In this document: positions 1-64,000 of the stretch, in pieces
How positions within the stretch are numbered: position 1 is the stretch's first letter
Layout of the letters: every line of letters begins with the position of its first letter
Assembly: GCA_010909165.1 (NCBI GenBank)
Contig: MU008180.1
Location: forward strand, 619,884 to 683,883
From: Anthoceros angustus
Lineage: Eukaryota; Plantae; Anthocerotophyta
Direction of reading: 5' to 3'
Length of the DNA: 64,000 nt
Program-made: the position numbers and the translations under genes
The notes under the pieces: model-generated
Database searches by the model: none
What the model was told of the DNA's origin: nothing
What the model saw: only the letters and a program-made list of their open reading frames with translations

Positions 1-634
1 CTATGAAAACATAGGTCACAGTCTCTAAAACCATAGTGATTCTTGTTTTCAGGTTGACACTTTTGAAAGCACCTTTGAAAGAGAGACACGTTTGAAAGAA
101 AAGAGAGTGTCTGACCACTTTGGTGCATGACCGCTCTTGGTGAGGGCGCCAAAGCGGACATATGAGCATGTGTGATGAGGTAGCACATCCGTACTAGATT
201 CGTTAGTATATTCGTATAGATGTCTACATATTTTAGCATATTGTTCGAGTTGCCATGCATTTCCAATAGCATGATTTCCAACATGCTTGGCTTTCGGACT
301 CTACTGGTGATTTTAGGTCCTCGCATCATGGAGCCTAGCTCCTTCTTCTTCCCACAGTTTGTCCTATGCTGTGCTGGTATGAGCTGTTCCCTATTCCTTT
401 TCTATTAAATCTAAGCTTTCTCTTGTTTGATAGAGCACAATATTTTCTTAAATTCTATGGACTAAATTAAAATAGGTAAATAAGTTAAAGAAGATGTAAA
501 TTTACCCTTCCTTACAAGGAACGCAAAAAAGATTCACATTATACCTACCTATAATTAGTTGGAGGGGAATCCACTTTCCTTCCGCTGGTATGGGGGATGG
601 AAAGTTTTCCCCACCTCTGCATTTCTGATCGACG

Positions 635-3208
635 ATGGCTGTGATGCGAGCTCGAGTGCTGATCCTCTGTGCCCTACGTAAGTCCATCTTCACTGCAAAT
701 TGTACATTCGGCTTCTCTTTCGTGGCTCCACGTCTTGCGTTGCAGGTTCTTGTGTTGGGCCGGTCGAATTTTGCAGTGCTCAAAGTTCTTGGCTCTCGGC
801 GGATTGTTGCAGGATCTCGAGCCGTGCGTACAAATTGTTGGCACTGCCAAGTCCAGCCACTCGGGGCTCACCATTTGTATGTGGCACCTGAGGACCAAAG
901 CCAGTTGAAAGACCGGCAGAGTTCACCTGAAGGCCAGGTCGCGCAAGCTGGCGGGTCTGGCCGTGACAACCCTTCTTATGATAAAGAGCTTGTTAAGCAT
1001 GGCGCCAAGGATGCAAGCAAATGGGGAGAGCAGCTGGCGTGGATCACCAGCATTATGGAGCCTGTGCTGAAGCTTTATCGGCGCGCTTTGCCGCCAGGCA
1101 TGCCACCAACTTGTTTGCACCTGCTTGCATCCTACCATGTGGCACTCGTTTATGGTCTCTCCCGGTTGTCCTCGATAACAGGTCTTGTGGGCCAAAGGAG
1201 AGGCACATTCTTAAGTTGCTCAGCTTCAACTGCGTTCTTTCTATGATGTGCGGGTTTGTGATTCCAATTATGTGCTGGGTAGGTGCAATTGAAAGAAACA
1301 AGGGGCCAGCTAGTACAAGATCTCTTGTGGATATCGCCGCAAGCCTCCATAGGAGCTCTGCTGGCATGCAGAACTGGAGTCTTGCTGATCTTACGCTGGG
1401 CCTGTACCTACTTTCTGTGCGTCATGACACAGAGACGGTGGCTGACACCATACCTGGTGTCGAAGTGACATCAGATCTCGTGGTAATGACCACTTTCGAG
1501 AAGACAGGAAACATGCCTAGCCATACCTTCTTGGTGCATCATGCACGAGTTGTCCTCTGCTGATATGTTGTCCCAAATCGCTGTTGCATGGTTTGCATGG
1601 CTATGGTCCGTTGTAGCTGTGCCTGCTGTATGCCTTGGAACAGCAAAAGCTTCAGATGGCCTTCTCAACTCTGTGGATCATGTTGGTACAGGTCCTGGAG
1701 TGCATCTATCATGTTGAACTGGCCAAGGGAGCCTATGCCAAAAATGTCGCTGGGCTTGCTCGGTCCTGCATGCTCCGTGAATGCAACGTTGTCAAGTTTG
1801 TGGGAGAAGCCAGTGTTATGCGGCCTGCATACTACATTGGTCTTGATACCCGGCACAAGCTAGTAGTTATGGGCATCCGAGGGACACATTCAGTCCACGA
1901 TGTCATCACGGATCTGGCTTCTCATGGTGACCACTCGGCGACCTTTGAAGGGGGAAGTGTGCATTATGGCAGTGCAGAGGCCGCACGCTGGTTCCTGCAA
2001 CATGAGACTACAACTTTGAAGAGATGTGTGAAAGAAAACAAGGTGTGAGTTTTCTTTGGATTTGCATTACCCCTTGGCTTCCAAGAGCAGCTCATCTCCG
2101 TGTAATCGTGGATATTTGTCCACTTTCGGTTCTGGAACAGGGTTATCGGTTGCGGATAGTTGGTCATTCACTGGGAGGTGCCACAGCCGCACTCTTGGCT
2201 TTGATGCTTCGCAAACAGGATGCTGAGGAATTAGGGTTTTGCCCGGAAATAGTATCTGCAGTTACTGTTGCAGCCCCTCCCTGCGTTTCGAAAGCTCTAG
2301 CAGTTGAGACAGAGGAGTACATCACCGCAATTGTGCTACAGGTACAGCTGCTGCAGCAACATATTTTATGCTCCGCAAAATTGGAGCATGAGTTTAATGG
2401 ACTTTGTTGTGAAGAGGCTGAAACAGTTGTTTGAGCACAGGATGATGTTGTCCCTAGGATGAGTGCCTCCTCCCTGGTGCGCCTGCGCAATGAGATTCTA
2501 CAGCTTGACTGGTACAATCCTTAGAGCTGCATTTCGTTTATCATAATGAATCTGTGAAGGACCCAACCTGTGAGCAGGCTTATCTACTTCTTATCAAATG
2601 CCTTCTGAGCAGTTGCTTCCTGTGTTGCAGGGCCAGTGTTGTAAGGGACGGAGATGCCAGATTATCAGGTTTAATGGATCTAGTTGCAGGGACAATGCAA
2701 GCTGTTTCCTCGGTCCAGGATGTGGCGAGAAGATATGCTGCCTATGCAAAACTATCAAGCATCTATGGTACGGTGCTGTTTTCCACATGAGCCGGAAGTC
2801 CATGCTGCACCCTCTGCTGGCTAAGACTTGGATGGCCTGGCTGTAGGTATTGAGGAACAGAAGGACAGTGGTAAATCTGCTCCCAGCCAAAGCGAGAGTC
2901 TCGCCACGGAGGCAGCAGCCAAGTCTTCTGTTGTCCTAGCTTCTACCCCCGCCAGCGTTCAAGGATATCAGGAACTTGTGTGCCCAGGAAAATTATACCA
3001 CATCAGATCGAAGCCTGGCAGTGTTGATAGCAGGGTCGATTGCCCGAAGGATGGGTTCGTGTTGTTGGAAGGACGACCGGGGTCCAACTTCGGTCGGATA
3101 GTTCTGACAGGCTCGTTGCTCGCTGATCATAAATGTGACAGCCATTACTATGCCCTGAGGGACGTCTTAAAAGGATTAGAGATTCCCGGTCGTACCCAGT
3201 CACGGTAG
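635..3208 (+). CDS. Class-3 lipase / alpha-beta hydrolase, multi-exon
   Basis: Spliced ORFs 635, 1021, 1635, 2024, 2554 and 2828 give WSLADLTLGLYL, VVMGIRGT, the nucleophile motif IVGHSLGG (~2160), AAPPCVS and a C-terminal DHKCDSHYYALRDVLKGL. A strong GTAAGT donor lies at ~679. The 5' exon structure is partly uncertain. Confidence 0.9.
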
Positions 3209-3830
3209 CTTTTGGCTTGATTGACCGAATTCCCTCTGCAGGTTACAGGCAAGATGCACGTGATATCTGACGGATTTATGTAATACCCATGGAAGCCACA
3301 TGACGTCAATCATATACAATGAGGACATCGAATCTCCCGCGACAGCGTCCAGTGGCCACCGTGTCCTTTGGTGTCCAACACGTACATATTCAATCACAAA
3401 CTTGTATACAATAAGTTCAGTTTGGCCTTAACCTACAATATGATCAGTGGAGTTCACGTGGGTCGTGGAGCCCGGGCTGTTCCATCATATCCTGCTGCTG
3501 GTCGAACTTCGAGGTCTCGCCAAGTCCACAGAGCCACAGAGCAGCGGCTCTCCAGACTGAGAGCTGGGCGCGCTTCAGTTTCACTTGGCTGAACGTTGGG
3601 ACTTCATCAGGATACCGGTGTTGTCCTGTTCCCGTGGATCATCGACATGGAGACTCAGGACCTTGCAAGGGCCTCCCCAGGCAGCAGCTTGCGGCCTGCA
3701 GCTGGGTCCAAGTCCCGGTTGCGCTTGCCCTGCAGCTGTGGCTGCGGCTGCAGGGCCGCCTGTCTGGCCCGGGCCCAGAGCTTGTGGTAACAAGCTTTGC
3801 AAGCTCTCTAAGCTGGTGGGCAATATCATA

Positions 3831-5725
3831 ATGGGCACTAGTACTTCACCCAAGGCTCCGTCCAGCCTCCAGCAGCGTGCACGGCCCTTCCTCTTTTATG
3901 TTGTCATACTGGCTGGCGCTGTAATCTGTTTGATGGTAGTGGTGCAGCGGAGCTGCGCTCTCCAAAGACTTGTGCTGGCCGCGTCGGGTGATGCAATCTC
4001 TGGTGATCAGATTCAGTGCGTTCTTCATTTGTGCCTTGTTTTTTGCCCTGCTGGTTGAATCCGGGGCCTGTTGCTCGGGGACTTACACGGGGAAGCTTGG
4101 CAACGTGCGGGCAGGTGTGGCTTCTTCTCTCAGACTGGAGACGCTGGAAAGCGTGCTGCTCACAGGCCTGGCACTGACAGCCATGTCGACAGCGATAGGA
4201 GTCAGCCGTTTGGCCCCCGCTACACGTATTCGGATTTGCTGTGGCAGCGGGTGAACAGGATTGTGATCCGGGCTGAGGACCGGGAGGAGCTCTCGGCAGC
4301 CAGCCCGCACTTCGACTTCGCGGACGAGAGGCTGCGGCTGGTGACCAAGCTGGTGAAGTACTACTTGGAGCCATGGAAGGCCGTGGCGGGGGTGACATGG
4401 GGCTTTGGGGCGCCTCGGAAGGCCTGGAAGGTGGCCAAGGTGAGGGAAGCTGCTGTCACCTCCAACATCATGTCCTGCTGCTTGCATGTGCGGGTGGTGG
4501 ATGGAGTTGTCTACTTCAGGTACGGGCAGGTGGTGAGCCTGCTCTGGCGGCTCGGCCGGGCCAACGACTTCATCGTCTTCCTGCAGCTCACTGTGGACAA
4601 GTATGAGCTGAAAGGCTTGAGGGTGGAGTTCTTCTTCAACACCTGTGACCACCCGTTGGGAATCCGCACAATGTTCTCCACCACCACCGAGATTTCCAAC
4701 AGGGCCAATTACCTCGTTCTCAGTAACCATCTGACGGATATCAATACGGATGTGCTGGTGCCGGACTTCCTTGACTGGGGCGACTCTTACATGCCCACGG
4801 AGACGGAGCTTGCAAGCTCCCGCCACAGAAGATGGCAGGACATGATGTCCAAGCTGGTGTTCAGGGGCGCCACCACCAACTTCAACCTGGAATTCGGCAA
4901 TTGGGGCAGCAGCGCGCGGGTGAAGCTTCACAGAATGACTGACGCTTTCCCCAACCTTCTGGATGCTCGCATTTCGAGATGGAGCCACACCACTCCCGGC
5001 AGTGTGGCCCAGTTGAGGCGCGACTCAATCGACCTTGCTCCTCGCCTCAACTTCACGCAGAAGAACGCCTTCAAGTACGAGCTTGTCATCGACGGAGGTT
5101 TGGGGACCACCCGGTTGTGTGGGGTCCTGGCCACCGACAGGGTTCTTGTCCGCCAGAGCTCCCCCTTCTTCCAATTCTTCGACCCGCTGCTCAAACGGGG
5201 TCGCCATTTTGTGGAAGTGAAGCACAAGTGAGTAGGGTCACGCTCATGTCAATTTCTCCTCCCATCCCTCCTGGCCTCGCCAGACATCGATTTATCTCAC
5301 CACGGGTGTCTCCTTTCCACAGCCTGCAGGACCTGGTACAAGCTATTGAGTACATGCAGCAACATGACACAGAGATGCAGCAGATGGTGAAGAATGCACG
5401 GGAGGAGGTAGGCTGGATCTGTACCCCAGAAGGCCGGATGCTGGCATTCGCGGTGGTGTTGGTCAAGTACCATAGTCTCCTGCCGGATGCACATTTGGTG
5501 GAAAAGCCCAAGGCCGAGCATATGTGTCCGTGGGGGGCCCCACGGAACATGTCCCTGTATACCAGGAATGACGATCCTGACTGCATGGACATGGAAGAGA
5601 AACCGATTCTTCAGCAACCCGGATGTCCCACTGTCTGCTCTTACTGTGGTCTGCGGGAGAAGGATTGGTACTGGCTTTCCTCCAGGGATCTCGATGGCTG
5701 GGCTGCCTGGAATGTTTCCTATTAA
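3831..5725 (+). CDS. Glycosyltransferase family 90 / CAP10-domain type II membrane protein
   Basis: ATG at 3831 is followed by a hydrophobic anchor (FLFYVVILAGAVICLMVVV). A phase-compatible intron 4016-4114 joins ORF 4071-5231, which has VEFFFNTCDHP, KLVFRGATT and FKYELVIDGG, typical of CAP10/GT90. The last exon ends at 5725. Confidence 0.75.
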
Positions 5726-5899
5726 CAGCTTCTTCCTTGATTACCACAACGAAGAACGTAGGGTTTGAGCATAAAAGATGAAGGTGGTTGTCACCTTGTC
5801 GCTGGCCCGCACCCGCCACTTCTTCCTGTTGTGTGCTTGAATGGGCATACGCGTGCATGGCTGCTAATGTGTCAACACATCTTGAATTTTTTTAAGAGG

Positions 5900-5944
5900 G
5901 AAGAAGAAGATAAGAAGAGTAAAAAATTATTTAAGTCCACTAAG
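5900..5944 (-). mobile_element. 3' end of SINE-like repeat, left part of the copy split by the LTR element
   Basis: GAAGAAGAAG...TTATTTAAGTCCACTAAG matches the tail end of the copies at 16927-17218 and 58864-59049. Confidence 0.85.
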
Positions 5945-6533
5945 AGTAACGGTATTGATGAAATAAGGTAGAAAGGTGAAAAGTTGAAAAAGGTAAAAAA
6001 CTAAGTTAGTAGCTGCCCTGTTAAGAAATGCATGTGTTGCATGCTTCATGCAATCTCTTGTTAGAGAGGAATTGCTACAGCCATAAATGAAGAGCTACCT
6101 AGAGAGGACTCTTAGTGATTAGTGGTCCGTAAGAATCCCTAGATTTAACAGCTGCCTAGTTAAGGTCAGGCTGCGGGATATATAAGGGCTAGAGCAAGGG
6201 CTTTGAGGAACAAGTGGGACTCACTCTTGAGAGAGCAGCAAAGCCTGCAAGCCTTGTGTTGAGAGAGGCTGTGGAGAGCTAGCTAGTGAGCTTGTCATGG
6301 AATCAAGGCGTGAGCTGGGCCATGAGATAGCCGATTCCATCGTTGTATTCTTGTAATAAAGAGCAAGACCTCGAGGAGGTGGCCCGCGAGTCGTCGATGG
6401 CGGGCTACTTGGAGCCTAGTGTGTGTGAGGTTGAGAGCTTGAGAATCGTGCAAGTCTCTTGTGGAGTGAATTGGCGAGGTCCTAGACTGGGAAGCCAAGA
6501 CTTGTCGCCTTCTTCAGGGTGAGGGGTGTTACT
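5945..6533 (+). repeat. 5' LTR (589 bp), AGTAAC...GTTACT
   Basis: Direct repeat of 11083-11661, followed after a 4-nt spacer by the PBS. Confidence 0.93.
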
Positions 6534-6537
6534 TGAG

Positions 6538-6549
6538 TGGTATCAGAGC
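6538..6549 (+). promoter_or_regulatory. Primer binding site, tRNA-iMet type (TGGTATCAGAGC)
   Basis: Exact canonical plant iMet PBS, 4 nt downstream of the 5' LTR. Confidence 0.92.
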
Positions 6550-6589
6550 GTAGTCCATTCCTCCGAGTGACTAGAGAGTGCACAAGATG

Positions 6590-7700
6590 GTCAATGAGAA
6601 GCGTAAGGAGAGGTCAAGAAGCAGCCTCCGATCATCCGCCTCAACCGCTCAAGATTCATCATCGTCAGAACAAGAGGAAGTGAGAGCGCTGCCTGAGAGC
6701 ACAGCAGGCCCATCTGGAGAGAAGTCAGAGGACTGGAAGAAACGGATGGTGGAAGTACTTTATCAAGTTCTTCCAGGTGTCTTGGACGATGTAATGACTT
6801 CAAGGAAGAAGACAAAGCAGAATCCAGAGCCCACAGCTCAATAAGGCGAAGATGCGAAAGAACAACAAGAAATCTTCCTGACCAAGCAGCATCTTCAAAG
6901 TGGCTCCAAAATCGAGCATGAAGCTAGCCCTACCGATAAGTATGAGGGAGAAAGAGATGCAAGTCATTGATTCTTGGATCTATTCTATTGAGACTTATCT
7001 CGCCTCATCTGGTGTTGAGCCGGAGTACTACTTAGGTACTATTGGCAATTTCTTAAAGGGCTATGCTTTGGTCTGGTGGCGGAGTTATGGTGCTAATGTT
7101 GCCTAGGGTAACCGAGCACATACCATCACAGACTGGGCATCCTTCAAAGAAGCCCTCAAGAAGCAGTTCCAACCTGCGAATGCTTCGCGTCTAAGTAGAC
7201 AGCAGCTTGACAATATCAAGCAAACAGGTTCTTGTCGAGATTATGTAAGTACCTTCAGTGAAGCTGTCATGCACTGCACTACCATGAGTGAAGATGACAA
7301 ACTGCATCGCTTCATGGTTGGTTTGAAGGATTGGGCTGCTAACAGAATTGAGTTGCGTAGTCCAACTACATTGGCAGAGGCCATTACAGCAGCAGATGCC
7401 ATAGATACTTTCCATCCTAGTACATCCAACTCCTCCAGAAGATTTCGAGGCAGTACGCGTGGTCGGTATGCCCAAGCTAGAGGAAGCTCTAGTAGTGCCA
7501 GAGGAGCGCTAAGGACATGGAATGGAATTGCAAGAGGCAATTCAAGAGGAAATTTCATGAAGAAATCGAGGAGCGCAGAGGCGCGGAGCTCGAGAACAAC
7601 AAGTATGGGTTCTCGAAAAGGAGTATGCTACTCATGTGGAGAGCCGGACATTATGCAAATGAATGCCCGAATGGGACTCAACGAAAGTAAGGAGATCCAT
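6590..7700 (+). pseudogene. gag: gag of the gypsy element (disrupted as assembled)
   Basis: Fragments DSWIYSIETYL, FLKGYALVWW, DKLHRFMVGLKDW, PTTLAEAITAA, and a CYSCGEPxHYANECP zinc knuckle broken by a 1-nt deletion. Confidence 0.8.
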
Positions 7701-7779
7701 GACCAAGACTCGTGGATTACGAGTGGCGGATCCGAGGATCCCAAATGACGGATCGGCCACATGCAAGGCGCATGTGGTG

Positions 7780-10700
7780 AGTCTCGAGTGCCGAGGACAA
7801 GCACTATTCGGAGGGCGGGTGGAGAGCTCATGTACATACATGGATGTATAAATGGAGCGAGCGAGGATGTTGCTTGACTTAGCGAACACATAATTTCATT
7901 TCTCCTAGCAAGGCAAGCAAGCTTGGTTTGACATGGGCTAGTACATCCGAGCCATGTAGAGTGAAACAAGCTAAAGGAATGCCGCAACACAAAGGTGAAT
8001 TGCAAGAAGTGCTGAGATAGGGAATTGGAATGGAGCGTGAGCTTCAGTTGTAGATATGGATGATCATGAAATCATCTTGGGCTTAGAATGGATGAAGGCC
8101 AACAAGGTATGTGTGAACGTGGACTCACGCACCATAGATCTTAGGAGATGAAGAGCACAAAGTGAGTTGTGGTTCTCAAGCGAGGCTTGGAGACAACATT
8201 GATGATATCATCTCTAAGAAAGAGCTCAAATGTTGTGTAAAGGATGGAGAGGAACTCTTTTACTTGTCTGCAAGGACTAGAAGATGGTCTTGAGATGGAG
8301 TCTCGAGCGCCAAGATTCCAAGGAAGTGCAGCCGCCTTGAATGAGTTCAAGGACTTGATGCCCGATGAGTTGCCTCCTTTACCTCCTAGAAGAATTGTAG
8401 ATCATGAGATTGATCTCAAGCCGTGAAGTACACCGCCTTCAAGAGCGCCATATAGATTATCGCAGGATGAGCTACAAGAGTCAAGAGAAACAAGAGAGAA
8501 TCTCAAAGTCCCCGCTAGCCGCAAGAAGAATGGAGGATTGAGATTATGCTTGGATTACGAGCACTCAATCGATAATGTTGAAGAATTCTTATCCTTTGCC
8601 AAGGATGGATGACTTGTTTGATTGAGAGGTGCTAAGTATTTCACCAAGTCGGATCTAATGGCGTGCTATTACCGATTCGATCGCAGAAGGACATGAATAC
8701 AAGACCGCTTGTAGAACAAGGTATGGATCTTTTGAGTTCCTTGTCATGCCATTTGGACTCACTAATGCACCACGCTTCGACTCTCATGAATACTATATTC
8801 AGATCGATGGATGAGTGTGTTGTGATATACTTGGATGACATCATGATATACGTTCTACCTTGAAGAGCATGTCCAACACTTGAGGAAAGTGTTAGAAAGG
8901 TTAAGAGCAAATTCTTTGTTCTTAGCTATAACAAAGTGTGACTTTGTTAAGGAAGAGATAGACTTCCTAGGATTCATTGTCTCTGCGGATGGTATCGGGA
9001 TGGATCCCGATAAGGTAAAGGTTATATGAGTTGGCTGCCGCCAACGAATGTGCACGAGGTGCGTATGTTTTGGGATTGGCTAGCGTGTACAGAAGATTTG
9101 TACCGATGTTTGCCAAGATTGCTGCCCCATTAACTGATCTCTTGAAGAAGGCGAAGGCTTGGAAGTGGGATGATGAATGTCAGAGGGCATTCGAGTTTCT
9201 GAAGTTGAAACTCAGCACTACCCCAGTATTGGCAATCTATGATCCAAAGAAGGATATAGAAGTATATAATCGCGCCGATATTGCAATTGGTGGAGTGCTC
9301 ATGCAAGAAGGTAGGCGTCTTACGAATCAAGGAAGTTGCATGAACATGAAAGGAAGTACCCCACTTATGAAAAGGAGATGACTGCTGTCATCAATTGTCT
9401 CAAGATTTGGAGACATTATCTTCTAGGAAGATCTTTTTGTGCGTATACGATAATGTAAGCACGAGCTTCTTTACAAATCAGCGACTAAGCGCAAGACAGC
9501 TAGATGGCAAGATTTCCTAGCAATGTATGATGTGTCTATCAAGTACAAGCCAGGGAAGGAGAATCTCGTGGCAGATGCTTTGAGTCGCAAGCAGAGTTTA
9601 AGTTTGATAACCTACGCTTTGAGGCCTAAGCTAAATACGATGGTGATTGAGCCAAGGGACACTCACACGCAGATCAAGGAAGCTTATCTGCGAGATCCAT
9701 TAGTACAGGATTGGATCAATGAAGTGGAGCAACCGGGATCTAAGTTTAAGCTTAGAAATGGCTTGTTGATGTTCAAGCAAAACAGGATTGTGATTCCTGA
9801 TTCTCATGTGTTGAGAAGGAAGTTGCTTGCAGAGTGTCATGATGTGCCAAGTGCAGGTCATAGAGGAATTGACCCAACTTATGAGAAGTTGAGAAAGCTG
9901 TTTTACTGGCCTGGAATGTACAAGCATACTGTTGAGTATGTTAAGTCTTGTGTAGACTGCCAGGATAAGGTGGAGCAGACAAATCCGCGAGGTTTGTTGC
10001 AACCCCTGCCTATTCCAAGTGGGCCTTGGAAAAGTATATCAATGGATTTCATTATGCCATTGCCAGCTAGTAATGGACACACAGCTATCATGACACTAGT
10101 TGATAGATTCAGCAAGCAAGCACACTTCATCCCTACGAAGAAGCGAGTGAAAGCTTTTGAAGTTGCTCAGTTGTTCAAGAAGCATGTATATGTGTTACAT
10201 GGACTACCTATGCAGATTGTGAGTGACAGAGATCCCAGATTTATTGCAGAGTTTTGGCAACAGCTTATGAAGAGCTTAGGAGTGCAATTGTGTTTGAGCA
10301 CAACATATAACCCTGATACAGATGGATCAACAGAGAGGGTGAACAGAATCCAAGAAGAATACTTACGACACTATGTACAGATGGACCAGCGAGACTGGAG
10401 TAATCATCTTGAGGATGCAGAATTTTGTTATAATAACACTGTACATAGCTCCACAGGCTACACACCTTTTCGATGATGTAACGAAGCAATGGACGTAGTT
10501 TCCATGTTGAATGCTAGCGTGTTGAGACACAAAGAGAACCACGTGAATTCATTGAGCGCTTAAGGGCTGCATGAAGTTGCTAAGAAGATATTGGCCAAGG
10601 CTCAGGACAGGCAAAAGAAGTTTGGCCGACAGTGGTGCAAGAGTTAGTTCAAGTAGGAGACAAGGTGTGGGTGAAATTGAAGAATTTCCCACTACCACAA

Positions 10701-11082
10701 GGGCTGACCTCAAAGTTAAGGCCTAAGTATGGAGGACCTTTCGTAGTTCAAGCGCATTGGAAATGTGGCTTACAAACTATGCTCGAATGGATCTTCTCTC
10801 ATAATGTGTTTCATGTCTCTTCAGAAACCATTTGTGATTTCGAAAGAGAATGAAGATATGAACAGGAAGGATTATGTCATCCTGGTTCAACACAATCATG
10901 GTCTGCGGGAGATTGTTGAATTCTGGCGAGAGAGAAGAAGTCCGTGGTAATGTACCGAGTATCCGTAAGGCTTCGTGGTTATGATCCCGTCTGGTTTCAC
11001 TTGAAGATGTGCAACAAGGATCATGGATGATCTCACATAATCGGAGGTCATTGAGGACAATGACATCTTCCGATGGGGAGAG
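7780..11082 (+). pseudogene. pol: pol (PR-RT-RH-INT-chromodomain) of the gypsy element, many small deletions
   Basis: PDELPPLPPRRIVDHEIDL, PLPRMDDLFD, VIYLDDIMIY, YRRFVPMFAKIAAPLTDLLKK, IKYKPGKENLVADALSRK, and the integrase core in ORF 9523-10476. Confidence 0.9.
11075..11082 (+). promoter_or_regulatory. Polypurine tract (GGGGAGAG)
   Basis: Abuts the first base (AGTAAC) of the 3' LTR. Confidence 0.8.
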
Positions 11083-11661
11083 AGTAACGGCAGGTGAAAC
11101 AAGGTAGAAAGGTGAAAAGTTGAAAAGGTAAAAGCTAAGTTAGTAGCCTGTTAAGAAGATGCATGTGTTGCATGCTTCATGCAATCTCTTGTTAGAGAGG
11201 AATTGCTACATGCCACAAATGAAGAGCTGCCTAGAGAGGACTCTTAGTGATTAGTGGTCCGTAAGAATCCCTAGATTTAATTTGCCTAGTTAAGGTCAGT
11301 CAGGATATATAAGGGCTAGAGCAAGGGCTTTGAGGAACAAGTGGGACTCACTCTTGAGAGAGCAGGCAAGTGTGCGCTGCAAGCCTTGTGTTGAGAGAGC
11401 TGGAGAGCTAGCTAGTGAGCTTGTCATGGAATCAAGGTGTGAGCCGCCAGCGATTCCATCGGGCAATAAAGAGCAAGACCGAGGAGGTGGCCCGCGAGTC
11501 GCCGCTGACGGCGGCTACTTGGAGCCCAGTGTGGTTGTGAGGTTGAGAGCGCTGAGAATCGTGCAAGTCTCTTGTGGAGTGAATTAGCGAGGGAGGTCCT
11601 AGACCGCTGGGAAGCCAGCACTTGTCGCTTCCTTATTAGCTGCGTAGTGAGGGGTGTTACT
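11083..11661 (+). repeat. 3' LTR (579 bp), AGTAAC...GTTACT
   Basis: Direct repeat of the 5' LTR, followed by the CTAAG TSD. Confidence 0.93.
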
Positions 11662-11846
11662 CTAAGGACGGATTTCCGTCATGGGACTTGGTACTTAACA
11701 ACTTGTACCATGGTGTGCCTAAGCTACTTGCACCAAGGGCATCCACTCCCTTTAAGCACCCCATCTAAGTATCAATCTAAGCTCAGATGCTTAATCACTA
11801 CGTTCCTATAAATGTGTGTCCATTTGGCCTAAGCCATTTGGATACC
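11662..11846 (-). mobile_element. Remainder of the SINE-like copy split by the LTR element
   Basis: CTAAGGACGGATTTCCGTCATGGGACTTGGTAC...ATGTGTGTCCATTTGGCCTAAGCCATTTGG is collinear with the other copies. Confidence 0.88.
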
Positions 11847-12122
11847 TTTCAAAGATACCCACAAAAAAATTCAAGATGTATTTTTCTTTTCCTTTCCTAC
11901 ATGTATTGCTAATACATAAATCTATCATGAATGTCCTCTTATCCACGAGATACATGTCCTATCATCCCTTTTTTAATATATAATACAAACAAGCTTTTTA
12001 TTGATGAGACAAAAGAGAAACTCATCCTTGCAAGTGTCGAATTTATGTATACGCTGTTCACAAGGTATGCTGGCTATGTACATACAGTACAATGAATCAC
12101 ACAGAAAGGTAACCGTGGTTGC

Positions 12123-14138
12123 TTAAAACTGGGGCGGCCGCCGTGGCAAGTAGTCTAGCCACTGCACTGGAGTCCTCGCATGAGTTGACAGACTCCTGAA
12201 TGTCTTGTAGTTTGGAGGCACATCTATGCTGTCCAGTTCCTTTGGCTCCTGCACAACATGGACTGGGGTTACCTTTCTAAATCACACGCACGCTGTACTA
12301 TTGCTCCCTGGCCAACAGTTTGCAAAACTTGTTACCCTAGGTGGTCTCAAAAGCTTCATGTGAGCCTCCTCCAAAGTTTTGTCTCCCTTCCTCAAGTTGC
12401 AGGAAGAGCAAGCAGTTACCTGAAACACGACAGATGCACAATCTTTCCGAATGCCATCATTCCAATGTCACGCATACTAAGTCATCAAACTAATACCACC
12501 GATCGACAGAGGATTGTCGATCACGGGGTGGAAGAAGGCTGAGAAAGACGGATAACTCGGCCTTTCTCTTCTGAACACCAACTAATATGTCACCTGCAAG
12601 CAATCTCTATCCGTCACCAGGGGACATTCACCAGCACCCACACATCTCAAGGATCCGATCAGAATTACCAGGAGAACACCCTTTGTCCAAACTCATACAC
12701 CTCTTACTGTCACAACTCAGAGCGATTTGAGGGCTTACTAAGTTTTCCCAGGTCCAAGGACCCCCTCGAGAAACGGCTTGTACGTGATCGATGGTTAAGG
12801 AATCCCGGACGTTGCAGTATCTGTTCAAGGGCCACAAAGGCTACATTTGTAAAAACCACATCATCATGCTACGGTGCCGATATGGGCCTGACCTCAAGAG
12901 AGAGCTAGGCCCGACCATACGTTGAACCATCTGACAGAGAAGGATGAGATGCACTCACTGGCATCTAAATTTGTCCCTCAGAAAAATGTTATTGCGGTTG
13001 AGCGCCAGTTTCACCTTCTTGTGTTTGGGCGAATGTATGAAACTGTTCACCTGCAGAACAAGTAGCCCAGATGGTGAACCTGGCTGGTAAGATATGAACC
13101 TGCCTGAATTCGAATTCTAAGCTACACATCAACGACGTAGGTAGGTACACGTTATGCTGAAATATGGAAAGGCATTGTACTCAGTATCCCATTTTGAGCC
13201 CCCACTACTATTACCCTTAAAACTGCTGGAATGGGGAAAGCTCTGGTCGTCGACATGACTGCTTGATCGTAGTACTCCAGCACATCTGCCTGCAAGGTAG
13301 CAAGCTTTCAACTATCCTCAGCATTTTGACGTGGACTGCATTTTTAGACCAGACAGAGAGCTGCATAACCTTGCGGCATTTGTTGACATCAAATTGCATA
13401 ACCTTGACGACGCAAGACCAGAGACAAAGATAAGCACGTGTCTACCAAGTCATGTCTTGAGAGGAACCATTTTCCAACACCATAAATGTCAACCTCAGAC
13501 AGATCTTTCAGGCCAGACCATGAGATAGGTGTACGCTGATTGAGTGGGTCATTGGCAAATTGTAACTTTGCAGTGTTTAAGGCCGTGCGTCCTAACCTTT
13601 TCCAGAATCTCCAAGCAGAGGGCTCGCTTCCAGCACACGACATTCACAGGCCTGCAAACATAACAACCATGAAGAATTCCGCACACGTTGCAATGACAGG
13701 CTACTGAAGTGTCCCTTGATACCTGTACGACACGTCAAGGACAAGACCTCTGTACACATTGAGCTCATCATCAGAGTCATCATCATCGATTTCCACAAAT
13801 ATGTTTGAGTGGGGAGTCGCCACTGAAGTGCTTGTCAAGTGAAGCACCCCACCATCAGCTGGATCGTAATTCAGCCTCTTGGTTCCAGGTGAGTCTACCT
13901 GTCTCCCTTTTGCTCTCTTCTGAGAAATAATAAAGCTTGCCATCCCACAACAGTCCACAGGCTCCATCCTAACCGTCGCGTGTAGACTGCTTCTCCATCT
14001 GCCATCTAGCCCAAGGGTTGACAGAGCTAATGGCTGCAGAGTGACATGAAAACGCTTGGAGATACCACACCCGACATTCTGATCCGCAATGACCCAACGC
14101 GATCCTCTACTGGCAGCTTCCATGGGCTGAGTCCTCAT
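12123..14138 (-). CDS. Plant HNH endonuclease (McrA-like HNH domain), multi-exon; 5' end uncertain
   Basis: Spliced minus-strand exons give YRGLVLDVSYR, LNRNNIFLRDKFRC, YCNVRDSLTIDHVQAVSRGGPWTWENLV, VTACSSCNLRKGDKTLEEAHMKL and a terminal exon EPKELD...QWLDYLPRRPPQF with stop at 12123-12125. Confidence 0.88.
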
Positions 14139-15965
14139 AGCAGCAGCACGTTCAATCAGGACAGTCGATGCTGCTCCAATTGCTCAATCAGGACCCAGCT
14201 GCAAGGGATGCACAAGTCGAACGTCGTTCCAGCCTTCGCCTTTGCCGCCGGAGACCAAATTGTTGGTGTTCCCCGCATAGCTGTCAAGTGAGCCTGAACG
14301 GGAAGGACATGTGCGCCGATCCGCAGGCCATGCAGCTCCGTCAACAAGCGACCGCAGGCAGCGACCCAGGTCCTCGGTCCTGAGCTTCAAACGTCACTCT
14401 CCAGTGACAAAAGCAAGACCTCCTTCCCTGTGGTGTCGACAAATCCAGTGCTAAAAGCAGAACCATCAACGGAGCTGCAAAACCGAGACGAAATAGAACC
14501 CATCACCTCATTGGCCCAAAAGCGCCAATTGACACCACCACAGTTGAACCTCATGGCAGCTTAGAGGGAGGGAAGCTCCCGAAACACAATTGTCAGGCAA
14601 TTCGCAATGAGCATGCGTGGTGGTGTAAGCTCACCGGAAAGCTGGCCATGAAGTCTGAGCCGAACCAGCCTGTGACGCAACAGTGGGTGTAATTGGGGTG
14701 AAGCGGGTAGGGTGGACCCAGTGGAGGAGAAGGAGATGTTCACACTATTCAAGAGCTTGGCTAGAGCAGGCCAGGATCGAAGAAATCGAAACCCAGTGAA
14801 TTTGGGCGCAGAATGCACGACCGGTGGCACACAGCAGGCCTGGCAATTGAGCAGGCACACAGTTGCACGATACGAAAAAGGGAGGTGGCAGGTGGCAGGT
14901 ACAAGCAGACGAGAGGAGAGGAGCTGGGGAGAGCCTGATTTGTCCAAGGAAACGTGAGGGAGAGACTGGTGTGATTCGTGATTCGTGAATGTGCCAGAAG
15001 TTGTGTACACTGTACCGAGATATCTCTGTTTCCCCTTGAGGCTTACTAAAAAAAAGGCCTGGCCTGCGGACGCCACGTTCTTGCGGGAACAACTTTTGCA
15101 CACTCGCTTTTCAGTTATTCCTTGTGCCAAAGAACCTAGAAACTAATGGGCCTAATCCTAATGGGTATGTAGGTGTAACGTAAATATACGTATTTGGTAA
15201 TAACAAATACCACATATTTATATCTGGTCCAAATTCAGTGATGATTGGAATACTTTCAAAGCTTTTTTTTTCAATGGTGAATAGATGAGTATTATATTTC
15301 GTTTAATTTAAAAAGTGGTAATCAAGGACCTATTGAGTATGGGTAGTTTCAAGTTGACTTACACACATACAGAGAGATATACAATATATGTAGAACGGTT
15401 ATGATTCTTCCTATCACACTTATAACAATTACTCACACATTCAGAAGCGGTATGCAGTTTTCACACCTGGGTAGCTGCCTAGGCCCAATTCCCATTGCTG
15501 AGGTCCGATTACATTAGAAAACATAACACCTCACAAACTCCCATGGGAGGTACATATGATCCACATATGTAGCTTTTGATCAAATTAATACTCACAAGTG
15601 GCCAACATTCCTCTTTAGCTCAAACATAGCAGAGACATCACCTCGTTGGTAGGCAACTCCTTCAATCCATTGATCTATTTGGCCTTAAATATAGCTCAAG
15701 GCTCTTGTTAGCAAAACACAAAATCAATCACATGTAACCCTAATACACGAATCGAGGTTTCATTAAAAAGCCAACTTCTTGGAGTTGCTCGACTCCCCTT
15801 CATCTTCGACCAGCTAATCTATTGGTATCGCATTCTCTAAACATGGCCTTCATCGTCTTCCTTGAAGAAGAGGTGAGTGCTCATGTTCCTCACGCTGCAC
15901 GCGCTGCATGTGTTGTTCGCACGCACTGCTTGTGTTGTTCGACGCACTGCTTGCTTTGTTCAAAG

Positions 15966-16185
15966 TACAAGTTGATGCTGCAAAGCCGCTATTCTATATT
16001 CTAGCCATTTGATCTCAACTATCAATTTCAAATTTTCAAAATACAAGTTGATGCTGCAAAGCCCCTATTCTATATTCTAGCCATTTGATCTCAACTATCA
16101 ATTTCAAATTTTCAAAATACAAGTTGATGCTGCAAAGCCCCTATTCTACATTCTAGCCATTTGATCTCAACTATCAATTTCAAAT
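15966..16185. repeat. 76-bp tandem repeat, about 2.9 copies
   Basis: CAAGTTGATGCTGCAAAGCC... starts at 15968, 16044 and 16120. Confidence 0.95.
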
Positions 16186-16532
16186 GGTCATCACATTCAG
16201 CTGACCAATGCCTATCAAGTAAATCTATTGAGTAAATCTTTCACTACTAGAAAGGGGGGAGGAAGGGGTATGTTATGCCTTCTTATTTTTGTACCAGAAT
16301 TGGTCTGCAAAGTATAACACCCTTTGCATCGGAGTGAAGGATGGGGTAGTGGAGTGTAATACACTATTACAATGTATTATAACATATATAAACATTATGT
16401 CGGGTGACAAATACTGTGCTAGGTGGCAAACACTTTGCCGGATGGTATGAACTGAACTGAACGAAGATCTCAATTGACCTATATCAAGGAAGATCTCAAT
16501 TGAACTATATCGTCTAAGTCCACTCCTAATAT

Positions 16533-16581
16533 GAAGAAGAAGAAGAAGAACTTTATTTAAGTCCACTAAGGACGGATTTCC
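16533..16581 (-). mobile_element. Heavily 5'-truncated SINE-like copy (about 50 bp of 3' end)
   Basis: (GAA)n-CTTTATTTAAGTCCACTAAGGACGGATTTCC, with ATATG on both sides as a possible TSD. Confidence 0.75.
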
Positions 16582-16926
16582 GGATATGGCTTATCATCGA
16601 ATTGTACCATAAATCAAATGAAGTAGCTTTGCAAATACGAGACACTTGTGAAGAAGCTGCTATTGCACAGGGTTCATAGAATTTTGAGGTGGTCAAGATG
16701 GGTGATTATTAAATTAAGAAACTTAATTATGTCAGTGTCCTCCTAAATTCATCCAAATTTCAAAAAGAATTTATGAAGTTTATGTATACCGGAGGCCACC
16801 AATAAAGTCAAAAACACTTTTGGCTATTCTCCTGCTGGGTGAGTAATTGGTCATATATAATTATTTTATTTTTCATTATTTTTGGGGTTTTTTTTGGCAA
16901 CGAACGCATATGGTGATCCCATACGC

Positions 16927-17218
16927 ATATGTGTGTCCAAATGGCTTAGGCCAAATGGACACACATTTATAAAAATGCCGTGATTAAGCATCCTGAGCTT
17001 AGATGGGGTGCCTAAAGGGAGTGGATGCCTAGGTGCAACTTAGATAGGGTGCCTAAAGGGAGTGGATGCCTAGGTGCAACTTAGATAGGGTGCCTAAAGG
17101 GAGTGGATGCCTAGGTGCAAGTAGCTTAGGCACACCATGGTACAAGTTGTCAAGTACCAAGTCCCATGACGGAAATCCGTCCTTAGTGGACTCAAATAAA
17201 ATTCTTCTTCTTCTTCTT
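16927..17218 (+). mobile_element. Full-length SINE-like element with 5' hairpin, internal 3x41-bp duplication and (TTC)n tail
   Basis: Flanked by the 8-bp direct repeat CCATACGC (16919-16926, 17219-17226). Hairpin at 16929-16966. Ends in AAATAAAA(TTC)n. Confidence 0.85.
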
Positions 17219-17550
17219 CCATACGCCTAATAAGGCTGTGTCGTGTCTGTACCACACAGGCCAACGCAGGCCTGACAGATCTTTCTGTCACCCGAAGTTA
17301 GGGTTAGTCTAAAATATGTGTAAATCGTTAAGTCTAAAATGTTCCTTGCCATCGCAGCGTGGCGACTTCGTGGCGAGTCGGCCCAACGGTATGTACCAGG
17401 CTCGTGGTATTGGGAATTTTTATTAAAACTTGGGCAGCACAGCAATTGTGAGTGTCATATACAGAGACTGCTGGCTCTAGTATGTACAGCCACCGTTTGT
17501 GTAAATCAGAGACAGAGACGCACTAGGATCCAATCCAAAGAGAGGCTAAG

Positions 17551-18630
17551 CTACATAGCTTCGGTGAGCCCGACATCCTCAAGAAGACACACACCAAACC
17601 ATCCCGCAATCACCTTGAACACGCCAGACGAACCAGGTAACCAGCGGGCCACGTAGGGAAAAGCGGGGCAAGCCAAAGTCCCCAGAATGAACCAGTTGAA
17701 GCTGATGACAGCAATTGCATCAAATCCATGTTTAGCTTCCAGCTTGGTGAGGAATTGAATGACATTAGCCAAGGACACGGCCACCACGGAGAAGAGGGCA
17801 ACCACCAGAGGCATACACGGATCCTGAGCTTCCCACACTATGAGTGACACCAGCAAGGCTAGAGCTGCACTGAACAAGCTGGACGTCATGGCGTTATCCC
17901 TTCCCTGCAACACGAGGGTATCATCCAACGTTGCGGACAGACTGCTCAAGGGGCCAGGGGCCTGCTGTCCCTCCCCTTCCCTACTCTCCTTGTGGCGGTG
18001 AGCCTCATCCCTCTGCGCCTCAGCCTTGAGCTGCTGCTGCTTCCTGGCCTCATCCAGCTTGCGATTCTCCGCCACCAGCTCCTCCTCCTGAAGGAAATCC
18101 AATCCATGAGCAGGAGCCCGGAGGTCGCAGGTCGCAGGTCGCAGGCAAGCAAACAGGAATTCAGGGTTCCTCAGGTAGGGCACAGGGCCAGCTTACACGG
18201 ACGATGAGGAGTTTGAGCTTGTCACAACATTTCTTCCTCTCCACCACCACCAGGTCCAAGGCCTCTTGCACGCGCTGCCGATCCTTGGAGACCTCAATCA
18301 GCTTCCTCTCCAGTGCCCTGTTCTGCTCCAAAAGCTGGTCTCCATAAGACTGCGTGAGCAGCAGTTCCTCCTCCACCTGTGCAAGTGAGGTAAGAAACCT
18401 CCGAGATCCTCCACCGAAGCCAAGGCAAAAACACGATGATCACAAACCAGCTTCAATCTGTTGGCCGCGGCCACGATCCGAAGCGGCGCGGTGACAACCC
18501 GGATGGCGGAGTTGAGAAACAAAAGCCAGGCCAAAACATAGATGCGCAATGCGCCAACCACGAAGCTCCGGAAGGGCCGCGTCACCGCCCCGATGACATG
18601 GAAGCAGATGGAACAGAGCAGGAATATCAT
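17551..18630 (-). CDS. Uncharacterised plant coiled-coil protein with C-terminal transmembrane segments, probably 3 exons
   Basis: ORFs 18298-18630, 18161-18376 (coiled coil: QLLEQNRALERKL) and 17551-18183 (SLIVWEAQDPCMPLVVALFSVV...SFNWFILGTLACPAFP) have plausible splice sites. I recall this C-terminus in uncharacterised plant proteins but did not verify it. Confidence 0.75.
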
Positions 18631-19199
18631 TCCTCCGCGGTGATCAGTAGAGGTAGGCGGGATGCTGCGGGCGCCGCCTCCTCCGAGGCCGGCAACACAG
18701 GTAGCAGAGGCCGAGGCAGCAGAGAGAGCACCAGAAGAGCCGCCCCCGCATGGATGCCGATCGCGGATGTGCCCTCAACAGCGGAAGCTTAAGGGAAGGA
18801 ATTGTCCAGGCTGTGGGATCAGAATTCGTGGAGGGATTCAAGATTTGCTGCCACTGTGAGCTCGCACCAAAGGCACAGCGGCAACTGCCGCCGCCGCGGC
18901 CCGGGATCTGGATCGGGATGACAGCCTGGCTCCAGAGCCGGGAGGCCGAACTGGCAGTCACATCCGTGTGATTGACATGTAGAGGCTGCATTTCCGGCCA
19001 TCTGGCTTGCTTTGAGTCGTGAGCAGATTAATTTGCGCCTCAAGCGCGTCTTCCTGCGCTAGTCTCGTTCTGCCTTCCTGGTGTAGGAGTTCGTGTGTTG
19101 TGCTGTATATGTCATGGCCTCGTCAGTGGGAGGTTGGCTTTGGAACCGAATTCATGCAGTTGCTTCGTCCCGTCTTTGTCCCGTCTGAGCTCGGGAGCG

Positions 19200-20927
19200 A
19201 TGGCGAGATTACCCTCCACGCGGGGCCGGGGGTCCCGGGGCGAGAGAGGCCGCGCGGCAGGGCCCGCGCGTGCCACTGCGATTCCTGCTTCGGCTGGTGT
19301 TGTTGCTGGTGCTGATGGCCATGGCGCTGGTACCGTTGCTGCTGTTGGTGGCGTTGCTGTTGTTGGTGGCGTTGCTGGTGGCGCGAGAGGAGGAGGTAGA
19401 GGTGGTGGCGGGGAGAAGAGGATCTGGAAGCAAGGCCGGGCCAAGATAGTGATCAAGCCCATCGTGAACGACAACCAGCGGCAGACCACGTTCACGAAGC
19501 GCAAGAACGGGCTGATGAAGAAGGTGGAGGAGCTGGCGGTGCTGTGCGGGGTGGATATGTGCCTCATTTGCTACGGCGCCAGCAGGGGCACCGACAAGCA
19601 GAATAACAATCAGAATAACAGTCTGTTCTGGGGGAAGCCGAGTGACGAAGATGTAATCAGGCGCTACAAAGCCATCCCCAAGGAGGAGCAGGACAGGAGG
19701 AAGATGGACAACACGTCTATGCTGGAGTCGCTCATCATGAAGCACGCAAGCGAGCTGAGGCAGGTGGGATTCGGCTGTTGATGCATGCGGGCCTAGGGTG
19801 GGAAGTTGTTTCTGTTGGTGTTGTGACGCTGGTCACCTGTTGCATGTTGCATGCAGTTGCGGGAAACGAATTACAATATGATACAGGACAAGGGGTGCTA
19901 CCATCGGGGGTACGAGGTGCTGAGACAGTGCAACGTTGCGCAGCTGCGGAATCTGATGGATGAGGTAAAGCAGAAGCGCGATCTGGTGCACGCAAGGCTG
20001 GAGCATATTCACCGTGAGGAGCAGGCGAGGCTCCAGATCCAGCAGGCGAGCCGTGCGCGTGCGAGTTTTGGTGCATGCCTGGGGCAGATGCCGGTCGAGG
20101 CCGGGAGGAGGCAGTATTTGCAGGCGGCCTTTGACACGGTTAGGGGTTGCGCAGATGGAGATGGCGCGGTACCGGTGCTGGAGTCGACTGGTGCGGATTC
20201 CGAATTGACATCCGGCGTGCACCAGAATTATCCTTGGATGCCTCAGGGTCTCACCTTAAGCAAACTGCGGCACATGCAGCAGCAGCAGCAGCAGCAGCAG
20301 CAATCCTTTTCGGCTTCTTCCTCCGGCATGCATCAGCGGCTTCCACCCGAGAGTTATCGGTGGGAGAATCAGGCGATACCCACGCCTAATTTAATGCTGT
20401 ATAACCAAATTCAGCACCAGAATATGCTGTTCACGCTTCGCCTGAACCAGCACCAACAGCAGCAGCAGCAGCTTCATGCGAAGCAAGAACACCGACAGCA
20501 GGAACAGCAGCAACAACAGCAGCAACAACAGCACCAACAAAAGCACCAACAAGAGCACCAACAACAGCAGCAGCTGCTTGCGAACCAGCAACAAGAGCTG
20601 CAAGATCAGCAAAGTCTGACCCGTGGTTCGCAAGAACAGCTGCAAGAACAACCAAGTCTGAAGCGTGGTCGGCAAGAACAGCTGCAACATCAGCAAAGCT
20701 TGAAGCATGGTTCGCAAGAACATCAGCCAAGTCTGAAGCGGCAAGAGCAGATGCAGCATCTCGAGGAGGAGTCTAGCCAGCTGCCACAGCCAGATCCCCA
20801 ACCTCATGTCGACAACCCTGCTGAGCCCGAGCCCGAGCCCGAGCCCGCAGAGGATGACTGGGCGAGTTGGAATCACTCGGAATTCGAGTGGTTCAATCGC
20901 GACAACCCTCCGTTGGCATCATTTTAG
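19200..20927 (+). CDS. Type I (M-beta/M-gamma-like) MADS-box protein with Gly/Ala-rich N-extension, one intron and polyQ tail
   Basis: MADS domain GRAKIVIKPIVNDNQRQTTFTKRKNGLMKKVEELAVLCGVDMCLICY. A phase-0 intron at 19764-19856 joins ORF 19851-20927. No K-box recognised. About 544 aa predicted. Confidence 0.85.
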
Positions 20928-21028
20928 AGCAGCTTGCCAATCGGGACCATCCGCCATTGGCATCATTTTAGAGCAGTTTGCCAATCGGGACATCCTCCAT
21001 CGACATCATTTTAGAGCAGTTTGCCAAG
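20894..21028. repeat. About 44-bp tandem repeat (about 3 copies) spanning the MADS stop codon
   Basis: CATCATTTTAGAGCAG(C/T)TTGCCAA occurs at 20917, 20961 and 21004. Confidence 0.9.
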
Positions 21029-21387
21029 CGGTGTCTTTTGTTGTATAGGCATGTATGTATCTGTCCACTTTGAGGGGCATTTCTTTGTCAGCGGAATTTT
21101 TGAGGAGCATTTTTTTCGCTCAAAATCTTTGAGGAGCATTAGGACGGTAGGGTTTTAAATTCAATGTAATCTATGTAGAAGATATAGAACTTAATCAAGA
21201 GAGGAGAGATGGGGAGCGAAAGGAAAGCAACGCAGTATTATAAGACTTAATTTCACTTCTCGAAATGAGAAAGGGAAGCAGGAGAACGTCGCGTGCTTTT
21301 GGGAAAGGCTGGTTGTTGTGATCCGGCGCCTGGGAGTTTGATGACGCGCAGGCGACAGAGCGGAATTTGCAGAGCTTGGAGAGGGCG

Positions 21388-23108
21388 ATGGGACTGCAGG
21401 GAGGGGACCCGGATGCCGCACCCGCCCCAGCCACGCGCACAGCTTACGAATTGCTGATAGCAGCAGGGATCAAAGAGGAAGCGCAGGTACCAGATGAGGC
21501 CTTGGACGTGCTGGAAGGGCTGGCTCGGAACCTGAGTGACATCGAGCATGCTCACATGTTCCGCCTCCAGCCTCTGAAAGGAGCCATGACGAACCAGGTG
21601 TTCGAGTGTCGTTGGCGCCGAGATCATGTGGGGAAGCGGCCGAAGAAGGTGCTGGTGCGGGTTTACGGGGCCGGCTCCGACCTCTTCTTCAACCGGGAGG
21701 ATGAGGTGGCCACCTTCGAGCATATGTCTGCCCGGAGGCAAGGTCCTCTCTTGCTTGCGCGCTTTCCTAATGGACGTGTCGAGGAGTTTCTGTACGCTCG
21801 GGTGAGTACGGATTTGGTTTCAGCAATTTGGCTTCATTCACAGCATTTCAGGAGCAAGGGCGGTTGCACTGAACCGTGTCATTGCCTGGAACCAGACTCT
21901 TGCGGCGGAGGATTTGAGGGATGCTGGCGTGTCTGCGCGGATTGCCGCCAAGCTGAGTGAATTCCACAGCCTGGACATTCCGCGCCCCAAAGTTCCCCTC
22001 CTCTGGGACCGCCTAAGGTCGTGCCCAGCTCTTGTAACTTGTCTCGGCTCGGTTTATGTTCGGCGCTACAAGTTGCCTTGTTCCCGTGTGCAGGAGCTGG
22101 TTGCACTCGGCTCTGGAGCTTGCCACGGAGCGCCAAATTCAGGAGTTCAGGTTGCGAAGCCTAGGTCCAGAAATTGATGCCCTAAAGTTGTGGCTGTCCA
22201 AGCTGCCTGGGCCCGTAGGCTTCTGTCATAACGATCTCCAGTATGGCAACATTATGATGAATGAGGAGGAAGAGTCTGTTACTATCATAGTAAGCCCGCC
22301 ACGCCCTCTACTCTGTGCTCCAATCCTTGCTTACACTATCTGCATATTCTCCAACACTTGTGGCAGGATTATGAGTACTCTGGCTATAACCCTGTAGCCT
22401 TTGATATTGCAAACCACTTCTGTGAGATGGCTGCAAATTACCACACCGACACCCCGCATCGGCTAGACTTCTCCAAGTATCCAGGTTCCTTCTTCTCCTT
22501 GCTTCCTCTCCCACACCTGCGCTTCCCTCTTGCCGATGCTCACCATTCGAAGTACCAGCAGATTTTCAGGAACGATGCAGGTTTGTCAGACACTACTTGC
22601 AAGCTTCCCAAGACCCTGGTATGCAACCCTTTCTTTGTGGTTTCGAGCAGTTTGATCTTGCACAGGGTAAAGCTATCTGTAACATTGTGATTGACAGCTT
22701 GAAAGCACTTGCAACGACAGGTGCTGTTGTGAGTGACTCAGAAGTCGAGTCCTTCACAGCGGACACGGAATTTTACTGTCTTGTCAGTCACCTGCAATGG
22801 GGTCTTTGGGGCATCATCTCAGTAAGTGCGCACATGTGCTGTTCATCAGTCAAGTCGTTCCAAGGAGTTGGAGAGAGTCCAAGTCTGACTGGGTCTCTTG
22901 TATTGTAGTACCTTTCTGTCCCGGTGTCGAACCGGCTAACAAGTGGGCCTTGCTCCAGGCCAGCAAATCAGATATTGATTTCGACTTCGAAGAATACGCC
23001 CGGCAGAGACTTAACCGCTACTCTGAGCTGAAGGGCAAGGTCCTGGAAGGAGCCGTGCGAAGCGACGAAGACCTTGCCCTGGAGTTCCGCTCGAAGCTGT
23101 CCCGCTGA
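21388..23108 (+). CDS. Choline/ethanolamine kinase, multi-exon
   Basis: [18 protein letters not shown], Brenner motif [13 protein letters not shown], and [48 protein letters not shown]. Confidence 0.95.
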
Positions 23109-23899
23109 TGGGAACGGCCTCGCTGATGAAGAAGGATCCCATCCCCTGTCACACTCTGAGCGAGGGTGCGGACTGTACAATACACGAAGGTGCGTTAAAC
23201 ATGGGTAGATAGGTAGGATAGCCATTTAAATAGCTAGGTCTTCGAAGGGGTCATGTTTGAGGGGCCGATTCGACTGATTGATTGGGGTACTACAACTATA
23301 TGTTATACATAGGTGGTATCGGCATAACAGACTTTGTTCGGTATGGGAAAGTTTATATTGAATCAAGTCATAATTGTAACGGTAGTTGTCGGGCAGTCGG
23401 GAATGTTTTCTTTCCACTTGTGTGATGCTCGTGGGAGTAGGAGGGAGGAGTGGTGGGAGCGAGCATAAAGGGTGATAATAAGTTGAGTTGTGTCTTGCAC
23501 GTTCACGTTCAACGCTGTCGCTGCGGCGGGCAGCAGATCCGATCCGGCCAAGGCCAATTCCTGGACACAGCGGCCTTCCCTGCGCTTGCTCTATTGCTCT
23601 ACCGCGTGAGCGCGTTGCATCACGATCGACATGGGATCGCGTGATTGGGAGTGTCCTCGGGCGGCATTGGCCAGCTGACAACCGGCAGGTGCGCAGATCC
23701 GCCTTTCTTCCGCCTCCACGGCCAGACTCCGCCCGCCCACCAACCTGACATCCGCGGCAGGTGGGTGCTTTGCTTTCCATGTCCGATCCCGCGCAGAGAT
23801 TGTGGAGGTGGCGATGTTGGCTGATTCATTGACTGAGCGACTTCCCTGCCTTGTTGGTGTTGGTGTTGGTGTTGCTGTGTGCCCGCAGCTTGGGTGGCC

Positions 23900-25001
23900 A
23901 TGGCTGTCCTGGAAGCAGCCTGCCAGGCCCCGGTGGTGGAAAGCCTGGAGAAGGCGGATGCGGAGAAAGTACTCCTGGCCGGCTCATTGCAGGGGGGGAG
24001 GGAGAAGGCGGCCGCCACGTCTGTGGTGATCTGCGGGCCCTCGGGCGTGGGCAAGGGCACGCTCATCAACAAGCTGATGAAGGAATTTCCGGAAAGCTTC
24101 GGATTTGCGGTCAGTCACACCACCAGGATGCCCAGGCAGGGGGAGAAGGACTCGGTGCACTACCATTTCACCACGCGCAGCGTGATGGAGGCAGACATTC
24201 GGGAGGCCAGGTTTCTTGAGTCCGCGGACGTGCACGGCAACCTCTATGGCACCAGCATCGCGGCGGTTGACGCTGTGGCGCGCGCGGGCAAGGTAGGACG
24301 GGTGCTGGTTTGGGACCTTGTGTCGGTCCTGGGCCTTGGCGTCTTGCCAACCGGACTTGTCTGTGTGGTGCTGCAGAGATGCCTGCTGGACATCGATGTC
24401 CAGGGAGCGCAGCAGGTGAAGAAGAGCCAGGTTGGGCCCAGCTCTCTGTTCATCTTCGTGGCTCCTCCCTCGTTCCAAGAGCTGGAGAGGCGATTGCGGG
24501 GGAGGTGAGTTGCTGCGTTGCTTTTTTGGTTTCTTGTTGTTGTTGGTGGAGCATCCGTTACTTAGCCTCCTCTGTCGCACGTCGCAGAGGGACCGAGAAA
24601 GAGGAACAGATTCAGAAGAGGCTCAAGAATGCCAAGGCTGAGCTGGAGCAAGGGAAGAACGCTTCCCTCTTCGATCATGTCCTAGTTAACGATAACATTG
24701 AGGAAGCCTACAGCTCGCTAAAGGTGTGCAACGTTCTTCTCCTCTTGTGCCTTTGTTTCTGTGTGCCACCAGACCGGGGGGTCACTTTTATCTCCTGCAA
24801 CCTAATTTGTGTCATGCACGGTTGCAGAGGATTCTTGGGTTCGAAAGCATTCCTGCCGCTGCCCCTGCCCCTGCCCCTGCCCCTGCCCCTTTTGCATACC
24901 AGAATGGTTCATCATGTGAAAATGGCTCGGCCCATGAGAAGGATGCAGCCCATCAAAATGGCGCAGTCCATGCACACGGCTCAGCCCACGACAATCTGTG
25001 A
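23900..25001 (+). CDS. Guanylate kinase, 4 exons
   Basis: P-loop [14 protein letters not shown], [20 protein letters not shown], [42 protein letters not shown] and [12 protein letters not shown]. Confidence 0.95.
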
Positions 25002-26016
25002 ATGGCTTTGTGCTGACTGTCGTTTTATGGGCCAGGTGCTCATGCTGAATGCCTGCTAGCAGCTCTCCCCAGTAGAATAGCTCTTAGTAGTATAGTAAGG
25101 TAAGCTGTGCCAGTGCCAGTTCGTGGTGACAGTCATGCTCCACGATGTGTAGCTCCTAGCCAATTCAATTCTTGGAACCACGAATGACGAGCCTGGAGTC
25201 CAGAATGGGACGTAGAAGGGCTGTCTTCGTCGGTTCTGTGATGCCTACCACATTTTGTGGATACGGACCCGGTCCCGGTGAAGGAAAGGTGGTTCATACT
25301 CAGTCGGAAGGATGTACAGTCTTTCATTCCTAGATCTGGAAGCCTGTCTTTGACCTGACTTATGGTGTGACACTCACTCACACTGCTTGCTTGTTGCGAG
25401 CAAAGGAGACCAAGTGCGACAGCTCTTCTGGACAAATCTAGCGTGTGTCGGCAGGAAGCTGATCCCACTTCAATTGGGTTGTGCTGTGGTCTGCCGAATC
25501 CTGGGCGAAGCAGTGCGTGGTCCATGAAGTCTCCTTCCATGTCTTTCAACTGCTTGAGGGGTCATGGTCTATGGGTCATGGTCCGTAGATGAGACACGCT
25601 TCTCAATGAGGGGCAGGTGGCCGTGCGGTGAGCATCACAAGATACATACATACTACACAGTAGGCGTGGTCAAACACGAGGGCTGTGTGTGAGAGACTAC
25701 GGCAGCAAACCACGACCACTATGGTGACGTTGTGACACGACTGTTTTCACTTACCGTCTGCTCAAGATACGGCCGGCATGACCGCCTGCCATCCCCAGTT
25801 AAGGCTTTACTGTGATGGATTGTGCAGCCTCGGCCTTCACGAGCCGGCGGCCAAGTGTCCATTGCCTTGTACAGTACGTACGCTGGATATGAGCGCTGCC
25901 GTGCAGCATTTTGAATTTTCGCATTGCGCGGTCACAGAAAAGTCGAGCAGCAGCAGCAGCCCAGCCCGCTTGCCGAATGCGGCAGCTTGTTCACAGTTTG
26001 TGAGGACTACCGAGAT

Positions 26017-27465
26017 ATGCCTGGGGCTCTTGCCTACCTCTTGGGAACGCCAGGTCCTAGCGGCTTCGGCTCCAAAACAACGTCCCTGGAAGTGACGGCC
26101 AACCTCAACCTCAAGAACAGAACTGCGATCGTGACCGGTAACCATCTGGATTCCGTATGCTCCCAGTGCAGAGTAGCTGAGAAGAGCGCGTGTCTGCTTA
26201 CTTCCTTGCTTCACTTCCTTGCCTTGCCGTTGCCCTTGGGACAACCATCGAAGGAAGCAGCAATGGAATCGGCAAAGAGGTTGCACGAGCACTCGCCTTC
26301 CGTGGCGCTCAGGTCATCATGGCAGTCAGAAACACCAGGCTGGGAGAGGAGGTGAAGAAGCAAATTCTGCAAGAGTACCCCCAAGCGCAGGTGGAGGTGC
26401 TAGGGCTGGATCTGGCATCGCTCTCCTCCATCCGGAAATTCGCCAAAAACCTCAAGTTCAGGAACCTGCCTCTCAACGTCCTCATGTGAGTGAGTCCCCG
26501 AAACTCAGCTACGCCCTTGCCTCTTTGCCTCTGCCTTCCTTTTCCTTGCCAAGCTGCTTTGCTCTTAGATCTTTTTGTTGCACCTTGGAGTTACAGCAAC
26601 AATGCAGCCAGCATCAGCAGCGACTACCAGCAGTCGGAAGACGGCATGGAACTGAGCTTCGCCACAAACCATACGGGTAATCCCTCTCACCACTCTTGAT
26701 CAAAATCATGGCATCATACCGCCGAGTGCGTTGCAGACGGCATTAGCGGAGCAGCAGCAGCAGTAGCCTCCTGACCTAGCCGGACCTGCAGGCCATTTCC
26801 TGCTCACAAACCTTCTGCTGGAGAACCTCATAGCCACGGCCAACCAGACCGGAGTGGAAGGCAGGATTGTGAACGTGACCGCATCCGCTCACGCTCATTC
26901 CAAGAACATCTACCTCGACTCCATCAACGACCCCCGGAGGTGACTAACTGCACCCCTCCAGCATTTCAGTTCCTCCCTACTTGCCACTTGCCATACAGAT
27001 GGTCACCTCTTCCATGACATCGTGTGTGTGATGCAAAATGCAACATGATGCAGCTTCTCGTCGTACCGCTGCTACACGGATTCCAAGCTGGCCAACATCC
27101 TGCACATGGTGGAGCTGAACCGCAGGCTCATGGAGAAGGGCGCCAAGGTGACAGTGAACTGCGTGCACCCGGGGCTGGTGAAGACAAACCTGTGCAAGAA
27201 AATGAACGTCCTGGCTCTGAAGCTGGCCCTGTCCGTGGGCAAGCAATTCCTCAAGTCCCCCCCGCAGGGCGCAGCCACCATCTGCTACGTGGCCGCGCAC
27301 CCGGACGTGAGCGGCATCTCCGGCAAGTATTGGGACGACTGCAATCAGGCGCTGCCGTCGCCCGAGGCCCAGGACGCGCAGCTGGCTTCCCGCCTCTGGA
27401 CGTTCAGCGAGCAGCACACCGCCTTCAGCCAGGACAGATACAAATTGTACAAAACTGGATGCTGA
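26017..27465 (+). CDS. Short-chain dehydrogenase/reductase (TIC32 / retinol dehydrogenase-like), 5 exons
   Basis: SGFGSKTT, TAIVTG|SSNGIG, LDLASLSSIR, NNA, GRIVNV, catalytic YTDSK and VHPG. Confidence 0.92.
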
Positions 27466-27877
27466 CGGAATCGCCGCTAATACAAATTTCTCTAACTGGA
27501 ATGCAAACCTTTTACACCACACACACCACTCTCCTGCCTATTCCGTGCATGGAATGGGGTGCGATGGATGGCAAGATTCCAAATTGCCATTCCAAATTTC
27601 CAATTACAGGCGTGGCGCCCCATGATTGCACCACCGCCGGCAACCACCTACCATCCATCAATGCTCCCGCCCCAGGCATCCATCAAGGATCCGTCCGGAC
27701 ATCTGTTGCCTGGTCCTCGCTTCCAGCGTTGCAAGAAGCGGACATTCCTGTTTGGGTTTTTTTCACCATCCCAGCTTCTTTGGCACTGTTGCCTTGTATC
27801 TGTGTCCTCCTTGTTCTTGGGGTCTGTGCTTTTCTTCCTCTTGTAGCCACTGGCCTGCGATCTGTGGTCCAGCCGTC

Positions 27878-30800
27878 ATGAGAAGGCGGGGGACCAAGGA
27901 GGATGGGCCTCATGGCACACACCCAGAAGCGGAGGCAGAGGGAGAGGGAAATTCAGGCAAGCACGATGCTGCTGCCAGGTTGAAAAGGCAGGTGAAGGGT
28001 GCGCAGCTTTCTGCTGGCCGAGCTCCATCCTTTTATTCCTCTGTTGGGGGGCTTCTCTTCCTTGCACTGCTCTATGTGCCGGTTATTTATCTAGCGAAGA
28101 AGGCGATGTATCAAGAGCTGGTGACTCCCTTGCCGCAAAATGTCTCGTTAGACCGAATTTCCGAAGGCCGGACGATGGACCATGTCCACTACTTGGCCAC
28201 TGATATTGGCATCCGCCAGGTAGGCAGGCCTCGGCCTCGGCCTTGGGATTGTCATTGTCAGTTGTGTCGTCTACTTTGCTTCTTTCAGTTCTCAAATGTG
28301 TTGCTGCACCAAGGAAGGGAGCAAGGGCGTGTCAAAGGCAGCCAAATATTTAAGAGCACAATTGGAGGAATTGCAATCCAGAGCAAGCCCAGATGTTCGG
28401 TACGTGTGGATTCCTTTCTGGGATTTCCAGCTGGGACGACATCCTCTTTCCTGAGCTCAGATTATGACTTCTTGAGCAGGGTGGAGATCGATGAGCTTGT
28501 GGTCAGTGGCTCTTTCAACATGATATTCTTGCGGCACAGCATTTCTAATACGTACAGAGATCACTTCAACTTATTTATGAGGTTAGTGCAAAGGCTTTCA
28601 CAGAGGATTTCAGAGGACGCATGATGTCGATCGCTCGCTTATGGCCCAGGTTTTGACAGGGTGTCGTCAAAGGAGCACAGCGAAGACGCTCCCTCTGTGC
28701 TGGTTAATGGTCACTTTGATGGGCCGCTAGGATCGCCAGCAGCTGCTGACTGTGCCACCTGTGTAGGTATGTCGCATTCTCTTAGAAGCCTTTGCTGCTT
28801 GCGTACGTGGATAACGAAACCAACAAAACTGCTGGCATCTGTTGTTAAGGGTTTCAGACTATGCCCATGTTCCCTTCTCGATGTGTAAAACAGGTTCCAT
28901 GTTAGAGGTCGCTCGCTACATCATTGATACCAATTGGGTGCCACCAGCGCCAATCATCTTTCTCTTCAATGGGGCAGAAGAGGTCTACATGTTGGTTAGT
29001 ACCGCATCAAACACATTAGCCTTTCACTTCTCTATGGAGGTTTGAAGATTTGGTCTCTAGGCTTGTTATAGTGACACATTGTGGCATTCTGAGCTCCTTT
29101 CCGTGCTGTGGCATATGTCCTTGTCAGGCTGCCCATGGATTTGTGCAGAACTACAAGCTGTGGGCATCTATTGGTGCTGTTATAAATGTCGAGGCCTCTG
29201 GTGCCAGTGGTCCTGGTAATGCTCATACATCACTCGCCACCATTCCTGCTTACATTGTTCGATTTTGTCTTCTGTTTCACAAAGATGTGACTGTGGCTCA
29301 GCGTTTTCTGTAAACTCTGTAATCACGCAAGCCTGAAGTCTGTGGCAGATCTTGTGGTTCAGTCTGGCCCTGGAGCGTGGCCCTCACGTGTTTATGCTGA
29401 GTCTGCTGTCTTCCCTATGGCAAACTCAGCTGCACAGGTTGGTATCTCGCATCTGGTGCAGGCTGCTATGAGTTGTTCCTTACTGAAGGCTGTGTGGTGT
29501 CAGGCCCTTGCAATACAGTGGGGATTAGCTTGTGTAAGGCTTTGATTTTTATTTGCAGATTGATTTTGCAGTTTAATGAAGGCACACTCTTTGTGTTTCA
29601 TGCAGGATGTCTTTCCTCTTATTCCTGGAGATACTGATTTCAGAATGTTTTCTCAAGACTTTGGAGACGTTCCTGGACTGGATATTATTTTTGTCTTGGA
29701 GGGATATGTTTATCATACTGGTTATGATACACCAGACAGGATTGTGTACGTGTTGAGTCTGAAGCATTGATTCCTTTCAAGGTTCAGGGGTTTGGCAAGT
29801 AACACGCTGAAATGATATTGGAACACACAGGCCAGGGAGCCTGCAAGCACGAGGAGAGAATCTATTTGCTCTGCTAAAAGGTTTTACCACTGCCCCAGAG
29901 CTTATGGGGGCTGCAGAGAGGGCCACCATCAAGGATGTATGGGCTGTTGAGACGCGTCCTGTCTACTTCGATGTGTTTGGACGTTTTATGGTAAAGCAAT
30001 GGTGCTTTTCATGGTTCCCTAGGAGGAGATTTCACAATCTACTTGTTGGTGCAATCATTCAGTTCTTTATTGGCTAACAAAGACAATCCTTACTTGTGTA
30101 GATCTATTACCCATATAAGGTGGCAGTTGTACTGCATCTGGTGCCTTTGATGGTTGTGCTTGCTGTCATCGTCTTCACAACCATAGATGAGCTTCCTGCA
30201 GTCTCTCAGCGGTTAGGATACATTTGGCAAGGTATGCTGCAGGCCATGAGCCTCTGAGCCTCTCAGGTGCAATCTTCAATTCAGTGGAATGTCTTTTGCT
30301 AATAAAGTTTGTATCTCTGTGCAGGAGTCGTCTTGCACGTCTCAGGGGCGGTTCTTGCTGTGATTTTGCCGGTGGGACTGGCGATAGCACGGTTGTCTAC
30401 ATCTAGCAGAGCAATGACATGGTAATGACCCTCTCTCTTGTTTGTGTCTGTGATTTTGGACCTGACATAAACAGACTGCAGTTGCCAAGTTGCTTTCAGC
30501 TGGTCACATTAGATGATGGCTTCAGAGCAGTAGGTGTCTGAAATCCGTCGTGCAATCGAAGTTTGGAGATTCACCCAGTGGTACTTGCAAGATTTCAGGT
30601 TTGCACAGCCATGGATGGCGATTCTTATGTTTGGACCCATATCTATCGCTGGTCTGTTGATTCCAAAGGCTGCACTGAATGCAGGGATTAGAAAACCAAC
30701 CATTGGGCAGGTTCAAACATCTACCTGCTATTCATGAGATTGTTGTATTTCATTCGTCCATCCCCTTTTCATCTCTCTGCTTTTTCACACCTCATTTGAC

Positions 30801-32981
30801 AAACGAATCCAGGAGGCACTGAATTGGTCGAACCACTGGGCTGCAGTGGGAGTCAATGCGCTTGTGGCAGCTGTGGGTTCCTGTCCTTATTGAATCCTCG
30901 TTTAATTTATTTATTTCTTGATATTTCACAGTGAAAACCTGCATTTAGCATCTTGAATTTGAAGTTTCCAAGCTACAGAAGCATTCAAACCTCCATTGAC
31001 AGCATTTTGTGGAGCAGGTGTTCACTCTACAGGGACTTGGGAGTGGATTCTTGCCATTTTGGTGGGCTGCTTTTATGATCCCAGCTCTTGCACTCTTCCG
31101 GAAGTTCCAGCGTTTGTTTGGTGAGCATTCTATTGTGTAAGTCTCAGCCTGGCTTCTATTGAAGTGATCATGAGTGTACTGCCGTGCAAGTCCCTGGTAT
31201 CTGATATTTTGCTCAATTTGTCAGGTCGATGTTGGGTTACATCGTTCCTGCAGCATTACCCACAGCATACTCTGTTCAGTTTGGTGGAGTGTTCATCATT
31301 TTCATTGCCGAGAAGATGGGCATGAGTGGCACCTTCCCAAAACCTTTTGGTATAGAAGATAGAGGGCCTAAACTCTCTTACAATGTTGTGTCCTTTTGGT
31401 TTGGAGCTCAAGTAATTTCGCATAAAACACTTTGATGTTTTACTGTAGGCATCTGGGTGGTGTTTGCAGGCTTCTATGTTGCAGACGTTATTCTTGCAAT
31501 AATAATTGGCACAATAATAGCCATCACCTTGGCACCTGTCATACCGATCGTAGGGAATTGGATTGCGAAACCTCACACGCTACGATTGCTGATATACATT
31601 AGCGTCGGAACTGCTGCTTTGTCGGGTGTGATGTTCCCTTACAGTGAACGGGCTCCAAAGCGTGTTGTTTTCCAACAAACTCTTCAGACTGAAGGTAAAT
31701 AAGTGGCTGAACTGAAGCAAAACGCCCGCATTTTGCTTCTGTTCTTTCATTTCATGCTTGTAGCTTACTTCCAAGGCTGCTTTTCTCTGCAGGGGCAGAG
31801 ATCATTCAGTCCACATACGATTTTGCAACAGTAGATCCGAATCCTATGTCATTTGTGTTTCTGCATTCTCCTAAAGTTGTCAGCAAACTTCAGCTCAATC
31901 TGCCCCTACCTGAGGAGAATGTGTACTTCGCGGACCCTGTTTCGTGGACGGTATGTTCCAAACTCCAAAACAGCACTTGTTGATTAGTGATAGCAGGTCA
32001 CTGGTCCTTGGTCCCGGCCTGAAGATTTCGATGTCCTCTGTACTGCAGGCATTGTTTCCCATATCAACGCTCTTCAATCGGGGCCCAAGGGTTTTGGCAC
32101 CAGTGGGAATACATGGAAGCCAAGGGAGAGCAGTTCCACAAATTCATGTCTTACGAGTTGAAAATGGCAGTGGACCTGGGGGCAGAAGGGTCCACATGGA
32201 GCTCGATTTAGGGTATGTTCTTTGATCTTGTTTGACACCGGTGGCCCTCCCTAGTACCACACGTAGCTTCAGAGTATGGCATATTCACTAAGCGCGGACG
32301 ATGGATGTCTGTCTGTATGCAGATCTTTGGAAGAGGTTTGGTCGACAGTTATGAACGTGACTGGGCCTCTTAGTACTTGGTCATTTGCAGATGGACATCT
32401 ACCTGGTAATTTGGACCCTGCTGTTGTATTCGATTGTTTTTACATTCTGTAGTCAAGATCTGACCTTTTTCCGACTGGTGCAGTGCCCGAATCCATCTTC
32501 GAAGGTCCTCCATCTTTTATGTGTCGTTTGACTGGTCGCAGAGCAAATGAAAATTGGCGATTCTGGTTTGAAGTAAGCTTGCTTCCTTGCTTCCTTGCTT
32601 CCTTGCTTCCTTGCTTCCTTGCTTCCTTGCTTCCTTGCTTCCTTGCTTCCTTGCTTCCTTGCTTCCTTGCTTCCTTGCTTCCTTGTTTCCTTGTTTCCTT
32701 GCTTCCTTGTTTCCTTGCTTCCTTGCTTCCTCGCTTCCTTGCTTCTTTCCTGCCTTGCTTCCTTGCTACTTTCCTTCCTTCCGTTTGAGAAGGCGCCTTG
32801 CCTGCCCTGCGGAAAATTTAATGCTCGATATCTCCAGACCAACGGGACGGAACCCCTACGCATCGAGCTTGGCGTGCTTGATCAGAAACTGGACCCAGAA
32901 GCTGAAGCCCTTGTACATCTCTTCCCTCCTTGGGCTGCAGTTACTGCGGGCACATCTTACGTTTCCTCTTACGTAGTTTAA
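27878..32981 (+). CDS. ERMP1: ER metallopeptidase 1-like (M28 family) multi-pass membrane protein, many exons
   Basis: SVLVNGHFDGPLGSPAAADC, PIIFLFNGAEE, INVEASG, IPGDTDFRMFS, GYVYHTGYDT, FPYSERAPKRVVFQQT and a terminal FPPWAAVTAGTSYVSSY. Confidence 0.9.
32578..32767. repeat. Intronic 8-bp microsatellite (CTTGCTTC)n, about 23 units
   Basis: Seen directly, right after the GTAAG donor at 32573 in the last ERMP1 intron. Confidence 0.97.
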
Positions 32982-33375
32982 TTACTCACGTTGTAAGGCG
33001 GGTAAAGTCAAGAGAAATGATATTACCGTATCATTAATGGAAAATGGCACCCGAGTTCACTTGTACGTGTGGTTAAGGGAGCCCTAAGCGTTCCGCTGAT
33101 CTCAATGAACAGCTGCTTACTCATACCGAGAGTAAGACACATTACGTCCCCTCGGCAGGGGATAACAGAGGATAACAGACAGCGCAACTTGATGAGCCTT
33201 ACAAGGGAAGCACCTGATGCACGGATTCGATATGTGTTTTGACGATCAAAAAGGCCTGCATCAACACCATCCAAACGACGAGGGATGAGACCAAAACTTG
33301 CAAGGAGTAGAAAGACAGAGCAAGACAGACGCCCTTGGCACTAGCACCTCGTCTGCACACAAGGCATTGGCGCAC

Positions 33376-33531
33376 CTACGTCTGCTTGGCGTAGGCTGAT
33401 GGAAGAGGTTGCCTTTTAGTCTTGAACATCATGTAGCCCACTGGTAACACCACACCCGCCATCATGATGACGGTCCCTAGCATGTAGCGGAAAGGGCCAG
33501 GTATCTCCACAGCCTCAAGGAGATGGCGGAC
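33376..33531 (-). CDS. Terminal exon of a small single-pass TM protein missed by the ORF track
   Basis: After a CAG acceptor (33534-33532) the frame reads VRHLLEAVEIPGPFRYMLGTVIMMAGVVLPVGYMMFKTKRQPLPSAYAKQT*. It resembles, from memory only, short plant proteins ending GVVLPVGYMMFRNKRVP..SSYSKQT. The first exon is not resolved. Confidence 0.65.
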   Translation of the reverse strand, partial: VRHLLEAVEIPGPFRYMLGTVIMMAGVVLPVGYMMFKTKRQPLPSAYAKQT

Positions 33532-33951
33532 CTGCCTCGTGCCAGACAGGAGTGCAAGAACACTGTTAAGCTCGGGAAGCGTCTAGCAGTCGCGTGCACA
33601 AAGTAGCCAGGCCACAGAAAATCAGCTGCACTGCGCAAAAGATATGCTCTTCCCGTGCACCCTAATTGTTGTACATACATGACAAGCGCCACAGAAATTC
33701 TAAGTCTCCAGAGCGAGGGCGAACAAATTGAAAGCTGCCGGTTAGCAGGAAGGAAAGGAAGCATCATCCAAGCATGGCAAGTCAGGGCCAGGCAAGAGCT
33801 CACCGGCATGGCGCACACCAGCAAGTCTCGGAAGAAAGAAGAAACGCTGTTCTCTACGGTAGTGATGTGGTTTTAGGTCTCCTTTAACAGGTCTGTGTAG
33901 ATGTGTGGATTTGAAGGCCGAGCAGGCCAGTGCTACGACAGCCGCTAAGCT

Positions 33952-36900
33952 ATGTCCGCCGTTGCATTCGCCCCGCGTCCGCTTGCAGCGGCGGCAACAT
34001 CGTCCTCCTCAGCTCCTACTCCTCCTGGCCGATCCTTCTCCTACGAACGGGCGTCCCCCTCTCTGCGCTGGCCTGACGGGGACGCGGATGCCCCGCTCAG
34101 CACGCGCCGTAATGGCGGTCTCGTCACCCCCAGTCCAACAACTCAGGATGTCTCAGAGCAGGATGGCCATGGTGACGAGCAATCCGGATTCGTCTTCACC
34201 GAAGACTACATGCGCAACAGCAGGCTCGATGGCAAGCGGTATCGCTCCAGAAAAGCTGTGGCCAGGTTAGAAGCACCCAGTCCCCGGGTCATGTCCAAGA
34301 TTGCCTTGATCAAAGCCAAGGACTGGAAGAGCAGGGTGGCGCGTCTCACCGACGCCATCCTCTCTCTGGATGCAGCGGTTTTCGTCGCGGACATTTTGGA
34401 CGCTTGGACTGAGCAGCTCCATCCCACGGACCTGTGCTTTGTCGTGAAGATTGTGGGCCAAACCAACTGGCAGCGGGCTCTGGAAGTCTACGAGTGGCTC
34501 AATTTGCGCCGCTGGTACTCTCCCAACACGCGGATGCTTGCCACCATCATAGGTGTGTTGGGCAGAGCAAAGCAGGTTGCCATGGCAGATGAGCTGTACG
34601 AACGAGCGCAGCCTGAGATTGGGGACTGCGTGCAAGTCTACAATTCCATCATGAGCGCGCACGCCCGTCAGGGCGGGTGGCAAAGGGTTGAGCACATTTT
34701 TCGGCAGATGCAGCAAAGCCAGGTGCAACCTGATTTGATCACCTTCAATATACGGGCGAATGCGCAGACCAAAGCTGGTCTGCAGCGTGGGCACGCCGTG
34801 CATCTGTTGCACGACATCCGAGCTGCTGGGCTTCGACCAGACATTGTCACGTATAACACGCTCATAAGTGCGTGCACTAACAACAGCTGCTGGGAAGATG
34901 CCTTGGAGGTGTTCCGAGAGATGAGGCAGCACAGATGTGATCCGGACATTTGGACCTACAATGCTCTCATTACCGTCTTTGGCAGGGCAGGCATGGTGGA
35001 TTTGGCGGAGGAGTACTATCAAAGCATGCAGGCTAGCGGCTTACTTCCGGACGCTGTTACTTACAATGCTATGCTATCTGCGTTTGCCCGGAGTGGAAGG
35101 GTGGAGGATGTTGATGACATCCGAGTTCAGATGTGGAAAGCCAGGTGCAACGAAGATGAAATCACTTTCAACACTCTGATGCACATGTATGGGAAGTTGG
35201 GTCTGCCTGACAAGGCTGTGGAGGTTTACGACGAAATGAAAGGCCGTCAATGTCGTCCGGATGCAGTCACGTTTAGTATCCTCATCGACGTGCTTGGTAA
35301 AGCCGGCCTGATTGCAGATGCGGAACGTGTGTTCCAGGAGATGGGGGAGGCGCAAATTTGGCCGACGCTGCAGACATTTACTGCACTTATCTGTGCCTAT
35401 GCCAAAGCAGGCTTGCTGGGGCATGCAGAGAGGACGTACGACTCCATGTCAAAGTCAGGGATTGTTGCTGATGAGCTTGCCAACTCGGTGATGGTGGATG
35501 TGTTTTACAGAGCTGGACTGTCTTGGAGAGCGATATCAGCCTACCAGAATCTCTTGTCCTTAGGTGTGAGACCTGCCTTGCATACCTGTTCGATTATGCT
35601 GTCTGTGTATGCCAAGGAAGGCATGCAAAAAGAACTTAGAGAGTTGATGGGAAAAATGCAGCAACTGGGGTTTGAAGCAGCGTCTCTGTGTTCCAGCTTT
35701 GCAAAGGCTGGCCTGTGGGAGGCAGCATCATCAGCACTGGAAGTTTGCGTCAAGAATGGGCAGCCTATTGATAGGGAGACAATGGGGCTGGTGCTTGATT
35801 CATATGCCTCGAAGAACAAGTGCGATGAAGCATGCTCCTTTGTTCATTCTGTCAGTAAGTCTGGGCTGCAACCTGAAGTTACCTGGCTACGAGAAGCTTT
35901 GATATTAATGCTCGCAAGGGCAGAGAAACTAGACAAAGCAATGATAGAATTTAACAGGTTTGTGGACGATGGGCATAAAGCAACAACAGCGATGTACAGG
36001 GCTTTGATTGTTTCCTCGGAGAAAGCTGATATGCCAGATGAGGCTGTTCAACTGTTCGAAAGCATGCCGTCAGCAGAAGTTGAGCCTGATGAACGGTGCT
36101 GCAAGAGCGCTATCCAATCTTACTGCAATCTAGGACTTCCGAATCGGGCTTATGAGCTACAGCAAAAATCAAGACCCGCATTCGAAGGGCTGGGTGACTC
36201 CAGTGTGTACGTAACAATAATTGAGGCATTTGGCAAGCAACAGCGTTGGGAAGCAGCTGAAAAGTGCTTTGACGAACTACACAAGGATAACTTGCGCATT
36301 TGCACCAAAGCTTTGAATGCCCTCCTCTTTGCGTATGCAGAGTCTGGCCAATATGATCGCTTGCGGAAGACTTTCAATTCCATGACTGCGGAGGGTGTTA
36401 CAACTTCAGATATCTCCTCTAGTGCTGTGTTGAATGCACTGACCCCGGATGGTGTATCTGAAGAGCCCCATGAGCAGGCTCACGTTTTAGAGCAGCAGTC
36501 TCAAGTTGTGGAGCAGCTCGGATTTGTTCCCAACAGAAGGACCTTTCTGGTTATGCTGAATGCGTTGTCAAAAGAAGGTAATGTGCTGGAAGCCAAGAAA
36601 GTCTACTTGGAAATGAAGCAGGCAGGGTTTGTTCCACAACAGCAGGTGTACGCGATTTTGGTGGGGCTGTTTGCCAAGGTCGGCAGTGTAGAAGATGCTG
36701 AAAACATTATGAAGGACATGGAAGAGGCCGGATGTGCACCTGATGTTATTGTCAATAATGCCATGATTGGCCTATATGGTAAGTTGGGCGACTACAAAAA
36801 GGCCTCAGAGGTATTCAAGAATATGCTGATTTCAGATTGCACTCCTGATGTCGTTACCTACAACACTCTCATTCACCTGTACAGTAGGCACCAAATGGTG

Positions 36901-38352
36901 ACCGAAGCTTATATAGTGTTCCAGGAATTGTTGAAGGCTGGATTCAAACCAGACGTGACAACCTACACCACTCTTATAACTGGCTATGGAAGTGCACTTA
37001 TGTGGGAGGCTTGTGAATCGTTGTTCAAGGAGATGCAAGAGGTTGGATGCACGCCCAATGCCACCACTTATCATGCATTGATCAACGCATACAGGAGGGT
37101 TGGTATGCACGAAGCTGCTGAAAAAACTATGAAGGAAATGGAAGATGCCGGTTTTGAACCGACTGTAACGGCAATGCACATGTTGATGGATTCCTACGGG
37201 AAAGGTGGGGAGCCAGAGCTTGCAGATGAATTGATGGAAAAGCTGCGGACCACGGGTGTCGCCCCTACGGAGTTACAGTACACAGCGTTGATCGATGCGT
37301 ATTTGAAGGAAGATAACTATGAGCTGGCAGTGAAAAGGTTGAAGGACATGAAAGCTTCCGGACTCAGCCCAAATTTTGTGACATTCACTTGCGTCGTGGG
37401 AGCTGCGAGCAGGTGTCAGAGGAGAATCGATATGCTCATGTTGTTAGCAGCATTGCGAGACGTGGGCTTTTCCATCCCCTTTCGCTTGCTGACTGAGAAG
37501 GACAACGTTTTGACTGCTGTGGAGGAGCTCTTTGTGGAACTCCGCAACCTAGGACCGGCAGCTGGGCAGGGTATTGTGAATGTCCTCCAGGACCTCCTGT
37601 GGGCGTTCCAGAAGAGAGCGACGGCGACCCATATCCACCTGCTGGCCGTGAAAACGAGGATATATCCTGACGATCTGACACAAGTTGAGAGCAGAAAATG
37701 GGGCGGAGACCTTCGAAGATTGTCGGCTGGTGCTGGGCTAGTTGTGCTTTCCATGTGGCTCACTCGAATGCAGGAAGCATCCCTGATCGGCTCTCCAGAA
37801 TCGTCCAAGGCTGTAATGTTGGTCATCGGAAGGAACAGGAACAGCAACCGTGTTTCTCTCAGTAAGACCTTGAAAGCTCACTTGTGGGAGATGGGATCCC
37901 CGTTTCTGGTGTCCAAGACCAGGGAGGGTATCTTGATCGCCAAAGGGCATTCGTTGCGGAACTGGCTTAGAGATTCGCCCCTGTGTGTGGACCTTCAGCT
38001 CAAAGATGAGGCTATCGTACCAGCCTTAAACTCGATGCAGATGTTTAATGGAGCATGGATGAACAGGGAGATGGTGCCCATCCTGCAACAGATTGAGGCG
38101 AGCATGGGAGAATTGCGGCCCAAAAAGTTCTCCCGTCTGGCGCACATGGATGATGACAAAAGGAGGACATTCATTGCCCTTGACTTGGAGCACCACGCGG
38201 AGAAGATCGAGCGGGACAAGCGAAGAGGCGGACCACCTCGAAAGGTGTTGAAGCGTGCGAAACGGCTTTTCAGCAAACCAAAGGCAGGACCACGGAAAGA
38301 AGTATTTCCAGTACCTCAAAAGCTCAGTGGGAACGGAAGCGAAAGCAGCTAG
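33952..38352 (+). CDS. EMB1270: P-class PPR protein, chloroplast EMB1270-like, intronless, 1466 aa
   Basis: N-terminal WQRALEVYEWLNLRRWYSPNTRMLATI, more than 20 PPR motifs, and C-terminal WGGDLRRLSAGAGL...LKAHLWEMGSPFL...HSLRNWLRDSP matching this family. Confidence 0.92.
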   Translation: MSAVAFAPRPLAAAATSSSSAPTPPGRSFSYERASPSLRWPDGDADAPLSTRRNGGLVTPSPTTQDVSEQDGHGDEQSGFVFTEDYMRNSRLDGKRYRSRKAVARLEAPSPRVMSKIALIKAKDWKSRVARLTDAILSLDAAVFVADILDAWTEQLHPTDLCFVVKIVGQTNWQRALEVYEWLNLRRWYSPNTRMLATIIGVLGRAKQVAMADELYERAQPEIGDCVQVYNSIMSAHARQGGWQRVEHIFRQMQQSQVQPDLITFNIRANAQTKAGLQRGHAVHLLHDIRAAGLRPDIVTYNTLISACTNNSCWEDALEVFREMRQHRCDPDIWTYNALITVFGRAGMVDLAEEYYQSMQASGLLPDAVTYNAMLSAFARSGRVEDVDDIRVQMWKARCNEDEITFNTLMHMYGKLGLPDKAVEVYDEMKGRQCRPDAVTFSILIDVLGKAGLIADAERVFQEMGEAQIWPTLQTFTALICAYAKAGLLGHAERTYDSMSKSGIVADELANSVMVDVFYRAGLSWRAISAYQNLLSLGVRPALHTCSIMLSVYAKEGMQKELRELMGKMQQLGFEAASLCSSFAKAGLWEAASSALEVCVKNGQPIDRETMGLVLDSYASKNKCDEACSFVHSVSKSGLQPEVTWLREALILMLARAEKLDKAMIEFNRFVDDGHKATTAMYRALIVSSEKADMPDEAVQLFESMPSAEVEPDERCCKSAIQSYCNLGLPNRAYELQQKSRPAFEGLGDSSVYVTIIEAFGKQQRWEAAEKCFDELHKDNLRICTKALNALLFAYAESGQYDRLRKTFNSMTAEGVTTSDISSSAVLNALTPDGVSEEPHEQAHVLEQQSQVVEQLGFVPNRRTFLVMLNALSKEGNVLEAKKVYLEMKQAGFVPQQQVYAILVGLFAKVGSVEDAENIMKDMEEAGCAPDVIVNNAMIGLYGKLGDYKKASEVFKNMLISDCTPDVVTYNTLIHLYSRHQMVTEAYIVFQELLKAGFKPDVTTYTTLITGYGSALMWEACESLFKEMQEVGCTPNATTYHALINAYRRVGMHEAAEKTMKEMEDAGFEPTVTAMHMLMDSYGKGGEPELADELMEKLRTTGVAPTELQYTALIDAYLKEDNYELAVKRLKDMKASGLSPNFVTFTCVVGAASRCQRRIDMLMLLAALRDVGFSIPFRLLTEKDNVLTAVEELFVELRNLGPAAGQGIVNVLQDLLWAFQKRATATHIHLLAVKTRIYPDDLTQVESRKWGGDLRRLSAGAGLVVLSMWLTRMQEASLIGSPESSKAVMLVIGRNRNSNRVSLSKTLKAHLWEMGSPFLVSKTREGILIAKGHSLRNWLRDSPLCVDLQLKDEAIVPALNSMQMFNGAWMNREMVPILQQIEASMGELRPKKFSRLAHMDDDKRRTFIALDLEHHAEKIERDKRRGGPPRKVLKRAKRLFSKPKAGPRKEVFPVPQKLSGNGSESS

Positions 38353-38636
38353 AGAGTCCCTCCAGATAGTCCAGGCTGGGTTGACCAGTCAAGCAGGCGG
38401 AATTTGTACTTTGGATGACGGGGAGGCTTGCTGACAGCCACGCACCTCCGCACTGCTGAGGCGGTTGTCGCTCACCTGACACGGCAGTTTCGGTGGAGAA
38501 ACATTCCCCACCAGTTTGCTCATTGCTTGTTGTAGTGAGAGGCAGGTCCATGATTGCTTCCATGGACACAACATGCTTGTACCTGCAACCTGTGCGCCCA
38601 TTTCAGCTTCTTGCTCTCTGACGTTGCTGGGCAGCC

Positions 38637-40706
38637 ATGCCCGAGTCGCCCAGTTCCGCGGCCTTGGGTGCTCCCAAAGATGCAAGGGACTTGAGTGCTC
38701 CCACGTCCTCTACAAGGGTAAGACCCTCTCTTGACTGAATTGTGGCATTCTCGCTTGCATGCGGCTTGTGACACATCAATGTGCAGGGGATGTGGGCAGC
38801 GTACTTCGTTTGTTGGGTCTTGGGGAACGGGAGTCTTTTCTCATGGAACAGCATGCTCACAGTCGAGGATTATTTTGCCTTCGTATTCCCTGTAAGTGTT
38901 TCATTCCCGTTGTGTAGCCTGAGATGAAAGTCTTGCATTTGAGTAGCAATTTGGTTCAGACCACAGATGAGCAGCTTTTTCGGAGGCATGCTTTTGCAGA
39001 AATATCACCCGGCGCGGGTCTTCACTCTGGTGTACCAGCCATTTGCGCTTGCTACCATGGCCATCCTCACATACCATGAGGCTAAAGTGAACACGCGATT
39101 CCGCATCCTGTTTGGCTACTCCTCCTTCTTCTTGTTGATTTTGCTGATACCGGTGGTAAGTATTGAATCCTGAAGAACATGTATGGGAAGCTTGTCTACT
39201 GAGCTTGTTATCTAAGACATCTCTGTGGAACAGCTGGACCTTGCCACTTCGGGACGTGGTGGAATTGGTCCGTATGTAGGGACATCTATCATTATCGCAG
39301 GTTTCGGGATAGCCGATGCACATGTACAAGGAGGGATGTTTGGTGATCTTTCCTACATGCACCCCGAGTTTATCCAGGTACTCTTAAGACTGCTACGTGT
39401 ATGAGGAAAGAAAAAAGCTTGCGAGTATTGTTTGTATCGGGTTATGATATTGACGGGGACGTTGTCTGTCATGCTTTTCAACCAGTCTTATGCAGCAGGT
39501 TTGGCTGCTTCAGGCGCGGTAACTTCAGGTTTACGAATGATAACTAAGGCAGCTTTCGAAAACACGAAAGATGGCCTCAGAAAAGGCGCTCGTGAGTTGC
39601 ACTCTGTCCTTCGTTTTCATTGCTGAATCTGCTGACCCCAGACTCTGGCCACTTCTCACCGCACTTATTAGTGTTTCGGCGTGTGCAGTAATTTTTTTTT
39701 TTGTGTCGGCCTTCTTTGAATTCATCTGCATTATTTTATACGCCAGTGTGTTCCCTCGACTTGAGATTGTGAAGCAGTATCGGTTAAAAGCTTCTGCTGA
39801 TGGCGCAAAGACAGTAGCAGCTGATTTAACTGCAGGCGGAATTGCAGCAGAAGAAATTGGCCAAGTACATTGCGAACCACCCTGCGCTTTAGATTCCTGT
39901 AAATTGGGTCAACTAATCAGAACTCTTTTTCGGTTGCGTCTACAGGATGAAGAAGCTGCCAAATATCCGGCACGCTTAAATAGTATGCAGCTAATCAAGC
40001 TAAATATTGATTACGTCTTTGATGTTGTCCTCATTTACATGCTTACTCTGTCCATCTTTCCGGGATTCCTGTCTGAGGACACTGGCAGACATCGACTGGG
40101 GTCTTGGTAACCGACTTCATTCTCGCCTCATCCCGGTCAACTTTCTTTTTGCAGCATCTGTACGACCTGTATTTACTACGTATACTTTGCTGCAAGTTTG
40201 AGGGACCGCTTGTCTGTAATCAGGTATGCGATCACCCTGATTGCGATGTTCAACGTGGGGGATCTGGTGGGCCGATATATACCCCTGTGTCATGCTTTGA
40301 TGTTGAAATCAAGGCGCCTTCTCATGACAGCTTGTCTGAGTCGGTTTCTTCTGGTTCCTGCGTTTTATTTCACTGCCAAGTACGGCACTCAAGGGTGGAT
40401 GCTAATGCTCACCATAATTTTGGGCTTGACAAATGGGTACCTCTCAGTCTGTGTGTTCGTCAATGCACCCCAAGGCTATACGGTACGTAATTTCCACCGT
40501 CGTTGCAGTGTATCACGGAATGACTGCACACTAGGTCGCCACAGTCTGAGGTTATGCTTACCGCTATCACGCACGTTGGCTTTTTTTGGGTTGTTCAGGG
40601 CCCAGAACAAAACGCGATTGGAAACATCTTGGTTCTGTTTCTCATTGTTGGCCTGTTCTTGGGCGTTACACTCGATTGGTTATGGCTAATCGGCAAAGGA
40701 TGGTAG
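38637..40706 (+). CDS. Equilibrative nucleoside transporter (ENT3-like clade), multi-exon
   Basis: LGNGSLFSWNSMLT, YHPARVFTLVYQPF, LTLSIFPGFLSEDTG, FNVGDLVGRY, LGLTNGYLSVC and terminal LDWLWLIGKGW*. Confidence 0.92.
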
Positions 40707-40844
40707 AAGGCTGATTGAAATCAGATGTACTGCGAGACATAAAGAAAAAATGGGTAGCAGACATTAATGTGAAGATGTCATGGGGCGTAAAATCGGAAAG
40801 AAATTTTGCAATTTCGTCTCGCGAGTTCGGTGGTCTGAAAATGT

Positions 40845-42417
40845 TCATCTTGCATTGTACACGGGCGGAAAGGCTGCATCCGGCTGGGTTTTCCTGGTGT
40901 ACTTGAGCAGCATTGCCTCTACTGATAGTCCAGGAACCCGTAGATCACTGCATGAGAATTCTGGTCAGATGCCAGGTAACTCGGTAAGGACGCAAACCAG
41001 AAACGAGGAACTAACGTAAGGAGGAGGCTAACCTGACATAATGCTGCAGATCTTCCCACAACCATTTTGGCTGTTCTTTGAAGAGTGCAGCAAATCGCTC
41101 TGCAGGTTTCATGGGGAGGGAGGAACGGCTGAAAACTCTCACCCATGACTGAGACCCCAAAGTTTCCACCAAAGCCTCTCCCGCTAGCATCTCCAAGGTA
41201 GGCCTGATTGCAGGCGGCAACCGCCGTTGCCATGCTTCCAGGAACTCTTCAGACTTCCACCTGCAGTACTTCTACAATCAATTGTAATGGCCAAAGTGAT
41301 AGTAGGTGAGCACCATCAGTACAGAGACTGGACCGTCACCTTGGGTTATCTAGCAGCAGCTCTCTCGCGTACTGGATGCAAATTTTGGATTGGTCAAGTA
41401 ACCAGGTTTCCTCTTGCATACCTGGCATCTGTGCAGAAGGAGACAACGCTTGGTTACAACGCTATGCTATCAGAAAGGGATATCAGACAGCAACTGGAAA
41501 CGCACCTGTACTCCGTATACGGCTAAGCAGTGCCGGACAAGCTTTTCAGAGAAACCATCAGCCGCCATGGTGGGTAAAACGTCGGACGCCTTGAGGCCAT
41601 CTAAAGGCCAGTCATGGTACACAGCATTCAAAAGGAGGACTTCGAGGAGGCCCTTCATGAACTGGGGTTCTAAAGTCCTCCAGTGCCTTCCTATCTGCAC
41701 AGCGCCGAGCTCCTTAAGGGCTCCTTCCAGCTCTTGATCACTCGCCTGTACATTGCTCGATAGATAATCCCAGCTGTACAGCCCCAGATCCTCATCTCGT
41801 GCAGTACCAGCAACCCCATGGCCAGTCTCTGTGTTATCGTGCTCTTCCTTGTATGGATTCTGAGTCAGCAGATTTTTCAGCTTCTCTATTCTGGGTGCTG
41901 TTTCCACCAGCTCGACGTACCCACCAACTGTAGCTACTACTGTGGCATTCCCGTGCCCTGCACAAGGATCTACAATGTCAGGCAACCCTCCAGCATGCGG
42001 CCAACAGGAGCAGCTGCACCTCCCGAAAGACCTCATACACACCTACTTGCTGTGGTCCATCATCCCCACTCTCTGTTTCAGTGGGACGATCATTCTCTTC
42101 CGGAGATACCAGTAAGACAGTGTTGGAGGTGGAGACATACTTGACAGCATAAGTGGTGGAACTGCTACAAAGTACTGCCTCATCGTTCGAAGATCCTTTA
42201 ATACACACTCTGGCAGACAAGCACATCATCAGATGACGGAAATTGTTGGGAACGATCACGTTCAAAGGGTTGAGCTCTACCTGCCGTCCAGTATCTCTTT
42301 GAGAAGCCTTTGGTCCACCTCCAGAAGTCTGTATTGCTGGCAACCGAAGGTGCGGCCATAATTGAGTTTTGTGCTGCCAGAGCTGTCGCTCTCATCGATG
42401 CCCAACGCCTTGAGCAT
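40845..42417 (-). CDS. DCC1: Sister chromatid cohesion protein DCC1 (Ctf18-RFC subunit)
   Basis: LLEVDQRLLKEIL, KGSSNDEAVLCSSSTTYAVKYVSTSNTVLL, ELVETAPRIEKLKNLL, QASDQELEGALKELGAVQIGRHW, AERFAALFKEQPKW and MLLKYTRKTQ; stop at 40845-40847. Confidence 0.92.
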
Positions 42418-43351
42418 CCTCCGTGTGACAGTGGACAGTGCGCGAGAGATGGTTGTGGAGCAAGAAATGGCGTGATGTCCGCAAGCTGGGGTTAAGGAAA
42501 GCAACCCAGCCAGGATGTAAGCGAGCCCCCAACAGCTGCGAAGGGCTTGCTCAAGCCGCTGGGCTGATTGCGGTTTCCCGCTCAGGACGAGTGCGAATCG
42601 GGTAACTTTGCAAATATATTTGAAGAAATCGGGCTTCTTTTGCCAGACATAATAGCGACGAGTAGGTGCGCTGTCTGCTAACACCCACCCGCATACGTGA
42701 CATACGGATGGTTCGACGCAGGTATGTACTGTGAAGCGAAGTGACATTCGTGTAGCTGCACAATCTCTATATTGATGATCTTGCCCAGAACATGCACACA
42801 GGCAACAGATTCAGGCGAACTCCACCCAAGTCGTGTTACTGCGCAGACCTTGGATATACCATCGTTTCTGCTCACCCTACAGGCGGTTGCATGTTGAGAA
42901 CTCTCCGGCCCGAGAAAGGAGTGCCATCAAGAACACTACGGTAGAATTCGTCCTCAAAAAGCCTGGAAGAGAAGCAAACGTGTTAGCATCTTTCACATCT
43001 GTATGGGAAAAACAAGATACAAGTGATGAGCAAAGAGATCAATGCATGACGTACCCTGTAGATAATCACGCTGCTCAGCAATGATTCCTCTAGCAGAAAC
43101 GTCCAACGCTTTTCACTAGACCGTTCTGACCTTGCAATTTGGGAGGGACCCAATCCAGATAGACCACCGACCTTCAGTCACAGACCAATGCAGTCTGAAT
43201 GCAGTCTGAAAGTGTTGCTTCCTGTTGCGTTTACTGCCTACCTGTTGAGAATATCGCCGGCGTATCACATGTACTTCATAAGCTAACTAGACATGACTTT
43301 AAATTCGTGAAGTGACCATGAATATCCCCAGGACCTACGGCTTCTGTAAGT

Positions 43352-46300
43352 TCAGGATGTCTCTGAATCTCCAACCACACTGTCGGCCACTACTGTTTCT
43401 TCTGTATTGGCTAAGGAATTCAGTGTCACATCGCCAATATCCTTTACCATGCCCTCACTGTCGAAGCTACTTCCTGAGAGAGGCAAACTTGACAACTTTT
43501 CAAACTGGTCCCCCTCCAAGTTGTACAATGTCTTAAGCTGATCTGCCTCTATGTCTGAAGCTTCAGCTTCTGCATCCAAGCTCTCAGCTTCAGTAAAATC
43601 TTCAAGCTCCAAAGCAGAATTACTCTCGTCTCTGGCTGCAGCAGCTATAAGCCTGAGTCTCTCACACCTTGCCATTGCAGCTTCCCTCTCAGTGGCTGAT
43701 AAAGCTGTCTCTAGATCAGTTACAGCTCTTACTCGAGCTTCTGCCTCCTCCTCGACCTTTTGGAGTTCAATTGCGATCTTATTCATGGCACTCGTAGCTG
43801 TGGCTCTTTCATTGATTAGGGCTTTTGCTTCCGCAGCCAACCTGGCAGCTTCTTTGAAGTTCCTGGAACTAGCAGCAAGTCGCTTTTCACTCTCCAGCTC
43901 AGGGCCTCGTTTCTCTGCAAAAGCAACCTGTTGCTTGGCAGCAGCGAATCCTTGTTGCAATTTCTCTTTCAGACAGCTCAATTCCTGAGCATTCACCACA
44001 AGACAGGTGAGGAAGGGTCAGCTTCTCATCCCCATTTGTGATATTCATACACACCAAATGCTAAGGAACGGAAAAATACAACACCAGTTGTGCTGCACCT
44101 CGCAAACTACCACCCGCTGTGTTACATCCAGCCAAGCAACGATGACACGCACCTGAAGTGCCCCACGTGCAGCTGATGCATTTTCTCGAAGTGTATTACA
44201 TTTCTCTGATGCATGTAACTCCTTCTCTGCCAACTCCACTTTTTTCTTCCTAGATAGAAGGCTGATCCTTGCAGCAGCTGCCCGAAGCTCTACCGCCTGC
44301 TGCATTGCTGTTGATTCAAGTGCAGCGGCACTGGCAATGTCTAACAGCACGGAGGCCCTTCCCTGCACAGTTAACCGAAGATCTTCAACTTGCCTCCTCT
44401 CTGCATTCAGCTGTTCGCTTTCGGCCTGCAGCTCATGCAGTATCACTGACACAGCTTCTGCCTCCTTCTTCAAATGTTGTCTTTGCACTTCAAACTTGGC
44501 AGCTATGGTGGTAATTGTCTCGTCAACTTGCGAAATGTCTTGATCAAGCTCTTCAATTTCCACCTCTTTAGCCTTAACCATCAAGCGAAGGTTCTCAAGC
44601 TCTTCATTCAGTTGGTTCCGTCTATCTCTTAAGATTGCCTTATGCTTCACGTCCTCTGCTGAGGAGTCAATGATAGCTCTGTCTAGCTCAGTCATAGCCT
44701 CTTCCGTAACCTTCTGTTCCAAAATTGCCTTATTCTTCTTGAGCTCCAACGCCTTCTCCTCAGCCATCAGCCTAGCAGTGTCCTTCGTGGCAGTTTGCTC
44801 TACAGCCTCTCGCAATTTTTGCGATTCTTCTTGTGCGTCCTGGTCAACAAACAAACAACCGTCATTGTCCTGCACTGGAAATTGCACCATCAAAAGTTTA
44901 ACCAGATCGTACAGCCCCAGCTTTGTAGCACAACTCTCATTGGCATAAGATCCGTGCCTTAAGCTTCTCATAGTCAAGGCTCCTTGACAAGAGCTCATTA
45001 CAAAGGAGAAATTCACAAACCAGTTTGAGAGACCGTACCTGCGTCAAGCTGTCCAGGAGTTGGATTCCTTCGACTTGTATTTTCATCTGCAAATCAAGAA
45101 CACTCTGGAGCTCCTCTGCTGCAGCATCGCAAGCTCCCTCTGCAAGCCTAAAAGCTTTGGACGCTTTCTCCAATGCGTTTTCAGCCTCCTTAGCACTTTC
45201 ACTTAGGATATCAGCACTTTCAAAATCCTCCCTCTCACAGGCAGACTGCAGCTCTGATTCAAGCTCTTTCAATTTGGCAGTTAAAGCAGAAACCTCCCCA
45301 GCAATAAGCCTTTTGTTTTGGACCGCATCTTTCCTAACAGAGAACGCAGAGGACCGCCTTCCTTCCAATGCCTTCAGCTTCTCAGAGATCGCCCCTTTTA
45401 TGCTTTCTACCCTTCCTTCTAAGGAACCTGGATCACCAGCCACAATGTCTTCAGCATTGCCACCTTCTTCATCAACAGAAAGATCCACGCCAGCCTCTGT
45501 TTCACTGTGTGCCACAATGTTCCTAATGATCGTGCTACTAGACACCTCAGTCCCACCATCAAGTTCTTCCTGTGCTTCTGTTTCTACCTCTTCCAAATGG
45601 CCTTCTGAGTTCATTGCAGCACTAGCGATTGCTGCTGATTTTTCCAACGTCTCCTGCTGATGATGGTCAACTGCAGCATCAGTACTACCGTAGACCGTGG
45701 CATGCTCTGTCGACTTAGATGGCAGCTCTTTTCCCCGGCCCAGGTAATGCAGACCTTCCACTGCCTTCTCCTGAAACGTTTCATCCGTTTGATCAAATTG
45801 AATCTGAGATGTAAGCACTGGGGTTTCTCGGCTGTACGTATTCAAACCTGCAACAATTGAAAAAACAGTATTAGTACCACAATCTCTGCATGGCATGCAC
45901 AGTCCCGACCATATGTGACTGCCACTACAAGGAACAACATCGATGGAAAGGGAACATGTTGGGCCCATTGTCGCGATGATCAACTTCTCTCAGAATCGTG
46001 CTTCACCATACCACATGTCTGATCCTTACTATTCAATCCTGACGGATGGTATGATATCAACGACATTCTATCCCAGAGTGCTGGAAACTTATCTGACAAT
46101 GCTGACTAACTTGGTATGTTTAACCCCTCGATTTGACAACCAACGTTCACCCACACAGCCCAGGCATTTCAAGAGAGCTGGATAATATATACCCGCATAC
46201 CATGTCCAGATGCACTTGAGTCACTTGTCAACACACTCTTGCTCTTGTCAGGCACCTTGGTATGTGTCTCGTCATCATTCTCCTCAGCTTCTCTCCCATA

Positions 46301-46894
46301 ACCGATCTTCAAACTTCGCTTCTTCCTCTTGATGGTGGCTGGCCTTACAGCATGAGTGGGAGCTGATGACACTGCCGGTTGAGCTGCAGGCATATCGCCG
46401 TAGGCTGCCATGATATTCTGAAATCTGCCACCCTCCTTCTCGACATGAGGCTTATCCCCCCGACTATTGAAAGATGGATAGTCCCGCAAAACATTGCTTA
46501 CAGTAGCAGTCACATTCTCGACCGTTCCCGAGAGTGCACAGCTTGAGAGAGACACATCCTCCGCTACGTTGCCAGTCACTGATAAGCTAAGGCCACTGAA
46601 CAGGCTCTCGTCGAGAGGCTCACTCGGAGTACGGATCAAAGCACCCTGTGTCGACGACAATTGGGAAGCAGAAACATCTGACGCCGGAGCCTCAGAGTGA
46701 AGCAACACCTGTGCTGGTGGCTGCTTCACCGGATCAACATTCAGAGCAGAGACCACCGGAGCCAAAAGAGCTGGTGGCACTCCATCTCCTGAACGTTCCT
46801 GAAGTTGCCCACTTTCCCCACCGACGGACGATGTTGGCATGATAAAGTCCATCCCCTCAAAGAGCGAGTCGATATCATTGTCATCATCCGCCAT
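43352..46894 (-). CDS. Conserved plant acidic coiled-coil protein with UVR-like motifs
   Basis: MADDDNDIDSLFEGMDF start, ELQSACEREDFESADILSE, LESEKRLAASSRNFKEAARLAAEAKAL and ELEDFTEAESL, across ORFs 46169, 44937, 44045 and 43352. Confidence 0.85.
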
Positions 46895-47946
46895 GTTCGT
46901 GAGAATAAGGTGCAAATCAATGGTTGTCAGCAACCAGTAGACATCTCCGGGTGAGAAATTGAGGGCATGACACCATGCGACTTCGATCTTGCTGGTGCAC
47001 CTTTGACCTGCGTCTGCAACCACCACAGGGGCCTCATCGGTGTCACCTTCCCATCTGAAAAATTGCAGCTACCGCTCAAACCTGGCAGCAGTCAATCCTG
47101 GCCCATCGACAAATCTGAAGGGGATTGACGAACTCGGCATCACAGACTGATGTGCTTGCGCGCAACAGAGGCCAGAAGTTGGAGCAACCATAAGCCCTAA
47201 ACCCTGACCTTCCTGACAGAATTCAGAGCTGCTTACGCTCAGATCAGGCGATTCCAGCAGCCGAAAGAAATCCAAGAGAACATTCAGCAGACAACTTCAA
47301 TTCCCTGACCGGCAATTCTGCGGCGAGTCAGTGGCCACCTTGTAGCTAACGTCGGTGAATCGACGCAATCTCGGACTCGGTTCGAGATTGAACCTGACGT
47401 CCTTCCCCAGATTTCACCACAGTAAACGCCTGGCCTACTGCACGACACATCTTTCTGAAGTTCAACTTCGGATCTAGACTTCTACTGGAGCGGCATTTCC
47501 AGATGTTCAGGCTGTTAATCCGTACCACCGTTCGCGCCGGTGCCCACGTGGATGTGTATACATGCCGTTGGGTCGGGTCTGACCCGACGAGACCGCAAGG
47601 TTCCTGGGGCCATGTCGTTGGCTGCGCGTCTACCCCTACATCTTGGTGTGGTTGTTCCCTATGCGCTCACTGTGTTGCATGGACGAGAAGAGTTTGAGCT
47701 GTAGTAGTGAAGTGTTGCCCACAACAACTACTGCGCGTCACAGGCAGCATCACCTCCATCGAAAGCTACGGCTTCCGTTGAAGCCGTCATAGAATTGCGA
47801 CTGGCTTTTTCGGAGGTGTCCCACCAAGATGCCAACGAAACATCTCAGCTCAGTTTCTGGCATACAACCAGAGGAGCAATCAAACTAAGAAGACAACAGG
47901 AAATGCCTTTTCATGCATGCTAAGGGCTAACACAGGAACCCCATAG

Positions 47947-50703
47947 TTAAACAGACGCTCCTGTCTTCATCAAAGGAGTTCTTTTAAATTTCAGGGGTGT
48001 GGTTGACATATTCATGTGCTGCCGTGTGTAGAACTCCGAGAAATCAAGGCGGAAGGAAAGGAATCTAAGATCCACATGCTGCTGCACTGGGAGTTGTGCT
48101 ATGAATCCCTCCAGTAAGGACGAGTACTCCACTGCAATGCCATCCATTTCGTCTCCTATACTGGCAGAAAAATCCCCATTGGTTACGAATGGTGAAGCTG
48201 GTCGTACCTTCTTGTCTCCGACCTGCACTTCTTTCTTCACCTGCGACTCTCCCCTGCAGAATCGCCAACAGAACCACTTAGAAACAGATGGACCCAGACA
48301 AACACTAGTTCTCAGGATGCAGCCAGGAGCAATCATATACCTGGTCTGGAGTTCACGGGCATTTTCGTACAGGCGCTCTGCTAGTCCCCGAAAACGAAGG
48401 ATCAGGTCAAAGAGCGAAAAAAGAGTCTTGCATAAAAGTTGGGACCTCTCTCCAAGCAGTGACTTTTCGATGATCGAATCAAGATATTTCTCATGCGCTG
48501 CAATAAGCTCATCAAGGTCACAAGCTGACTCCATGTCTTGCAAAAAATCTGACCATGAATACTCTAACACCTCAAACATGATGTAGTATTGGAGGTTGGT
48601 CACAAAGTGATTCATCTCATTCCTCAGTGTCTGACAGCGCCTCAGAACAGCTGCCAGCTGAGCCCTGCCACCTCCATCTTTGGGGGATCGCAGATGAGCT
48701 ATCACGCAATTTGGCTTCATTGTCTGCCATGTTGCACTCAGAGCATGCTCAACTCTCTTCAACCTCCACAGGAAGTTGAAGATTCGAAGATACTTGGCCA
48801 TAACCAGCTCTGAGAACACTGTGGTGAGGGGATCCCTGGTGTTGTATTCAAGGGAAAACACATCCCAACCCCTATCCCCGGCATTGTGTGGCATCATTTT
48901 AACACGCAGCCTGTCCAGGATATCCCCATCATCATATTGTGCATTTGACGCCCGTATCGCACTCTCCAAAGTACCTGAGATGCGGAAGGAGCTCACAGTG
49001 TTGGCTGGTTGAGACAAATCAGGCCCCACCAGATCCATGAGATACTGAATAAAGTCACCTTGGCCCAGCAGCAGATACCGTTTTACAGCAAGACAATGGT
49101 CCCGAAATTTGTAACGGTTGAACATAATCTGAAGAAGGTGCTGATCAATCCTCCTTGCAGCCTCCACCACCAAAGTTTCCAATGCTTCAGTTTCACCGTA
49201 CCCAAGACCTTCGCCACCAGCTGATGTCCCGGCAGCAGCCACTGCATCAGCAGCAGCCTTCACCCAATCTTGATCTTCACAGCATACTCTCAGGAAGTTG
49301 ATTGACTTACCTGTTCTCAGGATAAGTTGGGCAAGTGGTTCTGGAATGAATGATGGGAGCATGGAACTTTGCAGGCGATAACCATCACGCCACAATGCTT
49401 CTGCCTTCACTGCTTGAGCCACGACAAAAAATTCCCCATGAGGATCATCAACTTCCCCTTCCAGCACCCATCTCCTCACCATCTCAAATAGAGGGGAGCA
49501 CACTCTGCGCAGCATGGACCTGATGAAGCTGTGAACCAGCGGATCACCATGTTGTGCATGCATGTGGATTGCCGCAGCCATTTCGCCACCTCTCAGAGCC
49601 TTGCAGTCATCCACTAGAACTGCCATCGATCTCATTCTCACAAGAGGTTCTGCAAGCCACACTGACAACCTTCTCAGTGACAAGTAGTTCCCACCATCAC
49701 CAGCAGACATGGATGGAATGGGATTGTGGGCCTGTGATTCCAACACTGCCATCAACCGATAGTAGTCGGACATCTCTTCCTGAAGAGATGCTACGAAAGC
49801 CTGTCCAACTGTCCCAATGGTTTCCAGCATGCCATCGCCTGAACTCGATGAGATGTAACTTCTCACACGCGTGAAAAGCCAGCCTACCTCACACAAACGG
49901 CGAACAAGGGTTCGAGTTGCCTTAGGAACCTTGAATGCATCACCAACGGCATAACCATCATTTACCTTGTCATACTTTATGTAGCGTCCTTCAATTCCTT
50001 GACACACGAACAGGACATCTCGCACAAGAGCCATCTCTGTCACGTCGGTCTCATCTTGCTGTATCTCTAAAAACTCTCTGAGAGCTGCGGCTCTCACATT
50101 GTCAGCATCTTTCGCCAAAATCAAGACACCTCCTCGATGGCCCAAGGATATGTCCGTGCCCGGTACCTTCCGCTGCTGCGTGGTGAAAGGTCTGGAAGAC
50201 CTAGACGCAGAAAGAGCCTCAAGGGCTCCATTGGCAGCCTTCCCCTTGCCTGGCGGAGCAGGTGAGTTGTGCAGAGCTGGTAGGCCTCCATAAGCAGCGG
50301 GGCCCAACAAGGTGGAGGTGAACGGGACAGCCGTCCCTCTGGTTTCCGCAGTTTCACGGCTCTGATCCTCGGCAATTGCTTGCAGAAGGTAGAGAATCGC
50401 CCAGCGATTATCTATACCACCAGCACTACTTTGCGACACTAATCTCCTATACAAATCCGCAAAAGTGAGAGCATCCCCGGACCTTCTCTCCAGCACCAGC
50501 TTCCGCTTAATTGCCTCCGCCATCGCATTCTCATCCTTGGTAAGGGAAGGGGAAATTCTGCTGCCAATAATCCGCATGGCATAGTTGTACGCACTGTCTT
50601 GCACGTCCCCAAACTTCCCGACTCCATTCCCCTGATCGCTGGCGGGGGGGAATATCCTAGAAACCAGCTGCTTCACCAGATCCGCTACAGCCTCCCCGTC
50701 CAT
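47947..50703 (-). CDS. GCP3: Gamma-tubulin complex component 3 (Spc98), one intron at 48254-48340
   Basis: LVRDVLFVCQGIEGRYI, RRLCEVGWLF, HGDPLV, ILRTGKSINFLR, KRYLLLGQGDF, GWDVFSLEY, YLRIFNFLWRLKRVE and FLSFRLDFSEFY. Confidence 0.97.
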   Translation of the reverse strand: MDGEAVADLVKQLVSRIFPPASDQGNGVGKFGDVQDSAYNYAMRIIGSRISPSLTKDENAMAEAIKRKLVLERRSGDALTFADLYRRLVSQSSAGGIDNRWAILYLLQAIAEDQSRETAETRGTAVPFTSTLLGPAAYGGLPALHNSPAPPGKGKAANGALEALSASRSSRPFTTQQRKVPGTDISLGHRGGVLILAKDADNVRAAALREFLEIQQDETDVTEMALVRDVLFVCQGIEGRYIKYDKVNDGYAVGDAFKVPKATRTLVRRLCEVGWLFTRVRSYISSSSGDGMLETIGTVGQAFVASLQEEMSDYYRLMAVLESQAHNPIPSMSAGDGGNYLSLRRLSVWLAEPLVRMRSMAVLVDDCKALRGGEMAAAIHMHAQHGDPLVHSFIRSMLRRVCSPLFEMVRRWVLEGEVDDPHGEFFVVAQAVKAEALWRDGYRLQSSMLPSFIPEPLAQLILRTGKSINFLRVCCEDQDWVKAAADAVAAAGTSAGGEGLGYGETEALETLVVEAARRIDQHLLQIMFNRYKFRDHCLAVKRYLLLGQGDFIQYLMDLVGPDLSQPANTVSSFRISGTLESAIRASNAQYDDGDILDRLRVKMMPHNAGDRGWDVFSLEYNTRDPLTTVFSELVMAKYLRIFNFLWRLKRVEHALSATWQTMKPNCVIAHLRSPKDGGGRAQLAAVLRRCQTLRNEMNHFVTNLQYYIMFEVLEYSWSDFLQDMESACDLDELIAAHEKYLDSIIEKSLLGERSQLLCKTLFSLFDLILRFRGLAERLYENARELQTRYMIAPGCILRTSVCLGPSVSKWFCWRFCRGESQVKKEVQVGDKKVRPASPFVTNGDFSASIGDEMDGIAVEYSSLLEGFIAQLPVQQHVDLRFLSFRLDFSEFYTRQHMNMSTTPLKFKRTPLMKTGASV

Positions 50704-51508
50704 AATCTACACACCAGCTTTCACACAGCTACTGTGTTCGAAACACATACTGATGCTCCAAGAACAAAGAGCAAGCATTGCGGAAGGCAAAATGCCACAA
50801 ATCCGTAAAACCGCCCTACTCAAGGGCCCTGTACGTCCTGACACCAGGCCCCATCCCCGGCACCTGCTCCTGCACCACTCCAGCCCTGGTAGCTACCTGG
50901 CCAACAGCCAGATTACAATGCCAGTTTCCTCGACAGGTCATCTCCTCGGAGCGAAGCACGTGAGCGAAAGCATGTTCAAGGACTCACTCACTCTCCCACC
51001 GGTTCTTGCTTCGGCAAGCACCCTAGCAGTAAGCTAAGGATTGAAACAATGCAGGGCCACGGCACTCCCGCATACCTAGGGGACAGGCCCAATTCCGACC
51101 CCTTGAAGTGGAGCTCCAGCAGGCTCCCAGAGACTGATATCTTGACGGCGTCTTGAGGAAAGACAGCATAAGGAGGGAAAGATTTGAATGGAAAAACCCA
51201 GGCGGCTTGCCTTGCTCCCCAACGAGCAACGCTCCAAACGCACTCAGACCGACAGAGATGCAGCTTTCCCAAGCGCGTAAGCTGTGAGACTATCTTGCCA
51301 AAACGCTCAACTCCACAGCGGCAACTTCAGAGCTCTCCTCGAGTCCTTGGAGGGAGACCGAAATTGAAAAGAAGCAAAAAGGGAGGCGGGATTTGCTCGT
51401 CTGCAAAGATCACCGAACGATGCATATCGAAAATACAAAAAAGGAAAATTGGGATTTTAGTTTGTTCTGGCGAAGGGCTTTGCCTGCCCTCGGCCGTGCC
51501 TGGCCGCA

Positions 51509-52477
51509 ATGAAGCTGCTGAGCTTGAAGAATCTGCCGAATGCCCACAACGACTCCATCTGGGCTGCGGCCTGGGCGCCGGCCACCTCGTCGCGGCAGGC
51601 GCTGCTTGTGACGGGGTCTGTGGATGAGAGCGTGAAGCTATGGCGGGGGGACGAGCTGGAGCTGGAGGGGACCAACACGGGCCATGCTCTCGGGGTGGTG
51701 GCAGTGGCGGCTCATCCGTCTGGCACGATTGTGGCGTCCACGTCCATAGACAGCTTCGTCCGGATCTTCGAAGTGGACACCAATGCAACGGTGACGACGC
51801 TGGAGTCATCCCCGTCGGAGGCTTGGCTGATGCAGTTCGACCCTAAGGGGAATTTTCTGGCTGTTGCTGGAGGGGGGAGTGCGTCGGTGAAGCTGTGGGG
51901 CACCAATTCTTGGAAGATGGAGAAGGCTTTGACTGTGCCGAGGGGAGACACGGCGGACGTGAAGGCGGCTGAGAAAGGCGGGGGGAAGTTTGTGCTGGCC
52001 ACGGCGTGGAGTGCGGATGGGAGGCGGCTTGCTTGCAGCACCATGGATGGCACGGTGGCGGTTTTTGATGTTGCTCGGGGGAAGTTACTCCACGAGCTGG
52101 ACGGGCATACCATGCCCGTGCGGTCCCTGGCGTTCTCGCCGGTGGATAATAGGGTTTTGTTTACGGCGTGTGATGACAAGCATATCCATATGTATGATGT
52201 AGAGAGCCGGAAGATCATCGGTGCTATGTCAGGGCATGCGAGTTTCGTGCTGTGTGTGGATGTGAGCCCGGATGGGGCCGCCCTTGCCTCGGGCTCGAGC
52301 GACAAGACTGTCAGGCTCTGGGACTTGAAGATGAGAGCCTCTGTGCAGACCATGACTGATCACTCAGACCAAGTGTGGTCAGTGGCGTTCAGGCCGCCTG
52401 GAGGAGAGGGTGTGAGGGCTGGCAGGCTTGCCAGCGTTTCTGAGGATAAGAGCATTTCGCTATATGATTACACATGA
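51509..52477 (+). CDS. VIP3: WD40 protein VIP3/SKI8 (WDR61), intronless
   Basis: MKLLSLKNLPNAHNDSIWAAAW, LVTGSVDESVKLW, GHALGVVAVAAHP, GHTMPVRSL and DHSDQVWSVAF. Confidence 0.95.
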   Translation: MKLLSLKNLPNAHNDSIWAAAWAPATSSRQALLVTGSVDESVKLWRGDELELEGTNTGHALGVVAVAAHPSGTIVASTSIDSFVRIFEVDTNATVTTLESSPSEAWLMQFDPKGNFLAVAGGGSASVKLWGTNSWKMEKALTVPRGDTADVKAAEKGGGKFVLATAWSADGRRLACSTMDGTVAVFDVARGKLLHELDGHTMPVRSLAFSPVDNRVLFTACDDKHIHMYDVESRKIIGAMSGHASFVLCVDVSPDGAALASGSSDKTVRLWDLKMRASVQTMTDHSDQVWSVAFRPPGGEGVRAGRLASVSEDKSISLYDYT

Positions 52478-54166
52478 TCTACGCATGTTAGGACGGGAGT
52501 GGAGCACCCGTCAGTGGTCCGATCCATGAAAAAGAATTCCATCAATTTTTGCAGGTGATATGAGTTGTGCCCTCCTGCGCATTTTCTATCCATCACCGAG
52601 CACAACTGTAGAATGTTTTAGGTTGCATGACCATGATGGGTTTCCAGTATCTCGGTCCCATACTGTGCAAGTTATCGTCGGTGAGAACGATGCAGGCCAT
52701 GATGACCAACATGCGCAGTGCCAAACATTTCAACAAGCCACAGACCTGTCATGTGTCGATTGGGGATCTTGACGACATACACAGGTGGTGGTTGCAAGTA
52801 GCAGGGACTCGGCTGGAGCACGTATTCCCTCGGGTTGCTACATCCATGCCCATTGCTCCATAGCCGCCAGGAGTCAGGATCCATTGTAAATTGGATGGTG
52901 TTTTACTGATCCAAATCACCTCGTTCTGGACAAAAGAGTAGACTACAGTAGAGCAGGAGAGTGCAACGAGGATTATTCTGCTTGGCCGTGTCGCTGCTGC
53001 TGGGATCCCTCTAACAAACTGTTTTGCACATATTTCAAATTATCAAGCTTTAACGTTCCCGGAATCCGAAAACCGCACACCCGTCATAGTTCCGTAACCC
53101 CTCAACGACGGAACGGTTCAATTCCTTCGGCTCAACTATGCATACTCCTGCGGGCATGCACCGAAAAATCAGTTGTTGCCAATCTTGTGTACACCATGGC
53201 TCACTCCATGCTCCCATCCAAAGCTGATACGCTTATCCCTAGAGGAAGCGCTGTGCAAGCGCCTCCAATTCCTTAGAACCATAGGTAGATGCGGTGGTGG
53301 CGAGGCATGTTGTAGAATGTTTGTGCTCGATATGGTCTGCAGGTCTCATTTTGCCCACTCGTCCGCCAACATTTGACATGCTGCCCGCTCGTCCGCCAAC
53401 ATCGCTCGAAGGTTTCAAGTGGAACCCGTGTGTGAAAGAAATTAGCCTAAAACGTGAGCACTCAATATGAGTAGATTCAGCGTTCTAGGGTTAAACCACT
53501 CAAAGCTCAAAAAAAATAGTGAACATTGATTGCATAGTAAAATCCAAGAGAATATATCCGAGATATCCAAAGCTTAAACCATTCAAAGCTCATGGACATC
53601 AATTGCATAGTATAATTGAAGAGAGAATGTATTTGAAATGCCATAGCTAGGCTAGAATGTAGAGCTCCAAACTGAGAACCATGAGAGTGTCGCGCAGTGT
53701 CCCCGTGCCTCCACGATGACCGTGCATCACATTATGCACGGCCACCTCAAGCCTAGTCAAGACCCCACATCGTCCAAATCTATACCGGTCGAGTAACCGG
53801 CCCGCCTTGAATTAGCCAATGGATAGTGTGTCATAGCGCGCAGACGATACATGTCCTGTACATGGAGTGCCTGTGTGTGAACGCGTCTCCTCTTCTCTTA
53901 TCGCTCTAGAGTTTGAGTGTGCCATAAGTTTTGTGTAAGACTCTGGCGTTTAGATTACAACAATACAATGCTATGCTCGTGTATGATGTTGCGTGTGGGC
54001 ACTTAAGTGCCTATGCCTTGAGTGCAAAAGAAAAATGGATCAGGCTGTTTCTGATTGCTAAACTCGCCATTGAAGCGAAGGAATAGAGGTGTCCTTAGAG
54101 GATCGATTTTGTGGCGATCGACTCAGAAGTTTGAGATTTGGTTGGTTTCGGGCATGTGATACCTTG

Positions 54167-54419
54167 TTGGTAATAGAATCCTCATTGGAACCTTGTTCTA
54201 TTTTCTCCACATTTTAAATCCATTTACACGATCTCAAAGATACTCTAAAGGGAGGGAGACTTGTGGTATGATCTTTTTTGGTAATAGAATCCTCGTTGAA
54301 ACCTTGTTCTATTTTCTCCGCATTTTAAATCCATTTACACGACCTCAAAAATAGCTCTAAAGGGAGGGAGACTTTGGGTATGATCGTTATGGCACAATCA
54401 TACCCAAGGTCTCCCTCCC
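54167..54419. repeat. 111-bp tandem duplication ending in a 23-bp-stem hairpin
   Basis: GGTAATAGAATCC occurs at 54169 and 54280. Inverted repeat 54362-54384 / 54397-54419 with a 12-nt loop. Confidence 0.9.
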
Positions 54420-55001
54420 CCATTAAACAAAACACCTCAAACATTGCCTCATCATTACTGTGGAGATTTTTTTTGCTTGGGTGTTGTTAACATATCATAA
54501 TTCTTTGATTGGTTATAATAAGTAATAGATTAAAAATATTCACTAATAGTAGGGTCTAAATAGGGTGTGCTTGTTTCTCAAGAGTTCTTTATTTGGCTGA
54601 AATAAATTTATAAAAAGGGTAAAAATAGAAATATTACTTAATAGTAGGTTTAGATGCTTGTTCCCTATAAATACCCCACGAATTCCTAGTGATTATGCTG
54701 CTACCACTCTCTATAAATGATAGTGAAACTAGGGTAACTTTGTACTTCTAGATGCATTTCCCTATGCGGCATAAGGTACATTGGTTTTCCAAGTGAGAGA
54801 CCTACAACACGTAATAAATTTTTATTATTCATCTATTTATCTATCAAGCATATCTATCTCTGGGCCGGCCTTTGCCGCTTTGTATTCTTATTTCCCTATT
54901 GGCATTCTTATTTTTATCTTGTCATTTATGATCTTTCTCCTCTGTGAATTTATTCGACCAAGAAGAAAGAAGTATATACATCGTTTTCCTCAACACGAGA
55001 G

Positions 55002-55556
55002 ATGGGTCTAAACAAAATAGATTCCACCAAATTGGTATTAAAAAAATCAGCACGTCATGTGGCATTCTCCAAGAGAAAAATAGGCTTATTGAAGAAAGCT
55101 GCTGAAATATCTACTATGTGTAATATAGAAATTGCCATTATTATTTTTTCTGAAAATAATAAAATGTATACTTTTGCTCATCCAGACATAGAATATGCTA
55201 TTACAAAATATAAGGTCATGAACAAAATATTTCCATACAACCGAGTCGTTGAACAATCGTCAATGACTGCAAGCCAGAATACGATAAAGTACATAGAAGG
55301 ACATGTGGCACAACTAAATGATATGCTTGAGGGAATAAGAAAGGATACTAGCAATGAGCAAAACAAACGGAAGAGGTATGAAGAAATTAAGACAATATTA
55401 CGCAAAGAAAATTGTCATAACATATCTCAAAAGCGTGTGGATGACCAATCGAGAGCAGAGTTGAGAACATCTATCATCCAAATAGAGGAAAATATTAAGT
55501 ACTTACATGCACTTAATGCTCAGATAGAAAGTGTGGATTCAGAAGAAAACATTTGA
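55002..55556 (+). CDS. Type I M-alpha MADS-box protein, intronless, AT-rich
   Basis: MGLNKIDSTKLVLKKSARHVAFSKRKIGLLKKAAEISTMCNIEIAIIIFSENNKMYTFAHPDIE shows the M-alpha (F.F.HP) signature, followed by a coiled coil. 184 aa. Confidence 0.88.
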   Translation: MGLNKIDSTKLVLKKSARHVAFSKRKIGLLKKAAEISTMCNIEIAIIIFSENNKMYTFAHPDIEYAITKYKVMNKIFPYNRVVEQSSMTASQNTIKYIEGHVAQLNDMLEGIRKDTSNEQNKRKRYEEIKTILRKENCHNISQKRVDDQSRAELRTSIIQIEENIKYLHALNAQIESVDSEENI

Positions 55557-56002
55557 CTGATGCAACTGTGCAAGATGGTGCAGCACTATTGTCCTTCCAA
55601 CCTATACGAGGTTTTAATTTTTATCGTCCCATCATCAAAGAAGTAGCAAATACGATAGTTGATGGCACTACACACGAAAGAGCAATAGTCTGGTACCAGG
55701 TTTTAATGTTCATCATCCTATTATCAATGAAAAAGTAGGTCCAATGATTGATGGAACTACACAGAAAAGAACAGCATAATGGTCCTTCCAACCTAGCGGA
55801 GGCCCATGGTGAAGAGTGTGACCAAAGTAGAATGATATTTTACTTTGTGGAGTCCGCCTAGAATGATATTTTACTTTGTGGAGTCCGCCGCAAGACAATA
55901 ATCCCCCTCGATTATATAAGTTTATGGATTTTAGACAAATTTTATGTTTTTGGTATGTGTTTAGACAATACTAGAAGACAATCTATAGATCCATAGGCAA
56001 TT

Positions 56003-56228
56003 AGAAGAAGAAGGAGTCTATTGTAGTCCATGTGGACAGAATTTTTTCTATAATAAAATTTGATACTTAACAACTTGTACTATAGTGTGACTCAGCTACT
56101 TGCACCTACGATATTCACTCCATCTAGGCACCCCATCTAAGTACCAAATTGGTATTTAACAACTTGTACCAGGGTGTGGCGCAGCCTAAGCTTCTACCTG
56201 TACAAAGGGCATCCACTCCCTCTAGGTT
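56003..56228 (-). mobile_element. Degenerate SINE-like copy with internal duplication
   Basis: AGAAGAAGAAGG...ACTTAACAACTTGTAC...GGCACCCCATCTAAGTACC...TTAACAACTTGTACC...GGGCATCCACTCCC. Confidence 0.75.
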
Positions 56229-56776
56229 AAGGATCCTATCCCCTCTGCCCTTCACTTGTGCGAAATCTTAGCTTGACAAGCTGGGTCTGATTGGCCCATG
56301 CTCTTGTCGGCCCCGATGGGCGACATGACTTTGTTCTTTTGGCTTGGCGGGCAGTGCCACAGCACTCGGAGGTCGCCCACGCACGGGACACCCATGTGAT
56401 AGGAAATGACATCCTTCCCGCGCGACCATCACGTCTGAGAATAGCAGCCGAGCCCAGCCGAGACTCCTGTGCTTGGGAACAGCAAAGCACGACGCACGAC
56501 GTGGTGCGGCAGTCGCCTTGCCGCGGCAGGCGCGGCTCGCTTTCCGCCACTGCGCGGCAGCAGTGAACGCCGAGGATCGAAGCCGCTGCTGCTGCTTCCC
56601 TTAAAGCTACCCGCATTCCCACATGCTGTATTCAATCCGCCGTGCTGTCTCCGCAGTCCTCTTGCGTCTTCCTCCAGTGCCACGACAAGGCCTTGGACGC
56701 CGTGACTGCGACCTCGTCTGGTGGATGGCGATGCAGGTGTGAGCTTCTGCTGCTCCGGATCCCTCTACCGCCCACC

Positions 56777-57930
56777 ATGAGGACCTCCCTCGCCGCCCTC
56801 GCTGCCCTGGCGTTCGGCTTGCTCCTGGCAGTCGCGGATGGGTCCAGCCTCGCAGCCTCGCAGGAGGACGCGGTATCGGTGCTCGTAGCGTCGCGCCGGC
56901 ACCTTCTCGGGGTCGGCGGCTCCGGTTCCCTCCCGCACCGCGCCCTGCTCTCGCATTCCGAGATGGCCGAGGGGTACAAGGTGTTCGAGCCCAAGAAGCC
57001 GAAGAAGGGGAGGAAGGAGACGAAGCCCAAGCCCAAGCCCAAGCCTACGCACAAGAAGCAGCCCGAGTACAAGGCGGAGAAGAAGTACGCGTCCAAGCAC
57101 CTGCCGAGCGACCTGAAGAAGAAGGCTTACGGGTCCGGGAAGCACTACTTCCACTCCCGCAAGATCAAGGGCAGGAAGATCCACCGCCATTCCAAGGCCT
57201 CAGGATCGCCACCACCGGTGTACAGGCCTACTCCCAGCCCTCCTCCTCCGGTCTACAAGCCCGAGCCCAAGCCCAAGACTCCTCGTTCTCCTCCTCCGCC
57301 GCAGAAGCTTCCCGGCCGGAAGACCGTGTCTCCGGGATACAAGCTCCTGTCTCCTCCCCCTCCCTCTCCAGCGTACCGGACGAATGCCCCGTCCCCGCCC
57401 ACCGGCAACGCGTACCAGCAGTCGTTTCTGGCTCCGCACAACGCTGCGCGCGCCAGGAAGTCGCTGCCTCCTCTGAGCTGGGACCCCGTGCTGGAGGCCT
57501 ACGCGCGGAAGTGGGGAAACCACCAGCGGGACACGGACAACTGTAACCTGGTGCATTCCGATGGCGATTACGGGGAGAATCTGTTCTGGGGCTACGGCGC
57601 TCCCTACACTGCGGCTGACGCAGTGGCGTCGTGGACTGAGGAGGAGAAGTACTACAACTACGGCAGCAACACCTGCCGCGGAGGCCAGATGTGTGGGCAT
57701 TACACTCAGGTACCATCGATCGCGGCCCTTCCCGGACTCGCTCTTGTTCTTCATTTGTGTGAATTTGTCGTCCGCAGTCCGCTTCTGCTTACCACTTGAA
57801 CGGGCCGCAGGTTGTGTGGAAATCGACCACCAAGCTGGGATGTGCCACCATCAACTGTAAAGATTCCGCCATCTTCATCATCTGCAGCTACAACCCACCA
57901 GGGAACTACATTGGCGAGAAGCCATACTGA
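56777..57930 (+). CDS. PR1: Secreted PR-1/CAP protein with Lys-rich and extensin-like (SPPPPVY) N-terminal region, 350 aa, 2 exons
   Basis: Signal peptide at ATG 56777, KPKPKP and SPPPPVYK repeats, FLAPHNAARA, YGENLFWG, CGHYTQ | VVWKSTTKLGC and CSYNPPGNYIGEKPY*. Intron 57710-57810. Confidence 0.92.
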
Positions 57931-58850
57931 TTTCCGTGCCTCGGATTGGGGCATGTGAGCAGACCTGAGAAGCTCCGGAAATACTGCTCCCGGTCTGCTT
58001 GCGTTGTGATGTGCACTGGCTTCCCCGGAAGATATTTGTTGCTGCCGCGCCACTGGCACCCCAGATGATTTCAAGTTACAACACTTTGGGATTTTTTTGC
58101 TTTTGGGATTATGAAAGGTCTTCGTCTGCTAGTCCTAAGGTACAGGTACAGAGTGAAGGACCTTCGTCCAAGAGCTTTCAGAGCGTTTAGAATTTGCTGA
58201 GACTATGCCCATCTGCCGTGATTGATGCCCGTCCTTGTAAAACGTTGCGACCATTCAGTGCAGGTGTGCGTGGACTGATTTTGAGTTGTTACGATGGTGT
58301 ATCATCCGTAGGTGGGCTCTTCATTTTAGGAATTGTTGAGCTCTTTGAATAAAAAGTTTGTGCTCTGTCCAGGGCACTTGTTCAAGATTTGCGCTATGTC
58401 CACGGATTTGCATCCGGTATGTCTCTATCCACCGAACAAGGCTTGGAAGCTCATCAAAATCTCCCGTTGCATCGCATGCTGTAAAAATGGAAGAAGGACG
58501 AGGGAATAGGAAGAAAATACATGCAGAGGCCCCGCCAACCGCCTTCTCCACTGCTCCGCATCGCTGGGCCAGCACTCTCGAGTACCTACGTGGTACTCGG
58601 GGGACAAAATGTTGCCAGCTTTCCAGACGACACAAACCTGGAAAATGGCCCCGCGCCAGTCCATGTAGCCTCTCTCAGGTTTCTCCTCTCTCAGGTTTCT
58701 CTTCCTCCGCCTCTTCAACAACTTCCTTTCTTCTGAAGAGAGGAAGGCTTGGAGGGTCTCACCGTGGCTTCCCTTTCCGTCGTCCACCACTGGAACACAG
58801 TGGCCAGTGTGGCAATTACATTGGGGTTGGGCTACCCTAATTTGGAATCT

Positions 58851-59816
58851 GAAGCTTTCTAGACGAAGAAGAAGAATTTTATTTAAGTCCTCTAAGGATG
58901 GATTTCCGTCGTGGGACATGGTACTTAACCAAACTTGTACCAAGGGCATCCATTCCCTTTAGAGACCCCATCTAAGTACCGATTTGAGCGCAGGATGCTT
59001 AGTTATCCTTAATCTGTGTCCATTTGGCCTAAGCCATTTGGACACACATTCTAGAGAAGAGCGTGTGCGCTTTCCTAGGGGAGAAGAAGAAGAATTTTAT
59101 TTAAGTCTACTAAGGTCGGATTTTCATATGGAACTTTATACCTAAGTGGAAGCTTTTGTATAGAGGAGTGTGTGCTTTCCCTTAGGGGAGAATGAAGAAG
59201 AAAATTTTATTTCCCTAGGGGAAGAATGAAGAAGAAAATTTTATTTAAGTCCACTAAGGACAGAGTTTTGAGAAGCTTTTTTAGAGAGGAGCGTGTGCTT
59301 TCATGGGGGGAGAATGAAGAAGAATATTTTATTTAAGTCCACTAAGAACGAATTTTTGTCATGGGACTTGGTACTTAATAATTTGTACCATGGTCAAATT
59401 GGGAAGCTTTTCTAGAGAGGAGTATATGCTTTCCTAGGAGGAGAAAAGAAGAAGAATCTTAAAAGAAAAAAAAATTATTTATGTTCACCAAGGACAAATT
59501 CCAGGCATGGGACTTGGTACTTAACAATTTGTACCATGGTGTGCCTAGGCTTTCTTGCACAAAGAGCATCCACTTAACAACTTGTACCATGGTGTACCTA
59601 AGCTACTTGCACCAAGGGCATCCACTTAACAACTTGTACCATGGTGTGCCTAAGCTACTTGCACCAAGGACATCCACTTAACAACTAGTACCATGGTGTA
59701 CCTAAGCTACTTGTACCAAGGGCATCCACTCCCTTTAAAGACCCCATCTAAGTACCGATCTCAGCGCATGATGCTTAATAACAACGTTCTTATAAATGTG
59801 TGTCCATGGCCTAGGA
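58851..59816 (-). repeat. Head-to-tail array of variably truncated SINE 3' ends sharing a ~38-nt extension; last unit has 4x52-bp internal repeats
   Basis: GAAGCTTT...CCTAGGGG units start at 58851, 59149, 59272 and 59403. The 52-bp units start at 59520, 59573, 59625 and 59677. Confidence 0.85.
58864..59049 (-). mobile_element. SINE-like copy inserted with TCTAGA TSD into the first array unit
   Basis: Runs from the (GAA)n tail to the terminal hairpin ...GGACACACAT. TCTAGA occurs at 58858-58863 and 59050-59055. Confidence 0.8.
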
Positions 59817-60033
59817 TGTAACACGTGGTTGTAGCAGGGTTGTTCGAAGCTTAGGTAGGAAGTTTTCCACTTTGGTAGATTTCTAGTAGGGTAGCTTACC
59901 CCGTTTGTGTTCCCTACGATGACGAAAAGGGCAGCCCGGTTGCGTCCCTCCAAGCTTTGGATGTTCACCTTGCCTCCCAAGCTTATGATATTCCCTTGCC
60001 TCTTGAGCTTCTGTTGTTCACCGTGGGTCTTGA

Positions 60034-60358
60034 GAGCAGCAAGATGTTGTTCAAGAGGCAGAGAAGAGCAGCAAGATGTTGTTCAAGAGGCAGAGAAGAG
60101 CAGCAAGATGTTGTTCAAGAGGCAGAGAAGAGCAGCAAGATGTTGTTCAAGAGGCGGAGAAAAGCAAGATGTTGTTCAAGGCGGAAGCGGCAAGATGTTG
60201 TTCAAGAGGCGAGAAGAGCAGCAAGATGTTGTTCAAGAGGCGAGAAGAGCAAGATGTTGTTCAAGAGGCGAGAGAAGAGCAGCAAGATGTTGTTCAAGAG
60301 GCGGAAGCGGCAAGATGTTGTTCAAGAGGAGCGAAGATGTTGTTCAAGAGGCAGAAAG
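60034..60358. repeat. Minisatellite, 11 copies of a 22-33-bp unit (core CAAGATGTTGTTCAAGAGG)
   Basis: The core is seen 11 times, and the first units are 32 bp. Confidence 0.95.
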
Positions 60359-61094
60359 AGAAACCTTGAAGATAATAAATGGGGCGCTTTGAAGCACCTT
60401 GTGACTTCTTCAAGGCAGCATGTTGTTGGCATATTTTTTATCTAGGTCGCTCCCCTTATGCTATGGATATGAAAGAGATCTGCAAAAGACATCCATGAGT
60501 CAGGCCATAAGAAGGTATAACATCTCGATTTGCTTTGAATTTAAGGGCCACAAGCATATGTCGTCACGAGGACGAGCTGTTGCGAGCAGGTTCACAGAAA
60601 GCAGGGTGTTGTTTTTTTTCTACTGTTTCAGAACAACCAACATGTAAACCATGGTCTAGAGATGTCGTTCTCCTTGCACCATTTCGAACCAAGCACCTTG
60701 GTGACCCATTGCGCAGAGGGAAAGCTAGTGAGGGTAATGAGCATGAGGGACTGTTAGCGTAGGGCTTCCGGATGCTTCTGAACAGTGAATCTGCTGGCCA
60801 ATTGGTGGCATGTTTCTGCAGACTGGAATCCCGCTTCATAGCCTGTCCATGGGGACTTGTGTTCTTCCAGCGAGCGGAGCAGCTTACCATCAATTCAGGC
60901 GTGTATAGGAGTTACTGGCGGATTATAAAAATGAGTCCCCTACATCGTCCGACATGACATTTATAACGAACCAGGCCCATCGTCTACGACTCTTCGTGCC
61001 CGACCTTTTTCTCTTAGCCTTGTGGCTTCAGGTCCATCACGGCGGCCGCGAGGCCTCCACTCCTGCACTCTCTGTTCCGTACTGAATGCCTGAT

Positions 61095-61334
61095 TCGTTC
61101 TGCAGAAGATCCCGAACGAGGGGACTGCAACTCTGCTTACTTCTTTGCTGATTGTGTGAAACTGCCTTGCCTCGTTCGCAGAAGATCCCGAACGAAGGAC
61201 TGCAAATTTGCTTGTTTCTTTGCTGATTGTGTGAAACTGCCCAGGCTCGTTCGCTCGTTCTGCAGGAGATCCGAACGAGGGACTGCAACTCTACTTGTTT
61301 CTTTGCTGACTGTGTGAAACTGCCCTGCCTCGTT
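61095..61334. repeat. 76-84-bp tandem repeat, 3 copies
   Basis: GCAG(A/G)AGATCC...TGTGTGAAACTGCC occurs at 61102, 61178 and 61262. Confidence 0.9.
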
Positions 61335-63206
61335 TTGCTTCATGTACTGTGCTGATGTATGCGTACTAACCAGCCACTGCATGCCCGCGCTCAACAGTCT
61401 TAGCTATCTAGCCTGTATAGACATAGTAGTTTGGACTTAGTGACTTACCTTGTCAAACTGTGCACTCGGTTGTCAAGCTTCATGTCTGCGTTTGAATGTG
61501 TTATAGTTCCCCTCAAATTTCTCTTCATCGACGGGATTGCAGAGTGCAGGATCCAGGAGCTTGTGAAGAAGAACAGTTCCGTCGTTTTGGAGCTGAACAC
61601 TCTGAGCTACAATACTGGCAATTTGGGAACTTTCAAGGCTCAGTTGTATGGGTGACAGACCCGTGCATTCACGATGTCTAGCTTTGCACGACGGTCTGCA
61701 GGAGCTGTTCAGCTGATTGTGGGATTCTTGTGTGGCATAAATCCCTTGGCTTGGTAAGGGGTTAAGCTGTGTAGTCGGCTCTCCGATGTTCGTACGTCCA
61801 ATGTCTCACCTTTCCTGCTCAGATGCTGCCTTTCGATTACCCGCCGTATATGTGGAGCATGGCCTCCTTTTTACTCCCTCAACCTCGTCGCCACACTCCG
61901 CTTGTACAAGATGGCCTCTCCGTTTTCATGATGGCTTCCTCAAGGATTCCATTCTGCCACTTCATCCCACCTGCCGGCATTCGCACAGATTTCCCCAGCT
62001 GCATAAGGAATTTGCGTGCCCAGTTCTCAGCATCGGTGCCCACCCGCTCCACGAGGAGCATCCAACAAGACCACCATGCCACTAGTATGATAATCCGTGC
62101 GCAGACAGAACAGTCGTTGTTATCTGGAAGAATCCCTCGCTCAGCCACGTCTTCGAAAGATCGATTCGCACTTTGACATCGACATGTTGAGCATAAACAC
62201 TCAGCACCACTGTGCCCTATGAGCTAGCACCCCTTCGAGTAATCGGTGGCACGCTTCTCAACCTCCCGCATTTCTGTTACACGCCCAACAGGCTGCAGCA
62301 GCTCACACGCACACGAGCTTGTCCCAAATTTTCGCGTACCGCTGCTTGCTCTACTGCAGGACTAGGGCTCCCACGTTGGCACACACGCTCCCAGGGAGCA
62401 CACGAGTGTGCCGCTATCTGCTCCACCCATGCCTTCCTCAACTTTCAACCCTGATAACAGTACATACATCCACAGCCAGGACATCCCCATGGACCCCCCC
62501 TCCAGTCACAGCAGTCCATGTCATATCACCTCTTGTCGCAGCCTGTGAACCACAGCAAAGCATCTGAAGCGGGAACCAAGAAAGAGCGATCCGAACGATC
62601 GACCATCCGAACAACAACAGATGTCCAGCAGTGGCCACTGGTGACGAGTGGCGCGGGGAGAAGCCCCACTGACAGGAGCAGTCCCACCCCGAGAGCCCTG
62701 TCGGGATACGTGGCCGCCGGAAAGCCCTGCCAGTCACATAGCCTGCCTGCCACAGCGCACACACACACACACAGATCCGATGGATACCGGAAGAATGAAA
62801 TTATATGCTTTTAGACTACAGTGAAATTTAGAGCAGAAGCCGGTGGCCGGTCAGTGAGCCCGACGCAAAACCCTAGCATCAGACATCCGATCACAACAAC
62901 TCTACACAACAAACAACAACAAAACCACAGTCCACCGTGCGAGTCGCCATCGCTGTAGGTCTATATCCACCGAACAGGCCTTGGAAGCTCATCCAAATCT
63001 CGTCACAACATCGCATGCACTAGAAAAAGCCTTGAAAGCTCATCCAAATCCCGTCACACCATCGCATGCAGTAGAAAATGGAAGAACGAATGAGGAAAAG
63101 ATGGACGAACAAAATAGGAAGTACAATATATATACACATGGAGGTAGACTGTACGGAGGAGTGCCACATGCACCCAAGGCAGCCCACATTGGCATCCGGG
63201 CCAACA

Positions 63207-63352
63207 GAGAGACGTGTTCTAGAGTCTGAATCTAAGTACATGCGGTGTGAATGGGGAGCATGCGGTGTGAATGGGGAGGGGCAGCAAAGGCTAACGTACG
63301 GAGAGACGTGTTCTAGAGTCTGAATCCAAGTACATGCGGTGTGAATGGGGAG
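63207..63352. repeat. Local direct repeat (about 50 bp, offset 94)
   Basis: GAGAGACGTGTTCTAGAGTCTGAATC(T/C)AAGTACATGCGGTGTGAATGGG occurs at 63207 and 63301. Confidence 0.9.
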
Positions 63353-64000
63353 CGGCAGCAAAGGCTACCGTACGGAGCACACGTCCCACCCCGGGTCAAG
63401 TGGAGAGCCATCAGGCGACATGTGGTGCAGGAGCTACAGTCCTGCAGTCGGGAGAACCGAGTCGGCTCTGGCCTGAGCCCGCAGTTGGCCTAACCGCGCC
63501 CACGGCCCGTCTCTGACATTTCATTTATGCGATTGCGACTGGTAATGCGCGATGTAAGCTTTGGTTTGGAGCTGGCCTGTTGGCTGCGCCTGCCTTCGTT
63601 TCCGGTCCCGGGGCCCCGCCAAAAGACACTCTCCAAAGCCCCTCTTCCAAATTCCCCGCCCAGCTGCCGCAGCCGCTCGCCCAGCCTTCCGCCTGCTGCA
63701 GCCGCTGCCGGTGGCCGCCTCGCCCCGCCAATTCCCCGGCCGAGATCGGCGTCTCCGGGCTCCGATCTGCTGCTCCCGGCCGCCGCCGGATTGCCGGCTC
63801 TGCCCCAGCTGCCGGCCGCCGGCAGGCCGGATCGACTGCATTGTCCTCTCGTCTCGCTATTCATGGCGCCGGTGCGCGGGACGGCGCAATTCCGCGGCCA
63901 GGGTGCGGGGCGGAGGAGGTAGGACAGGGCGGGGGAGCTGGAAGTGAGGGTCGGAGGCATGGAATCCAGGGCCGGCTTGCGGTGCAGGCGGGGGTTGCGG

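What the first reader, a model, noticed from the sequence alone, without database searches (positions are those of the whole stretch)
5940..11666. Chromovirus with AG...CT LTR termini instead of TG...CA
Seen: both LTRs start AGTAAC (5945, 11083) and end GTTACT (6533, 11661), a perfect 6-bp terminal inverted repeat. The element is flanked by CTAAG/CTAAG. Removing it plus one TSD rebuilds GTCCACTAAGGACGG, the uninterrupted sequence of other SINE-like copies at ~16561, so the boundaries are fixed independently. The PBS and PPT sit where these ends predict. Established: DDE integrases of LTR elements almost always process and join 3'-CA ends. Inference: this lineage has an integrase/att pair using 3'-CT at both ends. 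Four concordant termini make a sequencing error unlikely. LTR finders that require TG..CA would miss the family.
Basis: partly seen in the sequence, partly recalled or inferred. Interest (0 to 1): 0.85.

Follow-up and report, generated by a model that had tools for sequence, protein, structure and literature searches.

The report
Hornwort-type retrotransposon with AG...CT ends
A jumping gene in a likely hornwort genome has end repeats reading AG...CT instead of the usual TG...CA, other copies of its family appear to share these ends, and its integrase carries three rare changes in the loop predicted to grip the end.

Summary
Confirmed. A 5,717-bp Ty3/gypsy element (5945-11661) has LTRs reading AGTAAC...GTTACT, a 5-bp duplication (CTAAG), and a Met-type primer site and purine tract in place. 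The empty site is present in other copies of the interrupted repeat.

It is not a one-off copy. In a public run, 11 contigs with unrelated flanks join the LTR exactly at the first A. A second organism shows GTTACT before the primer site and a junction ending at the last T. The host looks like a hornwort. The integrase groups with polyproteins I label Galadriel-like. A chromodomain could not be shown.

New here: the loop before the catalytic Glu reads YNPDTDGSTE. Its N, D and S occur in 1, 0 and 1 of 383 relatives, at positions matching PFV His213, Gln215 and Lys219. A link to the changed end is inferred, not shown.

AG...CT/TT ends are already known from insect Zam errantiviruses, and 3'-CT ends from plant TG...CT elements. 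Eight searches found no AG...CT report for land plants. Verdict: new variant of a known kind.

The parts
5940..5944 (.). left target-site duplication CTAAG
5945..6533 (+). 5' LTR, 589 nt, AGTAAC...GTTACT
   Evidence: start supported by 11 contigs with unrelated flanks and one junction-spanning contig
6179..6186 (+). TATA-like box in the LTR, also present in the 3' LTR
   Evidence: read by eye; untested
6534..6537 (+). 4-nt spacer TGAG between LTR end and PBS
   Evidence: relatives have 1-5 nt spacers, 8 of 11 have 4 nt
6538..6549 (+). primer-binding site TGGTATCAGAGC (initiator-Met type; assignment recalled)
   Evidence: only copy in the window
6882..7748 (+). gag, in frame-broken pieces (capsid-like domains, weak zinc knuckle)
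   Evidence: Pfam Retrotrans_gag E 2.6e-14; Arc capsid and zf-CCHC weak
8041..8148 (+). aspartyl protease fragment
   Evidence: Pfam RVP_2 E 2e-4
8334..9026 (+). reverse transcriptase, frame-broken
   Evidence: tblastn; RVT_1 E 1.7e-5
9019..9455 (+). RNase H, frame-broken
9454..10476 (+). 340-aa open stretch: RNase H tail, HHCC zinc finger and integrase core with D198, D258, E294
   Evidence: Pfam Integrase_H2C2 and rve; PDB hits Ty3 and PFV integrase; invariant columns
10306..10335 (+). integrase active-site loop YNPDTDGSTE with three rare residues (N286, D288, S292)
   Evidence: aligned to PFV Y212-E221
10584..10850 (+). SH3-like integrase C-terminal domain, frame-broken
   Evidence: Pfam SH3_Tf2-1 E 1e-5, below the curated cut-off
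10891..11026 (+). possible chromodomain remnant
   Evidence: weak: 2 of 5 relatives scored above 39 of 40 shuffles; no hit
11072..11082 (+). polypurine tract GATGGGGAGAG, directly before the 3' LTR
11083..11661 (+). 3' LTR, 579 nt, AGTAAC...GTTACT
11662..11666 (.). right target-site duplication CTAAG
17079..17220 (-). uninterrupted copy of the target repeat (best empty-site control); further copies near 16556, 58882, 59244, 59332 and 59478 on +

Best explanation
This is a Ty3/gypsy retrotransposon in a likely hornwort genome whose LTRs read AG...CT, a trait that other copies of its family appear to share, so its integrase is inferred to cut and join 3'-CT rather than 3'-CA ends. Shown: the four termini, the 5-bp duplication, PBS, PPT and gag-PR-RT-RH-IN order; other insertions starting at the same A; three rare residues in the loop before the catalytic Glu. 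From established knowledge: tRNA-Met priming and PPT priming set the cDNA ends, each end is copied into both LTRs, and integrase trims to the att end and inserts with a 5-bp stagger. Inferred: only the outermost pair flipped (TGTAAC...GTTACA to AGTAAC...GTTACT), while the inner G:C pair that registers the end was kept. Inferred and least certain: the loop changes (H to N, Q to D, Q to S) accommodate or prefer the flipped terminal pair.
For: Termini, TSD and empty site. Run X1: 11 contigs have loose ends exactly before 5945 (median 255 nt, agreement 0.45, so unrelated flanks), and a 4,429-nt contig from another locus aligns through 5945. Organism B, another study: the consensus of 7 contigs (agreement 0.85) reads GTTACT 3 nt before the PBS, and one contig joint ends exactly at 11661. 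Controls: 11 of 93 related loci had a Met-type PBS upstream of integrase and all 11 end in CA. 18 of 93 matched a PPT-plus-start pattern: 15 start TG and 3 AG matches lie inside coding frames. Loop: N 1/383, D 0/383, S 1/383; only 2 of 30 core columns that are at least 90% conserved differ in the window, and both lie in this loop. They need 4-5 base changes in 21 nt; 5 has P about 7e-5 under decay at the LTR rate. The loop aligns to PFV Y212-E221. RSV Gln151 (= PFV Gln215) stacks on the G paired with the C of the terminal CA (PMC7955051 passage).
Against: The loop was read in one copy only; no family member above about 54% identity exists in the protein collections. The integrase sits on a long branch (0.71), so rare residues may be unrelated to the ends. 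The contig tables are truncated (145 loose-end rows and 67 difference rows hidden), so TG-starting copies could be hidden. No loose-end row at 6533 or 11661 was shown for X1. GTTACT before a PBS is not proof by itself: two unrelated elements have it at the 5' LTR but GTTACA at the 3' LTR (L059, L062). The LTR start of organism B was not covered. The 11 CA-ending controls are not independent, and none of those placed in the tree lies in the window's own clade.
Confidence: 0.72

Rival explanations
1. Relaxed specificity: the ends are AG...CT family-wide, but the integrase simply tolerates any weak terminal pair after the conserved C. Both ends drifted, and the loop changes are unrelated lineage divergence.
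For: 3'-CT ends are tolerated elsewhere: TG..CT is the commonest non-canonical Copia end in lotus and occurs in soybean Gypsy elements. The branch is long. Only two mutations are needed.
Against: Both ends changed to a perfect 6-bp inverted repeat, whereas most plant non-TGCA types are non-palindromic. The only strongly conserved core positions that changed lie in the end-binding loop.
Confidence: 0.2
2. One-off mutant or sub-lineage within a mainly TG...CA family.
For: Single-end mutants exist (L059, L062). Contig tables are truncated. No genome was available for a tally.
Against: 11 unrelated flanks join at the A, and a second organism shows CT.
Confidence: 0.06
3. Assembly error or misplaced boundaries.
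For: The window is indel-rich: 29 gap events between the LTRs and 4 gaps in 286 nt against a contig with no substitution. A 4-bp TSD reading with GA..CT is formally possible.
Against: No nearby boundary gives TG..CA. A separately assembled contig matches the left junction, and 11 contigs fix the start at 5945.
Confidence: 0.02

Closest known systems
Galadriel/Galahad chromoviruses (SM1- and SM2-Galahad of Selaginella; PMC3350952, passages and Table 1)
   Same: Ty3/gypsy domain order, tRNA-Met PBS, PPT, 5-bp TSD, non-seed plant host. The integrase falls in a 23-row clade (SH-aLRT 95) with seed-plant polyproteins I label Galadriel-like from recall and with two Riccia proteins.
   Different: The published elements end TG..CA, are 7.4-7.5 kb with LTRs near 1 kb, and carry a chromodomain. 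This one ends AG..CT, is 5.7 kb with 0.58-kb LTRs, has an altered loop, and its chromodomain is unproven. The Galahad sequences themselves were not in my tree.
Zam clade of insect errantiviruses (PMC3601003, passages and Table 3)
   Same: Ty3/gypsy elements whose att motifs are AGTTAYRK...TAAYT, lacking TG..CA.
   Different: Non-chromovirus lineage in insects, often an imperfect inverted repeat. The chromovirus model in the same table (Sushi) is TGTYANR...CNTNACA. Convergence is inferred; no Zam sequence was compared.
Plant non-TGCA LTR elements (LTR_retriever preprint 10.1101/137141; lotus PMC9804982; TGTT/AACA PMC5659011)
   Same: Functional elements with non-canonical ends, including 3'-CT (TG..CT, TA..CT) and a 5'-A start (AA..CA).
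   Different: Mostly Copia and mostly non-palindromic. The two surveys state that the first base is always T. No AG..CT type appears in the passages read; the preprint's Table S2 of seven motifs could not be seen.
Ty3 and PFV intasomes (PDB 7q5b, 3l2q)
   Same: Best sequence and fold matches of the integrase; D,D(35)E core.
   Different: Their loops read HPQTDGQSE (Ty3) and HPQSSGKVE (PFV), against NPDTDGSTE here.

Membership tests
Ty3/gypsy LTR retrotransposon | two LTRs, TSD, PBS, PPT | tested here: met
Ty3/gypsy LTR retrotransposon | gag-PR-RT-RH-IN order | tested here: met
Ty3/gypsy LTR retrotransposon | D,D(35)E integrase with HHCC finger | tested here: met
Chromovirus | integrase or RT phylogeny within chromoviruses | tested here: inconclusive
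   The integrase tree groups it with chromodomain-bearing plant polyproteins (SH-aLRT 95, quick method, no non-chromovirus outgroup, no curated reference set). No RT tree was built.
Chromovirus | C-terminal chromodomain | tested here: inconclusive
   No Pfam or profile hit. Weak frameshift-tolerant similarity for 2 of 5 relatives; the script stopped before the other 3 of 8. The region is frame-broken.
Galadriel/Galahad clade | clade membership against named references | tested here: inconclusive
   Unresolved basal position in the 23-row clade; the Galadriel-like labels are mine, from recall.
Galadriel/Galahad clade | tRNA-Met PBS and 5-bp TSD | tested here: met
   features as described in PMC3350952
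Galadriel/Galahad clade | TG...CA termini as published | tested here: not met
   AG...CT against Table 1 of PMC3350952
Errantivirus, Zam clade | AG...YT termini | tested here: met
Errantivirus, Zam clade | insect host | tested here: not met
   host gene groups with bryophytes
Errantivirus, Zam clade | Pol phylogeny within errantiviruses | not tested
   no errantivirus sequence was in hand; best hits are plant and fungal-type polyproteins

The most novel reading that the evidence does not exclude
A hornwort lineage of Galadriel-related retrotransposons switched att specificity from 3'-CA to 3'-CT at both ends, and three co-evolved residues in the integrase active-site loop (equivalent to PFV His213, Gln215, Lys219) encode the switch. 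This would be a natural experiment that names the residues reading the terminal base of LTR DNA, and would mark an abundant element class that TG..CA-based annotation has missed in hornwort genomes.
Probability: 0.35. Interest if true: 0.72.

Novelty: new variant of a known kind. Interest (0 to 1): 0.52.

Why it matters
Two papers read here say the reason for TG..CA conservation is poorly understood. A family with a symmetric flip of the terminal pair and matching changes in the end-binding loop would make that question testable by comparison. It contradicts the survey statement that the first LTR base in plants is always T, although AA..CA Copia elements were already an exception. In practice, a high-copy family would be missed or mis-bounded by motif-based LTR finders, which biases repeat content and insertion dating in such genomes.

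Tried and rejected
No whole genome is held, so no genome-wide tally was possible. The window holds no second family copy and no other Ty3/gypsy coding match.

Pattern scans for GTTACT before a Met PBS gave 2 viral loci and 104 metagenome loci (80 with full flanks). None was an intact AG..CT element and only one had a weak nucleotide match to this element. A PPT-plus-AGTAAC 14-mer gave 94 viral loci; none encodes a related integrase core. A single-protein scan of viral contigs gave 0 loci.

Protein searches found no same-family integrase: best hits were about 53-56% identical over the core. The structure model (mean pLDDT 76.5) left residues 177-185, which include most of the loop, under pLDDT 50 and adds only the fold. 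Whether organism B shares the loop could not be read from the truncated tables.

I first guessed Selaginella as host; the tree placed the window's gene away from it. A longer AGAG..CTCT boundary was rejected because it leaves no 4-6 bp duplication. PMC3286476 and PMC2582038 held nothing relevant. The PFV intasome paper was not held.
Full report
Observation. The element spans 5945-11661. Both LTRs start AGTAAC and end GTTACT, CTAAG flanks both sides, a Met-type PBS follows the 5' LTR after 4 nt, and a purine tract abuts the 3' LTR. The LTRs align with 529 matches, 23 substitutions and 29 gap events; K2P is 0.043. Testing nearby boundaries, the only 5-6 bp duplication gives AG..CT. Two 4-bp readings give GA..CT or AG..TC, and none gives TG..CA. 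The AG..TC reading fails because the two LTRs differ at that extra base. The interrupted repeat is present uninterrupted in the 4 copies compared, and 44 contigs of run X1 show the empty site.

One copy or a family. No genome was held, so I used public contigs. Four runs from two studies hold parts of the element; 1,658-3,028 contigs per run were laid on the stretch, a share of them on the flanking repeat. One X1 contig covers 5700-5985 with no substitution. On the 5' LTR, 11 X1 contigs have loose ends exactly before 5945, with long unrelated flanks. Had they begun with T, the match would start at 5946; had the LTR included the preceding G, it would start at 5944. In organism B, 7 contigs read GTTACT 3 nt before the PBS, and one joint ends exactly at 11661. 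Limits: these are contigs, X1 may be the window's own source, the tables are cut (145 loose-end rows hidden), B's LTR start is not covered, and GTTACT before a PBS also arises as a single-end change in unrelated elements.

What it is. Pfam and tblastn give gag, protease, RT, RNase H, integrase and an SH3-like domain in Ty3/gypsy order, in frame-broken pieces. Many breaks may be assembly indels. A host gene groups as sister to mosses plus liverworts with 99/97 support, which points to a hornwort; no named hornwort sequence was in the tree. The integrase joins a 23-row clade (SH-aLRT 95) of seed-plant polyproteins that I label Galadriel-like from recall, two Riccia proteins and unnamed rows. Its end branch is 0.71, and the 74 rows were my selection from the hits. 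A chromodomain was not detected by Pfam or a profile. A frameshift-tolerant test gave only weak similarity for 2 of 5 relatives. 'Chromovirus' is therefore likely but not proven.

Controls. Of 93 loci with related integrases, 11 had a Met-type PBS and all 11 end CA, 8 with a 4-nt spacer like this one. 18 matched a PPT-plus-start pattern: 15 start TG, and the 3 AG matches lie in coding frames. These loci are partly redundant, and one scan pattern favoured the ordinary loop. Published Selaginella Galahad elements end TG..CA (PMC3350952, passages and Table 1), as does SM-Tcn1 (PMC2864245, passages). So the change is confined to the outermost base pair.

Integrase loop. The ten residues ending at the catalytic Glu read YNPDTDGSTE. 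Among 383 related proteins, all covering the loop, the positions hold H 373 (N 1), Q 327 or E 45 (D 0) and Q 358 (S 1). Of 30 core columns at least 90% conserved, the window differs at 2, both in this loop. The changes need 4-5 base substitutions in 21 nt; five has P about 7e-5 at the decay rate implied by the LTRs. They are therefore probably lineage-level, although seen in one copy only. The loop aligns without gaps to PFV Y212-E221 and to Ty3. Tyr212, His213, Pro214 and Gln215 are listed as PFV active-site residues (PMC4976072, one passage). The RSV equivalent of Gln215 stacks on the G opposite the C of the terminal CA (PMC7955051, passages). That PFV Gln215 displaces the partner of the terminal A is recalled from the PFV intasome paper, which was not held. 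The Ty3 intasome preprint (passages), a commentary (PMC2946245, part 1 of 2) and an RSV preprint (passages) gave no residue-level statement on this loop.

Mechanism. Shown: ends, TSD, priming sites, other insertions starting at the A, the rare loop. Established: both LTRs inherit each end from one template, so two mutations suffice, and integrase joins the processed 3' end with a 5-bp stagger. Inferred: this integrase joins 3'-CT, registering on the conserved C, and the loop changes fit the flipped terminal pair. I put family-wide AG..CT at about 0.9, and a causal role of the loop at about 0.35-0.4.

Comparison with what is known. AG ends are published for the insect Zam clade, AGTTAYRK...TAAYT (PMC3601003, passages and Table 3). 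In plants, non-TGCA ends are about 1% of elements, mostly Copia, with the first base reported as always T (10.1101/137141, passages; PMC9804982, passages and section 8). AA..CA Copia elements are an exception (PMC5659011, passages and section 12). REXdb was built by requiring TG/CA (PMC6317226, passages). Eight searches found no AG..CT report for land plants or hornworts. The library lacks most subscription papers, Repbase and Dfam were not available, the preprint's Table S2 could not be seen, and no supplements were read. Unchecked notes of this scan report AG..CT in diatom and dinoflagellate-type Copia, which suggests that this flip recurs; none concerns this family.

Verdict. Real, very probably family-wide, and a new variant of a known kind. 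The terminal motif has precedent outside plants. The plant Ty3/gypsy setting and the coincident loop changes are what make it worth following. Interest 0.52.

Noticed in passing
window 16930-17230 (-); also 5900-5944 with 11662-11845, 56000-56230, 58860-59820: The target is a very high-copy repeat of about 300 nt: summed contig depth about 39,000 in bin 11703-11900 against 11 in bin 5700-5906 in run X1. It has a hairpin-like end, internal 41- and 52-nt tandem units and a GAA-rich other end. Its class is unknown; no tRNA or relevant Rfam match.
   Followed up: partly
window 5945-6533 against 11083-11661: Near the U5 end, 9 contigs of run X1 leave the 5' LTR at 6487 and continue like the 3' LTR, so the 5' LTR is the more divergent one there. 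Many frame breaks in the element may be assembly indels.
   Followed up: partly
L059 (same element in L041, L070, L082) and L062: Unrelated LTR elements whose 5' LTR ends GTTACT and 3' LTR ends GTTACA, that is single-end changes.
   Followed up: partly
L003, L010, L018, L027, L029, L036, L051, L064 and similar: Tiny TRIM-like elements (repeats near 190 nt, internal part near 70 nt, Met PBS) whose repeats end near TGTTACT in both copies; a possible TG..CT type, boundaries not fixed.
   Followed up: no
window 47947-50706 (-): Single-ORF gamma-tubulin complex component 3 homologue, sister to mosses plus liverworts (99/97), used to place the host.
   Followed up: yes
window 4059-5231, 19032-19781, 24271-25059, 33949-38352, 51461-52477, 56567-57799: Neighbouring genes by Pfam: glycosyltransferase 90, MADS/SRF box, guanylate kinase, a 1,467-aa PPR protein, WD40 and a CAP domain.
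   Followed up: no
window 32560-32790 and 60001-60310: A long CTTGCTTC-type tandem array and a 32-nt tandem array.
   Followed up: no
L214-L293: Many prokaryote genome records hold contigs with eukaryotic Ty3/gypsy integrases, most likely contamination.
   Followed up: no
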